Source of the DNA: Vicinamibacterales bacterium | GTDB taxonomy: Bacteria; Acidobacteriota; Vicinamibacteria; Vicinamibacterales; UBA2999 | Direction: 5' to 3' | DNA: 64,000 bases | NCBI GenBank assembly: GCA_044347565.1 | Contig: JBIKUN010000001.1 | Location: 22,302-86,301 of the forward strand | Shown here: positions 1 to 64,000 of the stretch, one piece after another | Layout of the letters: each line of letters starts with the position of its first letter | Position numbering within the stretch: position 1 is the first letter of the stretch | The notes under the pieces: generated by a model | What the model was told of the DNA's origin: nothing | Databases searched by the model: none | The model's input: only the letters and a program-made list of their open reading frames with translations | Program-made: the position numbers and the translations under genes

Positions 1-1416
1 GGCGCGCAGGTCGAGCTGGTTGACGATCCGCGTCTCGAGGAAGTTGTTGATGAGCGACGGCGCCCGGAAGGCGCGGTTGGCCGACAGGCGGATCGCGTGG
101 TCCGGCGCCGGCTTGAAGATGAGCGCCGTGCGCGGCGAGAACGTCGGGTCGGGCAGGATGTTGAAGTAGTCGCTGCGCGCACCCACGACCCAGCGCAGGT
201 GGTCGTTGATGAAGATCTCGTCCTGGATGTAGGCACCGGTCTCGTAGCGGTTGTCGCCGCGCGGCGCCAGCGAGAGGTCGAAGCTGTTGTAGCGGGCGTT
301 GCCGCCGAAGCTCAGCACGTGGCGCGTGCCCAGGGCGAGGACGTTGCCGTACTCGACGTCGAACGTGCGGGTGTTGAAGTTGAACAGAATCGGGCGGCCC
401 TGCAGGTCGAACGACAGGAGCGCGTTGGCGTTGCCGTCGAGGATGTTGGTGAAGGCGTTGAGCTTCTGGGCGCCCTTGCTCCAGCGCACCGAGCCGTAGC
501 CGAGCTTCGTGCCCCGGGTCATGTCGAAGGGGCCGATCCCGGTGTGGATGATGCCCTCGGTGCCGGCGAAGCCGCCGGCGAACGACAGGCGGTAGGCGCC
601 CTGCGGCGCCTCATAGTCGAGACGGGCGTCGAACTTCGGCTGGCGCGTGCCGGTGTTCGCGAACCCCGGGTACGGCGTCTGCGCGGCGTTGTTGATGGTA
701 CCGGTCGGCCGGAGCAGCGCGTCCTGGGCGAAGGCCCCGGCCGACACCTTGTACGACCACTGGTCGTTGATGACGGCGGCGTTGGTGCCGTTCACGTACC
801 AGAGCGGCAGGCTGTTGCGCTCGGTGCGGGAGTCGCCCGGGCCGATGCTGCCGACGCCCATGGTGAAGCTCGTGCCCTGCATCTCGCGCGGGCTCTTCGT
901 GATGAAGTTGACAACGCCCGAGAGCGCGTTGGCGCCCCACACGGCCGAGGCCGGCCCGCGGATGACTTCGATCTGCCGGATCTCGTTCGGGTTGATGGGC
1001 AGGAAGTCCCACGCGACGAAGCCGAAGAAGTCGAGATACAGGGAGCGGCCGTCGATGAGGGCCAGCTGCGAGGTCGACAGCGTCGACGTGGCGCCGCGCA
1101 TGTTGATGTTGAAGTCACGCGCCGAGGTCTGCGTGATGTTCATGCCGGGCACCGAGCGCAGGAGCTCGGCGTAGTTGGTGGCCGGCGAGCTGGCGATGAC
1201 GTCGCTCGTCACGACGCTGACGGTGGCCGGCGCGTTCACGAGCTGCTGTTCGACCTTCGAGGCGGTCACGACCACCGCTTCGGTGTAAATCGGGGGCTGC
1301 TCGGCCTCGGCCGGCGCCGCGGGTGGCGGCACCGGCGGCTGAGCCGGCGGCTGGGCACCCGCTGTCGCGGTCGTCGCCAGCGTGAGTGCCACGATCCAAG
1401 CGCACACTGTCCTCAC
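1..1416 (-). CDS. TonB-dependent receptor, N-terminal 472 codons (C-terminus lies beyond the left window edge)
   Basis: Absent from the ORF track because no stop lies inside the window. The reverse strand reads GTG(1416-1414) VRTVCAWIVALTLATTATAGAQ (signal peptide). Plug-domain strings follow: VVVTASKVEQQLVNAPATVSVVT, LLRSVPGMNITQTSARDFNINMRGATS, EVIRGPASAVWGANALSGVVNFITK. AGGAGG at 1422-1427 lies 5 nt upstream. The plus ORF 97..1482 is its antisense shadow. Confidence 0.85.
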   Translation of the reverse strand, partial: MRTVCAWIVALTLATTATAGAQPPAQPPVPPPAAPAEAEQPPIYTEAVVVTASKVEQQLVNAPATVSVVTSDVIASSPATNYAELLRSVPGMNITQTSARDFNINMRGATSTLSTSQLALIDGRSLYLDFFGFVAWDFLPINPNEIRQIEVIRGPASAVWGANALSGVVNFITKSPREMQGTSFTMGVGSIGPGDSRTERNSLPLWYVNGTNAAVINDQWSYKVSAGAFAQDALLRPTGTINNAAQTPYPGFANTGTRQPKFDARLDYEAPQGAYRLSFAGGFAGTEGIIHTGIGPFDMTRGTKLGYGSVRWSKGAQKLNAFTNILDGNANALLSFDLQGRPILFNFNTRTFDVEYGNVLALGTRHVLSFGGNARYNSFDLSLAPRGDNRYETGAYIQDEIFINDHLRWVVGARSDYFNILPDPTFSPRTALIFKPAPDHAIRLSANRAFRAPSLINNFLETRIVNQLDLRA

Positions 1417-1581
1417 AGGAACCTCCTGACCGGGGGGCGGATGTCGTCCAAGTTCGTCCCCGATGATGGATCCGCATTGTAACGGACCTCGGCCGCGACG
1501 AGACGGGCCGCTCCACACGAAGGCGCGCCCGGGCGCGCGAGGGCGTGCCCCGCGTATCGCACGGACGGCGCCTGGCCGGCC

Positions 1582-2544
1582 TCAGGCGTGCGGCTGCACG
1601 GTGGCGGCCCACGCTTCGAGCGCGCGGGCGTCCTGGTCGAACCGGCGGATGCCGTCGCTCAGCTTCTCGACCGCCATCGCGTCCTGATTGTGGAGCCAGC
1701 GGTAGGCCTTCTCGTCGAGATGCACGCGCGCCTCGCCATCACGCGCCGCCATCCCGGGCGTGAGGGCCGGCGTGAGTTCGCCGGACGTCTCGGCCAGGGC
1801 CGCGAGCAGCTCGGGGCTGATCGTCAGCAGGTCGCTGCCGGCAAGCTGCGTGATCTGCTCGACGCGGCGGAAGCTGGCGCCCATGACCTGCGTCTGATAG
1901 CCGTGCTTCTTGAAGTAGGCATAGATGCGGCGCACCGACTCGACACCCGGGTCGGCGTCCACGGGAATCTCGGCGCCCCTCGCCTTGCGGTAGTAGTCGT
2001 AGATGCGGCCCACGAAGGGCGAGATGAGCGTCACGCCGGCCTCGGCGCAGGCCACCGCCTGCGCGAAGCTGAAGAGCAGCGTGAGGTTGCAGTGGATCCC
2101 CTCGCGCTCGAGCACCTCGGCGGCGCGGATGCCCTCCCAGGTGCTGCCGATCTTGATGAGCACGCGCTCCTTCGGCACACCGGCGGCGCCGTAGAGCGCG
2201 ATGAGGTCGTGGGCCTTGGCGATCGTGGCCTCGGTGTCGAAACTGTGACGCGCGTCCACCTCGGTCGAGACGCGGCCCGGAATGATCTTGAGGATCTCGC
2301 AGCCGAAGGCGACGGCGAGGCGATCCATGAAGGCTTCGGTGCGCGCGGAACCGGTCGCACCACCGGCCGCGGCGGCGGCGAGCGCGCCATCCACGAGCCC
2401 CCGGTAGGCCGGCTGCTGCGCGGCCTTGAGCAGGAGCGACGGATTGGTGGTGGCATCCTGCGGCCGGTGCTGCCGGATGGCGTCGATGTCGCCGGTATCG
2501 GCGACGACGACCGTGTAGCGCTTCAGGGAATCGAGCAGGGACAT
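1582..2544 (-). CDS. tal: transaldolase (TalB type)
   Basis: 320-aa ORF with [91 protein letters not shown]. These are transaldolase B family signatures. Confidence 0.95.
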
Positions 2545-2596
2545 GCGGCGATCTTACTCGGGACCGGGGGCTGGGGGCTGGGGCTAGACTTAGCGC

Positions 2597-4237
2597 ATGA
2601 GTCTTCGTGCGCTCGACGCCTGGACACGCCTCGAACAGCATCGCGACCGCATCGCGGACGTGCCGGCGCGGCAGCTCTTCGCCGACGACCCGCGGCGATT
2701 CGAGCACTTCTCGATCCGTCTCGACGATCTGCTCGTCGACTACTCGAAGCAGCGCGTCACGGCCGAGACGATGCGGCTCCTCGGCGAACTCGCCCACGCC
2801 ACCGGCGTCGACGCGGCGCGCGATCGCATGTTCGCCGGCGCCCGCATCAACACCACCGAAGATCGCGCCGTGCTGCATGTGGCGCTGCGCCGCACGGCCC
2901 CCGGTGCCGTGCTCGTCGACGGCCGCGACGTCATGCCCGACGTGCGGGCCGCCCGCGCCCACCTCGCAGGTGTCGCCGACGACGTCCGCGCCGGCCGCTG
3001 GACGGGCGCCACCGGCGCGCGCATCACCGATGTGGTCAACCTCGGCATCGGCGGCTCGGATCTGGGGCCGGCGATGGTGGTGGACGCGCTCACGCCGTAC
3101 GGACGCGAAGGTCCGCGGATGCACTTCGTCTCGAACGTCGATGGCGCGCATCTCGACGAGACGCTGCGGCTCGTGGCGCCGGCCACGACCCTCTTCATCA
3201 TCGCCTCGAAGACGTTCACCACGCAGGAAACCATGGCCAACGCGCGGTCGGCGCGAGCGTGGCTCGTGGCCGCGCTCGGCGACGCCGCGGTGGGCCGCCA
3301 CTTCGTGGCCGTCTCGACCAACGCCGCCGCCGTCGACGCCTTCGGCATCACCGCCGCGAACATGTTCGGCTTCTGGGACTGGGTGGGCGGACGCTATTCG
3401 TTGTGGTCGTCGATCGGTCTGCCGATCGCCATCGCCATCGGCTCGGCGGGCTTCGACGCGCTGCTCACCGGCGCCGACGACATGGACCGCCATTTCGAAA
3501 CCGCGCCCACCGCCGGCAACCTGCCGATGGTGCTCGGCCTGCTGGGCATCTGGAACACGAACTTCCTCGGGGCCGCGACGCACGCGGTGCTGCCCTACGA
3601 CCAGTACCTGCGGCGCCTGCCGGCCTACCTGCAGCAGCTCGACATGGAGAGCAACGGCAAGGGCGTGACACGCGATGGCGTGCCGGTGGACGTGGCCACG
3701 GGCCCCATCGTGTGGGGGGAACCGGGCACCAACGGCCAGCACGCCTTCTACCAGTTGCTGCACCAGAGCCCGCGGCTCGTCTCGGCCGACTTCCTCGCCG
3801 CCGCGGAGCCCGCGCACGGCCTGCCGGCGCACCATCCCCTGCTGCTCTCGAACTTTTTCGCGCAGACCGAAGCCCTCATGCGCGGCAAGACGCTCGACGA
3901 AGCGCGCGCGGAGCTCGCCGCCGCCGGCCTCGACGCCGGCGCCGTGACGCGTCTGGCGCCGCACAAGGTCTTCCCCGGCAGCCGCCCGACGACCAGCCTG
4001 CTCTACCGGCGCCTCGACCCGCGCACACTGGGCCGCCTGCTCGCGCTCTACGAACACAAGGTGTTCGTGATGGGGGCCGTGTGGGGCATCAACTCGTTCG
4101 ACCAGTGGGGGGTGGAACTGGGGAAGGTGCTCGCCAACCGCATCCTGCCGGAACTCGACGCCGCCACCGACGCGGCCAGTCACGACGGCTCGACCAACGC
4201 CCTCATCAACCACGCGCGACGCCTGCGCGGACGCTGA
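2597..4237 (+). CDS. pgi: glucose-6-phosphate isomerase
   Basis: 546-aa ORF with [56 protein letters not shown]. It is divergent from tal. Confidence 0.95.
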
Positions 4238-4276
4238 GACCGGTCGCTGGGATCGGAGGGGGGGCGCTGAAGAAGC

Positions 4277-4353
<77 letters not shown>

Positions 4354-4543
4354 GTATCGCGCAGGCGCTCGCTGCCAGAGGCAGCCTCGCTCTGCGAGCG
4401 CGGAACGGGTAGTGTAGTCGAACGGGCCGTCGCGCGGCAAACCATCAGCGCGGCGCAGCCGGGCGTGCGAACGCGGCGGCGTTTATCGGATGCGTCCCTC
4501 GACGTGACCAGAACGCCTGGACCTCAGATCGGTATCATGGCAA

Positions 4544-5845
4544 GTGATGGCTGACACCAGGCGCACCTCCGCGTTCCTGCACTTCTTCCACACGGAGGCC
4601 GCCGGCGGCGTCGTGCTGCTCGTGGCGGCGGTCGCGGCGCTCCTCGCGGCGAACTCGCCCCTGGCCGGCTGGTATACCGGCGTCTGGGAGACACGGATCG
4701 TCGTGGGCCCCGCAAGCCATCCGCTCGCCCTCACCGCCCGCATGTGGGTCAACGACGCGGTGATGGCGCTCTTTTTCCTGCTCGTCGGCCTCGAGATCAA
4801 GCGCGAGATCCTCGTCGGCGAACTCTCGAGCCTGCGGCAGGCGGCGCTGCCCTTCGCGGCGGCGATTGGCGGCGTGGCGGCTCCCGCGCTGCTTTTCCTG
4901 GCCGTGGCGCCGGCCGACATGCGCGCCGGCTGGGCCATTCCCACGGCCACGGACATCGCCTTCGCGCTCGGCGTGCTGGCGCTCGTGGCGCCGGGCGCGC
5001 CCACCGGGCTCAAGGTCTTCCTGGCGGCCCTGGCGATTGTGGACGACATGGCGGCCGTGCTCGTCATCGCCCTCTTCTACACCGCGGAGGTCCACGTGGG
5101 CGCCCTCATGACGGCGGCGGCGATCGCCGTGGGCCTCATCGGGCTCAACCGCGCCGGCGTGCGGCATCTCGCGCCGTATCTGGCCGCCGGCGTCGCGCTC
5201 TGGTTCTTCGTCCACGAATCCGGCATCCACGCCACCATCGCGGGGGTCGTGCTGGCGCTGACGATTCCGACCCACACACGCATCAACGCCGCCGAGTTCT
5301 CGCGTGAGGCCCGGGCCCACCTCGACGCCTTCGACGACACCGAAACGGGCGATCTGCTCGTCATCACGAGCCAGGGCCAGCAGAACGCGCTGCACGCGCT
5401 CGACCTGGCCAGCAGCGCCGTCTCGGCCCCGCTGCTCCGCCTCGAGCACGCCCTGCACGGACTGAGCGCATTCGTCGTGATGCCGGTCTTCGCCTTTGCC
5501 AACGCCGGCGTGGCGCTCGGCGGCGGCGCGCTCGACTGGACCACCGCCGGCGCCATCGGCCTGGGACTCGCCGCCGGTAAGCCGCTCGGCATCACGCTGG
5601 CCGCCTGGCTGGCCTGCCGTGCCGGCGTGGCCGCACTGCCCGCCGGCGTCACCTGGGGCATGCTGCACGGGGTGTCGTGGATGGCCGGCATCGGCTTCAC
5701 GATGTCGCTCTTCATCGCCGGCCTCGCCTTCGGACCGTCGCCGGCGTTCGATGCCGCGCAGGTAGGCATCATGAGCGGCTCGGCATTCGCGGCGCTCGTC
5801 GGCGCGATCGTGCTGCGGCGGCAGCTCACGGCAGCGCGCCGCTAG
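4544..5845 (+). CDS. nhaA: Na+/H+ antiporter NhaA
   Basis: 433-aa polytopic ORF. N-terminus FLHFFHTEAAGGVVLL, the NhaA double-Asp region LAIVDDMAAVLVIALFYT, and GIHATIAGV. Confidence 0.9.
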   Translation: MMADTRRTSAFLHFFHTEAAGGVVLLVAAVAALLAANSPLAGWYTGVWETRIVVGPASHPLALTARMWVNDAVMALFFLLVGLEIKREILVGELSSLRQAALPFAAAIGGVAAPALLFLAVAPADMRAGWAIPTATDIAFALGVLALVAPGAPTGLKVFLAALAIVDDMAAVLVIALFYTAEVHVGALMTAAAIAVGLIGLNRAGVRHLAPYLAAGVALWFFVHESGIHATIAGVVLALTIPTHTRINAAEFSREARAHLDAFDDTETGDLLVITSQGQQNALHALDLASSAVSAPLLRLEHALHGLSAFVVMPVFAFANAGVALGGGALDWTTAGAIGLGLAAGKPLGITLAAWLACRAGVAALPAGVTWGMLHGVSWMAGIGFTMSLFIAGLAFGPSPAFDAAQVGIMSGSAFAALVGAIVLRRQLTAARR

Positions 5846-6025
5846 TCCGGACGCCGCACGCCGAGGCGGAGGAGCACGGGCTCGGGGGCCTTCGAGCGTG
5901 AACGCGCGCTCCAGCCCGGCACCGGGCTCGATCGGCGGCAGGCCCGGGCTGACGGCCAGCGGCGAACCCATCCGCTACGCCGTCGAGCACCGCGGCTCAC
6001 GCAACCACCGGGGCGCCGGCCGGGG

Positions 6026-7399
6026 CTACGCCCCGACCACGGCGCGGTCGGTGATCTCGAGCGCCTTGTCGATGATGGCGAACGCCTCGCGCAGTTCCGC
6101 CTCGGTCACCGTGAGCGGCGGATTGGTGAAGAACGTGTGCCAGCGCACGAAGGTATAGAGCCCTTCTTCGCGGAAGCGCCTGCCGAGCGCCGCCATCTCG
6201 GGCGATGCCCCGGCGAAGGGCGCCATCGGCTCCATCGTCTTGCGGTTGCGCGTCAGCTCGAAGATGCCGAAGAGCCCGATGTTGCGCACCGCGCCGACCG
6301 ACGGATGTTTCGCCGCCATCTCCTGGTGCAGCCCGCGCAGCACCGCGCCCATCGTCGCGGCGTTGTCGATGATGCCTTCGTCTTCGTAGACCTTGATGGT
6401 GGCGAGCGCCGTGGCGCAGCCGAGCGGATGGCTGTTGTAGGTGAGGCCGCCGTTGAACTGCTTGTCCTTGAAGTGATCGGCGATGTGGCGGCGCAGCCCC
6501 ACCGCGCCGAGCGGCACGTAGGCGCTCGTGAGGCCCTTGGCCATGGTCATGATATCGGGCACGACCTGCCAGTGGTCCACGCCGAACCACTTGCCGGTGC
6601 GGCCGAAGCCGGCCATCACCTCGTCGCAGATCATCAGGATGCCGTACTTGTCGCAGAGCGCGCGCACGCCCTGCAGATACCCGTCGGGCGGCACGAGGAT
6701 GCCGTTGGTGCCGCTGATGGTCTCGAGGATGAAGGCCGCGATGTGCTTCGGGCCTTCCAGCTCGATCACTTCCTCGAGGTAGGCGAGCGACTGCTCCGCC
6801 GTGTCCCACCCGCGCTGCAGGCCGTGATACGGGTCGAGCACGTGGATGACGCCGGGGATGCCGGGTTCGGCCGCCCAGCGGCGCGGATCGCCCGTGAGCG
6901 TGAGGGCACCGGCGGTGCCGCCGTGGTAGCCGCGGTAGCGCGCCATGATCTTGTGCCGGCCGGTGACGGCGCGGGCGATGCGGATGGCGTTCTCGTTGGC
7001 TTCGGCGCCGCCGTTCGTGAAGAAGAACACCTCGAGATCACCGGGCGTGATCGCCGCCAGCCTGGCGCCCAGGCGCGCCCGCGGCTCGGTGGCCATGAAC
7101 GGGTTGGCGTAGGCGAGCGTGGCCGCCTGATCCTGGATGGCCTTGATGATGACCGGATGGCCGTGGCCGGCATTCACGCACATCAGCTGGCTGTTGAAGT
7201 CGATATAGCGCTTGCCTTCCGGCGTCCAGAAGTGGACGCCCTGCGCGCGGGCCACGGGGATCGGGTCCACCGCGCCCTGCACCGACCATTCGTAGAGGCT
7301 GTGCTGACGGCACAGCGCCACCATTTCGTCTCCGGTCATTCCCGGCGTTGCCACGGCCTGGCTCATCACACCTCTCCCCACGCGGATCTCCGCGCGCAC
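6026..7399 (-). CDS. class-III (omega-type) PLP-dependent aminotransferase
   Basis: 457-aa ORF with FTNGGAEANENAIRIAR, LMICDEVMAGFGRTGKWFGVDHW, PDIMTMAKGLTSAYVPLGAV (PLP lysine context). Confidence 0.85.
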   Translation of the reverse strand: MRAEIRVGRGVMSQAVATPGMTGDEMVALCRQHSLYEWSVQGAVDPIPVARAQGVHFWTPEGKRYIDFNSQLMCVNAGHGHPVIIKAIQDQAATLAYANPFMATEPRARLGARLAAITPGDLEVFFFTNGGAEANENAIRIARAVTGRHKIMARYRGYHGGTAGALTLTGDPRRWAAEPGIPGVIHVLDPYHGLQRGWDTAEQSLAYLEEVIELEGPKHIAAFILETISGTNGILVPPDGYLQGVRALCDKYGILMICDEVMAGFGRTGKWFGVDHWQVVPDIMTMAKGLTSAYVPLGAVGLRRHIADHFKDKQFNGGLTYNSHPLGCATALATIKVYEDEGIIDNAATMGAVLRGLHQEMAAKHPSVGAVRNIGLFGIFELTRNRKTMEPMAPFAGASPEMAALGRRFREEGLYTFVRWHTFFTNPPLTVTEAELREAFAIIDKALEITDRAVVGA

Positions 7400-7582
7400 A
7401 CTCGGTGCAAGTCTAGCAGCCCGCTCCGGCGCCCGGCGAGCGAACGTCGGCCGGGCGGCGCTGCGCGACCGGCGTCCCGGTGGCGGCCGACGCGAGCGAC
7501 TGGGCCGCGGCCATCACGCGCGCCGATGAACGCCTCTACGCGGCCACACGCGAGGCCGGAGCGATTCCGGTATAGTCGCGCG

Positions 7583-8065
7583 ATGCTCGCGCATCCCGCC
7601 GCTGCCCGCCTCGCCGGCGCTACCCTGCTCGCGCTCACCCTGCTCGCCGCGCTGCCGGGCGCCGCTGCCGCGCAGCGCGTGCGCCAGGTGATCGACGGCG
7701 ACACCATCACGGTGTCGGGCGTCGGCGTCGTGCGTCTGCTGGGTGTGGACGCCCCCGAGAAGACCGGCGGCTACCGGCAGTCTGAGCCCTTCGGTGATGC
7801 CGCGACCAGCTTCATGAAGCGTCTCGTTGAAGGACAGATCGTCAAGCTGGAATACGACGGCGCGCGCAAGGACCAGTACAACCGCACGCTCGCCTACGTG
7901 TTCCTGCCCGACGGCCGCCTCACCAACCTCGAAATCATCAAGGCGGGCTTCGCCGAGACGTATCGCCGCTTCGAGTATCAACGCAAGCCGGACTTCTTCG
8001 CGGCCGAGCGCGAAGCGAAAGACGCGAAGCGCGGTATGTGGGCGGCGCGCCGCACGCGAAACTGA
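7583..8065 (+). CDS. secreted thermonuclease (SNase-like) family protein
   Basis: Only the last 161 codons of track ORF 6137..8065 look real. They read MLAHPAAARLAGATLLALTLLAALPGAAAAQ (signal peptide), then VIDGDTITV, RLLGVDAPE, YNRTLAYVFLPDG, AAEREAKDAKRGMW. Confidence 0.8.
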   Translation: MLAHPAAARLAGATLLALTLLAALPGAAAAQRVRQVIDGDTITVSGVGVVRLLGVDAPEKTGGYRQSEPFGDAATSFMKRLVEGQIVKLEYDGARKDQYNRTLAYVFLPDGRLTNLEIIKAGFAETYRRFEYQRKPDFFAAEREAKDAKRGMWAARRTRN

Positions 8066-8204
8066 GGCCGGGTGGTCCGACCGTACGAGCCCGTTGCCGA
8101 AGCGCGACCGCCGATGCTATAGTCTGAGTTTGCCAGTCGCGTCTCGGCGCCCGCCGTGCGCGACCAGCGAGCGGTGACAGCCTTCGGGCGCGTCGCACTC
8201 CCCT

Positions 8205-8280
8205 GGGCCCGTAGCTCAACTGGCAGAGCAGCAGACTCTTAATCTGTTGGTTGAAGGTTCGATTCCTTCCGGGCTCACCA
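8205..8280 (+). tRNA. tRNA-Lys (anticodon CTT); integration target
   Basis: Cloverleaf with acceptor GGGCCCG/CGGGCTC (one G-U pair), anticodon loop CTCTTAA, T arm GAAGG TTCGATT CCTTC, encoded CCA. Confidence 0.9.
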
Positions 8281-8953
8281 TCTTTTCATCAGCCCTCTCG
8301 GACGGCGCCAAGTACTTGAAAAGTGGTGCTGTCACGGCGGTTCGATTGAATCGATTTCCGTCGTACGCGATCCCCTCCGGAAAGAACAGCGCCTGCAGCC
8401 GCTGCTTGTAGTCGAGCGACGCCTGCACCCACAGGTCTGACGCGCGCGGCAGAATGCGTTCTGCGAACGCCAGGATGCCCTGTACGTCGAGTTCGTCGGT
8501 GGCGTCGGCGTGGTAGTCGATCTGGGCCAGCGTCAGCTCCTCGCGCAGCCGGTCGCGCTGCCGCTCGTAGCTCGTGCGATCGATCGACTGCGCGAACAGG
8601 AACGCTTCGTCGAGCCGATCGAGCTTCTGCTGGATCGCCTTCACCCGCCGGTCCTGCTCGACCGTACGGTCCTTCGCCTCGGCCCGCCGCTGCTCCCACA
8701 CGTAGAGAATCCGGTCCTTGACCAGGCGCATGTCGCCGGCAGACGGCTGCAGGAGCGCGAGTTCGTCCGCGAACGCGCCTTCGAGCGCAGCCTTGCTGAC
8801 GTTGACCGCCCGACACTGCCGCTGGCAGTGGCAGTAGGTGTTGCCGCTCACTGAAAACTGACCACCCCGCTTGGCGGCACACTGACCAGACTGCAGACCA
8901 AGGGCTGTCGCCCATCTGGCCGCATTCGGGGCCCTGAGACTCAGGGCAAGTGG
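8216..8953 (-). pseudogene. large serine recombinase remnant (zinc-ribbon and coiled-coil C-terminal part only)
   Basis: The open frame runs from the stop at ~8954. It reads GLQSGQCAAKRGGQFSVSGNTYCHCQRQCRAVNVSKAALEGAF, then IQQKLDRLDEAFLFAQSIDRTSYERQRDRLREELTLAQ and LWVQASLDYKQRLQALFFPEGIAYDG. No resolvase catalytic N-domain is present. The frame runs antisense through the tRNA before stopping. Confidence 0.7.
8236..8280 (+). repeat. att repeat A (3' 45 nt of tRNA-Lys)
   Basis: ctcttaatctgttggttgaaggttcgattccttccgggctcacca is repeated at 21710-21754. Its last 22 nt recur at 25143-25164. Confidence 0.9.
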
Positions 8954-9615
8954 TCAGTGCTCGGCGAGCAGAACCGCCCGGCTCTGGTCAGAACTCATCA
9001 ATCGCGGTGCCGCGCGGTGCGGGTCGGGCACCGACAGCGTGCGTATGTGAGCGCGTTCACGAAGCTGCGTTTGGTGGCGCTCGCGGCCATCGCCACGCCC
9101 AGTGACGCGATCACGGAGAACTACGTTCCGGGCTCCCGGCACGTACGGCGCTACGAGTCGCGGAGATCACGAAAGATCGCATCGCGCATGGAGGCTCCTG
9201 AGCGGCCCGCCATCAGGCCTCGCCGACTCCCCCATCCCGTGTCGACCATGACGCTCCTGGGCCCATCTCCTTCACCTCTCGGACATCAACCACGCCATCG
9301 GGGTCGACGGCGAGATTCTCGCGAGCGGCCAAGGTACTGCGGTAGAACGACTTACAGCGGCCCGTCGAGCGCGGCTTCAGTGATCGATTGCGCGGCAGCC
9401 GCTCATGCAGGGGGAACACTGCTCCCCAAGGTGCGTTCCCCCCTGTGTTCCCCCTGCGGCCCGAGGGCAACGCCCACTAATCACGAGGTTCACGGCGCTC
9501 AGGTCCTCGCACGCTCCATTCGCCACGCGACCGGCGTTCCATGCTCAATTGCGCCCCGGCCACCTCGCTGAGTTCGCACAGCGAAGCGTGCCGCCCACCC
9601 GGCCGTCGCCCTAGG

Positions 9616-9657
9616 GCGGATGTCCTCCTTGACACAGCGGATGTCCTCTTGGCACAG
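9616..9657 (+). repeat. tandem imperfect direct repeat (22 + 21 nt)
   Basis: gcggatgtcctccttgacacag is followed immediately by gcggatgtcctcttggcacag, inside an ORF-poor stretch. Confidence 0.8.
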
Positions 9658-9812
9658 GTCCTTCTTACCTCCTTCTTCGAATGCGCGGATCGTCGAGGCG
9701 GCAGGCGAGCATCCGTCGACGTTACGCGGGCCTGCTTGAGAGAGCGGGAGTCTAGTCCGGTTTGCTCACGCGCCAGCGCTGCTCCTGTGGCCTGCGCCGC
9801 GCCGGTGGTCAA

Positions 9813-10967
9813 TCAGTCGACCGGAAGAAACGCCCATAGCGCCGGGCGGCCGCAGTTGCAGTGCACCGCTCGTCCGAGCAGGCCGCCACCTGCGAGTCCG
9901 AGATACACAGCTGTGCGAGCGGCGTCCCACGCGCCGGGTGCCGGGCGAGCCACCGCGTGGTCACGATTCCCAACGCTTGGGATCGGGTGGAAGATCGTTT
10001 CGACCAGCGCCGGCCGCTCGGGCTCATCGTCCTGGTCGGCGTCGAGCGCGCGGGCAGTCGCCTTCGCAAGCGTCTCGGACACCCCAGCCGCGCGCACGTA
10101 CGCATCCAACTCCGCGACCCCTCGACGGCTGACTGTCGGCAGGATGAGCAGTCCGACGAAGGACCACAGCGTGAACCACAGACTGAGTTCGATCGTGCCG
10201 CCGGCGGAGCCGAGTCGGCCGGGGCCCACGATCGCAGCCGACAATCCGACGCCTGAAAGCGTGAACGCCAGCGCCAGCATTCGACCGCGTCGCCAGGTGC
10301 CGCTCGTGCCGGCCAGCTCGCGGCGGAGCCGCACGCAGGCGAGCTGTTCCGGCGTCAACGACACCTGCCACCGCGCTGGAAGCACGACTCGCCGCGGCCT
10401 CACGACGCCAAGCACGCCGCCGGTAAACCCCTCGTCGTCGCTGGCCACGGTCACATCCGGAAGTTGACCGCCCGAAGACTCGACACCCAGACGGGCCAGC
10501 GACCTGGCCACGGCCATGCGGCCCCACAACAGCAGGAATGACGCGACCGCCCCGACGGCAACGACGCCCCAGACACCTCCGACCCGACCGGCGGCAAGGA
10601 GCGCGACCAGGCTCACGCACAGCACGCAGGCATAGACCACCGCGCCGCGAAGCAGGCGCCCAAGGAATGTCCGGAGCCCCTGGCGGGACCGGCCGTACCA
10701 CACCGGTAACAGGTGCCCGCCGAACAGGTCGAAGGGCAGCTGAACGGCCGCGTGCGATATTGAATAGACGGCCAACGCCAGCGCGGCCGCTCCGACGCCT
10801 GGGCTGACCATGGCATCTACTGCAGCCGGCAGCCCGGCGGCGAGGGCGGCGGTGGTCAGCGTGACCATGGTGCCAACGCCGGAGATGCCAACCCACAGCC
10901 GTGCGCGACCGTAGCCAGGGGCGCGGCCTTCCGACGAAACATACGTTCCTGATGGTGTCGTTGACAT
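9813..10967 (-). CDS. polytopic membrane protein, M48-peptidase-like but lacking HEXXH
   Basis: 384-aa ORF with 4-5 N-terminal TM segments and the layout of an M48/HtpX-type peptidase. RRELA sits where HEXXH is expected (TPEQLACVRLRRELAGTSG), and the C-terminus reads ETIFHPIPSVGNR. It starts 5 nt downstream of the photolyase-like gene. Confidence 0.6.
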   Translation of the reverse strand: MSTTPSGTYVSSEGRAPGYGRARLWVGISGVGTMVTLTTAALAAGLPAAVDAMVSPGVGAAALALAVYSISHAAVQLPFDLFGGHLLPVWYGRSRQGLRTFLGRLLRGAVVYACVLCVSLVALLAAGRVGGVWGVVAVGAVASFLLLWGRMAVARSLARLGVESSGGQLPDVTVASDDEGFTGGVLGVVRPRRVVLPARWQVSLTPEQLACVRLRRELAGTSGTWRRGRMLALAFTLSGVGLSAAIVGPGRLGSAGGTIELSLWFTLWSFVGLLILPTVSRRGVAELDAYVRAAGVSETLAKATARALDADQDDEPERPALVETIFHPIPSVGNRDHAVARPAPGAWDAARTAVYLGLAGGGLLGRAVHCNCGRPALWAFLPVD

Positions 10968-10972
10968 CGGCT

Positions 10973-12235
10973 CTATGGTGATTCGTGAAGCGCCTGGAGG
11001 GGAACTCGTGCAGCCTCCCAGAAGGGGAAGAACCCCTTGGTCGCCAGTGGGAAGAATGCCAGGTCGTGGCCGCGGTCGGCGTAGCGAAGCGTCACGCCGG
11101 TCTTCCTGAGTTCAACGGCGAGCTCGGCCAGCGCTGCGGCGACAAACCCCATGAGCGGCCTGTAGGCCCACACCTCGTCCGCCCCGTTCGCACGGCACCA
11201 GCCGGTGACCTCGGCGGCGCTCCGGGCGTGCGTCACGATCCGTACGCGGGTGTCGGCATCGGCACACGCGCCGGCCACCCACGTGGCGACCAGCTCACCG
11301 GGCGAGTGGTGCCGCCACTTTGCGACGGCATACCGGACCGCAGGCACACGGGTCCAGTCGTCGGGTCGAGGCCCGCAGTCCTCGTCGTGCAGGAGCACCG
11401 CCCGCGGCCGCACGTCACCGGCGGCGGGTCCGAGAGCAGGCCTCACCGCAGAGGTTCGGGCGAGACCATCGTCTGGCAGCGGCCGGGCCGACTCGTCGAG
11501 CTCACCCGGCCTCGGTGACCACCGGCCGTTCGTGAACCTGGCGATGTTGTCGGCGCGGGCCAGGTAGTGCTTGCCCGGCGTCTGAAGGCCCGCCACCCAG
11601 CGCCACGACAGGGTGTTCGACGCCGGGTCGCCGTCCAGCAGATGCTCGAGAAAGAAGCGAGCGCCAAGTTCCCACGGGAGCCTCAGCGTGAAGATCCACA
11701 CGCTCGCGAACCACATCCGCACGTGATTGTGCAGGTATCCCGTGGCGGTCAGTTCCTCGCACCACGCATTGAAATACGGCAAGTCGGTGGTGCCGGATGT
11801 CGCACGGGCGACACGGTCGCTGTCGGTCTGCGGGAGCGTGTCGTCGAGCGACCGAAGCCGCGCGAGGTAGGCGTGCCAGACACCGGGACGGGCCTCGAGC
11901 CACCCTTTCCAGTAGGTCCGCCAGACGACCTCCTGCACGAACTTTTCGACCCGCTCGAACGAGCCGACCGTGCGGGCGAACGCGAGCACTTCCTCCTCCA
12001 GCACCAGCCGCCGCCGGAGATACGGGGACAGCCGACTCGTCGTCAGCCCGTCGGCGTAGTTGCGCGCGGTGCCGTATCTCCCGACAACATCAGCCAGAGC
12101 GCCGAGCCGCGTCAGGCCCGCGGTCCGCGCTGGAACGGTGGTGCCTGCGTCGGCCCGCACAGCTACGGCCCTACTGCCGTGGTCGCGGCGTCGAGGTGTC
12201 CGAGCGCGACCCAGGCGATGAACAGGTTGATGCAC
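10973..12235 (-). CDS. photolyase/cryptochrome-family protein with the FAD-binding domain at the N-terminus (inverted topology)
   Basis: Strings include LSPYLRRRLV, FVQEVVWRTYWKGWLE, WCEELTATGYLHNHVRMWFASVWIFTLRLPWELGARFFLEHLLDGDPASNTLSWRWVAGLQTPGKHYLARADNI, followed by a ~150-aa C-terminal extension. No N-terminal alpha/beta domain is present. The start is uncertain. GTG at 12160, 2 nt after the DoxX stop, is a good alternative. Confidence 0.8.
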   Translation of the reverse strand: MHQPVHRLGRARTPRRRDHGSRAVAVRADAGTTVPARTAGLTRLGALADVVGRYGTARNYADGLTTSRLSPYLRRRLVLEEEVLAFARTVGSFERVEKFVQEVVWRTYWKGWLEARPGVWHAYLARLRSLDDTLPQTDSDRVARATSGTTDLPYFNAWCEELTATGYLHNHVRMWFASVWIFTLRLPWELGARFFLEHLLDGDPASNTLSWRWVAGLQTPGKHYLARADNIARFTNGRWSPRPGELDESARPLPDDGLARTSAVRPALGPAAGDVRPRAVLLHDEDCGPRPDDWTRVPAVRYAVAKWRHHSPGELVATWVAGACADADTRVRIVTHARSAAEVTGWCRANGADEVWAYRPLMGFVAAALAELAVELRKTGVTLRYADRGHDLAFFPLATKGFFPFWEAARVPLQALHESP

Positions 12236-12537
12236 ATCAGCAACAGGGCCGGCAGTGTCTGTGCGACCGAGTCGAGCACGCGGATGCGGGTTGCCACGCC
12301 CACGAACATCATCAGCGCCAGGCCGCCCGCGCTGAACGGCACGAGGGGCAGCCAGAGTTGACCCACGATCAGGCCAAGCGCCCCGAGCACCTCGAGGGTG
12401 CCCACGAGCGTCCGGAGTCGACTGAGGCCGAATCGCTCGAAGTCACGCCGCATGCCCTCGAAGAACAGGGACGCGATGCCGTAGAACAGGAACAGCAAGG
12501 AAGACACGACGATCGATGCATAATATGGCCACGTCAC
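12163..12537 (-). CDS. DoxX-family membrane protein
   Basis: 124 aa with 4 TM segments and DoxX-like strings (LFLFYGIASLF, GLSRLRTLVGTLEVLGALGLIVG). Confidence 0.7.
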   Translation of the reverse strand: MTWPYYASIVVSSLLFLFYGIASLFFEGMRRDFERFGLSRLRTLVGTLEVLGALGLIVGQLWLPLVPFSAGGLALMMFVGVATRIRVLDSVAQTLPALLLMCINLFIAWVALGHLDAATTAVGP

Positions 12538-12567
12538 GCTTGACCGACCTTCAAGCGGCGACGACGG

Positions 12568-12582
12568 TGACCAGTCTGGTCA
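12568..12582. promoter_or_regulatory. perfect 15-bp palindrome TGACCAGtCTGGTCA between the divergent DoxX genes
   Basis: Read directly. It is centred in the 65-bp gap between starts 12537(-) and 12603(+). Confidence 0.5.
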
Positions 12583-12602
12583 GTCATGCGGGGAGCGCAT
12601 TC

Positions 12603-12977
12603 ATGGAGTGGTTGTCACTGACGAATCTGCTTCAAATCGTAGTCGGCCTGGGGCTGTTGAATGTCTGGCTGGTGCGCGGAGGTTCCTCTACATCCTATCG
12701 CGGCGGTAAGGCGCAGACGCTGCAGCAGGAGTTTGCCGCCTACGGCCTGCCCGGGTTCGCCTTCTATCTCGTGGGCGCGCTCAAGATCGGAGCCGCCGTC
12801 GTGCTGCTGGCCGGCGTGTGGATGGCACTTCCGGTGCGGGAGGCAGCGGCCCTCGTGGCTGCGCTCATGATTGGCGCGATTGCCATGCACGTGAAGGTCA
12901 GCGATCCGTTGATGAAGTCGCTTCCCGCCGTGCTGATGCTGGCGATGAGCGCCGCGATCGTCGCCCTGCGCTCGTAG
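12603..12977 (+). CDS. DoxX-family membrane protein
   Basis: MEWLSLTNLLQIVVGLGLLNVWLVR..., 4 TM segments, LKIGAAVVLLAG. The internal Met (codon 30 of track ORF 12516..12977) was chosen as start. Confidence 0.7.
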   Translation: MEWLSLTNLLQIVVGLGLLNVWLVRGGSSTSYRGGKAQTLQQEFAAYGLPGFAFYLVGALKIGAAVVLLAGVWMALPVREAAALVAALMIGAIAMHVKVSDPLMKSLPAVLMLAMSAAIVALRS

Positions 12978-13014
12978 CCCCTGGTCAGAGATACGTTGCC
13001 GAGGTCGCGAGGCC

Positions 13015-13668
13015 TCACCATCCACTCGTGCCGGGGTCTCCCTTGAAGGGACCAACGAGTTCCGGCGTGATCCAGCCGCCGTAGAACCCGCCCGCCTGCC
13101 CCTTGATCCTCACCGCGTCCACGTAGTAATCGCTCCGGGCGGGGTAGAACGAGAGATGGGCGCGGAGGGCTTCGAAGGCCGGCAAAGGCTCGTCGTACGA
13201 CCAACCCACCGCATTCAGCACCATCGGCGCGGCACGCACGGTCCGGTATCTCGCCGTGCCTTTCCACTCGCAGACGGACGACCCCGGCGCGGGCTGCAGG
13301 TATTCGAGCGTGACGTCGGCACGCGGGATGTACACGGTGGGGGGGCTCGCCGTCTCGAGTACCCGAAGGGCGCGGCGCGTGCGCGCCACTTCCACGTCTC
13401 CGACGCGGACGACGATCTGTCTGGGCTCAGCGCCGATGCTTGGAGGCCGCGGGTAGTCCCAGACGGACTCCTGCCCGGGCGCTGGCGCCACGGCAAACGG
13501 CGGACGCACCTGCCCGTAGTAGCGCCAGCCCCCGGGCGTCGGCCCCGGGCGAGTTGGTGACGGGTGGCTGGCCACACTCGTATTGACGGCGAGGCCGCCC
13601 TCGAGGGTCCGGGACGGACGCTCGTTGGCCGGGACGTGGCCCACCCGCCGAGTATGATTGCGGCGCAC
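13015..13668 (-). CDS. DUF427 domain protein
   Basis: ESVWDYPRPP, VARTRRALRVLETASPPTVYIPRADV, SVCEWKGTARY, VGWSYDEPLPAFEALRAHLSFYP. The start is probably internal, because the full ORF overlaps the LOV gene start. Confidence 0.7.
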   Translation of the reverse strand: MRRNHTRRVGHVPANERPSRTLEGGLAVNTSVASHPSPTRPGPTPGGWRYYGQVRPPFAVAPAPGQESVWDYPRPPSIGAEPRQIVVRVGDVEVARTRRALRVLETASPPTVYIPRADVTLEYLQPAPGSSVCEWKGTARYRTVRAAPMVLNAVGWSYDEPLPAFEALRAHLSFYPARSDYYVDAVRIKGQAGGFYGGWITPELVGPFKGDPGTSGW

Positions 13669-14910
13669 CCCGAGGATGCGCGCGTGTCAGCAGAGCCCTC
13701 TCAACAGAACGCGAAGTCGTCGGCCGCCGCTCGCCTTCAGGAACGAGCGCCGGCGGATCAGCTCGCCCTGAAAGATCGTGCGCTCGACGTGGCGGCTGAG
13801 GGCATCACCATTGCAGACGCGCGGTTGCCCGACCGGCCCCTCATCTACGCGAACGAGGGCTTCGAGCACATGACGGGCTACTCCGTGGCGGAGGTGCTGG
13901 GCAGGAACTGCCGGTTCCTGCAGGGCCCCGGTTCCGATCCGGCCGCGGTGGCAGAAATCCGCGCCGCCGTCGCCGGGGAACGCGAGTGCATCGTCGAGAT
14001 CCTGAACTACCGCCGTGACGGCACGACGTTCTGGAATCGGCTCTCGATCACGCCGGTTCGCGACGACCTCGGCGAGGTGACCCATTACATCGGCATCCAG
14101 TCGGACGTCAGCGCCCGTCGCGAGGCCGAGCAGGGACTGCGTCGCGCCAAGGAAGTGCTCGAGCACGATCTCGAGCTAGCGGCGCGGGTTCAGCAGGCCC
14201 TGCTCCCGCCGGTGGAATCGCATCTGGGTGGATTGCGTATCGCGCGCGCGTTCCACCCCTGCACGGGCCTGGCTGGTGACGCGGTGGGTGTCGTGGCCTT
14301 CCCGCGCGGCCAGGTGGGCCTCTACCTGCTGGACGTGAGCGGGCACGGAGTAGGGGCGGCCCTTCTGTCGTTCACCTTGAACCACCTGCTGTCGTCATCG
14401 GTCGAGGGCGAGCTCCTCATCGAGGAGACGGACGACGGACTTGGAGTCGTTCCGCCATCGCGCGTGGCAGAGCGGCTCAACCGGCAGTTCCCGATGGAGC
14501 GAACGCGTCAGTACTTCACGATGGTGTACGGGGTGTTCGACGCATCGCGCGGGCGATTCCACTACGTGATGGCGGGTCACCCCGCGCCGATCCTCCTGCC
14601 CAGGACGGGGCCGCCAGCGCCGCTGCCCGGCAGCGGCCTGCCGATCGGCATGATCGAGCATGCGGCCTACGACGACGAGACCGTCATCCTCCACCCCGGG
14701 GATCGGCTCTACTTCTACACCGACGGGGTCGTCGAAGCGCTGGACGCGTCGGAGCAGGAGTTCGGTCACGAGCGTTTGATGGCGGAGATCGAACGGCAGC
14801 GGAACCGCCCGTTGCGGGCAGGGCTCGATATCGTCGCCGACCTGGTCCGGGACTGGTCGGAAGGCCACCTAAGAGACGACGTGTCGCTGCTTGCGATCGA
14901 GAGGATTTGA
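13654..14910 (+). CDS. LOV (blue-light PAS) domain fused to a PP2C/SpoIIE-type phosphatase
   Basis: LOV signature: IYANEGFEHMTGYSVAEVLGRNCRFLQGPGSD, with the adduct Cys codon at 13909-13911, then NYRRDGTTFWNRLSITPVRDD..HYIGIQSDVS. SpoIIE/PP2C strings follow: LAGDAVGVVAF, LYLLDVSGHGVGAALLS, YFYTDGVVEA. Confidence 0.85.
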   Translation: MIAAHPEDARVSAEPSQQNAKSSAAARLQERAPADQLALKDRALDVAAEGITIADARLPDRPLIYANEGFEHMTGYSVAEVLGRNCRFLQGPGSDPAAVAEIRAAVAGERECIVEILNYRRDGTTFWNRLSITPVRDDLGEVTHYIGIQSDVSARREAEQGLRRAKEVLEHDLELAARVQQALLPPVESHLGGLRIARAFHPCTGLAGDAVGVVAFPRGQVGLYLLDVSGHGVGAALLSFTLNHLLSSSVEGELLIEETDDGLGVVPPSRVAERLNRQFPMERTRQYFTMVYGVFDASRGRFHYVMAGHPAPILLPRTGPPAPLPGSGLPIGMIEHAAYDDETVILHPGDRLYFYTDGVVEALDASEQEFGHERLMAEIERQRNRPLRAGLDIVADLVRDWSEGHLRDDVSLLAIERI

Positions 14911-15124
14911 GAGCGTGACCGGCTGAGCGGGTGCCGCGCTCGGTGACAGACCCGGCGTGATCCAGCCCGGCCTTAGAGACTCACCTGCGATCGTGCGGCC
15001 TCCAGTGCACCTGACATCGTCAGTGCCGCGTCCAACCCAGAGAAAAGTCGATCCCCCGGCGCCCGTTCATCCGCCGATGTTCCTGCGTGGGCTCGCTGCA
15101 GTTCACATTCTGGGAGGTTCGGTT

Positions 15125-15895
15125 ATGGTACGTTCGCGCGTCGCGTCGGCACTGGTCCTCACTCTCATGCCCTCCGCGGCAATGGCTCAGACCAGCAAGA
15201 CGCTGGAGTCGGGTGATTTCGTCGGCATTTCGTTCTGGCTCATCTCCATGGCCCTCGTGGCCGCCACGGCGTTCTTCTTTCTCGAGACCCAGCGGGTCGC
15301 CGGCAAGTGGAAAACGTCGCTCACCGTCTCCGGTCTCGTCACCCTGGTGGCAGCCACTCACTACTTCTACATGCGCGACGTCTGGATCGCGACTGGCAGC
15401 ACGCCCACGGTGTATCGCTACATCGACTGGCTCATCACGGTGCCGCTGCTCATCACGGAGTTCCATCTGATTCTGGCTGCGATCGGCAAAGCCTCCCCTG
15501 GCATCTTCTGGCGTCTCATTGGCAGCACGACGGGCATGCTGGTCGCGGGTTATCTGGGTGAGGCCGGTTACGTCAACGTCTGGCCGGCTTTCATCGTGAG
15601 CATGGCGTTCTGGTTCGTCGTGCTCTACGAAATCTTCGCCGGCGAGGCCTCCAAGGCAGCCACGACCAACGCCCCGGCCTCGGTTCAGTCGGCCTTCAAG
15701 GCGATGCGTCTCATCGTCACGTTCGGCTGGGCGGTGTATCCCATCGGCTACTTCGTCGGTTACCTGACGGGCGGTGACCCTGCCGACAGCATGGGCATGC
15801 TCAACATCGTCTACAACTTCGCCGACGTGGTGAACAAGATTGCCTTCGGCGTCATCATCTGGTCGGTGGCCGTCACCGAGACTGAACGCGGGTAA
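15125..15895 (+). CDS. proteorhodopsin-type light-driven proton pump (DTE motif, Leu105: green-tuned)
   Basis: 256 aa. Signal peptide MVRSRVASALVLTLMPSAAMAQ, then WKTSLTVSGLVTLVAATHYFYMRDVW. RYIDWLITVPLLITEF gives Asp, Thr and Glu at the PR 97/101/108 positions and Leu at 105. The Schiff-base Lys lies in YNFADVVNKIAFGVIIW. GGGAGG lies 7 nt upstream. Confidence 0.92.
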   Translation: MVRSRVASALVLTLMPSAAMAQTSKTLESGDFVGISFWLISMALVAATAFFFLETQRVAGKWKTSLTVSGLVTLVAATHYFYMRDVWIATGSTPTVYRYIDWLITVPLLITEFHLILAAIGKASPGIFWRLIGSTTGMLVAGYLGEAGYVNVWPAFIVSMAFWFVVLYEIFAGEASKAATTNAPASVQSAFKAMRLIVTFGWAVYPIGYFVGYLTGGDPADSMGMLNIVYNFADVVNKIAFGVIIWSVAVTETERG

Positions 15896-15907
15896 AGCGA
15901 TCACGCG

Positions 15908-15943
15908 GGCAGGCACCCGGGCCAGTGGGCCTTGGTGCCTGCC
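15908..15943 (+). other. GC-rich stem-loop between opsin and blh
   Basis: ggcaggcacc (15908-15917) pairs perfectly with ggtgcctgcc (15934-15943). An inner GGCC/GGCC pairing is possible. No U-tract follows. The blh SD GGAGG (15951-15955) follows directly and can pair with CCTCC at 15942-15946, which shares c15942-15943 with the right arm of the main stem. Confidence 0.5.
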
Positions 15944-15960
15944 TCCTCCAGGAGGCTCGC

Positions 15961-16860
15961 ATGACGCGTCCGCTGAGGTGGCAAAGTGCGCTCTTTCTCC
16001 TGGCGAGTCTCGGCGCCTCCGCACTGGCGTTGGGGGGACTTCGCTTCGACCCTCGCACCGAGTTACTCGTATCGACGGTGCTGATCGGTTTGCTGGGCAT
16101 CCCGCACGGCGCTATTGACCCACTGCTGGCCGCGGCAGTCTACGACCTTCGTCGCCCGACCGACTGGTGCTGGTTCGGCGCCAGTTATGTGGCAGTCGCC
16201 CTGGCAGTCGTGCTGGTGTGGCTGTTCGCACCGATGCTGTTTCTCGCCGGATTCCTCCTCGTGTCCATCGTCCATTTCTCCGAGGACCTGGCACCCGGCG
16301 TCTCCTGGGTCTCGCGCGTGGCATATGGGGCGTCGGTCGTGGTCCTGCCGACCGTGCGGTACGCTTCGGAGACCGGCCGACTACTGGGGCTGGTCGCCGG
16401 CGCAGACGCCGCGGCCCCGGTTGTCGCGGTGCTCGCGGCCGTCGCGGGGCCGTTGATGGCGGTGGCGATCTGGCGGGCGCTGGTCGAAGGGGTGCGCAAC
16501 ACGCAGGTGGGACTCGAGTTGGCGGCCGTCGTTCTGCTGTCGGTCTGTGCACCCCCGCTCATCAGCTTCACGGTGTTCTTCTGCGTGATGCACAGCCTGC
16601 GTCATCTGATTCGAGCGGCGCAAACGCAGGCCGACCGGCCGGGCCGGTCGCTGGTGTACGCCGCGGCGTGGCCCATGGCCGGCACCGTCGGCGCAGCGGT
16701 CTTGGGATGGGCACTGCTGGGGAGCCAGTCGCTCGACCAGGCCATGATGCAGCTGGTCTTCGTCGGTCTCGCCGCGCTCACCGTGCCGCACATGGTTCTC
16801 GTCGAAGCCGCGACTCGGGCTGGCTGGCCCCGCATGGCACCCGCGTTCGAGCAGGCCTGA
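15961..16860 (+). CDS. blh: Brp/Blh-family beta-carotene 15,15'-dioxygenase (retinal synthase)
   Basis: Polytopic ~299-aa protein with the family's spaced histidines (GIPHGAIDP, IVHFSED, CVMHSLRHL, LTVPHMV). It lies directly downstream of the opsin. Confidence 0.85.
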   Translation: MTRPLRWQSALFLLASLGASALALGGLRFDPRTELLVSTVLIGLLGIPHGAIDPLLAAAVYDLRRPTDWCWFGASYVAVALAVVLVWLFAPMLFLAGFLLVSIVHFSEDLAPGVSWVSRVAYGASVVVLPTVRYASETGRLLGLVAGADAAAPVVAVLAAVAGPLMAVAIWRALVEGVRNTQVGLELAAVVLLSVCAPPLISFTVFFCVMHSLRHLIRAAQTQADRPGRSLVYAAAWPMAGTVGAAVLGWALLGSQSLDQAMMQLVFVGLAALTVPHMVLVEAATRAGWPRMAPAFEQA

Positions 16861-16883
16861 TACGAGGTCCCCGCTAGCGTCGC

Positions 16884-16902
16884 AGCGCGCGCCCCGCGCG
16901 CT
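16884..16902 (+). terminator. short GC hairpin just after blh (possible terminator; no U-tract)
   Basis: agcgcgc-gcccc-gcgcgct: 7-bp stem with a 5-nt loop, 24 nt after the blh stop. Confidence 0.25.
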
Positions 16903-16928
16903 CACCCGTCATCTCCTTCTCGGGGAGC

Positions 16929-17230
16929 GTGCGCGATGAGCCTGGCAACGCAGTGCTCGACACGACGGTGGTCGTGTTCCCCGACGACGAGGTGCAGTGG
17001 CCGTATCAATCGCGCTACATTCGCCCGGCGCGTCCAGACACCTCGGGCCGATTCGAGATCGCGGGCTTGCCGGCCGGTGGTCCGACCGCGTCCTGGCGCT
17101 GCAGGGGCTCGAAGACGGCCAAGCGACCGACCCGGCGTTCCTCGCGACGCTGCGCGATCGCAGCGAGCGACTCACTCTGGGCGAGGGCGGGGCGAAGTCA
17201 CTGTTGGCGAGCGCCGAGGGGCCGCGCTGT
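16929..17230 (+). pseudogene. frameshifted C-terminal remnant of a CarboxypepD_reg-type (TonB-receptor-associated) protein
   Basis: Frame 1 reads VVVFPDDEVQWPYQSRYIRPARPDTSGRFEIAGLPAGG. It continues in another frame as RVLALQGLEDGQATDPAFLATLRDRSERLTLGEGGAKSL. No N-terminal part is present. Confidence 0.5.
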
Positions 17231-17622
17231 GCGGACTCGCTGAAGCTCAGTGCGGGGTCGCAGGGCCCGTTCTGCGCCGAGCCGGTGCTCGTTCCGTCTG
17301 GCGATCATCAGATCCTGGCTTTCCGCGTCGTTCGCCACGCCAGCGATGTCACGCGCGTGCGCCGCGTCGCTCACGAGTTTGCCGTGAGCGGCGATGAGGG
17401 CCTGAACGTAGTGCTCTTGTGCCAACGGCGACTCGAATTCCGTCATCTGCGCCACGTGAGCGAGCGTGCCAAGGCCCCCGATGGCGTACGCGTCGAGCGC
17501 CCGAATCCGTTCCACTGCGCCAGGTGAGTCAGCGAGAGCAGGGCGTAGGAATCAGCGAGTACTTGGTTCAGGCCGCGCGTGAGTGCAGCCGTGTCGGTTG
17601 AAGCAGCGTCAATGGCCATCAT
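17198..17622 (-). pseudogene. Dps/ferritin-like protein remnant (internal deletion plus frameshift)
   Basis: The N-terminal piece [37 protein letters not shown] (from 17622) breaks frame near 17515. It resumes as ERIRALDAYAIGGLGTLAHVAQMTEF ... DAESQDLMIARRNEH. The expected segment between the HW motif and the ERIRALGG helix is missing. Confidence 0.55.
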
Positions 17623-17916
17623 GTCCTCGCTCTCGGGATGACCGTCGGGCGTGGCCGCCTACATCGCGTCGGCATAAGCCTGCGGGCAGCCGAAAGCGCC
17701 TCGGTTCCCACTTCTCCACCTCTTGGGACGCACGCTACGACCGCGAGGATGCCGGCACGCAACCGATACCCATCCGCGCCTCGCAGCCTGTCCAGCAACG
17801 GTTCGGTCGTGGACCTGAGCCGGCACACCGGGCGCCATACGCTCGGATGGCGGACGTTGCTGCCATCACACATCCGCTTTCCAGCTGTCGTTCACATACG
17901 ACAAAGAGAGATAGAC

Positions 17917-18354
17917 ATGGCCATGACTGCGACGACCGTGGCCGCGCCAACGGCCGATATCGTCGACACCGCCGTTGCTGCCGGCACGTTCAGCACCCTG
18001 GCGACGGCTCTGACAGCCGCGGGGTTGGTCGACACGTTGAATGGCGCTGGGCCCTTCACGGTGTTCGCGCCGACAAACAACGCGTTTGCGAAGATCCCGG
18101 CGGACGATTTGAAGGCACTGCTGGCGGACAACGCTGCGCTGACGAAGGTGCTGACCTACCACGTTGTGGCAGGCAAGGTCATGGCGGCCGACGTCGTGAC
18201 GATGAAGGAGGCGCAGTCGGTTCAGGGCAGCATGATCGCCATCGATACGACTGCGGGCGTCAAGGTCAACAACGCGACGGTCACGGCGACCGATATCGTG
18301 GCAACCAATGGCGTCATCCACGTGATCGATACCGTGATCATGCCGAAGGCCTGA
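17917..18354 (+). CDS. fasciclin (FAS1) domain protein, no obvious signal peptide
   Basis: [57 protein letters not shown] ... [10 protein letters not shown] ... [13 protein letters not shown]. Confidence 0.85.
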
Positions 18355-18668
18355 CTCGTGGACTCCGGAACGGCGCGGGCGACGAACCCGCGCCGTCCCC
18401 ACACCTCGGCTTGGGAGCCAGATGCGCGCGACGGGACTCGGTGTGGCGTGGTCGTTCGTATCACCGTCAACGATCGCCTCGTCGATATGCTTCCGGCGTT
18501 GATCCTGATGTTCGCCGACGGCTACATCTTGGTGGCGTCGCAGCCGGCGACCTGAACGGGCGTCAGATCACGCGGCCGCCAGTGGGACCAATCCGGCGAC
18601 CGAGGGCGTCTTACGGGACACGAAGTCCGACGCGCCGGTCCGCGCGACTGTATCGAAAGATCCTCACC

Positions 18669-18836
18669 GTGTTTCATCGCAGCGATGCCGTCTTTCTTGT
18701 GGCCGCCTTCCTGTCATTCGTGTTCTCGGTGTACCTCTGGTTCAGCGGGCAGCGCGACGAAGGCATGTTCGTGGGCATCTGGGTGCCGTCGATCCTGTCG
18801 TTCGCGACGCTGACGGCCCAGGCGAGGAAGCGCTGA
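18669..18836 (+). CDS. small two-TM membrane protein (55 aa, GTG start)
   Basis: VFHRSDAVFLVAAFLSFVFSVYLWFSGQRDEGMFVGIWVPSILSFATLTAQARKR. Its stop overlaps the next ATG (cTGATG). Confidence 0.4.
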   Translation: MFHRSDAVFLVAAFLSFVFSVYLWFSGQRDEGMFVGIWVPSILSFATLTAQARKR

Positions 18837-18970
18837 TGTCCGCCATGACGATTCTCGCGGTCGGGCTCTTCGTGACCGCTCTGTGCGGGTTCGGGTTGTG
18901 GTTCACGATCGTCGAGATCCGCCGGCTCTCGAGCCGCGCCCCGAGCGATGAGCCGGGACGACCTGCGTGA
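18836..18970 (+). CDS. small single-TM membrane protein (44 aa; below the ORF-track cutoff)
   Basis: [44 protein letters not shown]. It is coupled to the upstream small ORF and overlaps the SDR start. Confidence 0.4.
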   Translation: MSAMTILAVGLFVTALCGFGLWFTIVEIRRLSSRAPSDEPGRPA

Positions 18971-19718
18971 TTCGACCTTCGTCGTGGTTGCGGCGGCAAG
19001 CAGCGTGGCCGTGCGCGTGGCGCAGATGCTGGCTGCGCGAGGCGCGCGCCTGGTGCTGGCAGGCCGCGATGCCGCCGTGCTCGCTCCGCTCGCCGCAGAC
19101 GTCGGCGGCCGCGTGGTGACAGCCGACGCCACCCGCTTCTCAGACCTTGAGCGCTGCGTCGGCGACGCCGCGGCCACGACCGGCCGCCTGGACGGCATCG
19201 TCAACTGCGCCGGCTCGATTCTTCTGAAGTCCGCGCACCTCACCTCTGAACAGGAGTTGCAGGACGTGCTCTCGGCCAATCTCGTCTCGGCGTTTGCCAC
19301 CGTGCGCGCCGCGTCGAACGTGATGCGGCCGTCTGGCGGCTCGATCGTGCTGATGAGCTCGGCGGCCGCCGCCATCGGTCTGCCCAACCACGAGGCGATC
19401 GCCGCCGCGAAGGCCGGCGTGTCGGGGCTGATGCGTTCGGCGGCGGCGACCTACGCGCCCTATGGCATTCGCGTGAACGCTGTGGCTCCCGGTCTCGTCG
19501 ACACTCCGATGAGTCGCCCGATCACGTCGAACGATCTCGCGCGCAAGGCATCGGTGGCCATGCATCCGCTTGGCCGGCTCGGCACGCCTGACGACATCGC
19601 CGAGGCCGTATGCTGGCTGCTCGGCCCGCAAAGCTCCTGGGTCACGGGCCAGGTCATCGGCGTTGATGGCGGGCTGGCCACATTGAAGACCCGCAGCAAG
19701 ACAGAGAGCCGCTCCTGA
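18948..19718 (+). CDS. SDR-fold protein with degenerate cofactor and catalytic motifs
   Basis: The SDR core is present ([29 protein letters not shown]). The TGxxxGxG position reads VAAASSVA. The YxxxK position reads IAAAK (Tyr replaced by Ile). Confidence 0.7.
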
Positions 19719-19854
19719 CGACGTGAACACGCCTCCGCGTCGGGATCCGTCACTCGGACCGCGACGTCCTACCTACGTAGGCACGATGGTGCGAACGGAA
19801 CGCACCCTCGCACATCGTGACGATTCACAGCAGTGTTTCAGAGGGTATATCGAC

Positions 19855-20346
19855 ATGCAGATACTCAAGACTCTCGTGTGCGGCGCCGTCGTGGCGACCA
19901 TGGCTCTGTCGGCGGGAACGACCGTTCGTGCACAGGGCAAGGACATTGTTGACACGGCCGTGGCGGCCGGACAGTTCAAGACGCTCGCGGCGGCCCTGAC
20001 CGCGGCCGGCCTCGTGCCGACGCTGAAGGGTGCCGGGCCGTTCACGGTGTTCGCGCCGACCGACGAGGCGTTCGCGAAGCTGCCGAAAGGTACGGTCGAA
20101 GACCTGTTGAAGCCCGAGAACAAGGCCAAGCTCACCGCGATCCTCACGTATCACGTGGTCGCTGGCAAGGTGATGGCAGCCGACGTCGTGAAACTGACCT
20201 CTGCCAAGACCGTGCAGGGCGGATCGGCCAAGGTCTCGACGATGGGCGGCGGCGTGATGATCGATGCATCGCACGTCACGAAGACGGATATCGTGACGTC
20301 GAACGGCGTGATTCACGTGATCGACACGGTGATGATGCCGAAGTAG
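19855..20346 (+). CDS. secreted fasciclin (FAS1) domain protein
   Basis: [28 protein letters not shown] (signal peptide), then [44 protein letters not shown] ... [14 protein letters not shown]. Confidence 0.88.
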
Positions 20347-20472
20347 CGGCATCGACGGAGATGCATCGAGGGGTCCTACCGGAGCGTCCGGCGGCCCCTC
20401 GATCTGTGTACGCGTCCCGTGCACTGCCCGTACGACCGGGAGCACGGCAGAGATCCGCCGCGGTTACCTCGC

Positions 20473-21195
20473 TCATCCCGTGCGAGGCCCGTGGATGACA
20501 CCAGCCGCCCGGGCTTGCCACGCCGCCGCGTGCTCGCGGTGGTCGGCCATCACCGCCTGTGGCAGCTTCTTCGGCGCCGCAAGCGGCACCGCCATTCGGA
20601 CGTTGGCCGCGAAGCGCGCGCGATGACGCTCCAGGAAGTTCCAGTAGAGATGGTTTAGGGGACACGCCGCCGCTCCGCTCGTCGTGGCGGGATCGAACTG
20701 GCAGCCCGCGCATAGACTCGGCCCCAGCCGCTGGATGTACTTTCCCGACGACACGTGGGGCTTGCTGCCCACGATGCCGCCGTCAGCCCACGTTGCCATG
20801 CCGGCCACATTGGGTGCGACCACCCACTCGTAGGCATCCACGTACATTTCCCAGAACCAACGATAGAGCGCTTGCGGGTCGACACCGAGCAGCGTCGCGA
20901 TGTTCGACAGTGCCATCAGCCGCTGGATGTGGTGGCTGTAGCCGCGTGCGACCAGCTGTGCGACGGCGGTGTCGAGACAGTGGATGCCCGAGAGCTCGCC
21001 CCAGTAACACGAAGGCAGCGGCAGGTCTGCGGCGAGCGCGTTGGACACTCCGAACGTCATCACGGCGATGCGCACGGTCGTTGCCGCCTGAATTTTCGTG
21101 GACGTCCAGGACCTGCTCTGCGGCGGCGACGGCACGACGTGCCGGCTCTTCACGCCGGACGGCGCCCTCCTGTCGTACGATGGCGCGCATCTCAC
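20473..21195 (-). pseudogene. C-terminal half of an FeS-cluster (6-4) photolyase / CryB-PhrB-type protein; N-terminal half missing
   Basis: Family-like sequence starts only around LPLPSCYWGE. It continues GYSHHIQRLMALSNIATLLGVDP, WFWEMYVDAYEWVVAPNVAGMATWADGG, SGKYIQRLGPSLCAGCQFDPATTSGAAACPLNHLYWNFLERH. The C-x2-C-x12-C spacing is as in the FeS-BCP class. The first ~45 residues of the ORF look unrelated. Confidence 0.65.
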
Positions 21196-21659
21196 GCCGG
21201 ATCGCGCCCGCTACGCTGGCACGCGCCTGCCGGCGGCCCCGGCGCTGGCCGCCTGGCGCTAAGGCCCGGACGGCGCCGCTCCCGGAGATCACACATGCCT
21301 CACGTCATCGAACGCGCCACCACGGGCCGCGCCAGGTGTCACGACGTGACGACCGCTGCAGACCTCGTGGGCGTGCGGACGATACGGTCGTCGCCGGCCT
21401 TGCGGTCAGTGAAGCGCGAGTGATCCTGATTCGCTTTCCGGCCGGGGCGCGGCGCACGGTCGGGGTAGTCGTGGCGCAGGCGGTGAGCAGGTTCGGCGTG
21501 CGATTGGTCGGCAGCTTCGCCGTCGTCGAGCCCGGGCGGGTGCGGCTCGGCCGACCGCCTCGCGCCTGACGACAAGGCCCCAGGCTGGCATCGCCGTGTG
21601 GCACTGTGTGGCACTGCTTCCGTGCGTAGCGTCATCTGGGGCCACCACGAGTCGTCGAT

Positions 21660-23099
21660 TCATTCAGTAAATCGCGACCTGCGACGTCGTGCGATGGCTC
21701 TTCCGACGTCTCTTGATCTGTTGGTTGAAGGTTCGATTCCTTCCGGGCTCACCACTCCAACTGGAGGCGCATTAACGGTTTCCGCGTCGAGCGCGTCATC
21801 GACGTCGTACGCCCCAACCGCGCCGTGTGGCACTGGTGTGGCACTGGAGCAAGAATCCCCCTCGCGCACCATGGGCGGCGTGCGTTCGCTTGCCGCCTGC
21901 GAGTCCTCCAGCAGGCGCAACGCGCGCTCCAAGCGCATCGCCGTGGAACGCAGGTAGCGCGACGTCGTCGTGAGGTTGGTGTGACCGAGGAAGTCACGCA
22001 CGTCGTGCAACTCGGCGCGCGACTCCAGCAGCCGGCATGCGAACTCGCGGCGCAGGTCGTGGAAGTGCAGGTCAACAGCGCCGGCCTTCTCGCACGCGGT
22101 GCGCCACGTGGTCTTGATCGACGCGATCGGCCCGCCCACCTCGTCGCCGAACACATAGGCGTCCGGCGGTAGCACCTCACCCTCTGGGTCAGTCCGCAAC
22201 ATCTCGAGCACGGCGGCCAGGCGCTGCCCCACCGGAACGACCCGCAGCGTGCCCGTCTTGGTCTTCCCCGCGCGCAGCACCAGTGCCCGCGCACGGCCGC
22301 CGGCGTCGCACTGCACGTCGCGCCACTGCAACGACAGCAGTTCACCAAGTCGGCACCCCGTCGACAGTGCCGCGATCAGCAGGCCGCGCAGGTGCGGCGT
22401 GGCCACCGTCATGAGCGCGTCTTCTTCGCCTGGCAGCAGCCGGCGGGTGCGCACGGTTTCGGCGGCGCCGTCGAGCCGCACGACGTTCACGCCGTGCCGC
22501 TTGAACGGTGTGTCGTCCCGGTAGCCCTGCGCAATCGCCCAGTTGAACAGATGGCGCACGCGGGCCTTGAATCGGTTGAGGCCGACATGGCCGCCCTTGG
22601 TGCTGCGTCCGGCAAGTGTGGCGGACGTCAGCAGGTCCGCAGGCACGTCGCGCTGCTCGGCCCGCACCCTCGCAACCTGCCGTGCCGCGGCGAGCGCCTC
22701 GTTCACGGCGTCGAGGCGCGCGTGGATCTCGAACTGGCGCACGGCATGCGGCTTCCGTGTGTCACGCCGCGCGTAGTCGCGCAGGTAACGTTCCGCCACG
22801 TTCGCCAACGTGGGCTCAACGACTGTCTGCGTGCAGACCTCGGGGAGCGCGAACGCACCGGCACGCACCTCCGTCCGAATGCGATCGGCGAGCGCCTGCG
22901 CTTCACTGCGCGACATCACGTCGCCGGCCGGCCGATCCGCGAAGCGATGGAGACTCACGCGGTGGCGCACTTTGCTACCCGCGACGTCCTTGCCATGACA
23001 GAAGGCGAAGTGCCATGGGTGCGTGCACTTCGTCCACAGTCGCGGCGTACAGCCGCACCGCTTCGAGAGCCCATCCTGACGTCGCATGGTTGAAGTCAA
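21660..23099 (-). CDS. int: tyrosine-type site-specific integrase
   Basis: 479-aa ORF with LSTGCRLGELLSLQWRDV, catalytic region HFHDLRREFACRLLE, and LGHTNLTTTSRYL. The last ~30 codons read antisense through att repeat B. Confidence 0.9.
   Translation of the reverse strand: MTSTMRRQDGLSKRCGCTPRLWTKCTHPWHFAFCHGKDVAGSKVRHRVSLHRFADRPAGDVMSRSEAQALADRIRTEVRAGAFALPEVCTQTVVEPTLANVAERYLRDYARRDTRKPHAVRQFEIHARLDAVNEALAAARQVARVRAEQRDVPADLLTSATLAGRSTKGGHVGLNRFKARVRHLFNWAIAQGYRDDTPFKRHGVNVVRLDGAAETVRTRRLLPGEEDALMTVATPHLRGLLIAALSTGCRLGELLSLQWRDVQCDAGGRARALVLRAGKTKTGTLRVVPVGQRLAAVLEMLRTDPEGEVLPPDAYVFGDEVGGPIASIKTTWRTACEKAGAVDLHFHDLRREFACRLLESRAELHDVRDFLGHTNLTTTSRYLRSTAMRLERALRLLEDSQAASERTPPMVREGDSCSSATPVPHGAVGAYDVDDALDAETVNAPPVGVVSPEGIEPSTNRSRDVGRAIARRRRSRFTE
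21710..21754 (+). repeat. att repeat B (copy of the tRNA-Lys 3' 45 nt, one mismatch)
   Basis: ctcttgatctgttggttgaaggttcgattccttccgggctcacca, aligned by eye to 8236-8280. Confidence 0.9.
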
Positions 23100-23128
23100 A
23101 AGTGCGTCGGTGAGCTTGCCCCGGTTTC

Positions 23129-23440
23129 GTGGACATCTTCCGAAAGGTGGATACGATGTCCCGCATGGAAAGCAGCAAGCCCGCCCGACGCCTCCGTCGG
23201 CGGTTCACGGACGAGTTCAAGGCCGGCGCGATTCGGCTCGTCGTGGATGAAGGCCAGACCATCGGCGCCGTCGCCCGCGACCTCGATCTGACGGCCTCGT
23301 CGCTCGCCGAGTGAGTCAAGCGGGCGCAGGCGGACCGGACCAAGGGCCACACGGGCTTGACGACGGTGGAGCGCGAGCAACTGGCACAGCTCCGCCGCGA
23401 CAATCGCGAGTTGCGCCTGGAGCGCGACATCCCACAACAA
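23129..23440 (+). pseudogene. IS3-family transposase orfA remnant (in-frame TGA, truncated)
   Basis: RRFTDEFKAGAIRLVVDEGQTIGAVARDLDLTASSLAE, then TGA(23312-23314), then VKRAQADRTKGHTGLTTVEREQLAQLRRDNRELRLERDI. No orfB or inverted repeats were seen. Confidence 0.7.
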
Positions 23441-23587
23441 GATGAACTTGCTCGCGGCGGTGCGGATTCTCGATGTTCCTGGGGCTCACGGGCACTGACG
23501 CCCGAAGGGCCGCGAGCCTGGAAACCGAGCCGCCTTGACGCACGCCAGGCCAGGTGTTACTTTCGTGACACCTTCGGAGATGAGCGC

Positions 23588-23887
23588 ATGGCCACGACCA
23601 CGATCAAGCTTGCCAACGATCTCAAGGAACGAATCGCGCCATTAGCGCGCGCTGCCGGCCAGACACCGCATGCGTGGATGGTGACCGCGCTCGAGCGTCA
23701 GGCCGAGCTGGCGGGCATGCGCGAACAGTTCATTGCGGAGGCGGAAGCGTCCGCGTCAGAAGTCGACGCGGGTGGCGCGTTATATGCGGCCGAGGACGTT
23801 CACGCCTATATCCTTGCGCGCGCCGCACGCAGGGGCGGTGGCAGGAAGCCAGCCCGGCCGAAGGCGATCAAGCGCCGCCGCGCGTGA
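23588..23887 (+). CDS. ParD/RelB-type antitoxin
   Basis: MATTTIKLANDLKERIAPLARAAGQTPHAWMVTALERQAE (RHH-like). There is a 4-nt GTGA overlap with the toxin gene. Confidence 0.75.
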   Translation: MATTTIKLANDLKERIAPLARAAGQTPHAWMVTALERQAELAGMREQFIAEAEASASEVDAGGALYAAEDVHAYILARAARRGGGRKPARPKAIKRRRA

Positions 23888-24165
23888 AGATCCTGTACTC
23901 GGCGCGTGCGCTCGCTGGCCTCGACCGCGTGTTCGATTTCCTCGCCGCCCATGATCCGAACGCAGCCGTGCGCGCTGCAGAGCGGATCGGCGAGGCCGTG
24001 GCGCTGCTTCAGAACCACCCGTTCGTCGGCCGGCCGATCCGCGGCGAGGTGCGCGAGTTGGTGATTTCGCACGGCCGCGACGGTTACGTGGCGCTCTATC
24101 GCGTTCGCGCCGGCACGGTTGTGGTCCTCGCGGTGCGGCACCAGCGCGAGGCCGGGTATCAATAG
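23884..24165 (+). CDS. ParE/RelE-family toxin
   Basis: VKILYSARALAGLDRVFDFLAAHDPNAAVRAAERIGEAVALLQNHPFVGRPIRGEVRELVISHGRDGYVALYRV; 93 aa. Confidence 0.75.
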   Translation: MKILYSARALAGLDRVFDFLAAHDPNAAVRAAERIGEAVALLQNHPFVGRPIRGEVRELVISHGRDGYVALYRVRAGTVVVLAVRHQREAGYQ

Positions 24166-24384
24166 TTGCCGACCGGGTGGTGCAGAGAAGCGCGGCCGCA
24201 AAGCTGAGCCGCGGCGAGGGTTGCCGGTCGCGGTGCGCGAGGACGCGGCGCGCTGGTGCGGTCACCACGTTCGGCGGAGGGCTTCGCGGGTGACGTCGTT
24301 CTCGAGCAGCGAGTCCGCCAGCCGCTTCTTCAAAGGCGTCTTCTGCTCCGCTTTCCGACGCTCGCCAGCTCGTATGACGCAGTC

Positions 24385-24876
24385 ATGCACGTGGAAGAAG
24401 TGCTGACCATCCGCCTGCCAAGGGGCACGCGGCGCCGTCTGGAGCGGCGCGCCAAGGCGCAGAAGCTCTCGGTGAGCCAGCTGGTGCGTCGCGCGCTCGA
24501 ACAGGACGAGCTGCTCATGAGCCTCGCCTCGGCTCGCGCCGAACTAGTCGTGGTGCGTGCTCTTGGCTCCGGCGCCGTGGTCACGTCCCCGGCGCTACTC
24601 GATGAGATCGATGGCACGTTACGCGCCAGGTTCACGATCGGACCTGCGGCAATGGCGTTTCTCGAGCAGCTCCGCTTGCGGGTGCATCTCGTCGTGCCGG
24701 CGCCACTCGCGCCGCCGGCGTCGCGTGCCCCTGACGATGACGTGGTGTTGGCAACGGCCGTCGCCGCCAATGCGACGGCCATCGTCACCGGAAACCGTGA
24801 CCTGCTCGTTCTGCAACGCTGTCGCGGTGTCGAGATCGTCACGCCACGCGACTTCCTGAGCCGCCTGCCGACGTGA
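24385..24876 (+). CDS. RHH (CopG-like) antitoxin fused to an N-terminally truncated PIN domain
   Basis: N-terminus MHVEEVLTIRLPRGTRRRLERRAKAQKLSVSQLVRRALEQ. C-terminus SRAPDDDVVLATAVAANATAIVTGNRDLLVLQRCRGVEIVTPRDFL (PIN C-terminal signature). The expected N-terminal vvlDTNv acidic motif of PIN is absent. Confidence 0.6.
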   Translation: MHVEEVLTIRLPRGTRRRLERRAKAQKLSVSQLVRRALEQDELLMSLASARAELVVVRALGSGAVVTSPALLDEIDGTLRARFTIGPAAMAFLEQLRLRVHLVVPAPLAPPASRAPDDDVVLATAVAANATAIVTGNRDLLVLQRCRGVEIVTPRDFLSRLPT

Positions 24877-25142
24877 CCTGCTGAGGGTCAGCTGCCCCAG
24901 TGTGCCGCATGAAGGAGACGCAACCAGGCACACCGTCCCACGCCTTCCGGATGTCGTGGCGCTGATGGAAGACCTGCCGTCACACGGTCGAGCCCACCAG
25001 CGGCAAGCCCGCGGTGCACAGCCGAGCCAGAGACAGACATGAGCTGAGTGTAGGCCACTCGCCCGTCTCCAGAATGTCTCAAGGAACCCGGTCGAATCAC
25101 GTCGACGCCGTCAGCCGGTTGGCTGAACGACGAACTCAAGCG

Positions 25143-25168
25143 TCGATTCCTTCCGGGCTCACCACTCC
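25143..25168 (+). repeat. att repeat C (26 nt, outermost copy)
   Basis: tcgattccttccgggctcaccactcc is identical to 21733-21758. The first 22 nt match the tRNA 3' end. Confidence 0.85.
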
Positions 25169-25173
25169 CCGGC

Positions 25174-26991
25174 CTACCAGATCAGGCTGTCGCCCCAGAT
25201 GAGCGTGTCACCCCAGACCAGGGTGTCGCCCCAGATGAGCGTGTCGCCCCAGATGAGCGTGTCGCCCCAGATGAGCGTGTCGCCCCAGACCAGGGTGTCG
25301 CCCCAGATGAGCGTGTTGGCCCACGTCGGGCTGCTCATCACCAGGTCGTTGCCGACCAGCGGAGCGGCGAAGGGTGCGCCGACGCCCCAGCGCTGCCCGA
25401 GGGCCCACGCAGGACTGTTGTAGTACACCTGGTCCCGGGCCGCGCGCCGGTTGCCCCACGTCACCAGTTCCGTCCACGGCCGCGCCTCGCCGGCGATGAT
25501 CGACGACGTCGCGACACCGGTCGACAGCCACCAGGCGCTGCCCGGTGCGGCGGAGTCGATGGCGGCGGCGAGCCGGACGGCACCCTCGCCGTTCAGGCTG
25601 CCGGCCCCGCGGGTGAGCACATCGGCGTTGGCCACCTGCAGCGCCGTGGCCTGCAGGATGGCCTTGATGGCATTCGGGGTGAGCCGGGGCCGGGGCGTCG
25701 TTGCAGCGCGCCACGTCTCCCGATGGGCCTCAATCATCTGGGCGACGACGGCGGTCGTCACAGCGGCCGCCATGCTCGTGCCGCTGAACCGCATGTAGGC
25801 GGTGCTGACGCCTTTAACTTTTTTCGCCGTCACGACAGAACCGCTGAGCTGGAATTGCGTGTACTGGGACAGCAGGCTGCTCAGGTCGATGACCGATGGC
25901 AGGCGCGTTCCGGGAGCGACCAGGTCGGGCTTGGCGAGACCGTCAAAGTAGGTGGGCCCGCGCGACGAGTAGTCTGGAACGACGTCGTCGCCGCGCGCGT
26001 CGGTCTGCTGGGTGTCGAGGGCACCGACGGTGATGGCCGACGGGGCGTTGCCCGGGGAGGTGATGCCGGCGTAGCCCACGGTACCGGTCTGGGGATTTCG
26101 CCCGAGATTGCCCGCCGAGATCACCACGACGATCCCGGCCTGCACGGCCCGCTCCACGGCCTGCACGAGCGGGTCGGTGGCGGCCGCCTCGAGAATCGGG
26201 TGGCCGAGCGACAGGTTGATGATGTCGATGCCGAACGCGGCGCGGTTGGCGATGGCGAAATCGACGGCACGAACCACGTTGCTCGTATAGCCGGCGCCGG
26301 TCGCGTCGAGGACCCGCATCGGATGCAGGGTGACCCCGGTCGCCACGCCTCGATAGGCGCTGCTGCTGAAACCGTCCCGGTTGGCGATGAGCGAGGCGAT
26401 GGCGGTGCCATGCCCATAGCCGTCGGCTGGCGTGACCTTTCTGGGAGGCAGCGCTTTGCCATGCTTGCCGGTCAACGTGAAGTCCCAGACGTCCCGCGCG
26501 TTGCCGAATGCCGCGAGGTTCGCGAGGCCGGAATCGATGACTGCCACGCCGACTCCCGTCCCGGTCCACCGGCCCGATGCCAGCCCGAGCGTGCCGAGGA
26601 GGTGCGGGACGACGGTCGTGTCCGACTGGGCGTTGGCCTTCACCACGGCATCGGTCGACACCCGGCGCACATCGGCCCGGGCCGTCAGCTCGGCCAGATC
26701 GGCGGCCGAGACGTCGGCGGTGACAAGGTTCGGGAGCTCGCCGCCCGCGTGCAGACGCCGACCCTTCGCCAGCAGGTGACTGCGGACCGCGGTGCCGTCG
26801 TCGGTGGTCGCGATCATGACGCGCTGCATCGAGGCCGCGGCCCGCGCGGCGGCCCGCGTCAGCGCCTTGTCGAGCTTGGCGGCGCTCGCTGGCTGGGCGG
26901 CGGCGGCGACATCCAGCAGCGGCAGTGAGAGCAGGAGCGCCAGCCAGGCGTGGTGCCCGAATACGAAACGGCGAATACGGCTGACTTTCAT
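25174..26991 (-). CDS. secreted subtilisin-like (S8) serine protease with a C-terminal hexapeptide-repeat tail
   Basis: Start chosen at MKVSRIRRFVFGHHAWLALLLSLPLLDVAAAAQ (codon 175 of track ORF 25174..27513). Catalytic triad contexts are VAVIDSGL, GYGHGTAIASL and SGTSMAAAV. Confidence 0.88.
   Translation of the reverse strand: MKVSRIRRFVFGHHAWLALLLSLPLLDVAAAAQPASAAKLDKALTRAAARAAASMQRVMIATTDDGTAVRSHLLAKGRRLHAGGELPNLVTADVSAADLAELTARADVRRVSTDAVVKANAQSDTTVVPHLLGTLGLASGRWTGTGVGVAVIDSGLANLAAFGNARDVWDFTLTGKHGKALPPRKVTPADGYGHGTAIASLIANRDGFSSSAYRGVATGVTLHPMRVLDATGAGYTSNVVRAVDFAIANRAAFGIDIINLSLGHPILEAAATDPLVQAVERAVQAGIVVVISAGNLGRNPQTGTVGYAGITSPGNAPSAITVGALDTQQTDARGDDVVPDYSSRGPTYFDGLAKPDLVAPGTRLPSVIDLSSLLSQYTQFQLSGSVVTAKKVKGVSTAYMRFSGTSMAAAVTTAVVAQMIEAHRETWRAATTPRPRLTPNAIKAILQATALQVANADVLTRGAGSLNGEGAVRLAAAIDSAAPGSAWWLSTGVATSSIIAGEARPWTELVTWGNRRAARDQVYYNSPAWALGQRWGVGAPFAAPLVGNDLVMSSPTWANTLIWGDTLVWGDTLIWGDTLIWGDTLIWGDTLVWGDTLIWGDSLIW
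25177..25320 (-). repeat. 8 tandem 18-bp units encoding (G/A)(D/N)(T/S)L(I/V)W at the protease C-terminus
   Basis: ccagatgagcgtgtcgcc and close variants are head-to-tail from the codon before the stop. The protein ends WANTLIWGDTLVWGDTLIWGDTLIWGDTLIWGDTLVWGDTLIWGDSLIW. Confidence 0.95.
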
Positions 26992-27127
26992 GATTGATAC
27001 CTTCCTGTCGAGAAGGACAGCAGAAGCCGTGCCAGCCTGAGGCTGTCCGGCCTCTGTCGGCAAATCCTTCTGCCGCAATGCCTTGGCCGCAGATCGCCGG
27101 GCTGACGCTTGCCAGATTCGAGAGCTC

Positions 27128-27167
27128 CCGCAATTGCGGACGGCCCCACGCCGCAATTGCGGACGGC
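27128..27167. promoter_or_regulatory. two copies of ccgcaattgcggacggc (each containing the 12-bp palindrome CCGCAATTGCGG), 23 bp apart
   Basis: Read directly at 27128-27144 and 27151-27167, in the 340-bp divergent region between the S8 protease and the HEAT/HD-GYP operon. Confidence 0.5.
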
Positions 27168-27333
27168 ATTCGATGCGCGGCCGACACAGGCGAGAGGCAG
27201 CATGAGGAGGGTCTGGGGGCGACAGAGTCAGCGTTCTCCGCCCTGGGCCGTTCGGGAACGGCCGCACCGGAAGGCGCCGGGCGCAGCCCACTGTCAAGTC
27301 CTGTGTCCGCTGTGCCGATTGCCCACACGATAG

Positions 27334-29241
27334 GTGCGTCAACCACCAGCTGCCGTGAACTCCACAACGCCTCCTCAACACGCTTTTCGGCCGGACTATG
27401 GAGCGGACATCAGCGGATGCCCCCCCGATGCCAGGATCGCCGGGATTACGAGCTGGCTCGGGCAGTTCTCGCGCGTCCTGAAGACCTGCCGCCTCTACGA
27501 CGCGCGCAGCCACAACACGATCAGGTGCCGTGAAGAACTGGGCACCGCGATGCTGGCCCTGCTCGGGGACCGCGGCGCGTTACGGCTGGAGTTCTCCGCG
27601 CACCAGATTCACAGCGACAGGCACCCGGTGATGGTCTCGCGGCCCGGCGAAGACAGCTTCGTCATGCCCTTCTACCGCGACGGCCTCCGCACGCTGACGT
27701 TCAACCCGGACGCCGAGGCGTGGGAACTGGACGTGATCGTCGACCTGCTCCTGCGCGTCACCAGTCGCGTCGACAGCGGCGGCGAAGACCTGGTCACGCT
27801 GCTCTGGGCCGCGGGCCTGCCGCACATCGACATGAGCTACGTCGACTCCGAGACCGATGCGGACATGGGCGACGAGAGCGACGACTTCTCGCCGGGCGAG
27901 CCCACGCCGGCAAACAGCCCGGTACTGCCGTGGCCAGGCAGCGGCGGGAGCACGCCGGGAGAAGGCACGCCCACGGAGGGCCAGCGCGGCACGGGGCGCA
28001 CGGGCCTCGGCGCAACTGCCCCGGCGACCGGCGAGCCCGCCGGCGCGACCGGATGGCCTGCCGCGGCGGCCGAGGTCGAGCTGCCCGACTCGACGACGGT
28101 GTCGGTCCGCTTGCGCAGCGACGACTGGCTCGCGGGCGAGCCCGCGGGCGAACTCGACGAGCGCTACCTCGCGCTGGATGCGACCCGCATCGCCGATCTC
28201 GACCGGTTCGCGGCCGGTCTGCGCCAGGACCGTGGCTGCAGCCTCGTGCAGGCCGCGCTCGGTCTGGTGCGCGACGCCCTCGGCTCCAGCCTGCTCGAGG
28301 GCGACCGCGCCGACCTCACCGACCTGCTGGAACGTGCACTGCAGGACGCAATTGCCGGAGCGGGCTGGCCGGACGCCCGCGAAGTGGTCGACTGCCTGAC
28401 CGAGCTGACCGAGGGCCGCTGGCACGCGGCCCCGCTGATCGAGCAGCTGGCGCGCGCCGACTCGCCGGTGACCGGCTCGCTCGTGCGCTATCTCGACGAG
28501 CAGACGGTCGCCGATGACACGGGATTGGTGGAGTTCGCGCGCCGGCTCGGGCCGGTCGCGGTCGGATGGCTCATGAGTATCGTCGCGCTCGCCAGCCACG
28601 AGCGCACCCGGCGTACGCTGATGGCGACGCTGACCGCGTTCTGCGAGGGCCATCCCGAGCTCCTGGCCCCCTGGCTGACCGATGAACGATGGCACGTGGT
28701 GCGCAACGCCGTCTGCATCATGGGCGCCACGGCAGGCGGCGCGCCCCCGGCGCTGTTGCGCCCGTTGGTGCACCACCCGGAACCGTGCGTGCGGCAGGAG
28801 GTGATCGCGGCGCTGGCGAACACCGACATCGAAGCGGCCCGCCCACTGCTGCTCGCACTGATCCATGACTCCGAGGCGTCCATCCGTCGGGCCGTACTTC
28901 GTCGGCTGGGCTCGCAGCGCCACCCGCGGACAAGCGCGGCGCTCATCGCGATCGTGCTCGACCCAGGCTTCCGCAAGCGACCGGTCGAGGAGGTGCGCGC
29001 GGTGACGACTGCACTGGGCGGCTGCGCGGGCGACGAGGCGCTGCCCCACCTCGAGCCGCAGCTGTACGCCCCGAGGTGGTTCAGCATGGGGGAGGGACCG
29101 CACTGCCAGATGATCGCGCGCTGCATCATGCGCATCGGCACGCCGGCGGCGCGGGCGATGCTCGAGCGGGGCGCGTGTTCGCGCGTCGCCGCAACGCGCG
29201 ACGCCTGCCGGCTGGCGCTCAGGACGACAGCCCATGCTTGA
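27334..29241 (+). CDS. HEAT-repeat protein
   Basis: 635-aa ORF (GTG start, uncertain). C-terminal HEAT-like repeats include VVRNAVCIMGAT, EPCVRQEVIAALANT, EASIRRAVLRRLG. It overlaps the next gene by 8 nt (ATGCTTGA). Confidence 0.7.
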   Translation: MRQPPAAVNSTTPPQHAFRPDYGADISGCPPDARIAGITSWLGQFSRVLKTCRLYDARSHNTIRCREELGTAMLALLGDRGALRLEFSAHQIHSDRHPVMVSRPGEDSFVMPFYRDGLRTLTFNPDAEAWELDVIVDLLLRVTSRVDSGGEDLVTLLWAAGLPHIDMSYVDSETDADMGDESDDFSPGEPTPANSPVLPWPGSGGSTPGEGTPTEGQRGTGRTGLGATAPATGEPAGATGWPAAAAEVELPDSTTVSVRLRSDDWLAGEPAGELDERYLALDATRIADLDRFAAGLRQDRGCSLVQAALGLVRDALGSSLLEGDRADLTDLLERALQDAIAGAGWPDAREVVDCLTELTEGRWHAAPLIEQLARADSPVTGSLVRYLDEQTVADDTGLVEFARRLGPVAVGWLMSIVALASHERTRRTLMATLTAFCEGHPELLAPWLTDERWHVVRNAVCIMGATAGGAPPALLRPLVHHPEPCVRQEVIAALANTDIEAARPLLLALIHDSEASIRRAVLRRLGSQRHPRTSAALIAIVLDPGFRKRPVEEVRAVTTALGGCAGDEALPHLEPQLYAPRWFSMGEGPHCQMIARCIMRIGTPAARAMLERGACSRVAATRDACRLALRTTAHA

Positions 29242-30679
29242 CCGCGAGGACATGCCGGGCGACGAGCCCACCGGCGAGGACGACACCCTGCGCATCCGCA
29301 CGCTCGGCGGCATCGTCATCTCGCGCCTGAACGGCCTGCTGCGCGGCATGCGCTTCTACGGCGCCGGCAACCGGGCGCTGCTCGCGCAGCAGCAGGACCT
29401 GCTCGACGCCGTCAAGGCCATCCAGGCCGACGAGGTCTCACTGCTTGGGATGGGTGAGTACTTCTACGTCAACGGCGTCCGTCTGCGCCCGGAGGGTTCG
29501 TCCTTGCCGGTCTTCCGCACGCTGCTCGCCGAGTTCGAGGCGCGCCGCCTGGGCGGGCTGCGCTTCTCGGCCCAGCTGGGATTGGAGGAGCTGGAGTCCT
29601 TCCTGCGCGTCCTCCTCAGGGAGCGGCACGAGAAGGCCGCAGCGGCGCTGAGAGCGGCAACCACCCGCACGGGTGTCGCCAATATCTGCGCGATCCAGCC
29701 GCGTGAGATGGGCGCGCAGATGCCCACCGAGGGCGAGCGGCCGGGGGACGACGACCGGCACGAGGCCCGCGCGGTCTTCAGCCGCGCCGTGCGGGGCACG
29801 CGCGCCCTGTTGCAGCGCACCCGGCGCACGGGCAGGCCGGCCCTGCAGCAGGCGCGCCGTGTGGTGCAGCCGATCGTGGATCGGCTGCTCCGCGACGAGG
29901 ACTCGCTGGTTGGCCTCACGGCGCTGAAACGGCACGACGAGTACACGTTTGCTCACTGCGTCAACGTGAGCATCCTCTCGGTCCGCATGGGACAACTGCT
30001 CGGGCTTTCGCGCCCGGAGCTTGCCGGCATCGGCGTGGCGGCGCTGCTGCACGACACGGGCAAGATCATGGTGCCGGCCGACGTGCTGCGCAAGCCGGGC
30101 CAGCTGGACCCGGAGGAGTGGGCGGCCATTCGCCGGCACCCGGTCGAGGGCCTGCGCATCATCAGCCGCATGACGGGACTCTCCGAGCTGATGCTGAGCG
30201 CGATGCGCGTGGCATTCGAGCACCACATGAACGTGAACCAGACGGGTTACCCGGGCGTCCGGGGTGGCCGTGCGATGAGCCCCTTCTCGCGCATCGTCGC
30301 GGTGGCGGACGTCTTCGATGCCATGACCGCCCACCGCGCCTATCGGAAGCGCCCATTGACGGCCCATGAGGCGCTGCGCCTGATGCTCGGGCGGGAGTGC
30401 GAGCAGTTCGACCGGGCCGTGCTGTGGGCGCTGGTCAACACGGTGGGGCTCTACCCGGCCGGCACGCTGATGCGCATGGAATCCGGCCGCGTGCTGCTCA
30501 GCCTTTCACCGAATGTGGCCGATCCACGCCGCCCGCTGTGCCGCGCACTGACGACCACGCCGAGGGAGGAGGCGGCCCCGATCGCGCCCGACTTCGTCCT
30601 CGACGCACACGAACGGGTGATGCGCGTGCTTGCGCCCGAAGACGTCGACGTGGACGTCGAGGACCAGCTGGCGGCCTGA
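29234..30679 (+). CDS. HD-GYP domain phosphohydrolase (likely c-di-GMP phosphodiesterase)
   Basis: HCVNVSILSV, AALLHDTGKIMVP, RRHPVEG, FEHHMNVNQTGYPG. Confidence 0.85.
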   Translation: MLDREDMPGDEPTGEDDTLRIRTLGGIVISRLNGLLRGMRFYGAGNRALLAQQQDLLDAVKAIQADEVSLLGMGEYFYVNGVRLRPEGSSLPVFRTLLAEFEARRLGGLRFSAQLGLEELESFLRVLLRERHEKAAAALRAATTRTGVANICAIQPREMGAQMPTEGERPGDDDRHEARAVFSRAVRGTRALLQRTRRTGRPALQQARRVVQPIVDRLLRDEDSLVGLTALKRHDEYTFAHCVNVSILSVRMGQLLGLSRPELAGIGVAALLHDTGKIMVPADVLRKPGQLDPEEWAAIRRHPVEGLRIISRMTGLSELMLSAMRVAFEHHMNVNQTGYPGVRGGRAMSPFSRIVAVADVFDAMTAHRAYRKRPLTAHEALRLMLGRECEQFDRAVLWALVNTVGLYPAGTLMRMESGRVLLSLSPNVADPRRPLCRALTTTPREEAAPIAPDFVLDAHERVMRVLAPEDVDVDVEDQLAA

Positions 30680-30785
30680 CCGGCCCGGACTCCCAGGCGC
30701 GCAAGGCCGCATCGCACGTGAGCGCGCAGCGGCCGGGTGTCACCGGCAGCGACACCTCGATCGTGACGTCGGCGGCGCCGCCGGG

Positions 30786-33326
30786 TCAGGCGGAGCGCCG
30801 GAAGAACCAGTGCTTCACCAGCTCGCTGGCCAGCAGGTAGCCGCCGGTGATGCCGACGAGCATGAGCACGAGCCGCGGCGGCAGCGGCACGAAGCCAAAG
30901 AGCGGGCCGAGCGGCGAATAGGGCAGGAACACCGTCGTGCCGGCCACCACGAGAGTGGCCGTGAGCAGCACGGTGCCGGGTCGGCTGCGAAAGAACGGCC
31001 GCCGGGTCCTGATGACGAGCACGATGAGGAGTTCCGTCATGAGCGACTCGATGAACCAGCCCGTCTGGAACTCGGGCGCCGCCGCCTGCAGCCACCACGC
31101 GAGCACGCCGAAGGTGAGGTAGTCGAACACCGAACTCACCAGCCCGAACACCAGCATGAAGTTGCGGATGAACCGGATGTCCCACCGGCGGGGGCGGTCG
31201 ATCTGCTCGGCGTCGACACCGTCGGTGGCAATGGTCATCGACGGCAGATCGGACAGGAAGTTGTTGAGCAGGATCTGCTTGGGCAGCAGCGGCAGAAAGG
31301 GCAGGAACAACGACGCTCCCGCCATGCTCAGCATGTTGCCGAAATTCGCGCTCGTCGTGATGAAGACGTACTTGAGGGTGTTGGCGAAGGTCTGGCGGCC
31401 GAGCCGTACGCCCTGGGCGAGCACGCCGAGGTCACGGTCGAGCAGCACGATGTCGGCGGCCTCCTTGGCGACGTCCACGGCGCCTTCCACCGAGATGCCG
31501 ACGTCAGCCGTATGGAGGGCACTGACGTCATTGATGCCGTCGCCGAGGTACCCCACCACGTGACCGGCCTGGCGCAGCGCCGCCAGGATCCGCTCCTTCT
31601 GGTTCGGCTCGGTCTCGGCGAAGATGTCGACGTCGCCGACGCGCTGGCGCAGCGCCGTGTCACTGAGCAGCCGCAGCTCGTCGCCGGTGACCACCGTGGC
31701 TTGGGGCAGTCCCATGAGCCGCCCCATCCGCCGGGCCACCAGCCGGTTGTCGCCGGTAATGATCTTGAGCGCCACGCCGAGCTGCCGCAGCTCCGCGATG
31801 GCGCTCAGCGCGCTGGCTTTGGGCGGGTCGGCGAGCAACAGGAAGCCGATGAAGGTCATCTGCTGCTCGTCGTTGCGGTTGATGACCGGGTCGTCGGTGA
31901 CGTCGCGCGTCGCGACGCCCAGCACGCGATAGCCCTCGTCGCTCCACGCTTCGAAGCGTGCCTGCAGCGACGCCCGGATCGCGTCGAGCGGCACGAGCCC
32001 GTCCGGTGCGGTGGCTGACCGCACCCTGGCCGTCACGCACACGTCGAGCACGTGGCGCAGCGCGCCCTTGGTGATCATCGTGTGCCGGTGACCGCCGGCC
32101 GCCGGCGCCGTCTCTTCGACCACGACACTCAGCCGCTTGCGGATGAAGTCGTAGGGCACTTCGTCCACCTTGGTGTAGGCCGGCAGTCGGGGGCACGGCA
32201 GGCGGCGCAGCGCGTCGTCGATCGGATTGGGGAAGCCCGATTCGAAGATGGCGTTGAGCTGCGCGTAGAGCAGCACCTCGTCGCCCGGCGTTCCCTCCGC
32301 GTCGACTGCCGCGTGCAGCTGCACGACGCCCTCGGTGATGGTGCCGGTCTTGTCGCAGCACAGCACGTTCATGCTGCCGAAGTCTTCGATGGAATTGAGA
32401 CGGCGCACGATCACGCGGGCGGCGGCCATCTGCTGGGCGCCGCGGGCCAGCGTGAGACTGACGATGGCCGGCAGCAGCTCCGGCGTGAGGCCGACGGCCA
32501 GCGCCAGCGCGAACAGGAACGCGTCGACGACCGGCCGGTGCAGATAGACATTGATGCCGAAGATCGCGATCACCAGCAGCAGCGTGGTCTTGATGAGCAG
32601 TTCGCCGAAGCGACGCAGGCCCCGCTCGAACTCGGTCTCCGGCGGCCGCAGCCGCAGCCGCGCCGCGATCTCACCGAACACCGTCTTGGCGCCGGTATGT
32701 ACCACCACGGCGTGGCCCGTGCCGCTGACCACGTGCGAGCCACTGAAGAGCGCGTTCGTCCGCTCGGCGAGCGGGGTGTCGGCGGCGAGGTCGCCCGCGC
32801 TCTTCTCGGCAGGGTAGGTTTCGCCGGTCAAGACGGACTCATCGACGAAGAGATCGGTCGAGCGGAGAATGCGGCAGTCGGCCGGCACGGCCGCGCCCGC
32901 CGCCAGCACGATCACGTCGCCGGGCACGAGTGCGTCCTGCGGCAGGTCGACGTCGCCGCCGTCGCGGCGCACGGTCACGCGCGTCTGCACCACCGCCAGC
33001 AGCCGGGCCACGGCATGGCTGGCGCGGAACTCCTGCGAGAAACCGAGCAGCGCGCTGCCGAGCACGATGGCCAGGACGATGCCCGCATCCGCCGTCTCGC
33101 CCAGGAACACCGACAGCGTCATGGCGAAGAGCAACAACAGGACGAGCGGACTCCGGAACTGGTTCAGCAGCAGGCCGAGCGGCGGCGTGTTCCGGGCAGC
33201 GGAGCTGCGGTTGGGACCGAACCGGGCCAGACGTTCGGCGGCGTCGCGCGAGGTCAGGCCGTCGGCGCCCGAGGCGGTGGCCGCGATGACTGCATCGATC
33301 GGCGAAGACCAGAACGGTCCGGACAT
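30786..33326 (-). CDS. mgtA: Mg2+-importing P-type ATPase (MgtA/MgtB type)
   Basis: CCDKTGTITEG, KIITGDN, GDGINDVSALHTADVGISV, and a 10-TM layout. ATG at 33326 is preferred over the TTG at 33446 given by the track. Confidence 0.88.
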   Translation of the reverse strand: MSGPFWSSPIDAVIAATASGADGLTSRDAAERLARFGPNRSSAARNTPPLGLLLNQFRSPLVLLLLFAMTLSVFLGETADAGIVLAIVLGSALLGFSQEFRASHAVARLLAVVQTRVTVRRDGGDVDLPQDALVPGDVIVLAAGAAVPADCRILRSTDLFVDESVLTGETYPAEKSAGDLAADTPLAERTNALFSGSHVVSGTGHAVVVHTGAKTVFGEIAARLRLRPPETEFERGLRRFGELLIKTTLLLVIAIFGINVYLHRPVVDAFLFALALAVGLTPELLPAIVSLTLARGAQQMAAARVIVRRLNSIEDFGSMNVLCCDKTGTITEGVVQLHAAVDAEGTPGDEVLLYAQLNAIFESGFPNPIDDALRRLPCPRLPAYTKVDEVPYDFIRKRLSVVVEETAPAAGGHRHTMITKGALRHVLDVCVTARVRSATAPDGLVPLDAIRASLQARFEAWSDEGYRVLGVATRDVTDDPVINRNDEQQMTFIGFLLLADPPKASALSAIAELRQLGVALKIITGDNRLVARRMGRLMGLPQATVVTGDELRLLSDTALRQRVGDVDIFAETEPNQKERILAALRQAGHVVGYLGDGINDVSALHTADVGISVEGAVDVAKEAADIVLLDRDLGVLAQGVRLGRQTFANTLKYVFITTSANFGNMLSMAGASLFLPFLPLLPKQILLNNFLSDLPSMTIATDGVDAEQIDRPRRWDIRFIRNFMLVFGLVSSVFDYLTFGVLAWWLQAAAPEFQTGWFIESLMTELLIVLVIRTRRPFFRSRPGTVLLTATLVVAGTTVFLPYSPLGPLFGFVPLPPRLVLMLVGITGGYLLASELVKHWFFRRSA

Positions 33327-33464
33327 CACCTGGATGATAGCCACCAAGTCGTCTAATCCGTCCGCCTGTCTGGCGCGTTCGCCCTGAGCCGGAAGCGAAG
33401 GGTGCCGATGCCCGCGCCGTTTGCTACTGCGGCTGCTCTCCCACAACGAATGCAGGGGCGGCGG

Positions 33465-34184
33465 TCATCGAGCCCGCCGCCAGCCGACGACCAGCACGGT
33501 CACGCAGAGGGTCGCGCCGACAGCGGCGAAGATTCGGCCGACAATGAGCAGGTCCTGCACGGACCGGCGCCGGCTGTCGCGGTAGGCCGCCGCCGAGCCA
33601 CCGGCGAGGGTCGTGATGCGGATGGCGCGCCCCTGCGGGCCGCGCTCGAGCACCCCATCGGCGGTCACGGCGTCGCCGCGGCGGAAGCCGTCGGCGCCCT
33701 GCGTCTTCTCGCCGAACGCCAGGTAGACAAGGTTCTCGCCACTCTGCCATGTGTGCGGCGGGAGCGCCAACTCGTAGTCGGGGGAGGCAACCGTCACGCG
33801 GTGGGGGGGCTCGCCCAGCACGAGCGCCGGCGTGACGACCTCGGTCGTGGCCCATTGCTCCCGCCGCCGGGCGCCGTCCTCCTTCCAGCCCCTGAACTCA
33901 CGGCGCTGGTAGGCCACGAAGTCACGAAACCGCTCGGGGGTGTCGGACGCGATGCGGGCCTCGAGCAGCACGCGCGTGCCGTCCGGCTGGCCGGGCGATG
34001 TCAGCGGCGACACCACGGCAAGAGCGTCGAGCGTTGCCGAGTCCGTCTGCTGAGAGGGCACGGCGACCAGCAGCAGGAGCAGGCCGCCGACGGTGAACAC
34101 CAGGCCGAAGCCGCCCACGAAGAGATAGGCGGAGTGCCTGGCGATCCACGATCGGCTGGACGCAGAGGGGGTGTTGTCGGTCAT
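33465..34184 (-). CDS. hypothetical membrane protein (TM at each end, ~170-aa exposed domain)
   Basis: 239-aa ORF with plausible composition. It lies directly upstream of mgtA on the same strand. No family was recognised. Confidence 0.6.
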
Positions 34185-34456
34185 TGGACACCAGCGGCCG
34201 CCGCCATCGGGGAACCGACCGGCGCAGCCACGCCGGCGATAGTGTAGCCGTTCGGCCCGACGCGATCCGCAATCACGCGCGGCTCAAGGGGCTGGCCGGC
34301 GTGTACCCGAACCTCGGCCGTCCCGGAGTTGGCGGCGTGATCGTCGCCGCCACGATGCTGATCGCTCCGGGCCAGACTGCCGACCACCACGCTGCCCTGG
34401 CGCGGCGCCGGCGGCGCCCACGCGGATGCGACGTTCGGGGGCGGGATCGCGCACAA
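34181..34456 (-). CDS. hypothetical small protein (91 aa, TTG start)
   Basis: Third-codon-position G+C is high by eye in this frame, and its stop overlaps the next ATG (ATGA). No recognisable family. Confidence 0.35.
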
Positions 34457-34507
34457 TGACGGTCGACGCGCCGCTGCGGCCGCGTCTTCCTGACAAGGGG
34501 CACGCGC

Positions 34508-35053
34508 ATGTCATCTCCCGTATCGCTGCCGTCCGGACCTGACGCCACCAAGGCCTGTCCGGTGTGCGCCGAGACCATCAAGGCGGCAGCTCTCAAATGC
34601 CGCTTCTGCAACACCGACCTGGCGGTCTTGCAGGCCGAACAGGAGGCGGCGCAGGAGCGCATCCTGTTCGCGGGCCACCCGGTCCTGCTGCCCACCCTTG
34701 GCGCCTGGGCGCTGGCGGTGCTGTCCCTCGGGCTGGCCCTGCCGTACTTCTGGGCTCGCAGCCGGGCCCTGACCTACGTGATCACGACGCAGCGTATCCG
34801 GATCGAGCGCGGCCTGTTCTCGAAAATCGAGTCGAGCGTGGACCTGTTCCGGTTGGACGACTTCGACATCCACCGCCCGCTCGGCATGCGGCTGGTCGGC
34901 CAGGCGGCGCTGCATCTGCGTTCGTCCGATCCGGACATGGCCGACGCCTCGCTGTACGGCGTCCCCGGGCTGGTCGACATCGCGGACCAGCTGCGCGAGT
35001 GCGCCATGCGCGAGCGCACCCGCCGCCGCGTCACGACGTTCGTCAATGCCTAG
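34508..35053 (+). CDS. zinc-ribbon plus bacterial PH (bPH_2/YdbS-like) domain membrane protein
   Basis: CPVCAETIKAAALKCRFCNTDL, two TM segments, then YVITTQRIRIERGLFSKIESSVDLFRLDDFDI. Confidence 0.75.
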   Translation: MSSPVSLPSGPDATKACPVCAETIKAAALKCRFCNTDLAVLQAEQEAAQERILFAGHPVLLPTLGAWALAVLSLGLALPYFWARSRALTYVITTQRIRIERGLFSKIESSVDLFRLDDFDIHRPLGMRLVGQAALHLRSSDPDMADASLYGVPGLVDIADQLRECAMRERTRRRVTTFVNA

Positions 35054-35144
35054 CCGCAGCCCCGTGAGGCGACGCGGCGGTGTCCGGCGCGCCACGCGGT
35101 TCGGGACTGCCGGGCCAACCCGCTCCTGAGCTATCCTCACGGGC

Positions 35145-36170
35145 ATGCGCCGAGTCCCTGCCGCTGCCCTGCTGGTCGCCTGCAGCCTCCTTGTCGTCGG
35201 CTCACCGTCCCGCCCCGCGGCAGCGACGGCGGCCCAGAACACCATCAAGCTCGACAGTTATGCCGAGTGGCGCAATCGCGACCTCGTCGTCGTCGACGGC
35301 CAGCGCGTCTACGTGGACGAGGCGACGGTCTGGAAGCGCGGCCCGCGAGCCCTCGCCGACATCCCGCTGGGACACGAGGTGCGGGTGACCGGCATCCGCC
35401 AGAGCGACGGCCGCATTCTGGCCACGGAGATCGACGTGCGGCCCAATGGCGCCAACGCGCTCTTCGAGGGGGACATTCTCACCGGCACCACGCAGCTCGA
35501 GGACGCCTGGCGGGAGCGGCGCACGGCGTTCGAGCCCACCGAAGGCGACAAGGTCCACGTCATCGGCAAGGTGCTTGAGGACGGCCCGCTGGTCGCCCGG
35601 GTGCAGCGCCTGGTCACGCGCCTGACCCCGCCCTATGTCGACCGGTCGCGCCTGCGCGTCTACGTCATCGATAACGACAACTGGAACGCGATGGCGATGG
35701 GTAACGGCGCCATCTGGGTGTTCTCGGGCATCATGCGCGACATGTCGGACGAGGAACTGGCGATCGTCGTCGGCCACGAGCTGGCGCACTTCACGCACGA
35801 GCACTCGCGGCGCCAGGCGCGACGCGGCATCTGGACGCAGCTCGGGGCGCTGGCGGCGGTACTGACGGCCGAGGCGGTCGACAACGATATCCTCAAGCAG
35901 AGCATCGTCATCGGTGCCGGGCTGGCTCTGTCGGCGATCAACGCCGGCTACGGACGCGACCTCGAGGATCAGGCCGACCGCGTCGGGCTCCGCTACGCCT
36001 ACGAGGCGGGCTTCAACGTCCAGCGGGCGCCGCTCGTCTGGCAGCGGTTCCTCGAGAAGTACGGCGAGGAGAACCGTCTGGTGAACTTCTTCTTCTCCGA
36101 CCACTCCCAGTCGGGAGCCCGGCGCCGCAACCTCGAACGCGAGCTGGTCTGGAACTACCCGCGGCGTTGA
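35145..36170 (+). CDS. M48-family zinc metallopeptidase (secreted or lipoprotein)
   Basis: Signal peptide, NAMAMGNGAIWVFSG, and an intact HELAHFTHEH motif. Confidence 0.85.
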   Translation: MRRVPAAALLVACSLLVVGSPSRPAAATAAQNTIKLDSYAEWRNRDLVVVDGQRVYVDEATVWKRGPRALADIPLGHEVRVTGIRQSDGRILATEIDVRPNGANALFEGDILTGTTQLEDAWRERRTAFEPTEGDKVHVIGKVLEDGPLVARVQRLVTRLTPPYVDRSRLRVYVIDNDNWNAMAMGNGAIWVFSGIMRDMSDEELAIVVGHELAHFTHEHSRRQARRGIWTQLGALAAVLTAEAVDNDILKQSIVIGAGLALSAINAGYGRDLEDQADRVGLRYAYEAGFNVQRAPLVWQRFLEKYGEENRLVNFFFSDHSQSGARRRNLERELVWNYPRR

Positions 36171-36239
36171 CGCGCGCACGCCACGACGACGGCACGAGCG
36201 CCGCTACGGCCAGGCGGGCGCGAGGCGCCGCCACTCACG

Positions 36240-37139
36240 TTACTGCTTCATGAGGTAGCCGTGGCACTCGTGCCCGGCGACGAGCGGAATCACGCGCTCG
36301 GGCTTGTCGGCCAGGAACTCGTCGCAGGCCTGCTTCACGCCGGGAAAGAGGCTCCAGCGCGAGGGCAGGGCCTCGGGGTCGTGATAGTCGTCGAGCACCA
36401 CCACCGAGCCCGGCGAGAGACGCGGGTAGACCTCGCGGAGCCCCGTCATCGTCGACGAATACAGGTCGCCGTCAAGGTGCGCGAAGGCGACCTTCTCTGG
36501 CAGGCCCGACGGCAGCGTGTCGTCGAACCAGCCTTTGTGGATCTCGGGCACGCGAACAGCGAAGCGCGCGAACGTGCGGCGGACGCTCTCTTCCGACACC
36601 GCCAGTGCCCCGGCGGCCGTGGCCGGCGAGCCGTCGCGGAAGTCTTCGGTGGTGGACGGCGGCAGGCCGGCGAACGAGTCGAAGACGTGCAGGCGCTTGT
36701 CGCTGCCCTGCTCGTCGAGCGTCTTCTGCAGCAGCACAGCCGTGAGCCCTTCGTGGCAGCCGAGCTCGACTACGTCGCCGGGCACCCTGGCGACCACGGT
36801 CGAGCGCAGCAGGTGATACAGATTGCTCGCCTGCTCGCGGCTCGTCATGTAGCCGCGCAGCATGTTCTCTTTCGCCCAGAACGGGTAGCTGTCCTTCACA
36901 CCGAAGTCGGCGTTCAGTGCGTCGAAGGCGAACGACAGCTTGACGATCGGGTTGGACGCGTTGAACGACTTCATGCGTTCCGCGAGCTTCGCCAGGTCGT
37001 CGCGCGACATCCCCTGCAACTGCGCGAACCACACGTCGTCGATGGCGATCTCGCGCCGGCCCATCCGCTTGAGCGCCGCCGAGAAGTCCCGCCAGTAGTC
37101 GGCTGCGCCCTCGTGGGCCAGCTCCAGAATGAAACGCAC
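36240..37139 (-). CDS. TylF/MycF-type class I SAM-dependent methyltransferase
   Basis: GDVVELGCHEGLTAVLL, HVFDSFAGLP, AFAHLDGDLYSSTMTGL, VVVLDDYHD. The GTG start at 37139 is preceded by GGGAGA. Confidence 0.8.
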   Translation of the reverse strand: MRFILELAHEGAADYWRDFSAALKRMGRREIAIDDVWFAQLQGMSRDDLAKLAERMKSFNASNPIVKLSFAFDALNADFGVKDSYPFWAKENMLRGYMTSREQASNLYHLLRSTVVARVPGDVVELGCHEGLTAVLLQKTLDEQGSDKRLHVFDSFAGLPPSTTEDFRDGSPATAAGALAVSEESVRRTFARFAVRVPEIHKGWFDDTLPSGLPEKVAFAHLDGDLYSSTMTGLREVYPRLSPGSVVVLDDYHDPEALPSRWSLFPGVKQACDEFLADKPERVIPLVAGHECHGYLMKQ

Positions 37140-37372
37140 GTGGAATCTCCCTGTCAGGGCCGCCGGGCGCCGTTTCGACGGCTGGGCCGGCACGCCATGG
37201 CGCGGGGCGGACCGGCCGCCGGCGCCGGGAACGTCTTCGTGCGCCTGCACCCCGGTCCGTCCGACGACGTTACGGACGTAGACGGTGCCCGGCGTCGGGC
37301 CCGCGCGACGCAACGGCTCGGTAGACGAAATCCACCGCCCCTGCCCTCGCTCTGAGACCGGGTGCCCGGTCC

Positions 37373-37831
37373 TTACCTGTTGTAGCCACCCAGATAGATC
37401 CGCGCGACCTCCGAGAGCCGGAAGCGGCGCTCGCCGCCAGCCTGGAAGCTCACCACGCGCGGCTCGTTCTCCTTGGCCGATCCCTGGCCGCCCTCGATGT
37501 TGATCAGGCGTCCGCGCAGTACTTCGCCACCGCGCGTCACGAGGACATGGTCACCGCCGCGCGCCTGCTGCACTTCACCGGCGGGCAGGTTCTCGGCATT
37601 GCCGCCGACGTCAATCAACTGCACGTCGGCCATCGGGAACCTCTGCTGGTCGTTCTGGGTAACACGCACGTACACGGTGTCAGTCGCGCGAGTCCAGTCC
37701 TCGAAGCGGCCGGCGATCTTCTGGTTGCCGCGCCGGACGATGGTGACCTGTTCCTGCGCCTGGGCAACGATGGGGGCGAGGACGAGGAAGCCGCACACGA
37801 GGAGGGAAGCACGGAGAATGAGCTTGGTCAT
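37373..37831 (-). CDS. secreted hypothetical protein with an internal duplication
   Basis: MTKLILRASLLVCGFLVLAPIVAQAQ (signal peptide). Two similar halves are visible: VTIVRRGNQKIAGRFEDW..RFPMADVQLIDVGG and VLVTRGGEVLRGRLINI..RFRLSEVARIYLGG. Confidence 0.65.
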   Translation of the reverse strand: MTKLILRASLLVCGFLVLAPIVAQAQEQVTIVRRGNQKIAGRFEDWTRATDTVYVRVTQNDQQRFPMADVQLIDVGGNAENLPAGEVQQARGGDHVLVTRGGEVLRGRLINIEGGQGSAKENEPRVVSFQAGGERRFRLSEVARIYLGGYNR

Positions 37832-37902
37832 CGGACTTGTGTATCTCAACAGCCGTGTCCGGCGCAATGAGCTGGCCCCGGTTCCATGGAACCTGACGCG
37901 CC

Positions 37903-38364
37903 CTAGCGCGTCAGGACCTCGCTGCCGCTGACCGGCATGCCGCAGACGGTGCCGGTGTAGGTCATGCGCGCCGACGAGCCGTTCACGGGAGTGGCGGTGC
38001 CACGGAGCGTGAAGCCGCACGGACCGGCCGAGCCTGCCGTGTTCCAGGTCATCGTGTTCCCCGAGGCCACACCCTCGCCGGTGCCCCGGATGGAGGTGCC
38101 CATGCAGGTGGCGCCGTAGGTCACGGTCGCGCGGTCGGTGCCGACCGGGGTCACGGTGTACTGTGTGTTGCTGCACACGCCCGAAACGGCCGCACCGCCG
38201 TGGCTCGATGGCGACGAGGCCCAGGTGCCGCTGAGAGCGGTCATGGCTGAGTTAGCGGCTGAATCCGACGCCGACGGTGACGTGGGCGATGCCATCGGCG
38301 AGCCGCTGCACGCCGACGCGAAGACCGAGGCGAACGCGAGAGTTCCGAGGGCACCGAGACGCAT
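37903..38364 (-). CDS. hypothetical lipoprotein
   Basis: MRLGALGTLAFASVFASAC (lipobox-like), followed by a Ser/Thr/Gly-rich mature part with 5 Cys. Confidence 0.6.
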   Translation of the reverse strand: MRLGALGTLAFASVFASACSGSPMASPTSPSASDSAANSAMTALSGTWASSPSSHGGAAVSGVCSNTQYTVTPVGTDRATVTYGATCMGTSIRGTGEGVASGNTMTWNTAGSAGPCGFTLRGTATPVNGSSARMTYTGTVCGMPVSGSEVLTR

Positions 38365-38423
38365 GGCCCGAGAGTCTATGCCAGATGCGCGGCCCTCGCC
38401 AATGCCGCCGGGCAGACGCCAGG

Positions 38424-38996
38424 TTACCGTTCGAGGAAGAGCGTGAGCACGTGGTCCACGTGGCGCCCCCTGGCGACGTCGGCGCCCAATTCCGACGCCA
38501 GGGGCCCGTCGAGCAACAGGGTCGAGAGCCCGTGGACGAGCGACCAGTGCATGGACACCAGCGCGTCCTTCCGCGACCGGCTGGCGCGAGGCCCGGCGAT
38601 CTCGCCCACCAGCCGATCGAGGACGGCGAACGCCCGCCCGCCCGCGGCATGGGCCGCAGGAAATCGTGCGGGATCCGAGAGTTCCGGGCGGAACATGAGC
38701 CGAAAATGCACCGGCTGCTCGAGCGCGAAGTCAACGTAGGCGCGCCCCACCCGCCGCATCCGCTGGTCGGGAGGCCCCGTGCGCTCTGCCGCCTCCATGC
38801 GACTTGCCAGCATGGTGAAGCCGTGCTCGACCAGCGCCGCGACGATCGCCGCCTTGTCCGCGAAATGGTGGTACGGCGCCTGGTGGCTCACGCCGGCACG
38901 CCGCGCGACCTCCCGCATGGACAGGCCGGCCAGCCCGACGTCGTGGATCAACTGCACGCTGGCGTCGAGCACGCGCTGCTTGAGGTCTGCGGTCAT
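38424..38996 (-). CDS. TetR-family transcriptional regulator
   Basis: GLAGLSMREVARRAGVSHQAPYHHFADKAAIV (HTH region). Confidence 0.88.
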   Translation of the reverse strand: MTADLKQRVLDASVQLIHDVGLAGLSMREVARRAGVSHQAPYHHFADKAAIVAALVEHGFTMLASRMEAAERTGPPDQRMRRVGRAYVDFALEQPVHFRLMFRPELSDPARFPAAHAAGGRAFAVLDRLVGEIAGPRASRSRKDALVSMHWSLVHGLSTLLLDGPLASELGADVARGRHVDHVLTLFLER

Positions 38997-39017
38997 GCCG
39001 CACGATGACGCGTGGGC

Positions 39018-39066
39018 TTGACATTGTCAACCCCACGCGATAGACATTGTCAGGTGACGTTGTCAA
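39018..39066. promoter_or_regulatory. three tandem operator-like sites (TTGACAtTGTCAA, aGACAtTGTCag, gTGACGtTGTCAa)
   Basis: Read directly between the tetR start (38996) and the DUF2147 gene (39105). The first copy is a perfect 13-bp palindrome. Confidence 0.6.
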
Positions 39067-39104
39067 GTTGCCGTGCTTCCCGGCCCCCATTCGAGGTTCT
39101 CGCG

Positions 39105-39542
39105 ATGCGCATTGCCTGCCTGCTCCTGCTCGCCGCCGCCGTCCCCACCCCGCTGAACGCTCAGGCCGCCTCTACCCCCGTCGGCACGTGGCACACCTAC
39201 GACGATACGACCGGCAAGCCGCGCGGCGTCGTCGAGATCGTCGAGCGCAACGGCGTCCTCACCGGCATCATCCGTGGCACCCTCGTCGCGGGCGAGCCCG
39301 AACGCCTCTGCGACAAGTGCCCCGGGGACCGCCGGAACCAGCCCCTCACCGGGCTCGAGATGATCCGCAACGTCCGCCGCGACGGCGACACATGGGGCGG
39401 GGGCGAACTGCTCGACCCCGATAACGGCAAGACCTACCGCGTCAAGCTCACGCCGGAGCCGGACGGCCGGACCCTGCAGGTACGCGCCTATCTCGGCATT
39501 GCGCTGCTCGGCCGTACCCAGACCTGGCGGCGTGCGCGATGA
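39105..39542 (+). CDS. DUF2147 domain secreted protein
   Basis: Signal peptide, GTWHTYDDTTGKPRGVVEI, CDKCPGDRRNQPLTGLEMI, LLDPDNGKTYRVKL, LGRTQTW. Confidence 0.8.
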   Translation: MRIACLLLLAAAVPTPLNAQAASTPVGTWHTYDDTTGKPRGVVEIVERNGVLTGIIRGTLVAGEPERLCDKCPGDRRNQPLTGLEMIRNVRRDGDTWGGGELLDPDNGKTYRVKLTPEPDGRTLQVRAYLGIALLGRTQTWRRAR

Positions 39543-40345
39543 CCCCCCGCCTCCCCCGCCATCGCATCGCTCTGCTCACCGGCGCATCGTCCGGCATCGG
39601 CGAAGCCCTCGCCGCCGCGCTCGCGGCGCAGGGGACGCATGTACTCCTCGCCGCGCGTTCGGTGCCGCGCCTCGAGGCCCTCCGCGCGCGGATCGAGACG
39701 ACGGGCGGCCGCGCCACGGTGGTCCCGGCCGACCTCGCGGCCCCCGGGGCGGCCCGGCGCCTCTACCTCGACGTCGAGCGCCTCGCCCTGCCAGTGGATC
39801 TGCTGGTCAACAATGCAGGCGTCGGCTTTCACGGGGGCTTCGAGACCGAGGCCCCGGACCAGCTCGACGACATGCTGCAGGTGAATGTCGTCGCGCTCAC
39901 GGCACTCACCCGCCAGTTCGTCCCAGGCCTGCTCGCACGGCAGGGGACGGTGCTCAACATCGCGTCGACGGCCGCCTTTCAGCCTGCCCCGTTCATGGCG
40001 GCCTACGGCGCGACCAAGGCGTACGTGCTGTCGCTCTCGGAGGCACTCTGGGCGGAGTATCGCGGGCGTGGACTGCACGTGGTGGCGCTCTGCCCGGGCC
40101 CCGTCGAGACCCCGTTCCTCGACGCCGCGGGACGCGGCGTCCGCTCGTCCGCGCTCTTCCGTCGGCTGCTCACCGTCGGCGACGTGGTCGACGCGGCGAT
40201 GGCCGCGCTCGAGGCGCGCAGCCCCACGCGGATCGTCGGCCGGCTGAACCAGCTCATGGCCCAGTCGGCCCGCCTCTCGCCCCGGGCGCTCTCGGCCCGC
40301 ATCAGCGCGGCGCTGCTCGCCCCCGCCGGCGCGAGCAACTCCTGA
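39539..40345 (+). CDS. SDR-family oxidoreductase (canonical motifs)
   Basis: ALLTGASSGIGEALA, NNAG, YGATKAY. The ATGA start/stop overlaps the upstream gene. Confidence 0.88.
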   Translation: MTPRLPRHRIALLTGASSGIGEALAAALAAQGTHVLLAARSVPRLEALRARIETTGGRATVVPADLAAPGAARRLYLDVERLALPVDLLVNNAGVGFHGGFETEAPDQLDDMLQVNVVALTALTRQFVPGLLARQGTVLNIASTAAFQPAPFMAAYGATKAYVLSLSEALWAEYRGRGLHVVALCPGPVETPFLDAAGRGVRSSALFRRLLTVGDVVDAAMAALEARSPTRIVGRLNQLMAQSARLSPRALSARISAALLAPAGASNS

Positions 40346-40471
40346 GGCGAACTCTGGTTCGCAGCAGATGCAGTAGTGTCGCCAGTGCCCCCGCATGGAG
40401 CACGGCCTGACACCCGCAACGCAGGTCCGCCCCCCGGCTGACCGGGCCGGCCTCATGCTGTACACAGAGCC

Positions 40472-41689
40472 ATGGACCACCCACACCTGCCCTCGCCGAT
40501 CTGGACCCCGACCCGGGCCGCGGGCCGCGCCCGGCTCGAAGCCTTCCTGCCGCATGCCGGACGCAGCTACGAGCGCGACCGCAACGTCGACCGCGGACCC
40601 GCCGACCGCTCCAACGTCTCGGGACTGTCGCCCTGGCTCCGCCGTCGCATGATCACCGAGACCGAGGTCATCGAGGCCGTGCTCGCACACCATCCCTTCG
40701 AGGCTGCGCGGACATTCATCCAGGAGGTCTTCTGGCGCACCTACTGGAAAGGCTGGCTTGAGCAGCGCCCGGATGTCCTGCGCCGCTTCGACGTCGAACG
40801 CACGCAAGCCGCCGCGCAGGCCACAGCGAATCCGGATCTGCGCGCGCGCCTCGACACCGCCACCGCGGGCCAGACCGGCATCAAGGCCTTCGATGCCTGG
40901 GTGGACGAACTCGTGACCACCGGCTGGCTCCACAACCATGCACGCATGTGGTTCGCCTCGATCTGGATCTTCACCCTGAAGCTGCCGTGGCAACTGGGCG
41001 CCGCCTTCATGTTCAGCCACCTGCTCGATGCAGACCCGGCGTCGAACACGTTGTCCTGGCGCTGGGTCGCCGGCCTTCACACGCGCGGCAAGCACTACCT
41101 CGCGCGCGCCGACAACATCCGCGACAACACGCTCGGACGCTTCAATCCCGCAGGCCAGCTGGACGAGCAGGCCGTGCCCTTGCCGGCGGACGGGCCGCCG
41201 TCCGCGCTCCGCCCGCTACCTCCGGCAGGCCGCCTCTCCACGCACCGCGTGGGCCTCATCCTGCACGAGGATGACCTTCACCCCGAAAGCCTTCCGCTCG
41301 GGGCCGGCATCGCCGCTGTCGCCCTGCTCACGCTCCCGCCCATGGCCCACCCCGAAGGCCCCGTGGCGCGCTTTGCGCGTGGCGCCGGGGATGACGCGCT
41401 CGACCGCGCGGCCAGGGTCTTCAGCGTGCCCGCCGAGCCCATCGCCCCCACACGCATCCGGGAATGGGCGCGGTCCATCGGCGTGAGCGAGGTCGCTGCC
41501 GCCTTTGCGCCGGTCGGCCGTGCAGCCGCCGCACTGGGGCAGGCAGGCGTCGCGCTCGAACGCGAGGGCATTCGCCTGGTGCAGCTGCGCCGCGACTTCG
41601 ATCAGCAGGCCTGGCCTCACGCAACGGCAGGCTTCTTCCGCTTTCGCGAGCAGATCCCCCGGCTTGTGGCAGGACTTTCCGGAACATGA
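40472..41689 (+). CDS. second inverted-topology photolyase/cryptochrome-family protein (paralogue of 10973..12235)
   Basis: FIQEVFWRTYWKGWLEQRPDV, WVDELVTTGWLHNHARMWFASIWIFTLKLPWQLGAAFMFSHLLDADPASNTLSWRWVAGLHTRGKHYLARADNI, plus a C-terminal extension. Confidence 0.8.
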   Translation: MDHPHLPSPIWTPTRAAGRARLEAFLPHAGRSYERDRNVDRGPADRSNVSGLSPWLRRRMITETEVIEAVLAHHPFEAARTFIQEVFWRTYWKGWLEQRPDVLRRFDVERTQAAAQATANPDLRARLDTATAGQTGIKAFDAWVDELVTTGWLHNHARMWFASIWIFTLKLPWQLGAAFMFSHLLDADPASNTLSWRWVAGLHTRGKHYLARADNIRDNTLGRFNPAGQLDEQAVPLPADGPPSALRPLPPAGRLSTHRVGLILHEDDLHPESLPLGAGIAAVALLTLPPMAHPEGPVARFARGAGDDALDRAARVFSVPAEPIAPTRIREWARSIGVSEVAAAFAPVGRAAAALGQAGVALEREGIRLVQLRRDFDQQAWPHATAGFFRFREQIPRLVAGLSGT

Positions 41690-41999
41690 TCGACGTCGTC
41701 CTGATGCACGCGTGACCTGACGGTCGACGACCACGCCGTCCTCGCTCACGCACCTGAGTCGTTTGCCTCCCCCCCGACACGAAGACACAGGAAGTCGATC
41801 CGGCCCCTGTGTTTGCGCTCCAGACTGCAGCCGCTTCAGCCGCGCGGCCCCGGCGTCGTGGCCCTCACGGCGTCGCCACAGCACGCACGACCAGCCGGCG
41901 CCGCGGCGCGTACGAGTGGACTCGCCTCGACAGTTTGGGCGGGGCGCCTGACACGGTCTTGACCGACCTGGCTGGTCGGATATACCTTCGCTCTTGCAA

Positions 42000-42016
42000 A
42001 TGAGACTCAGTCTCAT
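42000..42016. promoter_or_regulatory. 17-bp palindrome ATGAGACTcAGTCTCAT, 16 nt upstream of the TonB receptor start
   Basis: Read directly. It sits in a locally AT-rich patch, preceded by TTGCAA (41994-41999) and followed by GGAG and ATG(42032). Confidence 0.55.
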
Positions 42017-42031
42017 CTGTGGAGCAATCAA

Positions 42032-44431
42032 ATGATTCATGTGGGTGTGCGCGTTGCGGCCCTGGTCGTCGTTCTGGGTGCGCTTCCGGGTGCGTCGCCT
42101 GCGTCGGGGCAGGCGACGCACGGGTCGATTACGGGTACCGTCACGGATGACAGCGGTGCGGTCGTCGCAGGAGCGTCGGTCACCGCTCGCCGCGCCGCAA
42201 CAGGCGTGGAGTCTCGCGTCGAGACGAGTGGCACTGGCGCCTTCTCTGTTGCGGACCTGCCGCCGGGCGACTACGAGATCCGGGTCGCCGGTCAGGGGTT
42301 CTCCCTCACCGTGCTGCGACTGATGCTGCAGCCTGGCGAGACGCGATCCCTGCCGCTGCGCCTCCGCGTCGGCGGACTGACCGAGGACGTCGTCGTGGTC
42401 GCCGGCGAGATGGCCGGCAGCCACGCACGTCTTCGCCGCCTGCCGGGGGCGGTGGACGTCGTCTCCAGGGAGACACTCGAGCGCAGCCGTGTGATGACGA
42501 CCAACGAGGCGCTGCGCAAGGTGCCCGGTCTGCACGTGCGCGACGAAGAGGGGTTCGGGCTGCGACCCAACATCGGGATCCGCGGCGTCAACCCGACGCG
42601 TTCCAGCAAGGTGCTGCTGCTCGAAGATGGCATCCCGCTGGCCTATGCCGTCTACGGCGACAACGCCAGCTACTACCACCCGCCGGTGGACCGTTTCGAG
42701 CGCATCGAGGTGCTGAAGGGCGGCGCCCAGATCGCGCACGGGCCCCAGACGATTGGGGGCGCGGTCAACTATGTCACCCCGAAACCGCCAGCCATGCCCG
42801 GCGGCTCGCTGGCCCTCGCCGGCGGCAACCGTGACTACGTCAACGGTCACGGCACGGCCGGCACCACGGTGGGCCGCACCGGCCTCCTCGTCGACTACAT
42901 GCGCAAGCAGGGCGACGGGGCGCGCGACCACCACGACTTCGTTCTGAACGACATCACCGTGAAGCTCGTGCAGGGCGTGGGGGACAACCAGCAGTGGACG
43001 TTCCGCGGCAACTACTACGGCGAAGATTCGACGGTCACCTACTCAGGGCTGCGTCAGGACGAGTATGCCGCCACCCCCAGGGGCAACCCGTTCAAGAACG
43101 ACGTCTTCCAGGCCGATCGCATCGGCGCGTCGGCCACCCAGGCGCTGGCCGTGAACGGCCACGTCGCGCTGACCACGAATCTCTACTGGAGCACGTTCGG
43201 TCGCGACTGGTGGCGGCAGTCGAGCAACTCGGCGCAGCGGCCCAATGACGCCTCCGATCCGTTGTGCGCCGGCATGGCGAACCTCGACACGACGTGCGGC
43301 AACGAGGGGCGCCTGCGCCAGTACCACGCCTGGGGCGTGGAGCCGCGGGTGCAGGTCTTCCATCGTGTGTTCGGCGTCACGAGCGAGACGGCGTTCGGGG
43401 TGCGGGCGCATTTCGAGCATCAGGACCGCCGGCAGGAAAACGGCAGCTCGCCGGCCGCCCGCAACGGGGCGGTGGTCGAGGACAACGTGCGCACCAACCA
43501 GGCCTTCTCGGGCTTCCTCGAGAACCGCTTCCTGCTGGGCGGCTGGACGGTCACACCAGGTGTCCGGCTCGAGCACGTGAGCTTCGAACGCACCAACCGC
43601 CTCGCCAACACGGGCCTCGGGGTGACGGGCGACACGAGCCTCACACGTGTCATTCCCGGCCTCGGCGTCTCGCACACGGCGGGGGAACGGGTCACGCTGT
43701 TCGCCGGTGCCCACCGGGGGTTTGCCCCGCCGCGCACCGAAGATGTCATCGCCAACACGGGCGGCGTGATCGATCTGGATCCCGAGCTCAGCTGGAACTA
43801 CGAGGCGGGCGTGCGGAGCACGATGCGGCCGGGCCTCAGCCTCGACGCCACGCTCTTCCGAATGGACTACGAGAACCAGCTGGTGCCCGCGAGCCTGGCG
43901 GGCGGCGTCGGCGCGACGCTCACCAACGGCGGATCAACCCTGCACCAGGGCCTCGAGCTGCGGGCACAGGTCGATACCGCGCCGATGACCGGGTCGATCC
44001 ACGATCTCTATGCGCGGGCGGCCTATACCTACCTGCCGACGGCGAAGTTCACCGGCGCACGATTCAGCAGCATCTCGGGGTTCGCCACCACCAGCGTGAG
44101 CGGGAACCGGCTGCCCTACGCGCCGGAGCAGATGGCCGCCATCACCCTCGGGTACGCGGTGAACAGCGTCGATGTGTCACTGGAGGCGGTTCGCACCGGG
44201 GCCCAGTTCGGCGATGACCTCAACACCGTGGTGCCCACGCCGGATGGCCAGCGGGGATTGCTGCCGGCCAACACCGTGTGGAACGTCGCGGTGAACTACA
44301 CCATGGCGCGCAGCACGTTCTTCCTGGCCGTGAAGAACGCCTCGGACACCCTCTACATCGTGGACCGCACGCGCGGCATTCTGCCGGGCATGCCCCGCCT
44401 GGTGCAGGCTGGTGTCAGAGTGCGGTTCTGA
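42032..44431 (+). CDS. TonB-dependent receptor with an N-terminal carboxypeptidase-regulatory-like domain
   Basis: Signal peptide, then GSITGTVTDDSGAVVAGASVTA..TGAFSVADLPPGDYEIRV. Plug strings EALRKVPGLHVRDEEGFGLRPNIGIRG and LLLEDGIPL. It ends ...GVRVRF. Confidence 0.9.
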   Translation: MIHVGVRVAALVVVLGALPGASPASGQATHGSITGTVTDDSGAVVAGASVTARRAATGVESRVETSGTGAFSVADLPPGDYEIRVAGQGFSLTVLRLMLQPGETRSLPLRLRVGGLTEDVVVVAGEMAGSHARLRRLPGAVDVVSRETLERSRVMTTNEALRKVPGLHVRDEEGFGLRPNIGIRGVNPTRSSKVLLLEDGIPLAYAVYGDNASYYHPPVDRFERIEVLKGGAQIAHGPQTIGGAVNYVTPKPPAMPGGSLALAGGNRDYVNGHGTAGTTVGRTGLLVDYMRKQGDGARDHHDFVLNDITVKLVQGVGDNQQWTFRGNYYGEDSTVTYSGLRQDEYAATPRGNPFKNDVFQADRIGASATQALAVNGHVALTTNLYWSTFGRDWWRQSSNSAQRPNDASDPLCAGMANLDTTCGNEGRLRQYHAWGVEPRVQVFHRVFGVTSETAFGVRAHFEHQDRRQENGSSPAARNGAVVEDNVRTNQAFSGFLENRFLLGGWTVTPGVRLEHVSFERTNRLANTGLGVTGDTSLTRVIPGLGVSHTAGERVTLFAGAHRGFAPPRTEDVIANTGGVIDLDPELSWNYEAGVRSTMRPGLSLDATLFRMDYENQLVPASLAGGVGATLTNGGSTLHQGLELRAQVDTAPMTGSIHDLYARAAYTYLPTAKFTGARFSSISGFATTSVSGNRLPYAPEQMAAITLGYAVNSVDVSLEAVRTGAQFGDDLNTVVPTPDGQRGLLPANTVWNVAVNYTMARSTFFLAVKNASDTLYIVDRTRGILPGMPRLVQAGVRVRF

Positions 44432-44547
44432 GGAGGCGCAACGACGTGGGCAGACGGAGGACCGTCGCACGTGCGGTGCCTGGTGTCGTGCTGCCACCGC
44501 CAGTGCCAGGCATCACGCCGGATCAGGTGGGGATTCCGACAGGCAGG

Positions 44548-45159
44548 TCACCTCACTGAGCCGACCGCACAGGTCAGAAGGCCCGTGAAAAGCCGTCGTC
44601 GCTCCGTATCGTCGCCTGCAATTCGCCGCAGCGACGTCCAGACGGGAAAAGTCGTCAGCGCAGTCAGAAGCTGAAGCACCGCGTTGGGCAGGGCATCATC
44701 CTTGACGGCTTCGTGGACGAGCGCGCCAACGCCTGCCTCCACGGCACGCAGGAACAGGTCGAGTTCGGGGATGACATGTCGGTCGGCTTGGGCGCCCGTG
44801 AGTCGAAGCGCACCGCGTTGGTAGAAGCGGTCGACTTCGTCGACAAGGCGCTCAAGACGGTCCTCGCGCCTGGCAACGTCCCTGAAGAGTTCCGGTGCCC
44901 TTTCGGGGACAGGCGGGTCCATCTCTTTCCAGACATGTGCACCGCAGGCCGCAACCAACGATCCCACGGTGGGAAAGTGGCGATAGACCGTCGCCACGCC
45001 GACGCCAGCGCGCTGGGCGACGTCCACGAATGATGTGGCCGCGACTCCCTGCTCGTCATGCAGCCGCATCGTCGCGCCGACAATGCGCTCCCGTGTCTCG
45101 GCCTGGGCCCTGGCACGGTCCTTCATCTGATAACGGCGCCTGGCCGTTCGTGTTCCCAT
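44548..45159 (-). CDS. TetR-family transcriptional regulator
   Basis: TRERIVGATMRLHDEQGVAATSFVDVAQRAGVGVATVYRHFPT. Confidence 0.85.
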   Translation of the reverse strand: MGTRTARRRYQMKDRARAQAETRERIVGATMRLHDEQGVAATSFVDVAQRAGVGVATVYRHFPTVGSLVAACGAHVWKEMDPPVPERAPELFRDVARREDRLERLVDEVDRFYQRGALRLTGAQADRHVIPELDLFLRAVEAGVGALVHEAVKDDALPNAVLQLLTALTTFPVWTSLRRIAGDDTERRRLFTGLLTCAVGSVR

Positions 45160-45160
45160 G

Positions 45161-45175
45161 TTGACGATAAGTCAA
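45161..45175. promoter_or_regulatory. inverted repeat TTGACgataaGTCAA abutting the tetR start
   Basis: Read directly in the AT-richer 81-bp tetR-cupin divergent region. Confidence 0.45.
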
Positions 45176-45240
45176 TTCCGCGATATCTATATTCCGCCAA
45201 TATGGCCGATGACCAACCCACCTGTCCAGCGAGGATCGCC

Positions 45241-45711
45241 ATGAACACGTTTTCTTCCACCACCGAGAGCCACACGGCCCTCATCAGCGAACGCCGCTTC
45301 CTCGGCCTACCGACATGGATCAAGGCGGATCGGGCGTTGACTGGCGGTCACTTCAGTCTGATCGAACAGGTCATCCCGCCCGGCTTCGAGTCGCCGTGGC
45401 ATATGCACCGTTCGGAGGACGAGTCGTTCTACGTCATCGACGGCCAGATGTCGGTGATCTTCGAAGGCAGCCGCACGCTGCTGCAGCCAGGAGACTTCGC
45501 TTTTGGCCCCAGGGGCATTCCGCACGGTTTTCGGATCGAGGGTGAGAAGCCCGCGCGAGTCCTGCTGATGACGACCGGAAGCGATTTCGCCGACTTCGTC
45601 GCCGAGACGAGCACGCCGAGCGACGCGCCGCCGGTGCCTCCCGACATGGGACTGCTGGTGGCAGCCGCCGAACGTCATGACATCGCCATTCTCGGCCCGC
45701 TTCCACGATAG
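45241..45711 (+). CDS. cupin-domain protein
   Basis: GGHFSLIEQVIPPGFESPWHMHRSEDESFYVIDGQMSV ... GDFAFGPRGIPHGFR. An alternative start exists at 45202. Confidence 0.8.
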   Translation: MNTFSSTTESHTALISERRFLGLPTWIKADRALTGGHFSLIEQVIPPGFESPWHMHRSEDESFYVIDGQMSVIFEGSRTLLQPGDFAFGPRGIPHGFRIEGEKPARVLLMTTGSDFADFVAETSTPSDAPPVPPDMGLLVAAAERHDIAILGPLPR

Positions 45712-45809
45712 AAGGACGATAGGCGACATTAGTTGAGCACGGCATCGTGGCTCGCTCATTGCTCCGGCACCGTGGTCACGGCGCGGCGCGGGGACCATCG
45801 ACGCTCGTG

Positions 45810-47282
45810 TCAGCGACAGACGTAATGGCCCGGCACGATGGGCGGCGACGCGTCACAGGGTGTGGTCTCGATGCGGACGACCTCGCTCGCGTGCCAGGCG
45901 AGGGCCCGCTCGTAGGCGAGGATGCGCGGCTGCGAGGTGGTGCCCACGATGATGCGTTCCTGACTCAGGAAGCCGACGTAGTAGGCCGTCCAGTAGTCGC
46001 TGCGCGCATAGCGGATGCCTCGCGCTTCCAGCGCCCGCACCAGCAGCACGCGATTGGTCGGCGTGAACTGGCCGGCCTGCTCGTGCCAGAGGCGCGCGTG
46101 CGGCCATAGGTTCAACAGCAGGAGCAGCGCGAAGGTGGCGGCCAGCACGCCGCGCCACGCCCGGCGCTCCTCGACGCTCCAGTACAGCAGCGCCAGCCCG
46201 GTCGGCAGGAACAGGCCGAGCAGGCTGTAGCGCACGGTCAGCGTCGAGATCGGGCCGCAGCGGCTCACGGCGTAGACCAGGACGGCCTGCGCGCCCACGA
46301 GCATCAGGTAGGTGCCAAGCCCGACAACCGGCGTGGCCCGCTGACGCCACAACGTTCCGGCGTGCCACCCAACCGTACGCACGAGCACCACGACCAGCAG
46401 CAGACCAATAACCGGCCACGCACCGCTCACACCCTGGGTCACCTGCGTATGCACGGCGGCGTCGGCCAGCGGCGCCGGCGCAGCCCCCCAGAGCAGGCCG
46501 AGGAACGACGTCGCAAGGTTGGCCACGTTGCTGGCGGCCTGGGCCGGCGAGAAACAGAAGGCGCTGCCTAGCGTGGCCAGGTTCCCCTCCACGACACCCG
46601 CCCAGGAGTCCGGGCCACGCACCGATCCGAAGCGCGCCGCACCGGCAATCAGCGCGGCCGTACCGGCCACCGCCAGCGCCACCCGCACCCAGTGCCGGCG
46701 TCCATCACGTGTCAGCAGGACGCCGGTGAGCAGATCGATCGCCACAAGCGCGGCCACCCCGTACGCCACGAACTCGCGCACGTGGAAGCCGAGACAGGCC
46801 ATGACGCCGAGCAGCAGCGGGCGGAAGCGGACAAACCACAACAGCAGGATGAACAGCGCCGGCTCGACGGTCATGCCGAGGGCATCCATGAGCCCGGCCC
46901 CGCTGACTGGAGCCGGCACCAGTACGGGCAGCGCCAGGAGCAGCGCGACCGCCGGCGACAGTCCCGCCCGGACCATCGCCAGCATCGTCGCCAGGCCGAC
47001 GCCGACATTCATGAGCACCAGCGGCAGTTTGAGCGCGAACACCGTGGGCCCGAGCAGCCACATGAACGGCGCGGTGAGGTAGGCCGAGACGATCACCAGA
47101 TACGACGCGCCGTACTGGTAGACAGGCAACGCCCGGAACTCGGCGATATGCTTGCCCATCAGCCCCACGACGGCCTGATCCGAATCGAAGGCCATCGTGC
47201 CCCACACCGCGTAGGGTAGCGAGCGGAAGCCGACCAGCACCGCCGCGAGCAGGAACCAGGGCACGCACCGGCCGCCGGTCAT
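45810..47282 (-). CDS. polytopic membrane protein, GT-C (ArnT/PMT, GT39-like) glycosyltransferase candidate
   Basis: Real start at MTGGRCVPWFLLAAVLVGF (ATG 47282, GGGAGG upstream). The upstream 370 codons of the 860-aa track ORF look like shadow. About 12 TM segments, and a first-loop acidic motif AFDSDQAVVGLMGKHI. Confidence 0.65.
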   Translation of the reverse strand: MTGGRCVPWFLLAAVLVGFRSLPYAVWGTMAFDSDQAVVGLMGKHIAEFRALPVYQYGASYLVIVSAYLTAPFMWLLGPTVFALKLPLVLMNVGVGLATMLAMVRAGLSPAVALLLALPVLVPAPVSGAGLMDALGMTVEPALFILLLWFVRFRPLLLGVMACLGFHVREFVAYGVAALVAIDLLTGVLLTRDGRRHWVRVALAVAGTAALIAGAARFGSVRGPDSWAGVVEGNLATLGSAFCFSPAQAASNVANLATSFLGLLWGAAPAPLADAAVHTQVTQGVSGAWPVIGLLLVVVLVRTVGWHAGTLWRQRATPVVGLGTYLMLVGAQAVLVYAVSRCGPISTLTVRYSLLGLFLPTGLALLYWSVEERRAWRGVLAATFALLLLLNLWPHARLWHEQAGQFTPTNRVLLVRALEARGIRYARSDYWTAYYVGFLSQERIIVGTTSQPRILAYERALAWHASEVVRIETTPCDASPPIVPGHYVCR

Positions 47283-47322
47283 CAAAGCCTCCCGATGGAG
47301 GCCGCGACCGTCGGGGAGCCGA

Positions 47323-49962
47323 TTGAGGAGCGGGACGGACGTCATGCGCGCGCGAGGCCAGTCCATGATACGCATGATCGATCTCGTGCCGCCCAGCCCA
47401 GCGCTCACACCGCTCCGCATGCCGAGGTGGCCCTTCCCCATCCTGCTGACCCTGATCGTCGTCGGGTCGTGGGCCCTCGATACCCGCCAGCCGATGCCGT
47501 GGCCCGAGGCGGCAACGCCGTGGTTCACCCAGGTGCGTGCGCTCGCGCCGGCGACGTGGGGCATGGACCGCGTGAACGCGCAGGCGGCGCTCACGCCCGA
47601 TGTGCCGCTCGGCTCGCTGCTCGTGCTGCTGGCGGTGGCGGCGTGCACGCTCGCCACGCTGCTGGCCATCGGGGTCCGCGCGCCCCTGGCGCTCGCGGTG
47701 GCGCTTGGCCTCGCGGCCACGCGCTCACTCTGGAGCACCGTGTCGCCAGGGCAGGACGCGCTGCCGGTTGCCGTGGTGGCGTGTGCCGTCGTGGCCGTCG
47801 CGTGGCCGGCGGCGCGCCGAGTCGTAACCGCGACCGCCGCGCTGGGCGTCCTCGTCGCGTCGCCGACGGCCGCCTGGCTGGCGGCGCCGGCCGTGGCCGC
47901 GCTGCCGATGTCGTGGCGCCGTCGCGGCGTGTCGATCGTCGTGTTGCTCGCCCTCGGGCTCGGGCTGCAGGTGGCCCTGCTGCGACAGGTGTGGGCCGGC
48001 ATCACGTGCCTGGTCCCGGGCGAGTGGCCAATGGCGCTCGGCGACGTGCTGCGGCCGGGCAGCTCCGCGGATGCATCGCCGTGGCTGGCCGTGCAGCAGT
48101 CGCTGAGCGTGCTCGCCGGTGATGTGCATGCGTTCGGCCTGCTCGTGGCGGCGCTCGGCCTGGCGCGAGCGTCCGAGCGCACCCGTCCCCTGCGATTCGC
48201 CACCGCCGCCGCCATCACGCTGGCCGGCCTCGCGGTGTCCACCGGCGCCCTGCCCCCGAGCCACACGGCGGCGCTGCTGTTGCCCTGGTGGGCCGCCTGG
48301 TTCGGATGGGGACTGGCCACGCTCGTCGACGACACGTCCGGCCGGGCGCGGCCGTCGGCCTTCGCCTTTGGTGTCGTGCTCGCCCTCGCCACGCCGATGC
48401 TGCGTCACGCCACCCTCGTACCCGACCCATGGACGGCCGGCATGCCGTCGGTCGCGCAGGCGGTCGCCCCGGCCTGGCGGGACGGCGTCATCGCGAGCGC
48501 CGACGAGGCCCTGACGCGCCGGCTGCGCCTGGCGGGCGTGGCGATCGTCCCCGCCGGCGCCAGCACACTCGACCGGTGTCTGGCCTCGGGCCGGCCGGTG
48601 CACGCGCTCGGTGCCACGGTCCGCGCGGTCGAGCACCTGGGCTACCGTGTTGTCGAGCAGCCATTGCGCGCGCCGCTGGCAGCGGTCCTCAACGATCTGC
48701 GCCCCGACCAGCTGGTGGCCCTCGCCCTCTCGCCGTCGGCGCTCCAGTGGCTGGGCGCACCCGCCGTGGCGCGCCTCGCAGCGGTCCCTCCGTACGCGCT
48801 CTCCAGCCCGGCGCTGGGCGTCGTCGCGCGAACCGACCGCGGCGGCGCGGTCCGCACCGGACGCGAGGGCATCGATATGTCCCTGCCGGAAGGCGAGCTC
48901 GTCGGCGGACGCCGGTTGTTCGCGCCAGTGTCGGTGAGCGCACGGTCGGGCGAGACGTTCGTGGACAGCACGCCCGAGCGACTGGCCGCCGGCCAGCAGG
49001 CGTCGCTGGCCGTCATCGATCGCGCGCACTCGGTCGTGCTGCGGGCCGTGGGCGAGCCGGTACCCGGGCTGCCGATTTCGCTGCGGCGGCAGGCCGACTG
49101 GCGGCATGTCGGCGTCGCGGGCGCGGCGGCCTGCGTTCCCTCCTCGCGGCGCTGGACGCCGGTGCCCGGCGGCGACCGCCGGTTGAGCGTGCCGGTGGCT
49201 GGCGCCTCGGCGGCGCGGCCGGTCGTGCTCTACCTGGCCGCGGCCGACAGACCGACGGTCGGCGTCGCCGGCCTCGCGCCGGCGGCGCGGTGGCCCTCCT
49301 GGCGGGTCGAGCTCTTCGACACGCAACACGCGTCCGACCGCGGCCGTCTCGAGGCGCTCGAGACGCAGGACGACGTCCCCGGCGCAGGTCGTCCGCGAGC
49401 CCGCTGGGTGGCACGAGTGGTGGTGGCACCGCGTGGCCCCTGGGAACACGACCGCGTGGCCGTGAGCGCCGGTACCGCGCCCGAGGCGTGGATGGTGCGC
49501 GGCGCCGCCACGTCGACGGTCTGCGCGATGGCGGCGGCCGGTGAGCCACTCCTGCAGGGGCAGTACGGTCCGGTCGACGACGACACCGCGCGCGAACTCA
49601 CCGTGACGGCGCTCGACGGCTGGCATGCCGCCGATGTGCTGTACGGGCAGGTGTGGCAGTGGACGTCGCGTCCCGCGGCCACCGCCGTGTTTGAGGTCGA
49701 CGCTTCGATGCCGCTCATTCTGGCGATGGATGCCACCGGCGCCCGCACCGCGAGCGGCGACCAGGCCATCACCGTGCGCCTGAACGACCACGTGCTGCGC
49801 ACCGACTGGCACGGGCCCGGCCGCATCGCGTTGCCCGCAGAGGCCGTACGCGCGGGCGAGAACACGCTGTCGCTGGAGGTCGGCCAGGTCGTCGAGCCGG
49901 ACGGCGACCCGCGTGCCCTCGGGATCCAGATCCGCCAATTGCGGGTCATACCGCCGAACTGA
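47323..49962 (+). CDS. large membrane protein (N-terminal polytopic region plus ~500-aa C-terminal domain), function unknown
   Basis: 879-aa ORF with coding-like composition. It is divergent from 45810..47282 with only ~40 bp between starts (start uncertain). Confidence 0.6.
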   Translation: MRSGTDVMRARGQSMIRMIDLVPPSPALTPLRMPRWPFPILLTLIVVGSWALDTRQPMPWPEAATPWFTQVRALAPATWGMDRVNAQAALTPDVPLGSLLVLLAVAACTLATLLAIGVRAPLALAVALGLAATRSLWSTVSPGQDALPVAVVACAVVAVAWPAARRVVTATAALGVLVASPTAAWLAAPAVAALPMSWRRRGVSIVVLLALGLGLQVALLRQVWAGITCLVPGEWPMALGDVLRPGSSADASPWLAVQQSLSVLAGDVHAFGLLVAALGLARASERTRPLRFATAAAITLAGLAVSTGALPPSHTAALLLPWWAAWFGWGLATLVDDTSGRARPSAFAFGVVLALATPMLRHATLVPDPWTAGMPSVAQAVAPAWRDGVIASADEALTRRLRLAGVAIVPAGASTLDRCLASGRPVHALGATVRAVEHLGYRVVEQPLRAPLAAVLNDLRPDQLVALALSPSALQWLGAPAVARLAAVPPYALSSPALGVVARTDRGGAVRTGREGIDMSLPEGELVGGRRLFAPVSVSARSGETFVDSTPERLAAGQQASLAVIDRAHSVVLRAVGEPVPGLPISLRRQADWRHVGVAGAAACVPSSRRWTPVPGGDRRLSVPVAGASAARPVVLYLAAADRPTVGVAGLAPAARWPSWRVELFDTQHASDRGRLEALETQDDVPGAGRPRARWVARVVVAPRGPWEHDRVAVSAGTAPEAWMVRGAATSTVCAMAAAGEPLLQGQYGPVDDDTARELTVTALDGWHAADVLYGQVWQWTSRPAATAVFEVDASMPLILAMDATGARTASGDQAITVRLNDHVLRTDWHGPGRIALPAEAVRAGENTLSLEVGQVVEPDGDPRALGIQIRQLRVIPPN

Positions 49963-50082
49963 TCGCGCCGTCGACGTGACCCGCCGCGCCTGGCGGGCGT
50001 CGCTTGTCGTGTAGTATCGACAGCGCACGTCGCCATCGTCGCAGCTGTTACGGGGTGCCGAGATTGTCCGAGGGGAGACTGG

Positions 50083-51225
50083 GTGGACTTCGAGTGGACC
50101 GCTGACCATCATCGCCTCCATCGCGGCGCCGTGGAGTTTGGCGCCGCGCGGCTCGTCGACGGGGTGGCCAGCCGCGACCGCGAGTGCGACTTCTCGCGCG
50201 AGGCGTGGCAGGCCTGCGCCGAGTTCGGGCTGCAGGGCCTGCTCGTCCCGGCGGCGTGGAACGGTGCCGGTCAGGATCTGCTGTCGGCGGTCACGGTCTT
50301 CGAAGGCATCGGCTACGGCGCGCGCGACAACGGGCTGGTGTTCTCGGTCGCCGCCCATGCCGCCTCGTGCGAGGGGCCGTTGAGCGCCTTCGGCAGCGAG
50401 GCCCAGAAGCGCGAGTGGCTGCCCGGCCTGGCCGACGGCCGCCTGATTGGCGCGACCGCCATCACAGAGCCGGACTCCGGGTCGAGCGCGCTCTCGCTGG
50501 CGACGACCGCGGTGCCGCACGGCGACGGCTGGGTGCTGCACGGCTCCAAGAGCTTCGTCACCAACGCGCCGGTCGCCGATCTCTTCATCGTCTACGCGCG
50601 CACCGGACCGGGCTTTGGCGGAGCCACCGCGTTCCTCGTGCCGCGCCACACCGAGGGGCTGGTCATCGGCCCGCCGATCGAGAAGATGGGGCTGCGCACC
50701 AGCCCGATGTCGATGGTCTACCTCGACGACTGTCGCCTGCCGGCCTCGGCCGTGGTGGGCGGCGTCGGCTCGGGCGCGATGATCTTCAGCCAGGTGATGG
50801 AGGCCGAGCGGCTCCTGGTGATGGCGCCGGCGATCGGCGTGATGCAGCGCATCCTCGAACGCTGCGTCGCGCACGCCCGGCAGCGCCGGGCCGGATCGGT
50901 GCCGATCGGCAGGCACCAGGCGATTGCGCACCGCATCGCCGACATGGAACTGCAGCTGGAGGCGGCCCGGCTGCTGCTGTACCGGGCGGCCTGGCAGCGC
51001 ACGCGCCACGGCACGGCGACGCGCGACTCGGCGCTCGCCAAGCTCGCCGTCAGTGAGGCCTACGTGGACACCTGCCGCAGCGCCGTGCAGATCTTCGGCG
51101 GCTACGGGTACACCGTCGAGTACGAACTCGAGCGGGAACTGCGCGACGCGCTCGCCGCCACGCTGTATGTGGGCACATCCGAGATCCAGCGCAATCTCAT
51201 CGCCGGGCTCAGGGGGTTGGGATGA
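50083..51225 (+). CDS. acyl-CoA dehydrogenase-family flavoprotein
   Basis: 380 aa with GLQGLLVP, GATAITEPDSGSS, GSKSFVTNAPVADLFIVYART, and a C-terminal IFGGYGYTVEYELERELRDA. Confidence 0.88.
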   Translation: MDFEWTADHHRLHRGAVEFGAARLVDGVASRDRECDFSREAWQACAEFGLQGLLVPAAWNGAGQDLLSAVTVFEGIGYGARDNGLVFSVAAHAASCEGPLSAFGSEAQKREWLPGLADGRLIGATAITEPDSGSSALSLATTAVPHGDGWVLHGSKSFVTNAPVADLFIVYARTGPGFGGATAFLVPRHTEGLVIGPPIEKMGLRTSPMSMVYLDDCRLPASAVVGGVGSGAMIFSQVMEAERLLVMAPAIGVMQRILERCVAHARQRRAGSVPIGRHQAIAHRIADMELQLEAARLLLYRAAWQRTRHGTATRDSALAKLAVSEAYVDTCRSAVQIFGGYGYTVEYELERELRDALAATLYVGTSEIQRNLIAGLRGLG

Positions 51226-52406
51226 GGGTGGGTCTGCTCTCCGTGCTCCTTCTTCTCGTGTCGGCAGGCGAGACGCGCGCCCACAACGTGGGCGACAGCT
51301 ACCTGTACCTGCAGGTCTACGAGGACCGCGTCACGGGACGCTTCGAAGTGTCGCTGGCCGACTTCAATGCCGCGTTGCGGCTGACGGGGACGGACCGGGA
51401 GATCACGCCGTCGAACTTCGACCAGACGATCGGTTTCCTGCGCGACTACTACCGCTCGCACGTCACCATCGCCGACGCGCGGGGGCCGCTCGGCATCCGC
51501 TTCACGACGCACGACCTGCTCGACGTGCGCGGCGGCTACGCCCAGCTGTCGTTCGACCTGGACGGGCTCGACGGCGTGCCCGACCGGCTCATGTTCGACT
51601 ATGCGGTGCTGCTCGACGAGGAACCCGGCCACCGCGGCTTCCTGCTCATCGAGCACAACTGGGCGACGGGCACCATCGCCAACGAAGGCCAGATCTCCCT
51701 GGTCTTCAGCCCCGATAACCGTCATCAGGAGTTCGACATCACCACCGGCAGCCGCTGGCGCGGCTTCGTCGCCGTCGTCCGGCTCGGTGTCGATCACATC
51801 TGGATGGGCGTGGATCACGTGATGTTCCTGGTCGCCCTCCTGCTGCCGGCGGTGCTCGTGCGCCGTGACGGCGGATGGCGGGCCATCGAGGACTTCAGAC
51901 CGGCGCTCGTCAACGTCGTGAAGATCGTGACGGCCTTCACCGTGGCGCACAGCGTGACGCTCTCGCTCGCTTCGCTCGGCATCCTGCACCTGCCAGTCCG
52001 GATGGTCGAGGTGATCATCGCGGGCTCCATCGCGGTGGCCGCCGCCGACATTCTTTATCCGCTGTTCCACGGACGCATCTGGCTCATCGTCTTCGGATTC
52101 GGCCTGTTCCACGGCTTCGGTTTCGCGGCGGCCATGGAGGAGATTGGCGTGCTGCGCGAGCACATCGGCCTGACGCTGTTCGGGTTCAACCTCGGGGTCG
52201 AGCTGGGCCAGCTGGCCATCGTCGTCGTGACGTTCCCACTGCTGTTCCTGGTGCGCCGGCTGGCGATGTACCGGCAGCTCGCGCTGCCACTCACGGCGGC
52301 CGCGATGATCCTGATTTCGCTGGTGTGGGTGGTCGAGCGGTCGTTCGACGTCAAGTTGCCGAGGCCCGGGATGGTCATCTCGGCGGTGCGCACCTGGCTC
52401 GCGTGA
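51222..52406 (+). CDS. HupE/UreJ-like (HupE_UreJ_2 type) membrane protein with an N-terminal exported domain
   Basis: Signal peptide ending ...GETRA|HNVGDSY, a ~170-aa soluble part, then GVDHIWMGVDHVMFLVALLLP, FTVAHSVTLSL and GLFHGFGFA in 6 TM segments. The ATGA start overlaps the ACAD stop. Confidence 0.7.
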   Translation: MRVGLLSVLLLLVSAGETRAHNVGDSYLYLQVYEDRVTGRFEVSLADFNAALRLTGTDREITPSNFDQTIGFLRDYYRSHVTIADARGPLGIRFTTHDLLDVRGGYAQLSFDLDGLDGVPDRLMFDYAVLLDEEPGHRGFLLIEHNWATGTIANEGQISLVFSPDNRHQEFDITTGSRWRGFVAVVRLGVDHIWMGVDHVMFLVALLLPAVLVRRDGGWRAIEDFRPALVNVVKIVTAFTVAHSVTLSLASLGILHLPVRMVEVIIAGSIAVAAADILYPLFHGRIWLIVFGFGLFHGFGFAAAMEEIGVLREHIGLTLFGFNLGVELGQLAIVVVTFPLLFLVRRLAMYRQLALPLTAAAMILISLVWVVERSFDVKLPRPGMVISAVRTWLA

Positions 52407-52437
52407 ACGTGGTCCCCGAAGAAGGAGGCGAATCCGC

Positions 52438-54027
52438 ATGCCCGCACTGCTGAACCGGCTGATCGACGCGGCGGCGCTCAGCCGCCCCGAGGCGCCGGCG
52501 GTGCGGTGCGACGACGAGACGCTCACCTACGAGCAGCTCGCGCGGCGGGCCAATGGCCTCGCGCGGGTGCTGCTCCAGACCGGCCTGTCGCGCGGCAACC
52601 GCGTGGCGGTGTGGCTCGGCAAGGGGCTGCACGTGCCGGTGAGCTTCTACGGCGTGTTCGCGGCGGGCGGCACGCTCGTGCCGATCGATCCGAAGGCTCC
52701 CGTGGAGCAGGCCGTCCGCATCCTGCGCGCCACCGGGGCGACCCATCTGGTGTCGGAGCCCGAACGCCGGGCCGCCGTCGGCCGGGCGCTCGCCGCGTGT
52801 CCCGACGTGACCCACGTGATCGGGGTCGCCGCCGACGACGCGATAGAGGTGCCGTGCGTCGCGTGGGCGACGGTGCTCGAGCAGGCCAGCGACCGGCCGC
52901 CGGACGTCGCGGTCATCGAACTCGACCCTGCCTACATCCACCACACCTCGGGCTCGACCGGCGTGCCCAAGCTGATTCTGCACACCCACTACTCCGCGAC
53001 CAGCTTCGTGAACTGGGCGGCGTCGACCTATGCGCTGCGGAGCGACGACCGCCTCACCAACCACTCGTCGCATCACACCTGCTTTGCCACCTTCGACTAC
53101 TACGCCGCGGCCCGTGCCGGCGCGACCACGGTCATCCTCACCCCGGCGGTGCTGATGATGCCTGGGAGCCTCGCGGCCCTCCTCGAGCGCGAGCAGGTCT
53201 CGGTGTGGTACTCCGTGCCGGCCGCGCTGGTGCAGCTGTCGCTGCGCGGCGATCTCGAGGCGCGGGACCTGCGGGCCCTCCGCTGGGTGCTCTTCGCGGG
53301 CGAGACCTTCCCCGGCAAGCACCTGCGCCGGATCCGTCAGCAGCTGCCCGGCGCCCGCTTCAGTCACGTCTACGGATCGACCGAGGTCAACGTCTGCACC
53401 TACTACCATCTCCCGGAGACCGGTGATCCCGGCGGCCCGCTGCCCATCGGTCGGGCCTGCGCCACCGCGCGCACCCTGGTGGCCGACGCGGCGCTGCAGC
53501 CGGTGCCGGACGGCGAGGTGGGCGAGCTGTTCGTGCGCGGGTCGACGGTGATGGCCGGCTACTGGGACGATCCCGATCGCAACCGCCAGGTGCTCGTCCG
53601 CCGCCCTGCTGGCGGCGGGCTCGACGAGGTCTACTTCAAGACGGGCGACCGGGCGCGAGTGCTCGCCGACGGCAACCTCGCGTTCGTCGCCCGCGCCGAT
53701 CGCCAGGTCAAGGTGCGCGGCCACCGCGTCGAGCTCGAGGAGGTCGAAGCCGCGCTCCTCTCGCTGCCGTCGGTCGAGGAGGCCGCGGTGTTCACCGTGC
53801 CGGACGGCGAGGGCAGCGCGGCGCTGCGGGCCGCGGTGGTGGTGGGCGGCGAGGCACCGCCGCCGGAACGGGAGATGCTGGCCGACCTGCGCAGAGTGCT
53901 CCCCCTGTACGCCTTGCCCTCGGCGATTGCCGTCGTCGGGGCCATGCCGCGTACGCCGACCGGCAAGATCGACTTGCGAGTGCTTGGCGGACACGCGGAG
54001 GAAAGGACGCCGAGCGATGGCGAATGA
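52438..54027 (+). CDS. free-standing adenylation (AMP-binding) enzyme
   Basis: 529 aa with TYEQLARRANGLA, IHHTSGSTGVPKLI (A3), YGSTE (A5), FKTGDRA (A7), VKVRGHRVELEEVE (A8), PRTPTGKID (A10). GAAGGAGG lies upstream. Confidence 0.88.
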   Translation: MPALLNRLIDAAALSRPEAPAVRCDDETLTYEQLARRANGLARVLLQTGLSRGNRVAVWLGKGLHVPVSFYGVFAAGGTLVPIDPKAPVEQAVRILRATGATHLVSEPERRAAVGRALAACPDVTHVIGVAADDAIEVPCVAWATVLEQASDRPPDVAVIELDPAYIHHTSGSTGVPKLILHTHYSATSFVNWAASTYALRSDDRLTNHSSHHTCFATFDYYAAARAGATTVILTPAVLMMPGSLAALLEREQVSVWYSVPAALVQLSLRGDLEARDLRALRWVLFAGETFPGKHLRRIRQQLPGARFSHVYGSTEVNVCTYYHLPETGDPGGPLPIGRACATARTLVADAALQPVPDGEVGELFVRGSTVMAGYWDDPDRNRQVLVRRPAGGGLDEVYFKTGDRARVLADGNLAFVARADRQVKVRGHRVELEEVEAALLSLPSVEEAAVFTVPDGEGSAALRAAVVVGGEAPPPEREMLADLRRVLPLYALPSAIAVVGAMPRTPTGKIDLRVLGGHAEERTPSDGE

Positions 54028-54316
54028 TACGCGACCGGGGCTCGAGGCCTCCGACATCGAACAGCGGCTGCTGGCCTTCCTGCAGCGCGAACTGCTGGAG
54101 CCGGGCGTGGCGATTGGCCGCGACGCCGACCTGCTGTCGGGCGACGTGATCGACTCGATCGGCGTCCTCCGCCTGGCCGCCTTCGTCGGCGAGGAATTCC
54201 GGATCGGCGTGCAGCCCGCCGATTTCGTCGTCGGGAACTTCCGGAGCGTCGCGGTGCTCGCCGGCTATGTCGGTCGCGCCCTGACCGCGCAGGCGGCAGG
54301 AGACGTCGGGCCATGA
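54017..54316 (+). CDS. free-standing carrier protein (ACP/PCP-like)
   Basis: 99 aa: MANDTRPGLEASDIEQRLLAFLQRELL ... LLSGDVIDSIGVLRLAAFVGEEF (DSxG phosphopantetheine site). GGAGGAAAGGA lies upstream. It overlaps the A gene end and the NRPS start. Confidence 0.75.
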   Translation: MANDTRPGLEASDIEQRLLAFLQRELLEPGVAIGRDADLLSGDVIDSIGVLRLAAFVGEEFRIGVQPADFVVGNFRSVAVLAGYVGRALTAQAAGDVGP

Positions 54317-57300
54317 GCGATGCCGGACCGGCGGTTCGGTCGCGCGACGCCGCGGCCGAGCCCACGGCGTTGACGCACAGCCAGCAGCAGATCTGGGTCG
54401 GCCAGCGGCTCACCCCGGCGAGCCCGCTCTACAATATGGCGTTCGCCTTCGTCTTCCCCGCGGAGCTGAACGCCGACCTGTTCTGCGCGGCCTGGCAGCG
54501 AGTCATCGACGCCAGCGACGCGCTCCGGACGCGGATCGTGGACGACGAGCGCGGCCATCCGCAGGGCACCGTGACGGCGCGCGGGCGGGCCACCGAGGTG
54601 ATCGACCTCGCCCCGTCACCCGACCCCGGCGACGCGTTCCGCCAGTGGTGCCGTGAGCGCTGCGCGCGCCCGCTGCCACCTGGCGGCGACCTGGTCGACA
54701 GCGTGCTGGTGCGGCTCGGTGACGGGCGAACCGGGTGGTATCTCAACCAGCACCATGTCATCACCGATGCCCGGGCGACCCAACTGCTGTACCGCCAGGT
54801 CGGTGCCGAGTACGAGACCCTGCGCGGCGCCGGCGGCGTCGAACCGCCAGCCCTCCCCCACTACTATCCGACCATCGCGGCCCTGCCAGCCGGCGTGGCC
54901 ACGCGCGCGGCCGCCGTGGACCACTGGCAGGCTCGCCGGGAGCGCCCCGGCCGGTCGGTGCCCTTCTACGGCCGCCCCGCGGTGCCCGTGGGCACGGCGA
55001 GCACCCGCCTGACGATCGACCTCGACGAACCCCGATCCCGCGGTCTCGATCGCCTCGGCCGCGCGGTGGGACTCGCACACGTGCCGGAGGGCGTGTCGCG
55101 GTTCGCGCTGTTCGCGACACTGCTCGTCACCTGGCTCCACCGGATCAGCGGGGCCCGCGAACTCGGCTTCGACGCCCCGGTCAACGGAAGACCGACACCG
55201 CAGTCCCGGCGCGCGCTCGGCGTGTTCATCGAGATGTTTCCGTTCGCGGTGGCCGTCGACAACACCGACACGTTCCGGACGCTGGCGGCCCGGTGCCTGC
55301 AGGAATCGCTCCTCCTGCTGCGTCACGGACTCCCGGGCCTCAGCGCGCCGTCGGGCGCCACCACCAGCACCGTCGTCCTCAACGTCGTGCCCGCCTCCTT
55401 CGGCCCCTTCGCGGGGATGCCGGCCGATGTCGACTGGGTGCACCCGGGGCACGGCGACAGCGTGCATGCCCTGCGGCTCCAGGTCCACGACTTCGCAGGG
55501 GCCGGGCGCTACGTGCTGCACTTCGACGTCAACGACGGCGCGCTCGAGGCGCGGCTGTGGCAGCGCAGTCTGCGCCACTTCGAGTCGCTGCTCGACGCCG
55601 TGCTCGACGACCCCGACCGCCCGATCGCCGCCATCGACATCCTGGTGGACGAGGAACGGCAGGCGCTCGCCGCGCTCAACACGACGAACGCGCGGCCGCT
55701 GCCGCAGCAGCCGGTGACCGCGATGTTCGAGGCGCGGGCGGCCAGCGATCCGGGCGTAATCGCCGTCCGCCAGGGGACGACGTCGCTGACCTTCGCAGCG
55801 CTGCGGGCTCAGGCCGACGCCCTGGCGGCCACGCTGCTGGCGCGCGGCATCGCCCCGGGCGATCGCGTCGCCATTGCCGGCCGCCGGTCTCTGCACTCGG
55901 TCGTCGCCATTCTCGGCACGCTGCGCGCGCGCGCGGCGTACGTGCCGATCGACGCCTCGACGCCAGCGGCGCGTCTCGACTACGTGCTGCAGGACTCCGG
56001 CGCCCGCCTGCTCCTCGCCGGCGAGGGCATGTCAGTGCCCCCGCGGCCGGGATGCACCGTGCTCGACATCGCCGAGGCGATTGACGCCGGCGCCGGGATG
56101 ACGCCGGACCGGCCCGGGCCAGGCCTGGACGACCTCGCCTACCTGATGTACACGTCCGGGTCGACGGGCCGGCCCAAGGGCGTCCTCATCGAGCACGGCG
56201 GCCTGGCAGATTATCTGTGCTGGGCGGAGCGCCGCTACGTGCGCGGCGACCGTCTCACCTATCCGCTGTTCACCTCGCTGGCCTTCGACCTCACCGTCAC
56301 CAGTCTGTTCCTGCCGCTCATCACCGGCGGGACGATGGAGGTCTACCCGGAGCCGGACGGCCCGGTCGATGCGGCGCTGATGGACGTGGCCGCCGCCAAC
56401 ACGGTCGACTTCATCAAGCTCACGCCCTCGCATCTGTCGCTGCTGCGACGCCTCGGCCTCGACGGCTCGCGGCTGCGCCGCATGGTGGTCGGCGGCGAAG
56501 ATCTCAAGACCGCGCTCGCCGCGGCCATCAGCGCGCAACTGCACGGCGCGGTCGAGATCGACAACGAGTACGGGCCGACCGAGGCCGTCGTCGGGTGCGT
56601 GGCACACCGCTACGCCCCGACGGCGGATACGGGGTCCAGCGTGCCCATCGGCGTCCCGGCCGATCACGTCCAGGTGGAGATTCTGAACCAGGCGCTGTCG
56701 CCGGTCCCCGAGGGCGTGGCGGGAGAGCTGTGGGTGTCGCGCTTCGGGCTCGCGCGCGGGTATCACGGGGCCCCGGACCTGACCGACGCGCGCTTCACGG
56801 CGCACCCGCGGCGACCCGGCGAGCGCTGGTATCGCACAGGAGATCTCGTGCGGCTGGCGGCCCCAGGCACGCTCGACTATCTCGGCCGGATCGACCGCCA
56901 GCTCAAAGTGTCCGGCTTCCGCGTCGAACCCGGTGAGGTGGAGGCCGCGCTGCTCGCGGTGCCGCAGATCACGCAGTGCGCCGTTATCGCGCGCCGCCGG
57001 CCGGCGGCCGACCCTGCGGCGGACGACGCCGTCCGCCACTGCGCCCGCTGCGGCCTGCCCTCCAACTTCCCCCGCGTGACCTTCGACGCCGAGGGCGTGT
57101 GCGACGTCTGCCGCGCCTACGACGCCATCGAGCCGCATGCCCGGGCCTACTTCCGCACGATGGACGACCTGCGGGCGCTGTTCGCATCGTCGGCACGCGC
57201 GTGTCCCTCCGGCTACGACTGCCTGATGCTCTACAGCGGCGGCAAGGACAGCACCTATGCGCTGTGCCGGCTGGTGGAGATGGGATTGTCGGTCTACGCC

Positions 57301-58629
57301 TTCACGCTCGACAACGGCTTCATCTCGGACCGCGCGAAGGAGAACATCCGCAGGGTGACGACGCAGCTCGGCGTGCCGATCGAGTTCGCGACCACGCCGG
57401 CGATGAACGCCATCTTCCGCGACAGCCTGGCGCGTTTCTCGAACGTCTGCAACGGCTGCTTCAAGACGATCTACACGCTCGGCATGCTGCGGGCGCGCGA
57501 CCTCGGGGTCCCGATCGTCGTCACCGGGCTCTCACGCGGCCAGATGTTCGAGACGCGGCTGTCGGAGGAGATGTTCCGCGACGGCCGGATCCGCCCCGAC
57601 GAGGTCGACGCGGCGGTGCTGGCCGCGCGCAAGGCCTACCACCGTGCGCCCGACGAGGTGTCGCGCACGCTGGACGTGCGGGCCTTCGACGACGATCGCA
57701 TCTTCGAGCAGGTGCAGTTCGTCGACTTCTATCGCTATTGCGACGTTGGCATGGACGCGATGCTCGATTATCTCGGGCGGACGGTGCCCTGGATCCGCCC
57801 GGCCGACACCGGCCGCTCGACCAACTGCCTCATCAACGACCTCGGCATCTACGTGCACCGCAAGGAGCGCGGGTACCACAACTACGCGCTGCCGTACAGC
57901 TGGGACGTGCGGCTCGGCCACAAGACGCGCGCGGCCGCCCTCGAGGAGCTCGATGACAACATCGACCCCGCCGCTGTGCGCCGGTTGCTCGCCGGCATCG
58001 GCTACGACGAGCAGCGGATCGCGGCGAGCGGCGAGCAGACGTCGCTCGTGGGCTTCTACGTCGCATCCGGCGACATCGCCGAGCCCGACCTGCGGCAGGC
58101 GCTGGCCGAGCGCCTGCCCGCGCCGCTCGTGCCGGCGCGGCTGCGGCGTGTGGACACGATTCCGCTCACCGCCAACGGCAAGGTCGACGAGCAGGCGCTG
58201 GCCGGCCTGCTGGCCGAGCGGACGGCCGAGGCGGCGTACCGTGCTCCCGAGGGCCCGGTCGAGGAGTTCCTGGCGGGCGTCTGGCGTGAGGAGCTGGCGG
58301 TGGCGCGCGTTGGAACGGGCGACAGCTTCTTCGACCTGGGCGGCACCTCGCTCACCGCCATGCAGGTGATGGTGCGCCTGTGCCGCGAGTTCGACATCAC
58401 CCTGCCGCTCGCGACGATTTTCACCCACCAGACGCTCGGCGCGCTGGCGCGGGCCGCGGAGGACCGGATCCTCGCGGATGTCGCGGATGACGCGGACGGG
58501 CCCGGCACGGAGCCGGCCGGCCCGCGGGTGCGCGTCACTCCGACTGAGTCGTCGGGCGCCGGCTCCGCAGGCGCCCCCGCAGCAGGTGCAGCAGGACCGC
58601 GAAGCGCCCCGACAGGCCCAGCTCGCTGA
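54313..58629 (+). CDS. NRPS module C - A(interrupted by a zinc-ribbon/PP-loop domain) - T
   Basis: C domain HHVITDARAT (aa 147-156). A motifs: LAYLMYTSGSTGRPKG, NEYGPTE, YRTGDL, GRIDRQLKVSGFRVEPGEVE (A8, aa 858-877). An insert spans aa ~897-1240 with HCARCG..GVCDVCRAY and LMLYSGGKDSTYAL. Then LPAPLVPA (A9) and LTANGKVD (A10). T domain FFDLGGTSLTAMQV. Confidence 0.9.
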   Translation: MSDAGPAVRSRDAAAEPTALTHSQQQIWVGQRLTPASPLYNMAFAFVFPAELNADLFCAAWQRVIDASDALRTRIVDDERGHPQGTVTARGRATEVIDLAPSPDPGDAFRQWCRERCARPLPPGGDLVDSVLVRLGDGRTGWYLNQHHVITDARATQLLYRQVGAEYETLRGAGGVEPPALPHYYPTIAALPAGVATRAAAVDHWQARRERPGRSVPFYGRPAVPVGTASTRLTIDLDEPRSRGLDRLGRAVGLAHVPEGVSRFALFATLLVTWLHRISGARELGFDAPVNGRPTPQSRRALGVFIEMFPFAVAVDNTDTFRTLAARCLQESLLLLRHGLPGLSAPSGATTSTVVLNVVPASFGPFAGMPADVDWVHPGHGDSVHALRLQVHDFAGAGRYVLHFDVNDGALEARLWQRSLRHFESLLDAVLDDPDRPIAAIDILVDEERQALAALNTTNARPLPQQPVTAMFEARAASDPGVIAVRQGTTSLTFAALRAQADALAATLLARGIAPGDRVAIAGRRSLHSVVAILGTLRARAAYVPIDASTPAARLDYVLQDSGARLLLAGEGMSVPPRPGCTVLDIAEAIDAGAGMTPDRPGPGLDDLAYLMYTSGSTGRPKGVLIEHGGLADYLCWAERRYVRGDRLTYPLFTSLAFDLTVTSLFLPLITGGTMEVYPEPDGPVDAALMDVAAANTVDFIKLTPSHLSLLRRLGLDGSRLRRMVVGGEDLKTALAAAISAQLHGAVEIDNEYGPTEAVVGCVAHRYAPTADTGSSVPIGVPADHVQVEILNQALSPVPEGVAGELWVSRFGLARGYHGAPDLTDARFTAHPRRPGERWYRTGDLVRLAAPGTLDYLGRIDRQLKVSGFRVEPGEVEAALLAVPQITQCAVIARRRPAADPAADDAVRHCARCGLPSNFPRVTFDAEGVCDVCRAYDAIEPHARAYFRTMDDLRALFASSARACPSGYDCLMLYSGGKDSTYALCRLVEMGLSVYAFTLDNGFISDRAKENIRRVTTQLGVPIEFATTPAMNAIFRDSLARFSNVCNGCFKTIYTLGMLRARDLGVPIVVTGLSRGQMFETRLSEEMFRDGRIRPDEVDAAVLAARKAYHRAPDEVSRTLDVRAFDDDRIFEQVQFVDFYRYCDVGMDAMLDYLGRTVPWIRPADTGRSTNCLINDLGIYVHRKERGYHNYALPYSWDVRLGHKTRAAALEELDDNIDPAAVRRLLAGIGYDEQRIAASGEQTSLVGFYVASGDIAEPDLRQALAERLPAPLVPARLRRVDTIPLTANGKVDEQALAGLLAERTAEAAYRAPEGPVEEFLAGVWREELAVARVGTGDSFFDLGGTSLTAMQVMVRLCREFDITLPLATIFTHQTLGALARAAEDRILADVADDADGPGTEPAGPRVRVTPTESSGAGSAGAPAAGAAGPRSAPTGPAR
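57001..58032 (+). other. inserted domain inside the A domain: CxxC-x16-CxxC zinc ribbon plus PP-loop ATP pyrophosphatase (N-acetyl-sugar-amidotransferase-like)
   Basis: C910/C913/C930/C933. SGGKDS at aa 975-980 (nt 57235-57252). Also NVCNGCFK and GLSRGQMFE. Boundaries were estimated from where A8-A9 linker-like sequence stops and resumes. Confidence 0.7.
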
Positions 58630-59323
58630 AGGACCCGATCTGCGCATTGGTCCCGGCGTACATCGAGAGGCGCCGCACACGGTCGCGGGCACGCAGGAAC
58701 TCCCGGTGGATTACCCGCATGTCGGGCGCATACGCCAGCCGGAGATCGGGCCGCATCGCGGCCAGCCGGTGCACGAGTTCCGTGTCGGCGGCGCGCTCCC
58801 ATAACCGGAACGGCCCCACGTCCTCGAACACCGACGCCCGCACCGCCATGTTGTTGCCGTAGGCGAACTGGTAGGCCGGCGGGCACTGCGTGACCACGTA
58901 CTCGGCCTTGGCGTTCTCGTAGGCGGCGAGCATGGCCAGGGCCACCGACGCCTCGACCGGATACCGGCAGTGGCCGATCTGGATCGCGACGGCGGGATCG
59001 CGCATGCCGTCACACACCGCCCGCAGCCAGTTGCGGTCGGTGACGCAGTCGGCGTCGGTGAACGCGATGATCGGCGCCTGCGCCCGCCGGATGCCGGCGT
59101 TGCGCGCCGCGTAGACCCCCGGCGTGTCCTCGCGCAGCAGCGTCACCTGCGGATACCGCCGGACCACCGCCGCGGACTCGTCGGTCGACCGGTTGTCCAC
59201 CATGAGGATCTCGACGGCCCCACCCACCTCGTCCTGCGCCAGCAGCGCCTCGATGCACGCCGGAAGGTAGCGCTGACGATTGAAGAACGGCACGATCACC
59301 GACACACGGGGCAATGGGGTCAT
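58535..59323 (-). CDS. family-2 glycosyltransferase
   Basis: VSVIVPFFNRQRYLPACIEALLAQ, MVDNRSTDES, AFTDADC. The ATGA start overlaps the NRPS2 stop. The 3' end overlaps the convergent NRPS1 by 95 nt. Confidence 0.85.
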   Translation of the reverse strand: MTPLPRVSVIVPFFNRQRYLPACIEALLAQDEVGGAVEILMVDNRSTDESAAVVRRYPQVTLLREDTPGVYAARNAGIRRAQAPIIAFTDADCVTDRNWLRAVCDGMRDPAVAIQIGHCRYPVEASVALAMLAAYENAKAEYVVTQCPPAYQFAYGNNMAVRASVFEDVGPFRLWERAADTELVHRLAAMRPDLRLAYAPDMRVIHREFLRARDRVRRLSMYAGTNAQIGSFSELGLSGRFAVLLHLLRGRLRSRRPTTQSE

Positions 59324-62300
59324 GGCATGGACCAGGAGGTCGAGGCGTCAGCCTCGAGGTGCTGGAGGACAACGGCCCGCGCCGCGTCCACGTGTGCCGC
59401 GTCATGCGGATCGGGCGTGGCGTGGACGGTGAGCGGGCCGAGAAAGTAGGGCCGCCACGTCGCCGCGGCGTCGCTCGACGTGCCGGTGGGATTGAAGAAG
59501 ACGGTGGGCGTGCGCACCGGCCCGGGCTGGTAGTGCGCATGCAGCCGGAACCGCTCCACGCGCACGTCGGCCTGGAGGAGGCGCGGCGTGAGCGGCAGCC
59601 CGGCCCGCTGCCGCAGGCCGCCGGCGAGGCTCAGCACCCGCCGCCACGGGCGCTCGGTGAGCCATTGCCTGGCCCGCCGGTACGGCGCTCTGGTGAACGG
59701 GTGATTGCCGCGCAGGTAGAGGCGCAGGATCTGTCCGGCCGAGAGTTCGGCCAGCGGCCGGCGGAGACCATCAATGCGCACGCGGAACGGGCCGACGCGG
59801 TAGAAGTCCAGGGGCATCGGCGCGATCGCGTAGAGCCGCTCCACCGGGAGACCGCGCGCTTCCATCACCCGCACGGTCTCGATCGCCAGCCACGCGCCGA
59901 AGGAATAGCCGGCCAGGACGCAAGGGGTCTCCGGAAAGCGCCGCGCGATCTCGCCGGCCAGCTCCTCCGCCAGGTCGGTCATCGTCGGCCAGCGTCCACG
60001 ATTGCCTTCGGGGCGCAGGCTGACCCCTCGCAGGCCGTACACGGGCCGTTCGCCGCGGAACCGCGCCGCCAGTACCGGTGCGAAGACGTCGGGGACGGCG
60101 ATGACGAGCGGCGCCTTGCGCCCCGTGGGCTGGATGGGAAACAGGTGCTGGTACTCCTGCGTCTGCGCGCCGCGGCGTTCGCCAATCCGCTCGGCGAGAT
60201 CGCGGACGGTGGGATGCTGGAACACGTCGGCTGCCGACAGCGTGACCTCGAAGTCCTGCTCGATGGCGGTGACCATCTGCAGCACCTGCAGCGAGTGCCC
60301 CCCCAGCTCGAAGAAATTGTCGGACACTGTGAGGCCGGTGCGCCCCAGCAGGCCCTCCCAGAGGGACAGCAGGGCGTGCTCGCGCGTGCTGAGCACCGCG
60401 TCGGTGGCGGGCAGCCGGCGTTCGGCGGCGAGCGGCGTGTCCCGCAGACTTCGGCGGTCGACCTTGCCATTGGGCAGCGTCGGCAGCGCGGACACCTCCA
60501 CCAGCCGGCTCGGCACCATGTGCTCCGGCAGCCGCGCGGCCAGGCCCGGTCGCCAGTCCCGCACGCCACCTGGACGCTTCGCCACGACGAACGCCACGAG
60601 TTGCAGCGGCCCTCCGTCGCCGGCGCCGGATGACCCTCCACCGGCACCACGAGCCACGACGGCCGCCTGCTCGATGGCGGGATGTTCGAGCAGGGCCGCC
60701 TCGATCTCGCCGGGCTCGATGCGGAACCCGCGCAGCTTGATCTGCTCGTCGTCGCGTCCGAGGAACAGCAGCCGCCCGTCGGCGGTCCAGGCCATGCGGT
60801 CGCCCGTGCGATAGCGGCGCCCGGTCGCGTCCTGCCCCGGCGCGGCGGCGGCGAACCGTTCGCCGGTGAGGTCGGGGCGCCGCCAGTAGCCGTCGGCGAC
60901 GGTCGGCCCGACGATGAACCCATGCCCGGGAATTCCGGCCGGCACGCGACGGCCGAGCGGATCGAGCACTTCCACCCGCACGCCGGGGATGGGGCGCCCG
61001 ATGGCCACCGGGCGCGCCGCGTCGGCGGCCGTCACTTCATGCACCGTGGCCCAGACCGTGGCCTCGGTGGGGCCGTACTCGTTGAAGAGCCGCACATGGG
61101 GCAGGCGCGCGATGTGGTCGTCGGCGAGCCGCGACGCACAGCTCTCCCCGGCGACGATCACCGTCTCGAGCCCCTGCAGCCGATCGCCGCCCGCCTGGAG
61201 CAGCTGGGCGTAGAGCGAGGGCACGCACAGCAGGCTGGTCACGTGGTGATCGGCCACGAGCTGCGCCAGCCGCCGCACGTCGCGCGCCTCCTCGTCCGTC
61301 GGCAGGACGAGTGTGCCCGCGGTGGCGAGCGTCCAGAAGATGCCGGCCACCGAGCTGTCGAAGGCCAGACTCGGCAGGAGCAGGAAGCGCCCCGGCGGTG
61401 AGCCGTAGTACTGCACACGCGCCTGAGTCGAGCGCCTCAGGTGTTCGTGCGTGATGACGACACCCTTCGGACGGCCGGTCGAACCCGACGTGTAGAGAAT
61501 GTAGGCCACCGACTCCGGTGAGACGTCGGGCGACGCCGCGGCGGGAGCGGCGTCGGGCTGGAGCGTATCGACCGCAATGGATCGCCCGCCGCCTGCCGGC
61601 GGGCGGCTGGCGCGCGCCGAGGTCGTGACCACGGCCGCCACCTCCGCGTCGGCGAGCAGATCGCGGTTGCGCGCCTCCGGGTAGGAGGGGTCCAGCGGCA
61701 CGTAGGCGGCGCCGGCGAGGTGGCTGCCGGCCACGCCGGCGATCATCTGCGTGGAGCGCGGCAGGAACAGCGCCACGCGACCGCCGGGCCTCACACCTGC
61801 GGCTCGCAGCGCGGTGGCGATCGTCCGCCCCGCGGTCTCGAGTTCGTCGTAGCGGAGACTGACGCCGCCACAGGTGACGGCCGGCCCCTGCGGCAGGCGG
61901 CGGGCCTGCGCCAGCATCCGCGGCGGCAGCAGGTCCATTGCCGGTTCGTCGAGCCGGGGCCCGCGCTCCCACGCCGACACCCGCTGCATTTCCGCGACGT
62001 CGAGCATCGGCACCTCGCGCACTGGCCGGTCGCGATCGGCGGGCAGGTGTTCGAGCAGCACCTCGTAGTGGTCGAGGAGCGCCTCCATCCAGACGGCATC
62101 GAAGCGGTCGGCGCGGAACTCGACGGCAAGCTGCAACCCGCCGTCGCCTTCGCTCACGAGGAGCGTCAGATCGAACTTCGCGGCACCCAGATCGAGCGTG
62201 ATCGGCTCGAGCGCGACGTCTCCGAGCCACGGGGCGGGGTCCGACTCCTGGTAGACGAACATCACCTGGAAGATCGGGTGGCGATCCGCCTGACGTGCGG

Positions 62301-63393
62301 GCGACAACGCCGCCGCCAGCACGTCGAAGGGCACCGACGCGTGAGCGAGCAGGGCCTTCAGTTCCGCACAGAAGTGCTCGACGCACGTTCCGACCTGCTG
62401 CTGCTCGTCGAGCGGCGTGGCGACGACCAGCGGGTTGAGGAAGTAGCCGATCATGTCCGCCGTGGCCGGATGCGAGCGCGTCGTCACCGGCGTGGCGAAG
62501 GCCACCCGCTGGCCGCCGGTGTAGCGGTGCAGCAGCAGCCGGAACACGAACGCGTAGATCATGAACGGCGTCGCGCCGGTGGCGGTGGCGAAGCGCCTGA
62601 TGCCCGCCTGGGTCGACGCACGCGGTCGCCGCTCGATGAGCCGCCCCCGGTGCCCTCCGGGGCTGGCGGGCTGCTCGAAGGGCAGCCGCAGGTCGTCTGG
62701 CAGGGGGTCGAGGCGCCCTCGCCAGAACGCGAGGTCCTCGTCACGACGGCTCGCGCCGGTCTGCCCGAGCCAGTGGACGTAGTCGTCATACTGGGCGCCC
62801 GGGGCCGGGTCCGTGAGCCGCCCCGCGTAGGCCGCCGCGACCTCCTTCCACAGGACGGCGAGCGATCGCTCGTCGGCCAGGATGTGGTGCAGCGTGAGCA
62901 ACAGGACGCGCGTCTGCCCAGACGGCTCCTCGATGAGCTGGACGCGGACCAGCGGCCCGTGCGCGAGGTCGAAGGGCCGGCGGGCCTCTCGGGTGGCCAC
63001 CGCCAGCGCGCCCCCCTCCTCGGCCTCGACCCGCTCGATGACGAGCGGCGTCGCCGCGTGGACGATCTGACGCGCGGTGTCGCCGTCGGCCTCGAACGTC
63101 GAGTGCAGCAGCCGGTGCCGCGACACCACCCGCGCGAACGCCTGCTGCAGCCGCGGGACGTCCAGCACGCCGCGGACGCGGAAGGCGCTGCACAGGTTGT
63201 AGGCGGACGAGTCCGGGTCCAGCTGGTGCACGACCCACAGGCCGCGCTGCATCTCGCCCAGTGCGGCGGGCTGGCCGGCGGGTCGGGCCACCAGGTCGAG
63301 CCCGCGCGCGCGAGCACCGGCCTTCTTCGACTGGATGGCCCGCTGCAACCGCTCGGCCCGGTCACTCGCCTTCCCGGGCCCGCTCATTGGCAA
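59320..63393 (-). CDS. NRPS module C - A - T - TE
   Basis: C domain LHHILADERS. A motifs: VAYILYTSGSTGRPKG, NEYGPTE, YRTGDRM, LRGFRIEPGEIE, LPEHMVPS, LPNGKVD. T domain FFELGGHSLQVLQM. Thioesterase GYSFGAWLA. Confidence 0.92.
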   Translation of the reverse strand: MPMSGPGKASDRAERLQRAIQSKKAGARARGLDLVARPAGQPAALGEMQRGLWVVHQLDPDSSAYNLCSAFRVRGVLDVPRLQQAFARVVSRHRLLHSTFEADGDTARQIVHAATPLVIERVEAEEGGALAVATREARRPFDLAHGPLVRVQLIEEPSGQTRVLLLTLHHILADERSLAVLWKEVAAAYAGRLTDPAPGAQYDDYVHWLGQTGASRRDEDLAFWRGRLDPLPDDLRLPFEQPASPGGHRGRLIERRPRASTQAGIRRFATATGATPFMIYAFVFRLLLHRYTGGQRVAFATPVTTRSHPATADMIGYFLNPLVVATPLDEQQQVGTCVEHFCAELKALLAHASVPFDVLAAALSPARQADRHPIFQVMFVYQESDPAPWLGDVALEPITLDLGAAKFDLTLLVSEGDGGLQLAVEFRADRFDAVWMEALLDHYEVLLEHLPADRDRPVREVPMLDVAEMQRVSAWERGPRLDEPAMDLLPPRMLAQARRLPQGPAVTCGGVSLRYDELETAGRTIATALRAAGVRPGGRVALFLPRSTQMIAGVAGSHLAGAAYVPLDPSYPEARNRDLLADAEVAAVVTTSARASRPPAGGGRSIAVDTLQPDAAPAAASPDVSPESVAYILYTSGSTGRPKGVVITHEHLRRSTQARVQYYGSPPGRFLLLPSLAFDSSVAGIFWTLATAGTLVLPTDEEARDVRRLAQLVADHHVTSLLCVPSLYAQLLQAGGDRLQGLETVIVAGESCASRLADDHIARLPHVRLFNEYGPTEATVWATVHEVTAADAARPVAIGRPIPGVRVEVLDPLGRRVPAGIPGHGFIVGPTVADGYWRRPDLTGERFAAAAPGQDATGRRYRTGDRMAWTADGRLLFLGRDDEQIKLRGFRIEPGEIEAALLEHPAIEQAAVVARGAGGGSSGAGDGGPLQLVAFVVAKRPGGVRDWRPGLAARLPEHMVPSRLVEVSALPTLPNGKVDRRSLRDTPLAAERRLPATDAVLSTREHALLSLWEGLLGRTGLTVSDNFFELGGHSLQVLQMVTAIEQDFEVTLSAADVFQHPTVRDLAERIGERRGAQTQEYQHLFPIQPTGRKAPLVIAVPDVFAPVLAARFRGERPVYGLRGVSLRPEGNRGRWPTMTDLAEELAGEIARRFPETPCVLAGYSFGAWLAIETVRVMEARGLPVERLYAIAPMPLDFYRVGPFRVRIDGLRRPLAELSAGQILRLYLRGNHPFTRAPYRRARQWLTERPWRRVLSLAGGLRQRAGLPLTPRLLQADVRVERFRLHAHYQPGPVRTPTVFFNPTGTSSDAAATWRPYFLGPLTVHATPDPHDAAHVDAARAVVLQHLEADASTSWSMP

Positions 63394-63440
63394 TGCGCTC
63401 GACTCCGGCCGCGATTCCGGGGCACTGTATGAGGATCAGG

Positions 63441-64000
63441 ATGGCGGACGCTCGCACCACAAGCGGGGCACGACGGCCCATGCGGATTCTCGAAGTCGAG
63501 ACCTTCGGTCGCGGCGGGCTGATCCACTACGTCTACAACCTCTCATGCGCGCTCGCCGACCGTGGAGTCGACGTCACGCTCGTGACCGCCGCGGCCTACG
63601 AACTCGAGGGCCGGGCCCTGCCGCCGCGCGTCAGGCTCGTCAAGGCCATTGCCCGCGTCACGCACCGGCTCCGTGCGTGGCTGCCGGGTCGCGCCCTGGG
63701 AATGGCGGTGAAGCTCGAGGCGCTGGCGGATGCCGTCGCTGTCGCGGTCCTGGCCCGACGCGTCCGTCCGGACGTCGCGCACCTCCACTGCACCAACCAA
63801 AGCGCCTTAGGTTACCTCATCCTGCTGCGGCTCACCGGCATCCCGGTGGCCGTGACCGCACACGTGGTCACGCCGCACGAACGCGGCCGCGTCCAGGACG
63901 CCGTGCACCGCTTCATCCATCGTCTCAGCCCGCTCATCATCGCCCACTCCGCATTCGACCGCCAGCGCCTGATCGAAGAGTTCGCGATCGAACCACGGCG
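63441..64000 (+). CDS. family-4 (GT-B) glycosyltransferase, N-terminal part (runs off the right edge)
   Basis: Not in the track because no stop lies inside the window. GAGGA lies 5 nt upstream of the ATG. MADARTTSGARRPMRILEVETFGRGGLIHYVYNLSCALADRGVDVTLVT ... AHLHCTNQSALGYL ... VTAHVVTPHE. Confidence 0.7.
   Translation, partial: MADARTTSGARRPMRILEVETFGRGGLIHYVYNLSCALADRGVDVTLVTAAAYELEGRALPPRVRLVKAIARVTHRLRAWLPGRALGMAVKLEALADAVAVAVLARRVRPDVAHLHCTNQSALGYLILLRLTGIPVAVTAHVVTPHERGRVQDAVHRFIHRLSPLIIAHSAFDRQRLIEEFAIEPR

Follow-up and report, generated by a model that had tools for sequence, protein, structure and literature searches.

A probable aminomutase/amide dehydratase domain embedded in an NRPS adenylation domain of a widespread lipopeptide gene cluster

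AMDH domains in described pathways

Two described nonribosomal peptide synthetases (NRPSs) contain an aminomutase/amide dehydratase (AMDH) domain within an adenylation (A) domain. In one of these, CysH of the cystobactamid pathway in Cystobacter velatus, a ~340-aa segment interrupts an Asn-specific A domain, whose remaining subdomain comes after the insert together with a thiolation (T) domain (Baumann 2014; PMC7966384). The CysH segment was given the name AMDH, and its activity has been reconstituted both in vitro and in vivo (PMC7966384). CysH dehydrates T-domain-bound L-Asn to beta-cyano-L-Ala in vitro, and genetic work has shown that it also isomerises Asn to isoasparagine (isoAsn) (Gross et al. 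2021, PMC7966384). When loaded with L-Asn, CysH showed a loss of 18 Da that was not seen in CysH without the AMDH, deletion of the AMDH removed isoAsn and cyano-Ala linkers altogether, and the protein was dark brown once purified (PMC7966384). In this pathway, CysJ is proposed to stop dehydration by hydroxylating the bound Asn at the beta position beforehand.

The second protein, AlbIV (albicidin NRPS-2* of Xanthomonas albilineans), is described in accounts of Cociancich 2015 (PMC8949500, PMC12283262) as having a 342-aa insert with an SGGKD motif, assigned to the alpha-ANH-like superfamily, within an Asn-activating A domain. In these accounts the insert is the source of beta-cyano-L-alanine in albicidin, and AlbIV, a stand-alone module, complements a PKS-NRPS in which the in-line A domain is inactive; the mechanism proposed for it is ATP-dependent activation of the carbonyl/amide oxygen. 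The AMDH domains of AlbIV and CysH are 69% identical, a figure through which AlbIV is related indirectly, by way of CysH, to the domain considered here, and many orphan AMDH homologues, all within Asn-specific A domains, have already been pointed out (PMC7966384).

An interrupted A domain with a predicted asparagine code

The window analysed, a stretch of 64,000 nucleotides from a Vicinamibacterales bacterium, encodes a 1438-aa NRPS module of the form C-A(AMDH)-T (54313..58629, plus strand), defined by its ORF translation, Pfam and TIGR03573, which is translated without internal stops. Its domains, all on the plus strand, begin with a condensation (C) domain (aa 19-452, 54367..55668; Pfam), which is presumed to have a lipo-initiation role on the basis of a ligase and an acyl carrier protein (ACP) encoded upstream. 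The N-terminal A-domain core (aa 472-896, 55726..57000; Pfam and specificity code) contains the AMP-binding match (aa 472-818) and extends to motif A8 (GRIDRQLKVSGFRVEPGEVE, aa 858-877). The remaining C-terminal A subdomain (58033..58191) holds motifs A9 (LPAPLVPA, aa 1268-1275) and A10 (NGKVD, aa 1288-1292), its AMP-binding_C match (aa 1243-1290) covers only profile positions 27-76 of 76, and a T (PCP) domain follows (aa 1319-1381, 58267..58455; Pfam PP-binding). The size of the insert was obtained by aligning this A domain with the uninterrupted one of the adjoining NRPS (59320-63393, minus strand): the aligned flanks (aa 838-905 and 1259-1296) enclose 353 residues in the former and 19 in the latter, so that ~335 extra residues lie between A8 and A9.

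The specificity code of the interrupted A domain, DLTKVGEVGK, is read as Asn, which is a prediction, and the form DLTK[VIL]GEVGK is found in the window and in all 61 of the 61 long homologous ORFs. Code residues read from the AlbIV and CysH sequences are the same as in the window A domain; the code given for AlbIV is DLTKIGEVGK as against DLTKVGEVGK in the window, and the Asp/Asn section of PMC12283262 treats this one-residue variant as compatible with beta-cyano-Ala as well. Whereas CysH and AlbIV are both stand-alone A-AMDH-T modules acting in trans, the window protein is a C-A-T module, in line, for elongation/initiation in what is probably a fatty-acyl dipeptide pathway.

Relationship of the insert to AMDH domains

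The insert (aa 897-1240, 57001..58032, plus strand) is a domain of the PP-loop ATP-pyrophosphatase fold, as judged from its identity to CysH, TIGR03573, an AlphaFold model and PDB matches. We consider it probable (about 0.8) that it is an AMDH family member which converts tethered Asn to beta-cyano-L-alanine and/or isoAsn in an acyl-dipeptide cluster. When compared with the CysH sequence from the PMC7966384 supplement, it is 51% identical to the AMDH domain over 338 aa (E 3e-129), and the two have in common the Cys ribbon, SGGKDSTYALC, FTLDNG, SNVCNGCFKTIYT, CNGC, GLS(K/R)GQxFETRLS, FVDFYRYC, DTGRSTNC and LPYSWDVRxGH. Among the 25 closest homologues in PMC7966384 are those of Leptolyngbya sp. 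Heron Island J, Verrucomicrobiae bacterium DG1235 and Ca. Thiomargarita nelsonii, and the same three genomes were recovered independently here (as loci L070, L036 and L069, respectively).

The tetracysteine ribbon CxxC-x16-CxxC (C910, C913, C930, C933; 57040..57111), whose four cysteines do not vary across sets of 24 and of 53 homologues, fits the zinc motif CXXCXn[GN]XCXXC of N-acetyl sugar amidotransferases (NASATs; PMC10607449), and is followed by the PP-loop SGGKDS (aa 975-980, 57235..57252). Homologue alignments also reveal an invariant CNGC (C1046, C1049; 57448..57459), matched in alignments by the CxxC of mmLarE (8cnz), a [4Fe-4S] enzyme, and by C122/C125 of E. coli TtcA, and an invariant C1172 within DTGRSTNC (57826..57828), a candidate third metal ligand that could not be aligned with the third ligand of TtcA. 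A plain adenylation-elimination scheme leaves this invariant CxxC...C triad without a role.

The NCBIfam NASAT profile TIGR03573 matches the insert over positions 2-318 of 344 (E 7.6e-27), with a score of 94.6 bits against a family cut-off of 203.2. The AlphaFold model (pLDDT 92.8) has as its closest PDB structure the Legionella NASAT 8wex (E 4.6e-11, TMq 0.61), followed by YcfA, LarE and TtuA; LarE and TtuA were taken as sulfur transferases from their PDB titles, and YcfA presumably makes 6-thioguanine. QueC and ToyM are PP-loop enzymes that use ATP to turn a carboxamide into a nitrile, but the likeness of the insert to this family (PF06508) is limited to the PP-loop region (a weak Pfam match of 22.9 bits to profile positions 2-73 of 210), and these enzymes differ from it in acting on 7-deazapurines and in having a metal site that is arranged differently. 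In a 2026 survey of PF06508, massive multi-domain proteins (900-2603 aa), which were not named there as NRPSs, lay beside the NASAT subcluster (PMC13329287).

At E<=1e-30 the insert matches 595 protein clusters (50% identity). It is the best-conserved region of the protein, with a mean identity to the window of 64%, compared with 53% for the A core, 49% for T and 44% for C, which argues for functional constraint on the insert.

A first-pass annotation of this DNA had proposed that the A8-A9 loop is where the A domain is interrupted, and the position of the C-terminal part of AMP-binding_C past the insert (Pfam) bears this out; the positions it gave for A8, CxxC-x16-CxxC, SGGKDS, A9 and A10 were confirmed on the translation. 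The PP-loop profile match that it expected was found (TIGR03573), and its guess of a WbuX/WbpG-type family was right at the level of fold, as the profile match and 8wex as top structure indicate. It was not aware of any NRPS reported to hold such a domain, but AlbIV and CysH already have an AMDH insert (PMC8949500, PMC12283262, PMC7966384). The architecture is therefore not new, and the annotation itself had allowed for an already characterised architecture with a known function. What is already known is the AMDH insert; what is uncharacterised is the widespread lipopeptide cluster around the window NRPS.

Alternative functions of the insert

The NASATs (WbpG, WbuX, LpNASAT 8wex; TIGR03573) have the fold of the insert and, like it, an N-terminal tetracysteine zinc motif followed by a PP-loop, and this acetamidino-forming family is its nearest characterised stand-alone relative by both profile and fold. 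An insert that worked in the same way would adenylate the amide carbonyl of the tethered residue and replace its oxygen with ammonia, leading to an amidine or to amidation. We assign this a very low probability. The CysH domain, at 51% identity, yields a nitrile and isoAsn but no amidine, whereas NASATs, which are stand-alone, act on nucleotide sugars and make amidines, are 20-25% identical to this NRPS-embedded domain, and the TIGR03573 score lies far under the cut-off. In addition, genes for HisH and a HisF-type protein adjoin four of the six plasmid NASATs examined, but the pair was not seen in the annotated related loci or in the recurrent neighbour families that were annotated, and the CxxC...C triad that is invariant in AMDH homologues is missing from most NASATs checked, including 8wex. 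The products of the homologous CysH domain do not bear out the amidation, amidine formation or thiolation predicted in the first-pass annotation; its general idea of ATP-dependent carbonyl-oxygen activation agrees with the mechanism proposed for AlbIV.

A very low probability is given to the insert being an Fe-S-dependent thioamide synthetase that, like CtaC of closthioamide biosynthesis, replaces an amide oxygen with sulfur on a carrier-bound substrate. In favour of this reading are reports that [4Fe-4S] sulfur insertases are marked by SGGXDS together with CXXC-C (PMC9283937) and that CtaC thioamidates PCP-bound peptides (PMC6772006), the latter being, as for AMDH, work on a carrier-bound substrate. 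The insert combines SGGKDS with the invariant triad, and the [4Fe-4S] PP-loop sulfur transferases (TtuA/TtcA, LarE of T. maritima and M. maripaludis, CtaC) likewise have SGGxDS with a CxxC ~70 residues on; in alignments the insert CxxC falls on the cluster-binding CxxC of mmLarE and on C122/C125 of TtcA, purified CysH is dark brown, and LarE, TtuA and YcfA are the next structural neighbours after 8wex. However, the sulfur transferases are structurally further from the insert (TMq 0.32-0.40) than the NASAT is (0.61), the third insert cysteine could not be aligned with the third TtcA ligand, and the known AMDH products, those of CysH and AlbIV, have no sulfur at the modified residue. Nor is the triad a mark of sulfur transfer alone, since a NASAT adjoining HisH and HisF (locus L083) also has it, and no cysteine desulfurase, rhodanese or TtuB-like carrier was found among the recurrent annotated neighbours.

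Many database homologues are fragments of 300-610 aa, but these stem from short contigs and long-read MAGs with broken gene calls, and the view of the insert as an artefact (assembly chimera, missed stop or separate gene, a concern raised at first pass) or as a decayed, inactive relic is already effectively refuted by the uninterrupted frame, the uniform GC3 (0.95 in the insert, 0.90-0.93 in its flanks), the recurrence of the architecture both in long ORFs from many phyla and among protein-cluster representatives 1350-3100 aa long, the code retained in all 61 long ORFs, and an insert that is the most conserved region with every catalytic motif invariant.

The gene cluster and its distribution

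Relatives of the cluster occur in at least 415 species genomes from many phyla, and the dehydrogenase, HupE-like protein, ligase, ACP and C-A(AMDH)-T protein are kept together across phyla; in all homologues with enough flank, the insert is preceded by C and A and followed by T. The first core gene encodes an acyl-CoA/acyl-ACP dehydrogenase (50083..51225, plus strand; Pfam Acyl-CoA_dh_N/M/1), which probably modifies a fatty acyl starter; its family is present in 46 of 81 loci, and tblastn detects relatives in most related loci. It is followed by a HupE_UreJ_2 membrane protein (51222..52406, plus strand; PF13795, E 3.4e-41) that appears to have an N-terminal signal peptide and in which ~170 N-terminal residues precede the membrane domain. 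The stand-alone AMP-binding enzyme encoded next (52438..54027, plus strand; AMP-binding and AMP-binding_C) is taken to be a fatty-acyl-AMP/ACP ligase, and its family is found in 65 of 81 loci.

The small ACP (99 aa with a DSI serine motif, from the translation; 54017..54316, plus strand) has a stop codon that overlaps the NRPS start codon (ATGA). It had no Pfam match at E<0.001; the equivalent 99-aa gene in locus L081 has a weak PP-binding match, a ~89-aa family occupies the ACP position in 46 of 81 loci, and a Roseovarius cluster record annotates a phosphopantetheine-binding protein. A TonB-dependent receptor (41963..44431, plus strand; Pfam CarboxypepD_reg, Plug and beta-barrel), encoded ~5.6 kb upstream of the dehydrogenase gene (50083), is a likely cluster member, and clusters of this kind often include one: the same receptor type adjoins the cluster in loci L081, L036 and L079, and 10 of 81 loci have a member of the ~740-aa family to which the L079 receptor belongs.

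Convergent with the NRPS gene and overlapping its 3' end is a gene for a family-2 glycosyltransferase (58535..59323, minus strand; Pfam), present in 21 of 81 loci, those of the Acidobacteriota type. A second NRPS module, C-A-T-TE (59320..63393, minus strand; Pfam and specificity code), has the code DSALIAEVWK, which is read as His, again a prediction; PMC12283262 treats this code with His-activating domains, and DS[AV]L[IV]AEVW is found in 43 related loci. Hydroxylase (including CysJ- or SyrP/TauD-type), glutaminase and sulfur-donor families were not seen among the recurrent annotated neighbours of related loci.

Proposed pathway

In the pathway we propose, the interrupted A domain would, from its specificity code, activate L-asparagine and load the adjacent T domain, and the embedded PP-loop domain would work in cis on the Asn bound there. 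As its homology with CysH suggests, it would convert the side-chain carboxamide to a nitrile (beta-cyano-L-alanine) and/or Asn to isoasparagine, the first chemical step most likely being the ATP-dependent activation of the amide oxygen proposed for AlbIV. Nitrile formation by the window AMDH is favoured, since no SyrP/TauD-type hydroxylase is conserved in the cluster and beta-hydroxylation by CysJ is what has been proposed to block dehydration; isomerisation of Asn to isoasparagine may occur instead or as well. The gene content suggests that the acyl ligase and small ACP supply a fatty acyl starter, in which the acyl-CoA dehydrogenase may introduce a double bond, and with which the C domain would N-acylate the tethered residue; that histidine is added by the second module, encoded convergently, whose TE releases a lipodipeptide of the form acyl-(Asn-derived)-His; and that this product is probably glycosylated in the window lineage.

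Other inserts at the A8-A9 loop

Methyltransferase-interrupted A domains (PMC8341866) have their insert in the same A8-A9 loop as the window protein, but the fold and chemistry of these inserts are unrelated to those of the AMDH insert. A methyltransferase seems to occupy the A8-A9 point in the neighbouring His module of several related loci.

An adenylation domain interrupted by a PP-loop domain

[quoted passage not shown] An insert of ~340 aa (aa 897-1240; 57001-58032) lies inside the adenylation (A) domain, with motif A8 (aa 858-877) before it, motifs A9 (aa 1268-1275) and A10 (aa 1288-1292) after it and the T domain downstream, and alignment with the neighbouring NRPS, whose A domain is not interrupted, places 353 residues at the insertion site versus 19 in that enzyme. 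It contains a CxxC-x16-CxxC motif (aa 910-933) and the PP-loop sequence SGGKDS (aa 975-980). The first-pass annotation had described an A domain whose motif A8 is separated from A9/A10 by an inserted segment; this was borne out with every motif at the position it had assigned, and the split of AMP-binding_C that it had expected is seen in the Pfam match, which covers profile positions 27-76 only and begins after the insert.

Since GC3 is alike in the insert (0.95) and its flanks (0.90-0.93), there is no compositional seam at the insert. At the 3' end of the gene (58483-58629), the last ~48 codons form a low-complexity Ala/Gly/Pro tail with a GC3 of 0.71, versus ~0.93 upstream, that overlaps the 3' end of a convergent glycosyltransferase gene. 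The region following the insert is ~198 aa long in the window NRPS and 150-195 aa in most short-form homologues.

Relationship to the AMDH domains of CysH and AlbIV

Embedded domains of this kind have been described in two pathways. For the albicidin enzyme AlbIV, a later article attributes to Cociancich et al. (2015) the proposal that the insert uses ATP to activate the side-chain amide oxygen of Asn, after which water is eliminated to give cyano-alanine (PMC8949500). The homologous 38-kDa insert of the cystobactamid enzyme CysH was named the aminomutase/amide dehydratase (AMDH) domain by Gross et al. (2021), who found that CysH loaded with L-Asn lost 18 Da, that CysH lacking the AMDH domain showed no such loss, and that deletion of this domain abolished all cystobactamids with an isoAsn or cyano-Ala linker; the function was thereby reconstituted in 2021, and the mechanism was called unknown by these authors (PMC7966384).

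Against the CysH AMDH sequence, taken from the source data of Gross et al. 2021 (PMC7966384), the window insert showed 51% identity and 66% positives over 338/344 aa (BLASTP, E 3e-129). The two domains have all of their long motifs in common. The SGGKD sequence that these authors designated core region 1 is present as SGGKDS and is invariant among homologues. In addition, the related loci compared here include three of the published 25 closest homologues, from Leptolyngbya sp. Heron Island J (L070), Verrucomicrobiae bacterium DG1235 (L036) and Ca. Thiomargarita nelsonii (L069) (PMC7966384), and orphan AMDH homologues had been flagged by the cystobactamid authors as 'BGCs of unknown natural products' (PMC7966384). 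Because of this identity, the common motifs and the overlap with the published list, the window enzyme is, as judged from its sequence, a member of an orphan branch of the known AMDH domain family. The first-pass annotation was right to place the insert in a family resembling N-acetyl sugar amidotransferases, but the novelty that it suggested for the architecture does not stand, since a PP-loop-interrupted A domain was already reported for AlbIV and CysH, and the architecture had been characterised to the point of functional reconstitution, an outcome that the annotation had itself named as refuting. The cluster family itself is uncharacterised but already flagged as orphan.

The organisation of this branch differs from that of the two characterised enzymes. 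CysH and AlbIV, each a stand-alone A-AMDH-T module, act in trans and feed an aromatic oligoamide line. In the window and the related loci, by contrast, the domain is part of a C-A(AMDH)-T enzyme that stands in line with the module after it, in what would be a fatty-acyl dipeptide pathway. The stand-alone arrangement, which in CysH and AlbIV serves an assembly line whose own A domain is inactive, is thus a trait of these two enzymes and does not define the AMDH family as such.

Fold of the insert and a possible metal centre

The TIGR03573 profile, which describes WbuX-type N-acetyl sugar amidotransferases (NASATs), matches the insert over nearly its full length (NCBIfam, E 7.6e-27). Its score of 94.6 bits is well under the curated cut-off of 203.2 bits. 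The NASAT family motif has been defined as CXXCXn[GN]XCXXC plus SGGXDS (PMC10607449), and both the tetracysteine and the PP-loop parts are found in the insert. The sole Pfam match of the insert is a borderline one to QueC on the PP-loop (20.6-22.9 bits versus a 22-bit cut-off); a Pfam-only search would have missed the family. A confident AlphaFold model built with 53 homologues as input (pLDDT 92.8, pTM 0.91) gave the Legionella NASAT structure 8wex as the first-ranked Foldseek match in the PDB (E 4.6e-11, TMq 0.61), followed by YcfA, LarE, TtuA and asparagine synthetase B. Because profile and structure matches both point to NASAT, the first-pass reading that a zinc ribbon followed by SGGKDS is a feature of NASAT-like alpha-hydrolases is correct, and the PP-loop profile match predicted for the insert was obtained from TIGR03573, with QueC at the border.

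Three further cysteines, C1046 and C1049 of a CNGC sequence and C1172 of an STNC sequence, are invariant among homologues in addition to the ribbon cysteines, and are also present in CysH. In alignments, the CNGC pair falls on the CxxC that binds the cluster in the [4Fe-4S] protein mmLarE (8cnz), and likewise on C122/C125 of TtcA from E. coli; C1172 was not aligned with the third TtcA ligand by a profile comparison (probability 64%) that is unreliable outside the core. Sulfur insertases of the [4Fe-4S] PP-loop type are marked by SGGXDS together with CXXC-C (PMC9283937), and CtaC provides a case of an Fe-S alpha-hydrolase that acts on PCP-bound peptides (PMC6772006). Purified CysH was reported to be dark brown, and Gross et al. 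looked only for a CxxCxxxC motif (PMC7966384). A metal centre at the triad, in the form of an Fe-S cluster, would account for this colour, and such a cluster could lie behind both activities of the domain, nitrile formation and aminomutation.

NASAT homology and the cysteine triad also raise other chemistries. A reaction of the NASAT type finds no support in the surroundings of the gene: HisH and a HisF-type gene, the partners that a NASAT would have in a glycan locus, adjoin four of six NASATs encoded on plasmids, and none was found in the window cluster, in the annotated related loci or among annotated recurrent neighbour families. Formation of a thioamide or amidine was considered for the same combination of triad and homology, and was down-weighted in view of the 51% identity to CysH. 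Sulfur, moreover, is absent at the modified residue in the AlbIV and CysH products, and no sulfur-donor family was found among annotated recurrent neighbours of the related loci.

The triad cysteines are absent from 8wex and from five of the six plasmid NASATs; the one that has them is encoded next to hisH and hisF on a plasmid of Rhodobacteraceae SC52 (L083, 4001-5206). The triad is therefore not diagnostic of sulfur chemistry, and the NASAT family is heterogeneous at this site.

Distribution and conservation of the cluster

When 1.84 billion cluster representatives were searched exhaustively with HMMER, 3065 matched at E<=1e-3, of which 595 reached E<=1e-30, and among the best 150 matches almost all were proteins of 1350-3100 aa in which the matched segment lies at about residues 850-1300. 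With one genome scanned per species, at least 415 genomes proved to have a relative, among them members of Acidobacteriota, Verrucomicrobiota, Cyanobacteria, Bacteroidota, Chloroflexota, Acidimicrobiia, Planctomycetota, Gemmatimonadota and Proteobacteria, the closest being Acidobacteriota with 90% identity, which makes this phylum the probable source of the window. In the 80 loci compared, the insert is directly preceded by C and A domains and followed by a T domain wherever the contig permits, and it is the most conserved segment of the enzyme (mean identity to the window 64%, versus 53% for the A core, 49% for T and 44% for C). A protein word-index search returned only 300-610 aa fragments of relatives (database proteins P0001-P0120). 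Long-read MAG assemblies (loci L081 and L082) break the NRPS gene into several calls and other fragments lie on contigs of a few kb; domain-architecture surveys built on such broken calls would therefore undercount the AMDH-NRPS family.

The conserved gene order comprises an acyl-CoA dehydrogenase, a HupE_UreJ_2 membrane protein, a stand-alone AMP-ligase, an acyl carrier protein (ACP) of ~90 aa and the NRPS. In the window, the acyl ligase gene is followed by the 99-aa ACP gene (54017-54316, +), whose stop codon overlaps the start of the NRPS gene next to it (ATGA); its product has a DSI serine motif and gave no Pfam match at E<0.001, and a family of ~89 aa occupies this position in 46/81 related loci. 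The HupE_UreJ_2 protein (51222-52406, +), with an apparent signal peptide, an N-terminal region of ~170 aa and GxDH/His-rich helices, belongs to the cluster core across phyla. A TonB-dependent receptor with a CarboxypepD_reg domain is encoded at 41963-44431 (+), and such receptors recur beside the cluster (L036, L079, L081), being present in at least 10 loci; an ornithine-cyclodeaminase-like gene occurs in 26. Acidobacteriota-type loci additionally carry glycosyltransferases, a flippase, a methyltransferase and a sulfotransferase.

Two long, very G+C-rich reading frames, 47215-49962 (+) and 45810-48404 (-), overlap on opposite strands, and no Pfam match was found for either; 65%-identical counterparts of the former lie upstream of the cluster in two related loci (L001 and L003). 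Elsewhere in the window, the stretch ~7500-27300 has a G+C content of 0.65-0.69 and a GC3 of 0.75-0.83, both below those of its flanks (GC3 0.87-0.92), and may be an acquired island, since it starts beside a tRNA-Lys gene (8205-8280). A tRNA-Gly called by ARAGORN at 13879-13952 is probably spurious, because it lies within an open reading frame and was not confirmed by Rfam.

Predicted substrates, proposed pathway and product

The specificity code of the interrupted A domain is DLTKVGEVGK, and the pattern DLTK[V/I/L]GEVGK is kept in the window and in 61/61 long homologous reading frames; the A domains of AlbIV and CysH have the same code residues as the window family. In the literature, DSALIAEVWK is discussed with His-activating domains, and DLTKIGEVGK is taken up under Asp/Asn, where it is called 'also compatible with' beta-cyano-alanine (PMC12283262). 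The interrupted A domain is accordingly predicted from its code to be specific for L-asparagine. The second NRPS module (59320-63393, -) has the code DSALIAEVWK, which, with A/V and I/V exchanges allowed, was found in 43 related loci. Because this His-type code is conserved wherever the second module is in range, the cluster family seems to yield a product in which His comes after a residue derived from Asn.

In two related loci, from Chloroflexota (L053, 11496-17201) and Planctomycetota (L041, 12899-18464), the His module is apparently also interrupted, with the order C-A core, a methyltransferase-like segment of ~260 aa, and AMP-binding_C (profile 27-76)-T-C; in both it is split into three reading-frame calls, through frameshifts or start-codon calling.

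In the pathway that we propose, the A domain would load Asn onto the T domain and, by analogy with CysH, the AMDH domain would dehydrate and/or isomerise the tethered Asn to beta-cyano-Ala and/or isoAsn. Gene content suggests that the ligase and ACP, perhaps with the dehydrogenase, would supply an acyl starter to be attached by the C domain, that the second module would add His, and that the thioesterase (TE) of this module would release an acyl-X-His lipodipeptide, probably glycosylated in the lineage of the window. In cystobactamid synthesis, beta-hydroxylation by CysJ has been proposed to be faster than dehydration and thus to prevent it (PMC7966384). We lean towards the nitrile as the outcome here, with isomerisation as the alternative, because no CysJ-type hydroxylase was seen among annotated neighbour families of the related loci.

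The HupE-like protein and the recurrent TonB-dependent receptors suggest that uptake of the product is metal-linked. Together with His as the second residue, the HupE-like protein in the cluster core and the receptors nearby lead us to suggest, as a speculation from gene content, that the cluster product is a metallophore. Two readings, one in which the AMDH domain is a metal-cluster PP-loop enzyme and one in which the product is a metal-binding, receptor-imported acyl-(cyano-Ala or isoAsn)-His metallophore, are long shots to which we would assign a probability of about 0.2. Neither is stated in the literature found, which may lack more recent work on how AMDH domains act or on what the cluster makes.

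The window thus offers an Acidobacteriota example of the orphan AMDH branch flagged by the cystobactamid authors, and the comparative data define this branch as a lipodipeptide pathway, with Asn and then His as the predicted building blocks, that keeps a fixed set of genes in many phyla. Such a sharply defined and widespread branch is therefore a good target for heterologous expression, and lipopeptides that bear a nitrile or isoAsn are rare. For the mechanism of AMDH domains, the NASAT fold and the cysteine triad provide concrete, mutable residues.

AMDH-like domains in other arrangements

On a plasmid of Streptomyces sp. NBC_01216 (L086, 13068-17118), an AMDH-like domain with 43% identity is not embedded in an A domain but forms the N-terminal part of a fusion with a C domain; it is preceded by an uninterrupted A-T with the non-Asn code DARHASLMTK, and an asnB gene lies nearby. 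A stand-alone homologue of 323 aa with 28% identity is encoded on a plasmid of B. thuringiensis HD1002 (L085, 8001-8972), and the gene also occurs on further plasmids of B. thuringiensis and of B. cereus. This protein keeps the Cys ribbon, SGGKDS, CxxC and STNC, and its annotation as QueC ('7-cyano-7-deazaguanine synthase') is probably wrong. Its gene lies between an ACP and two adenylating enzymes, with two carrier proteins, ketosynthases and asnB nearby, and is likely to be part of an orphan thiotemplated pathway.
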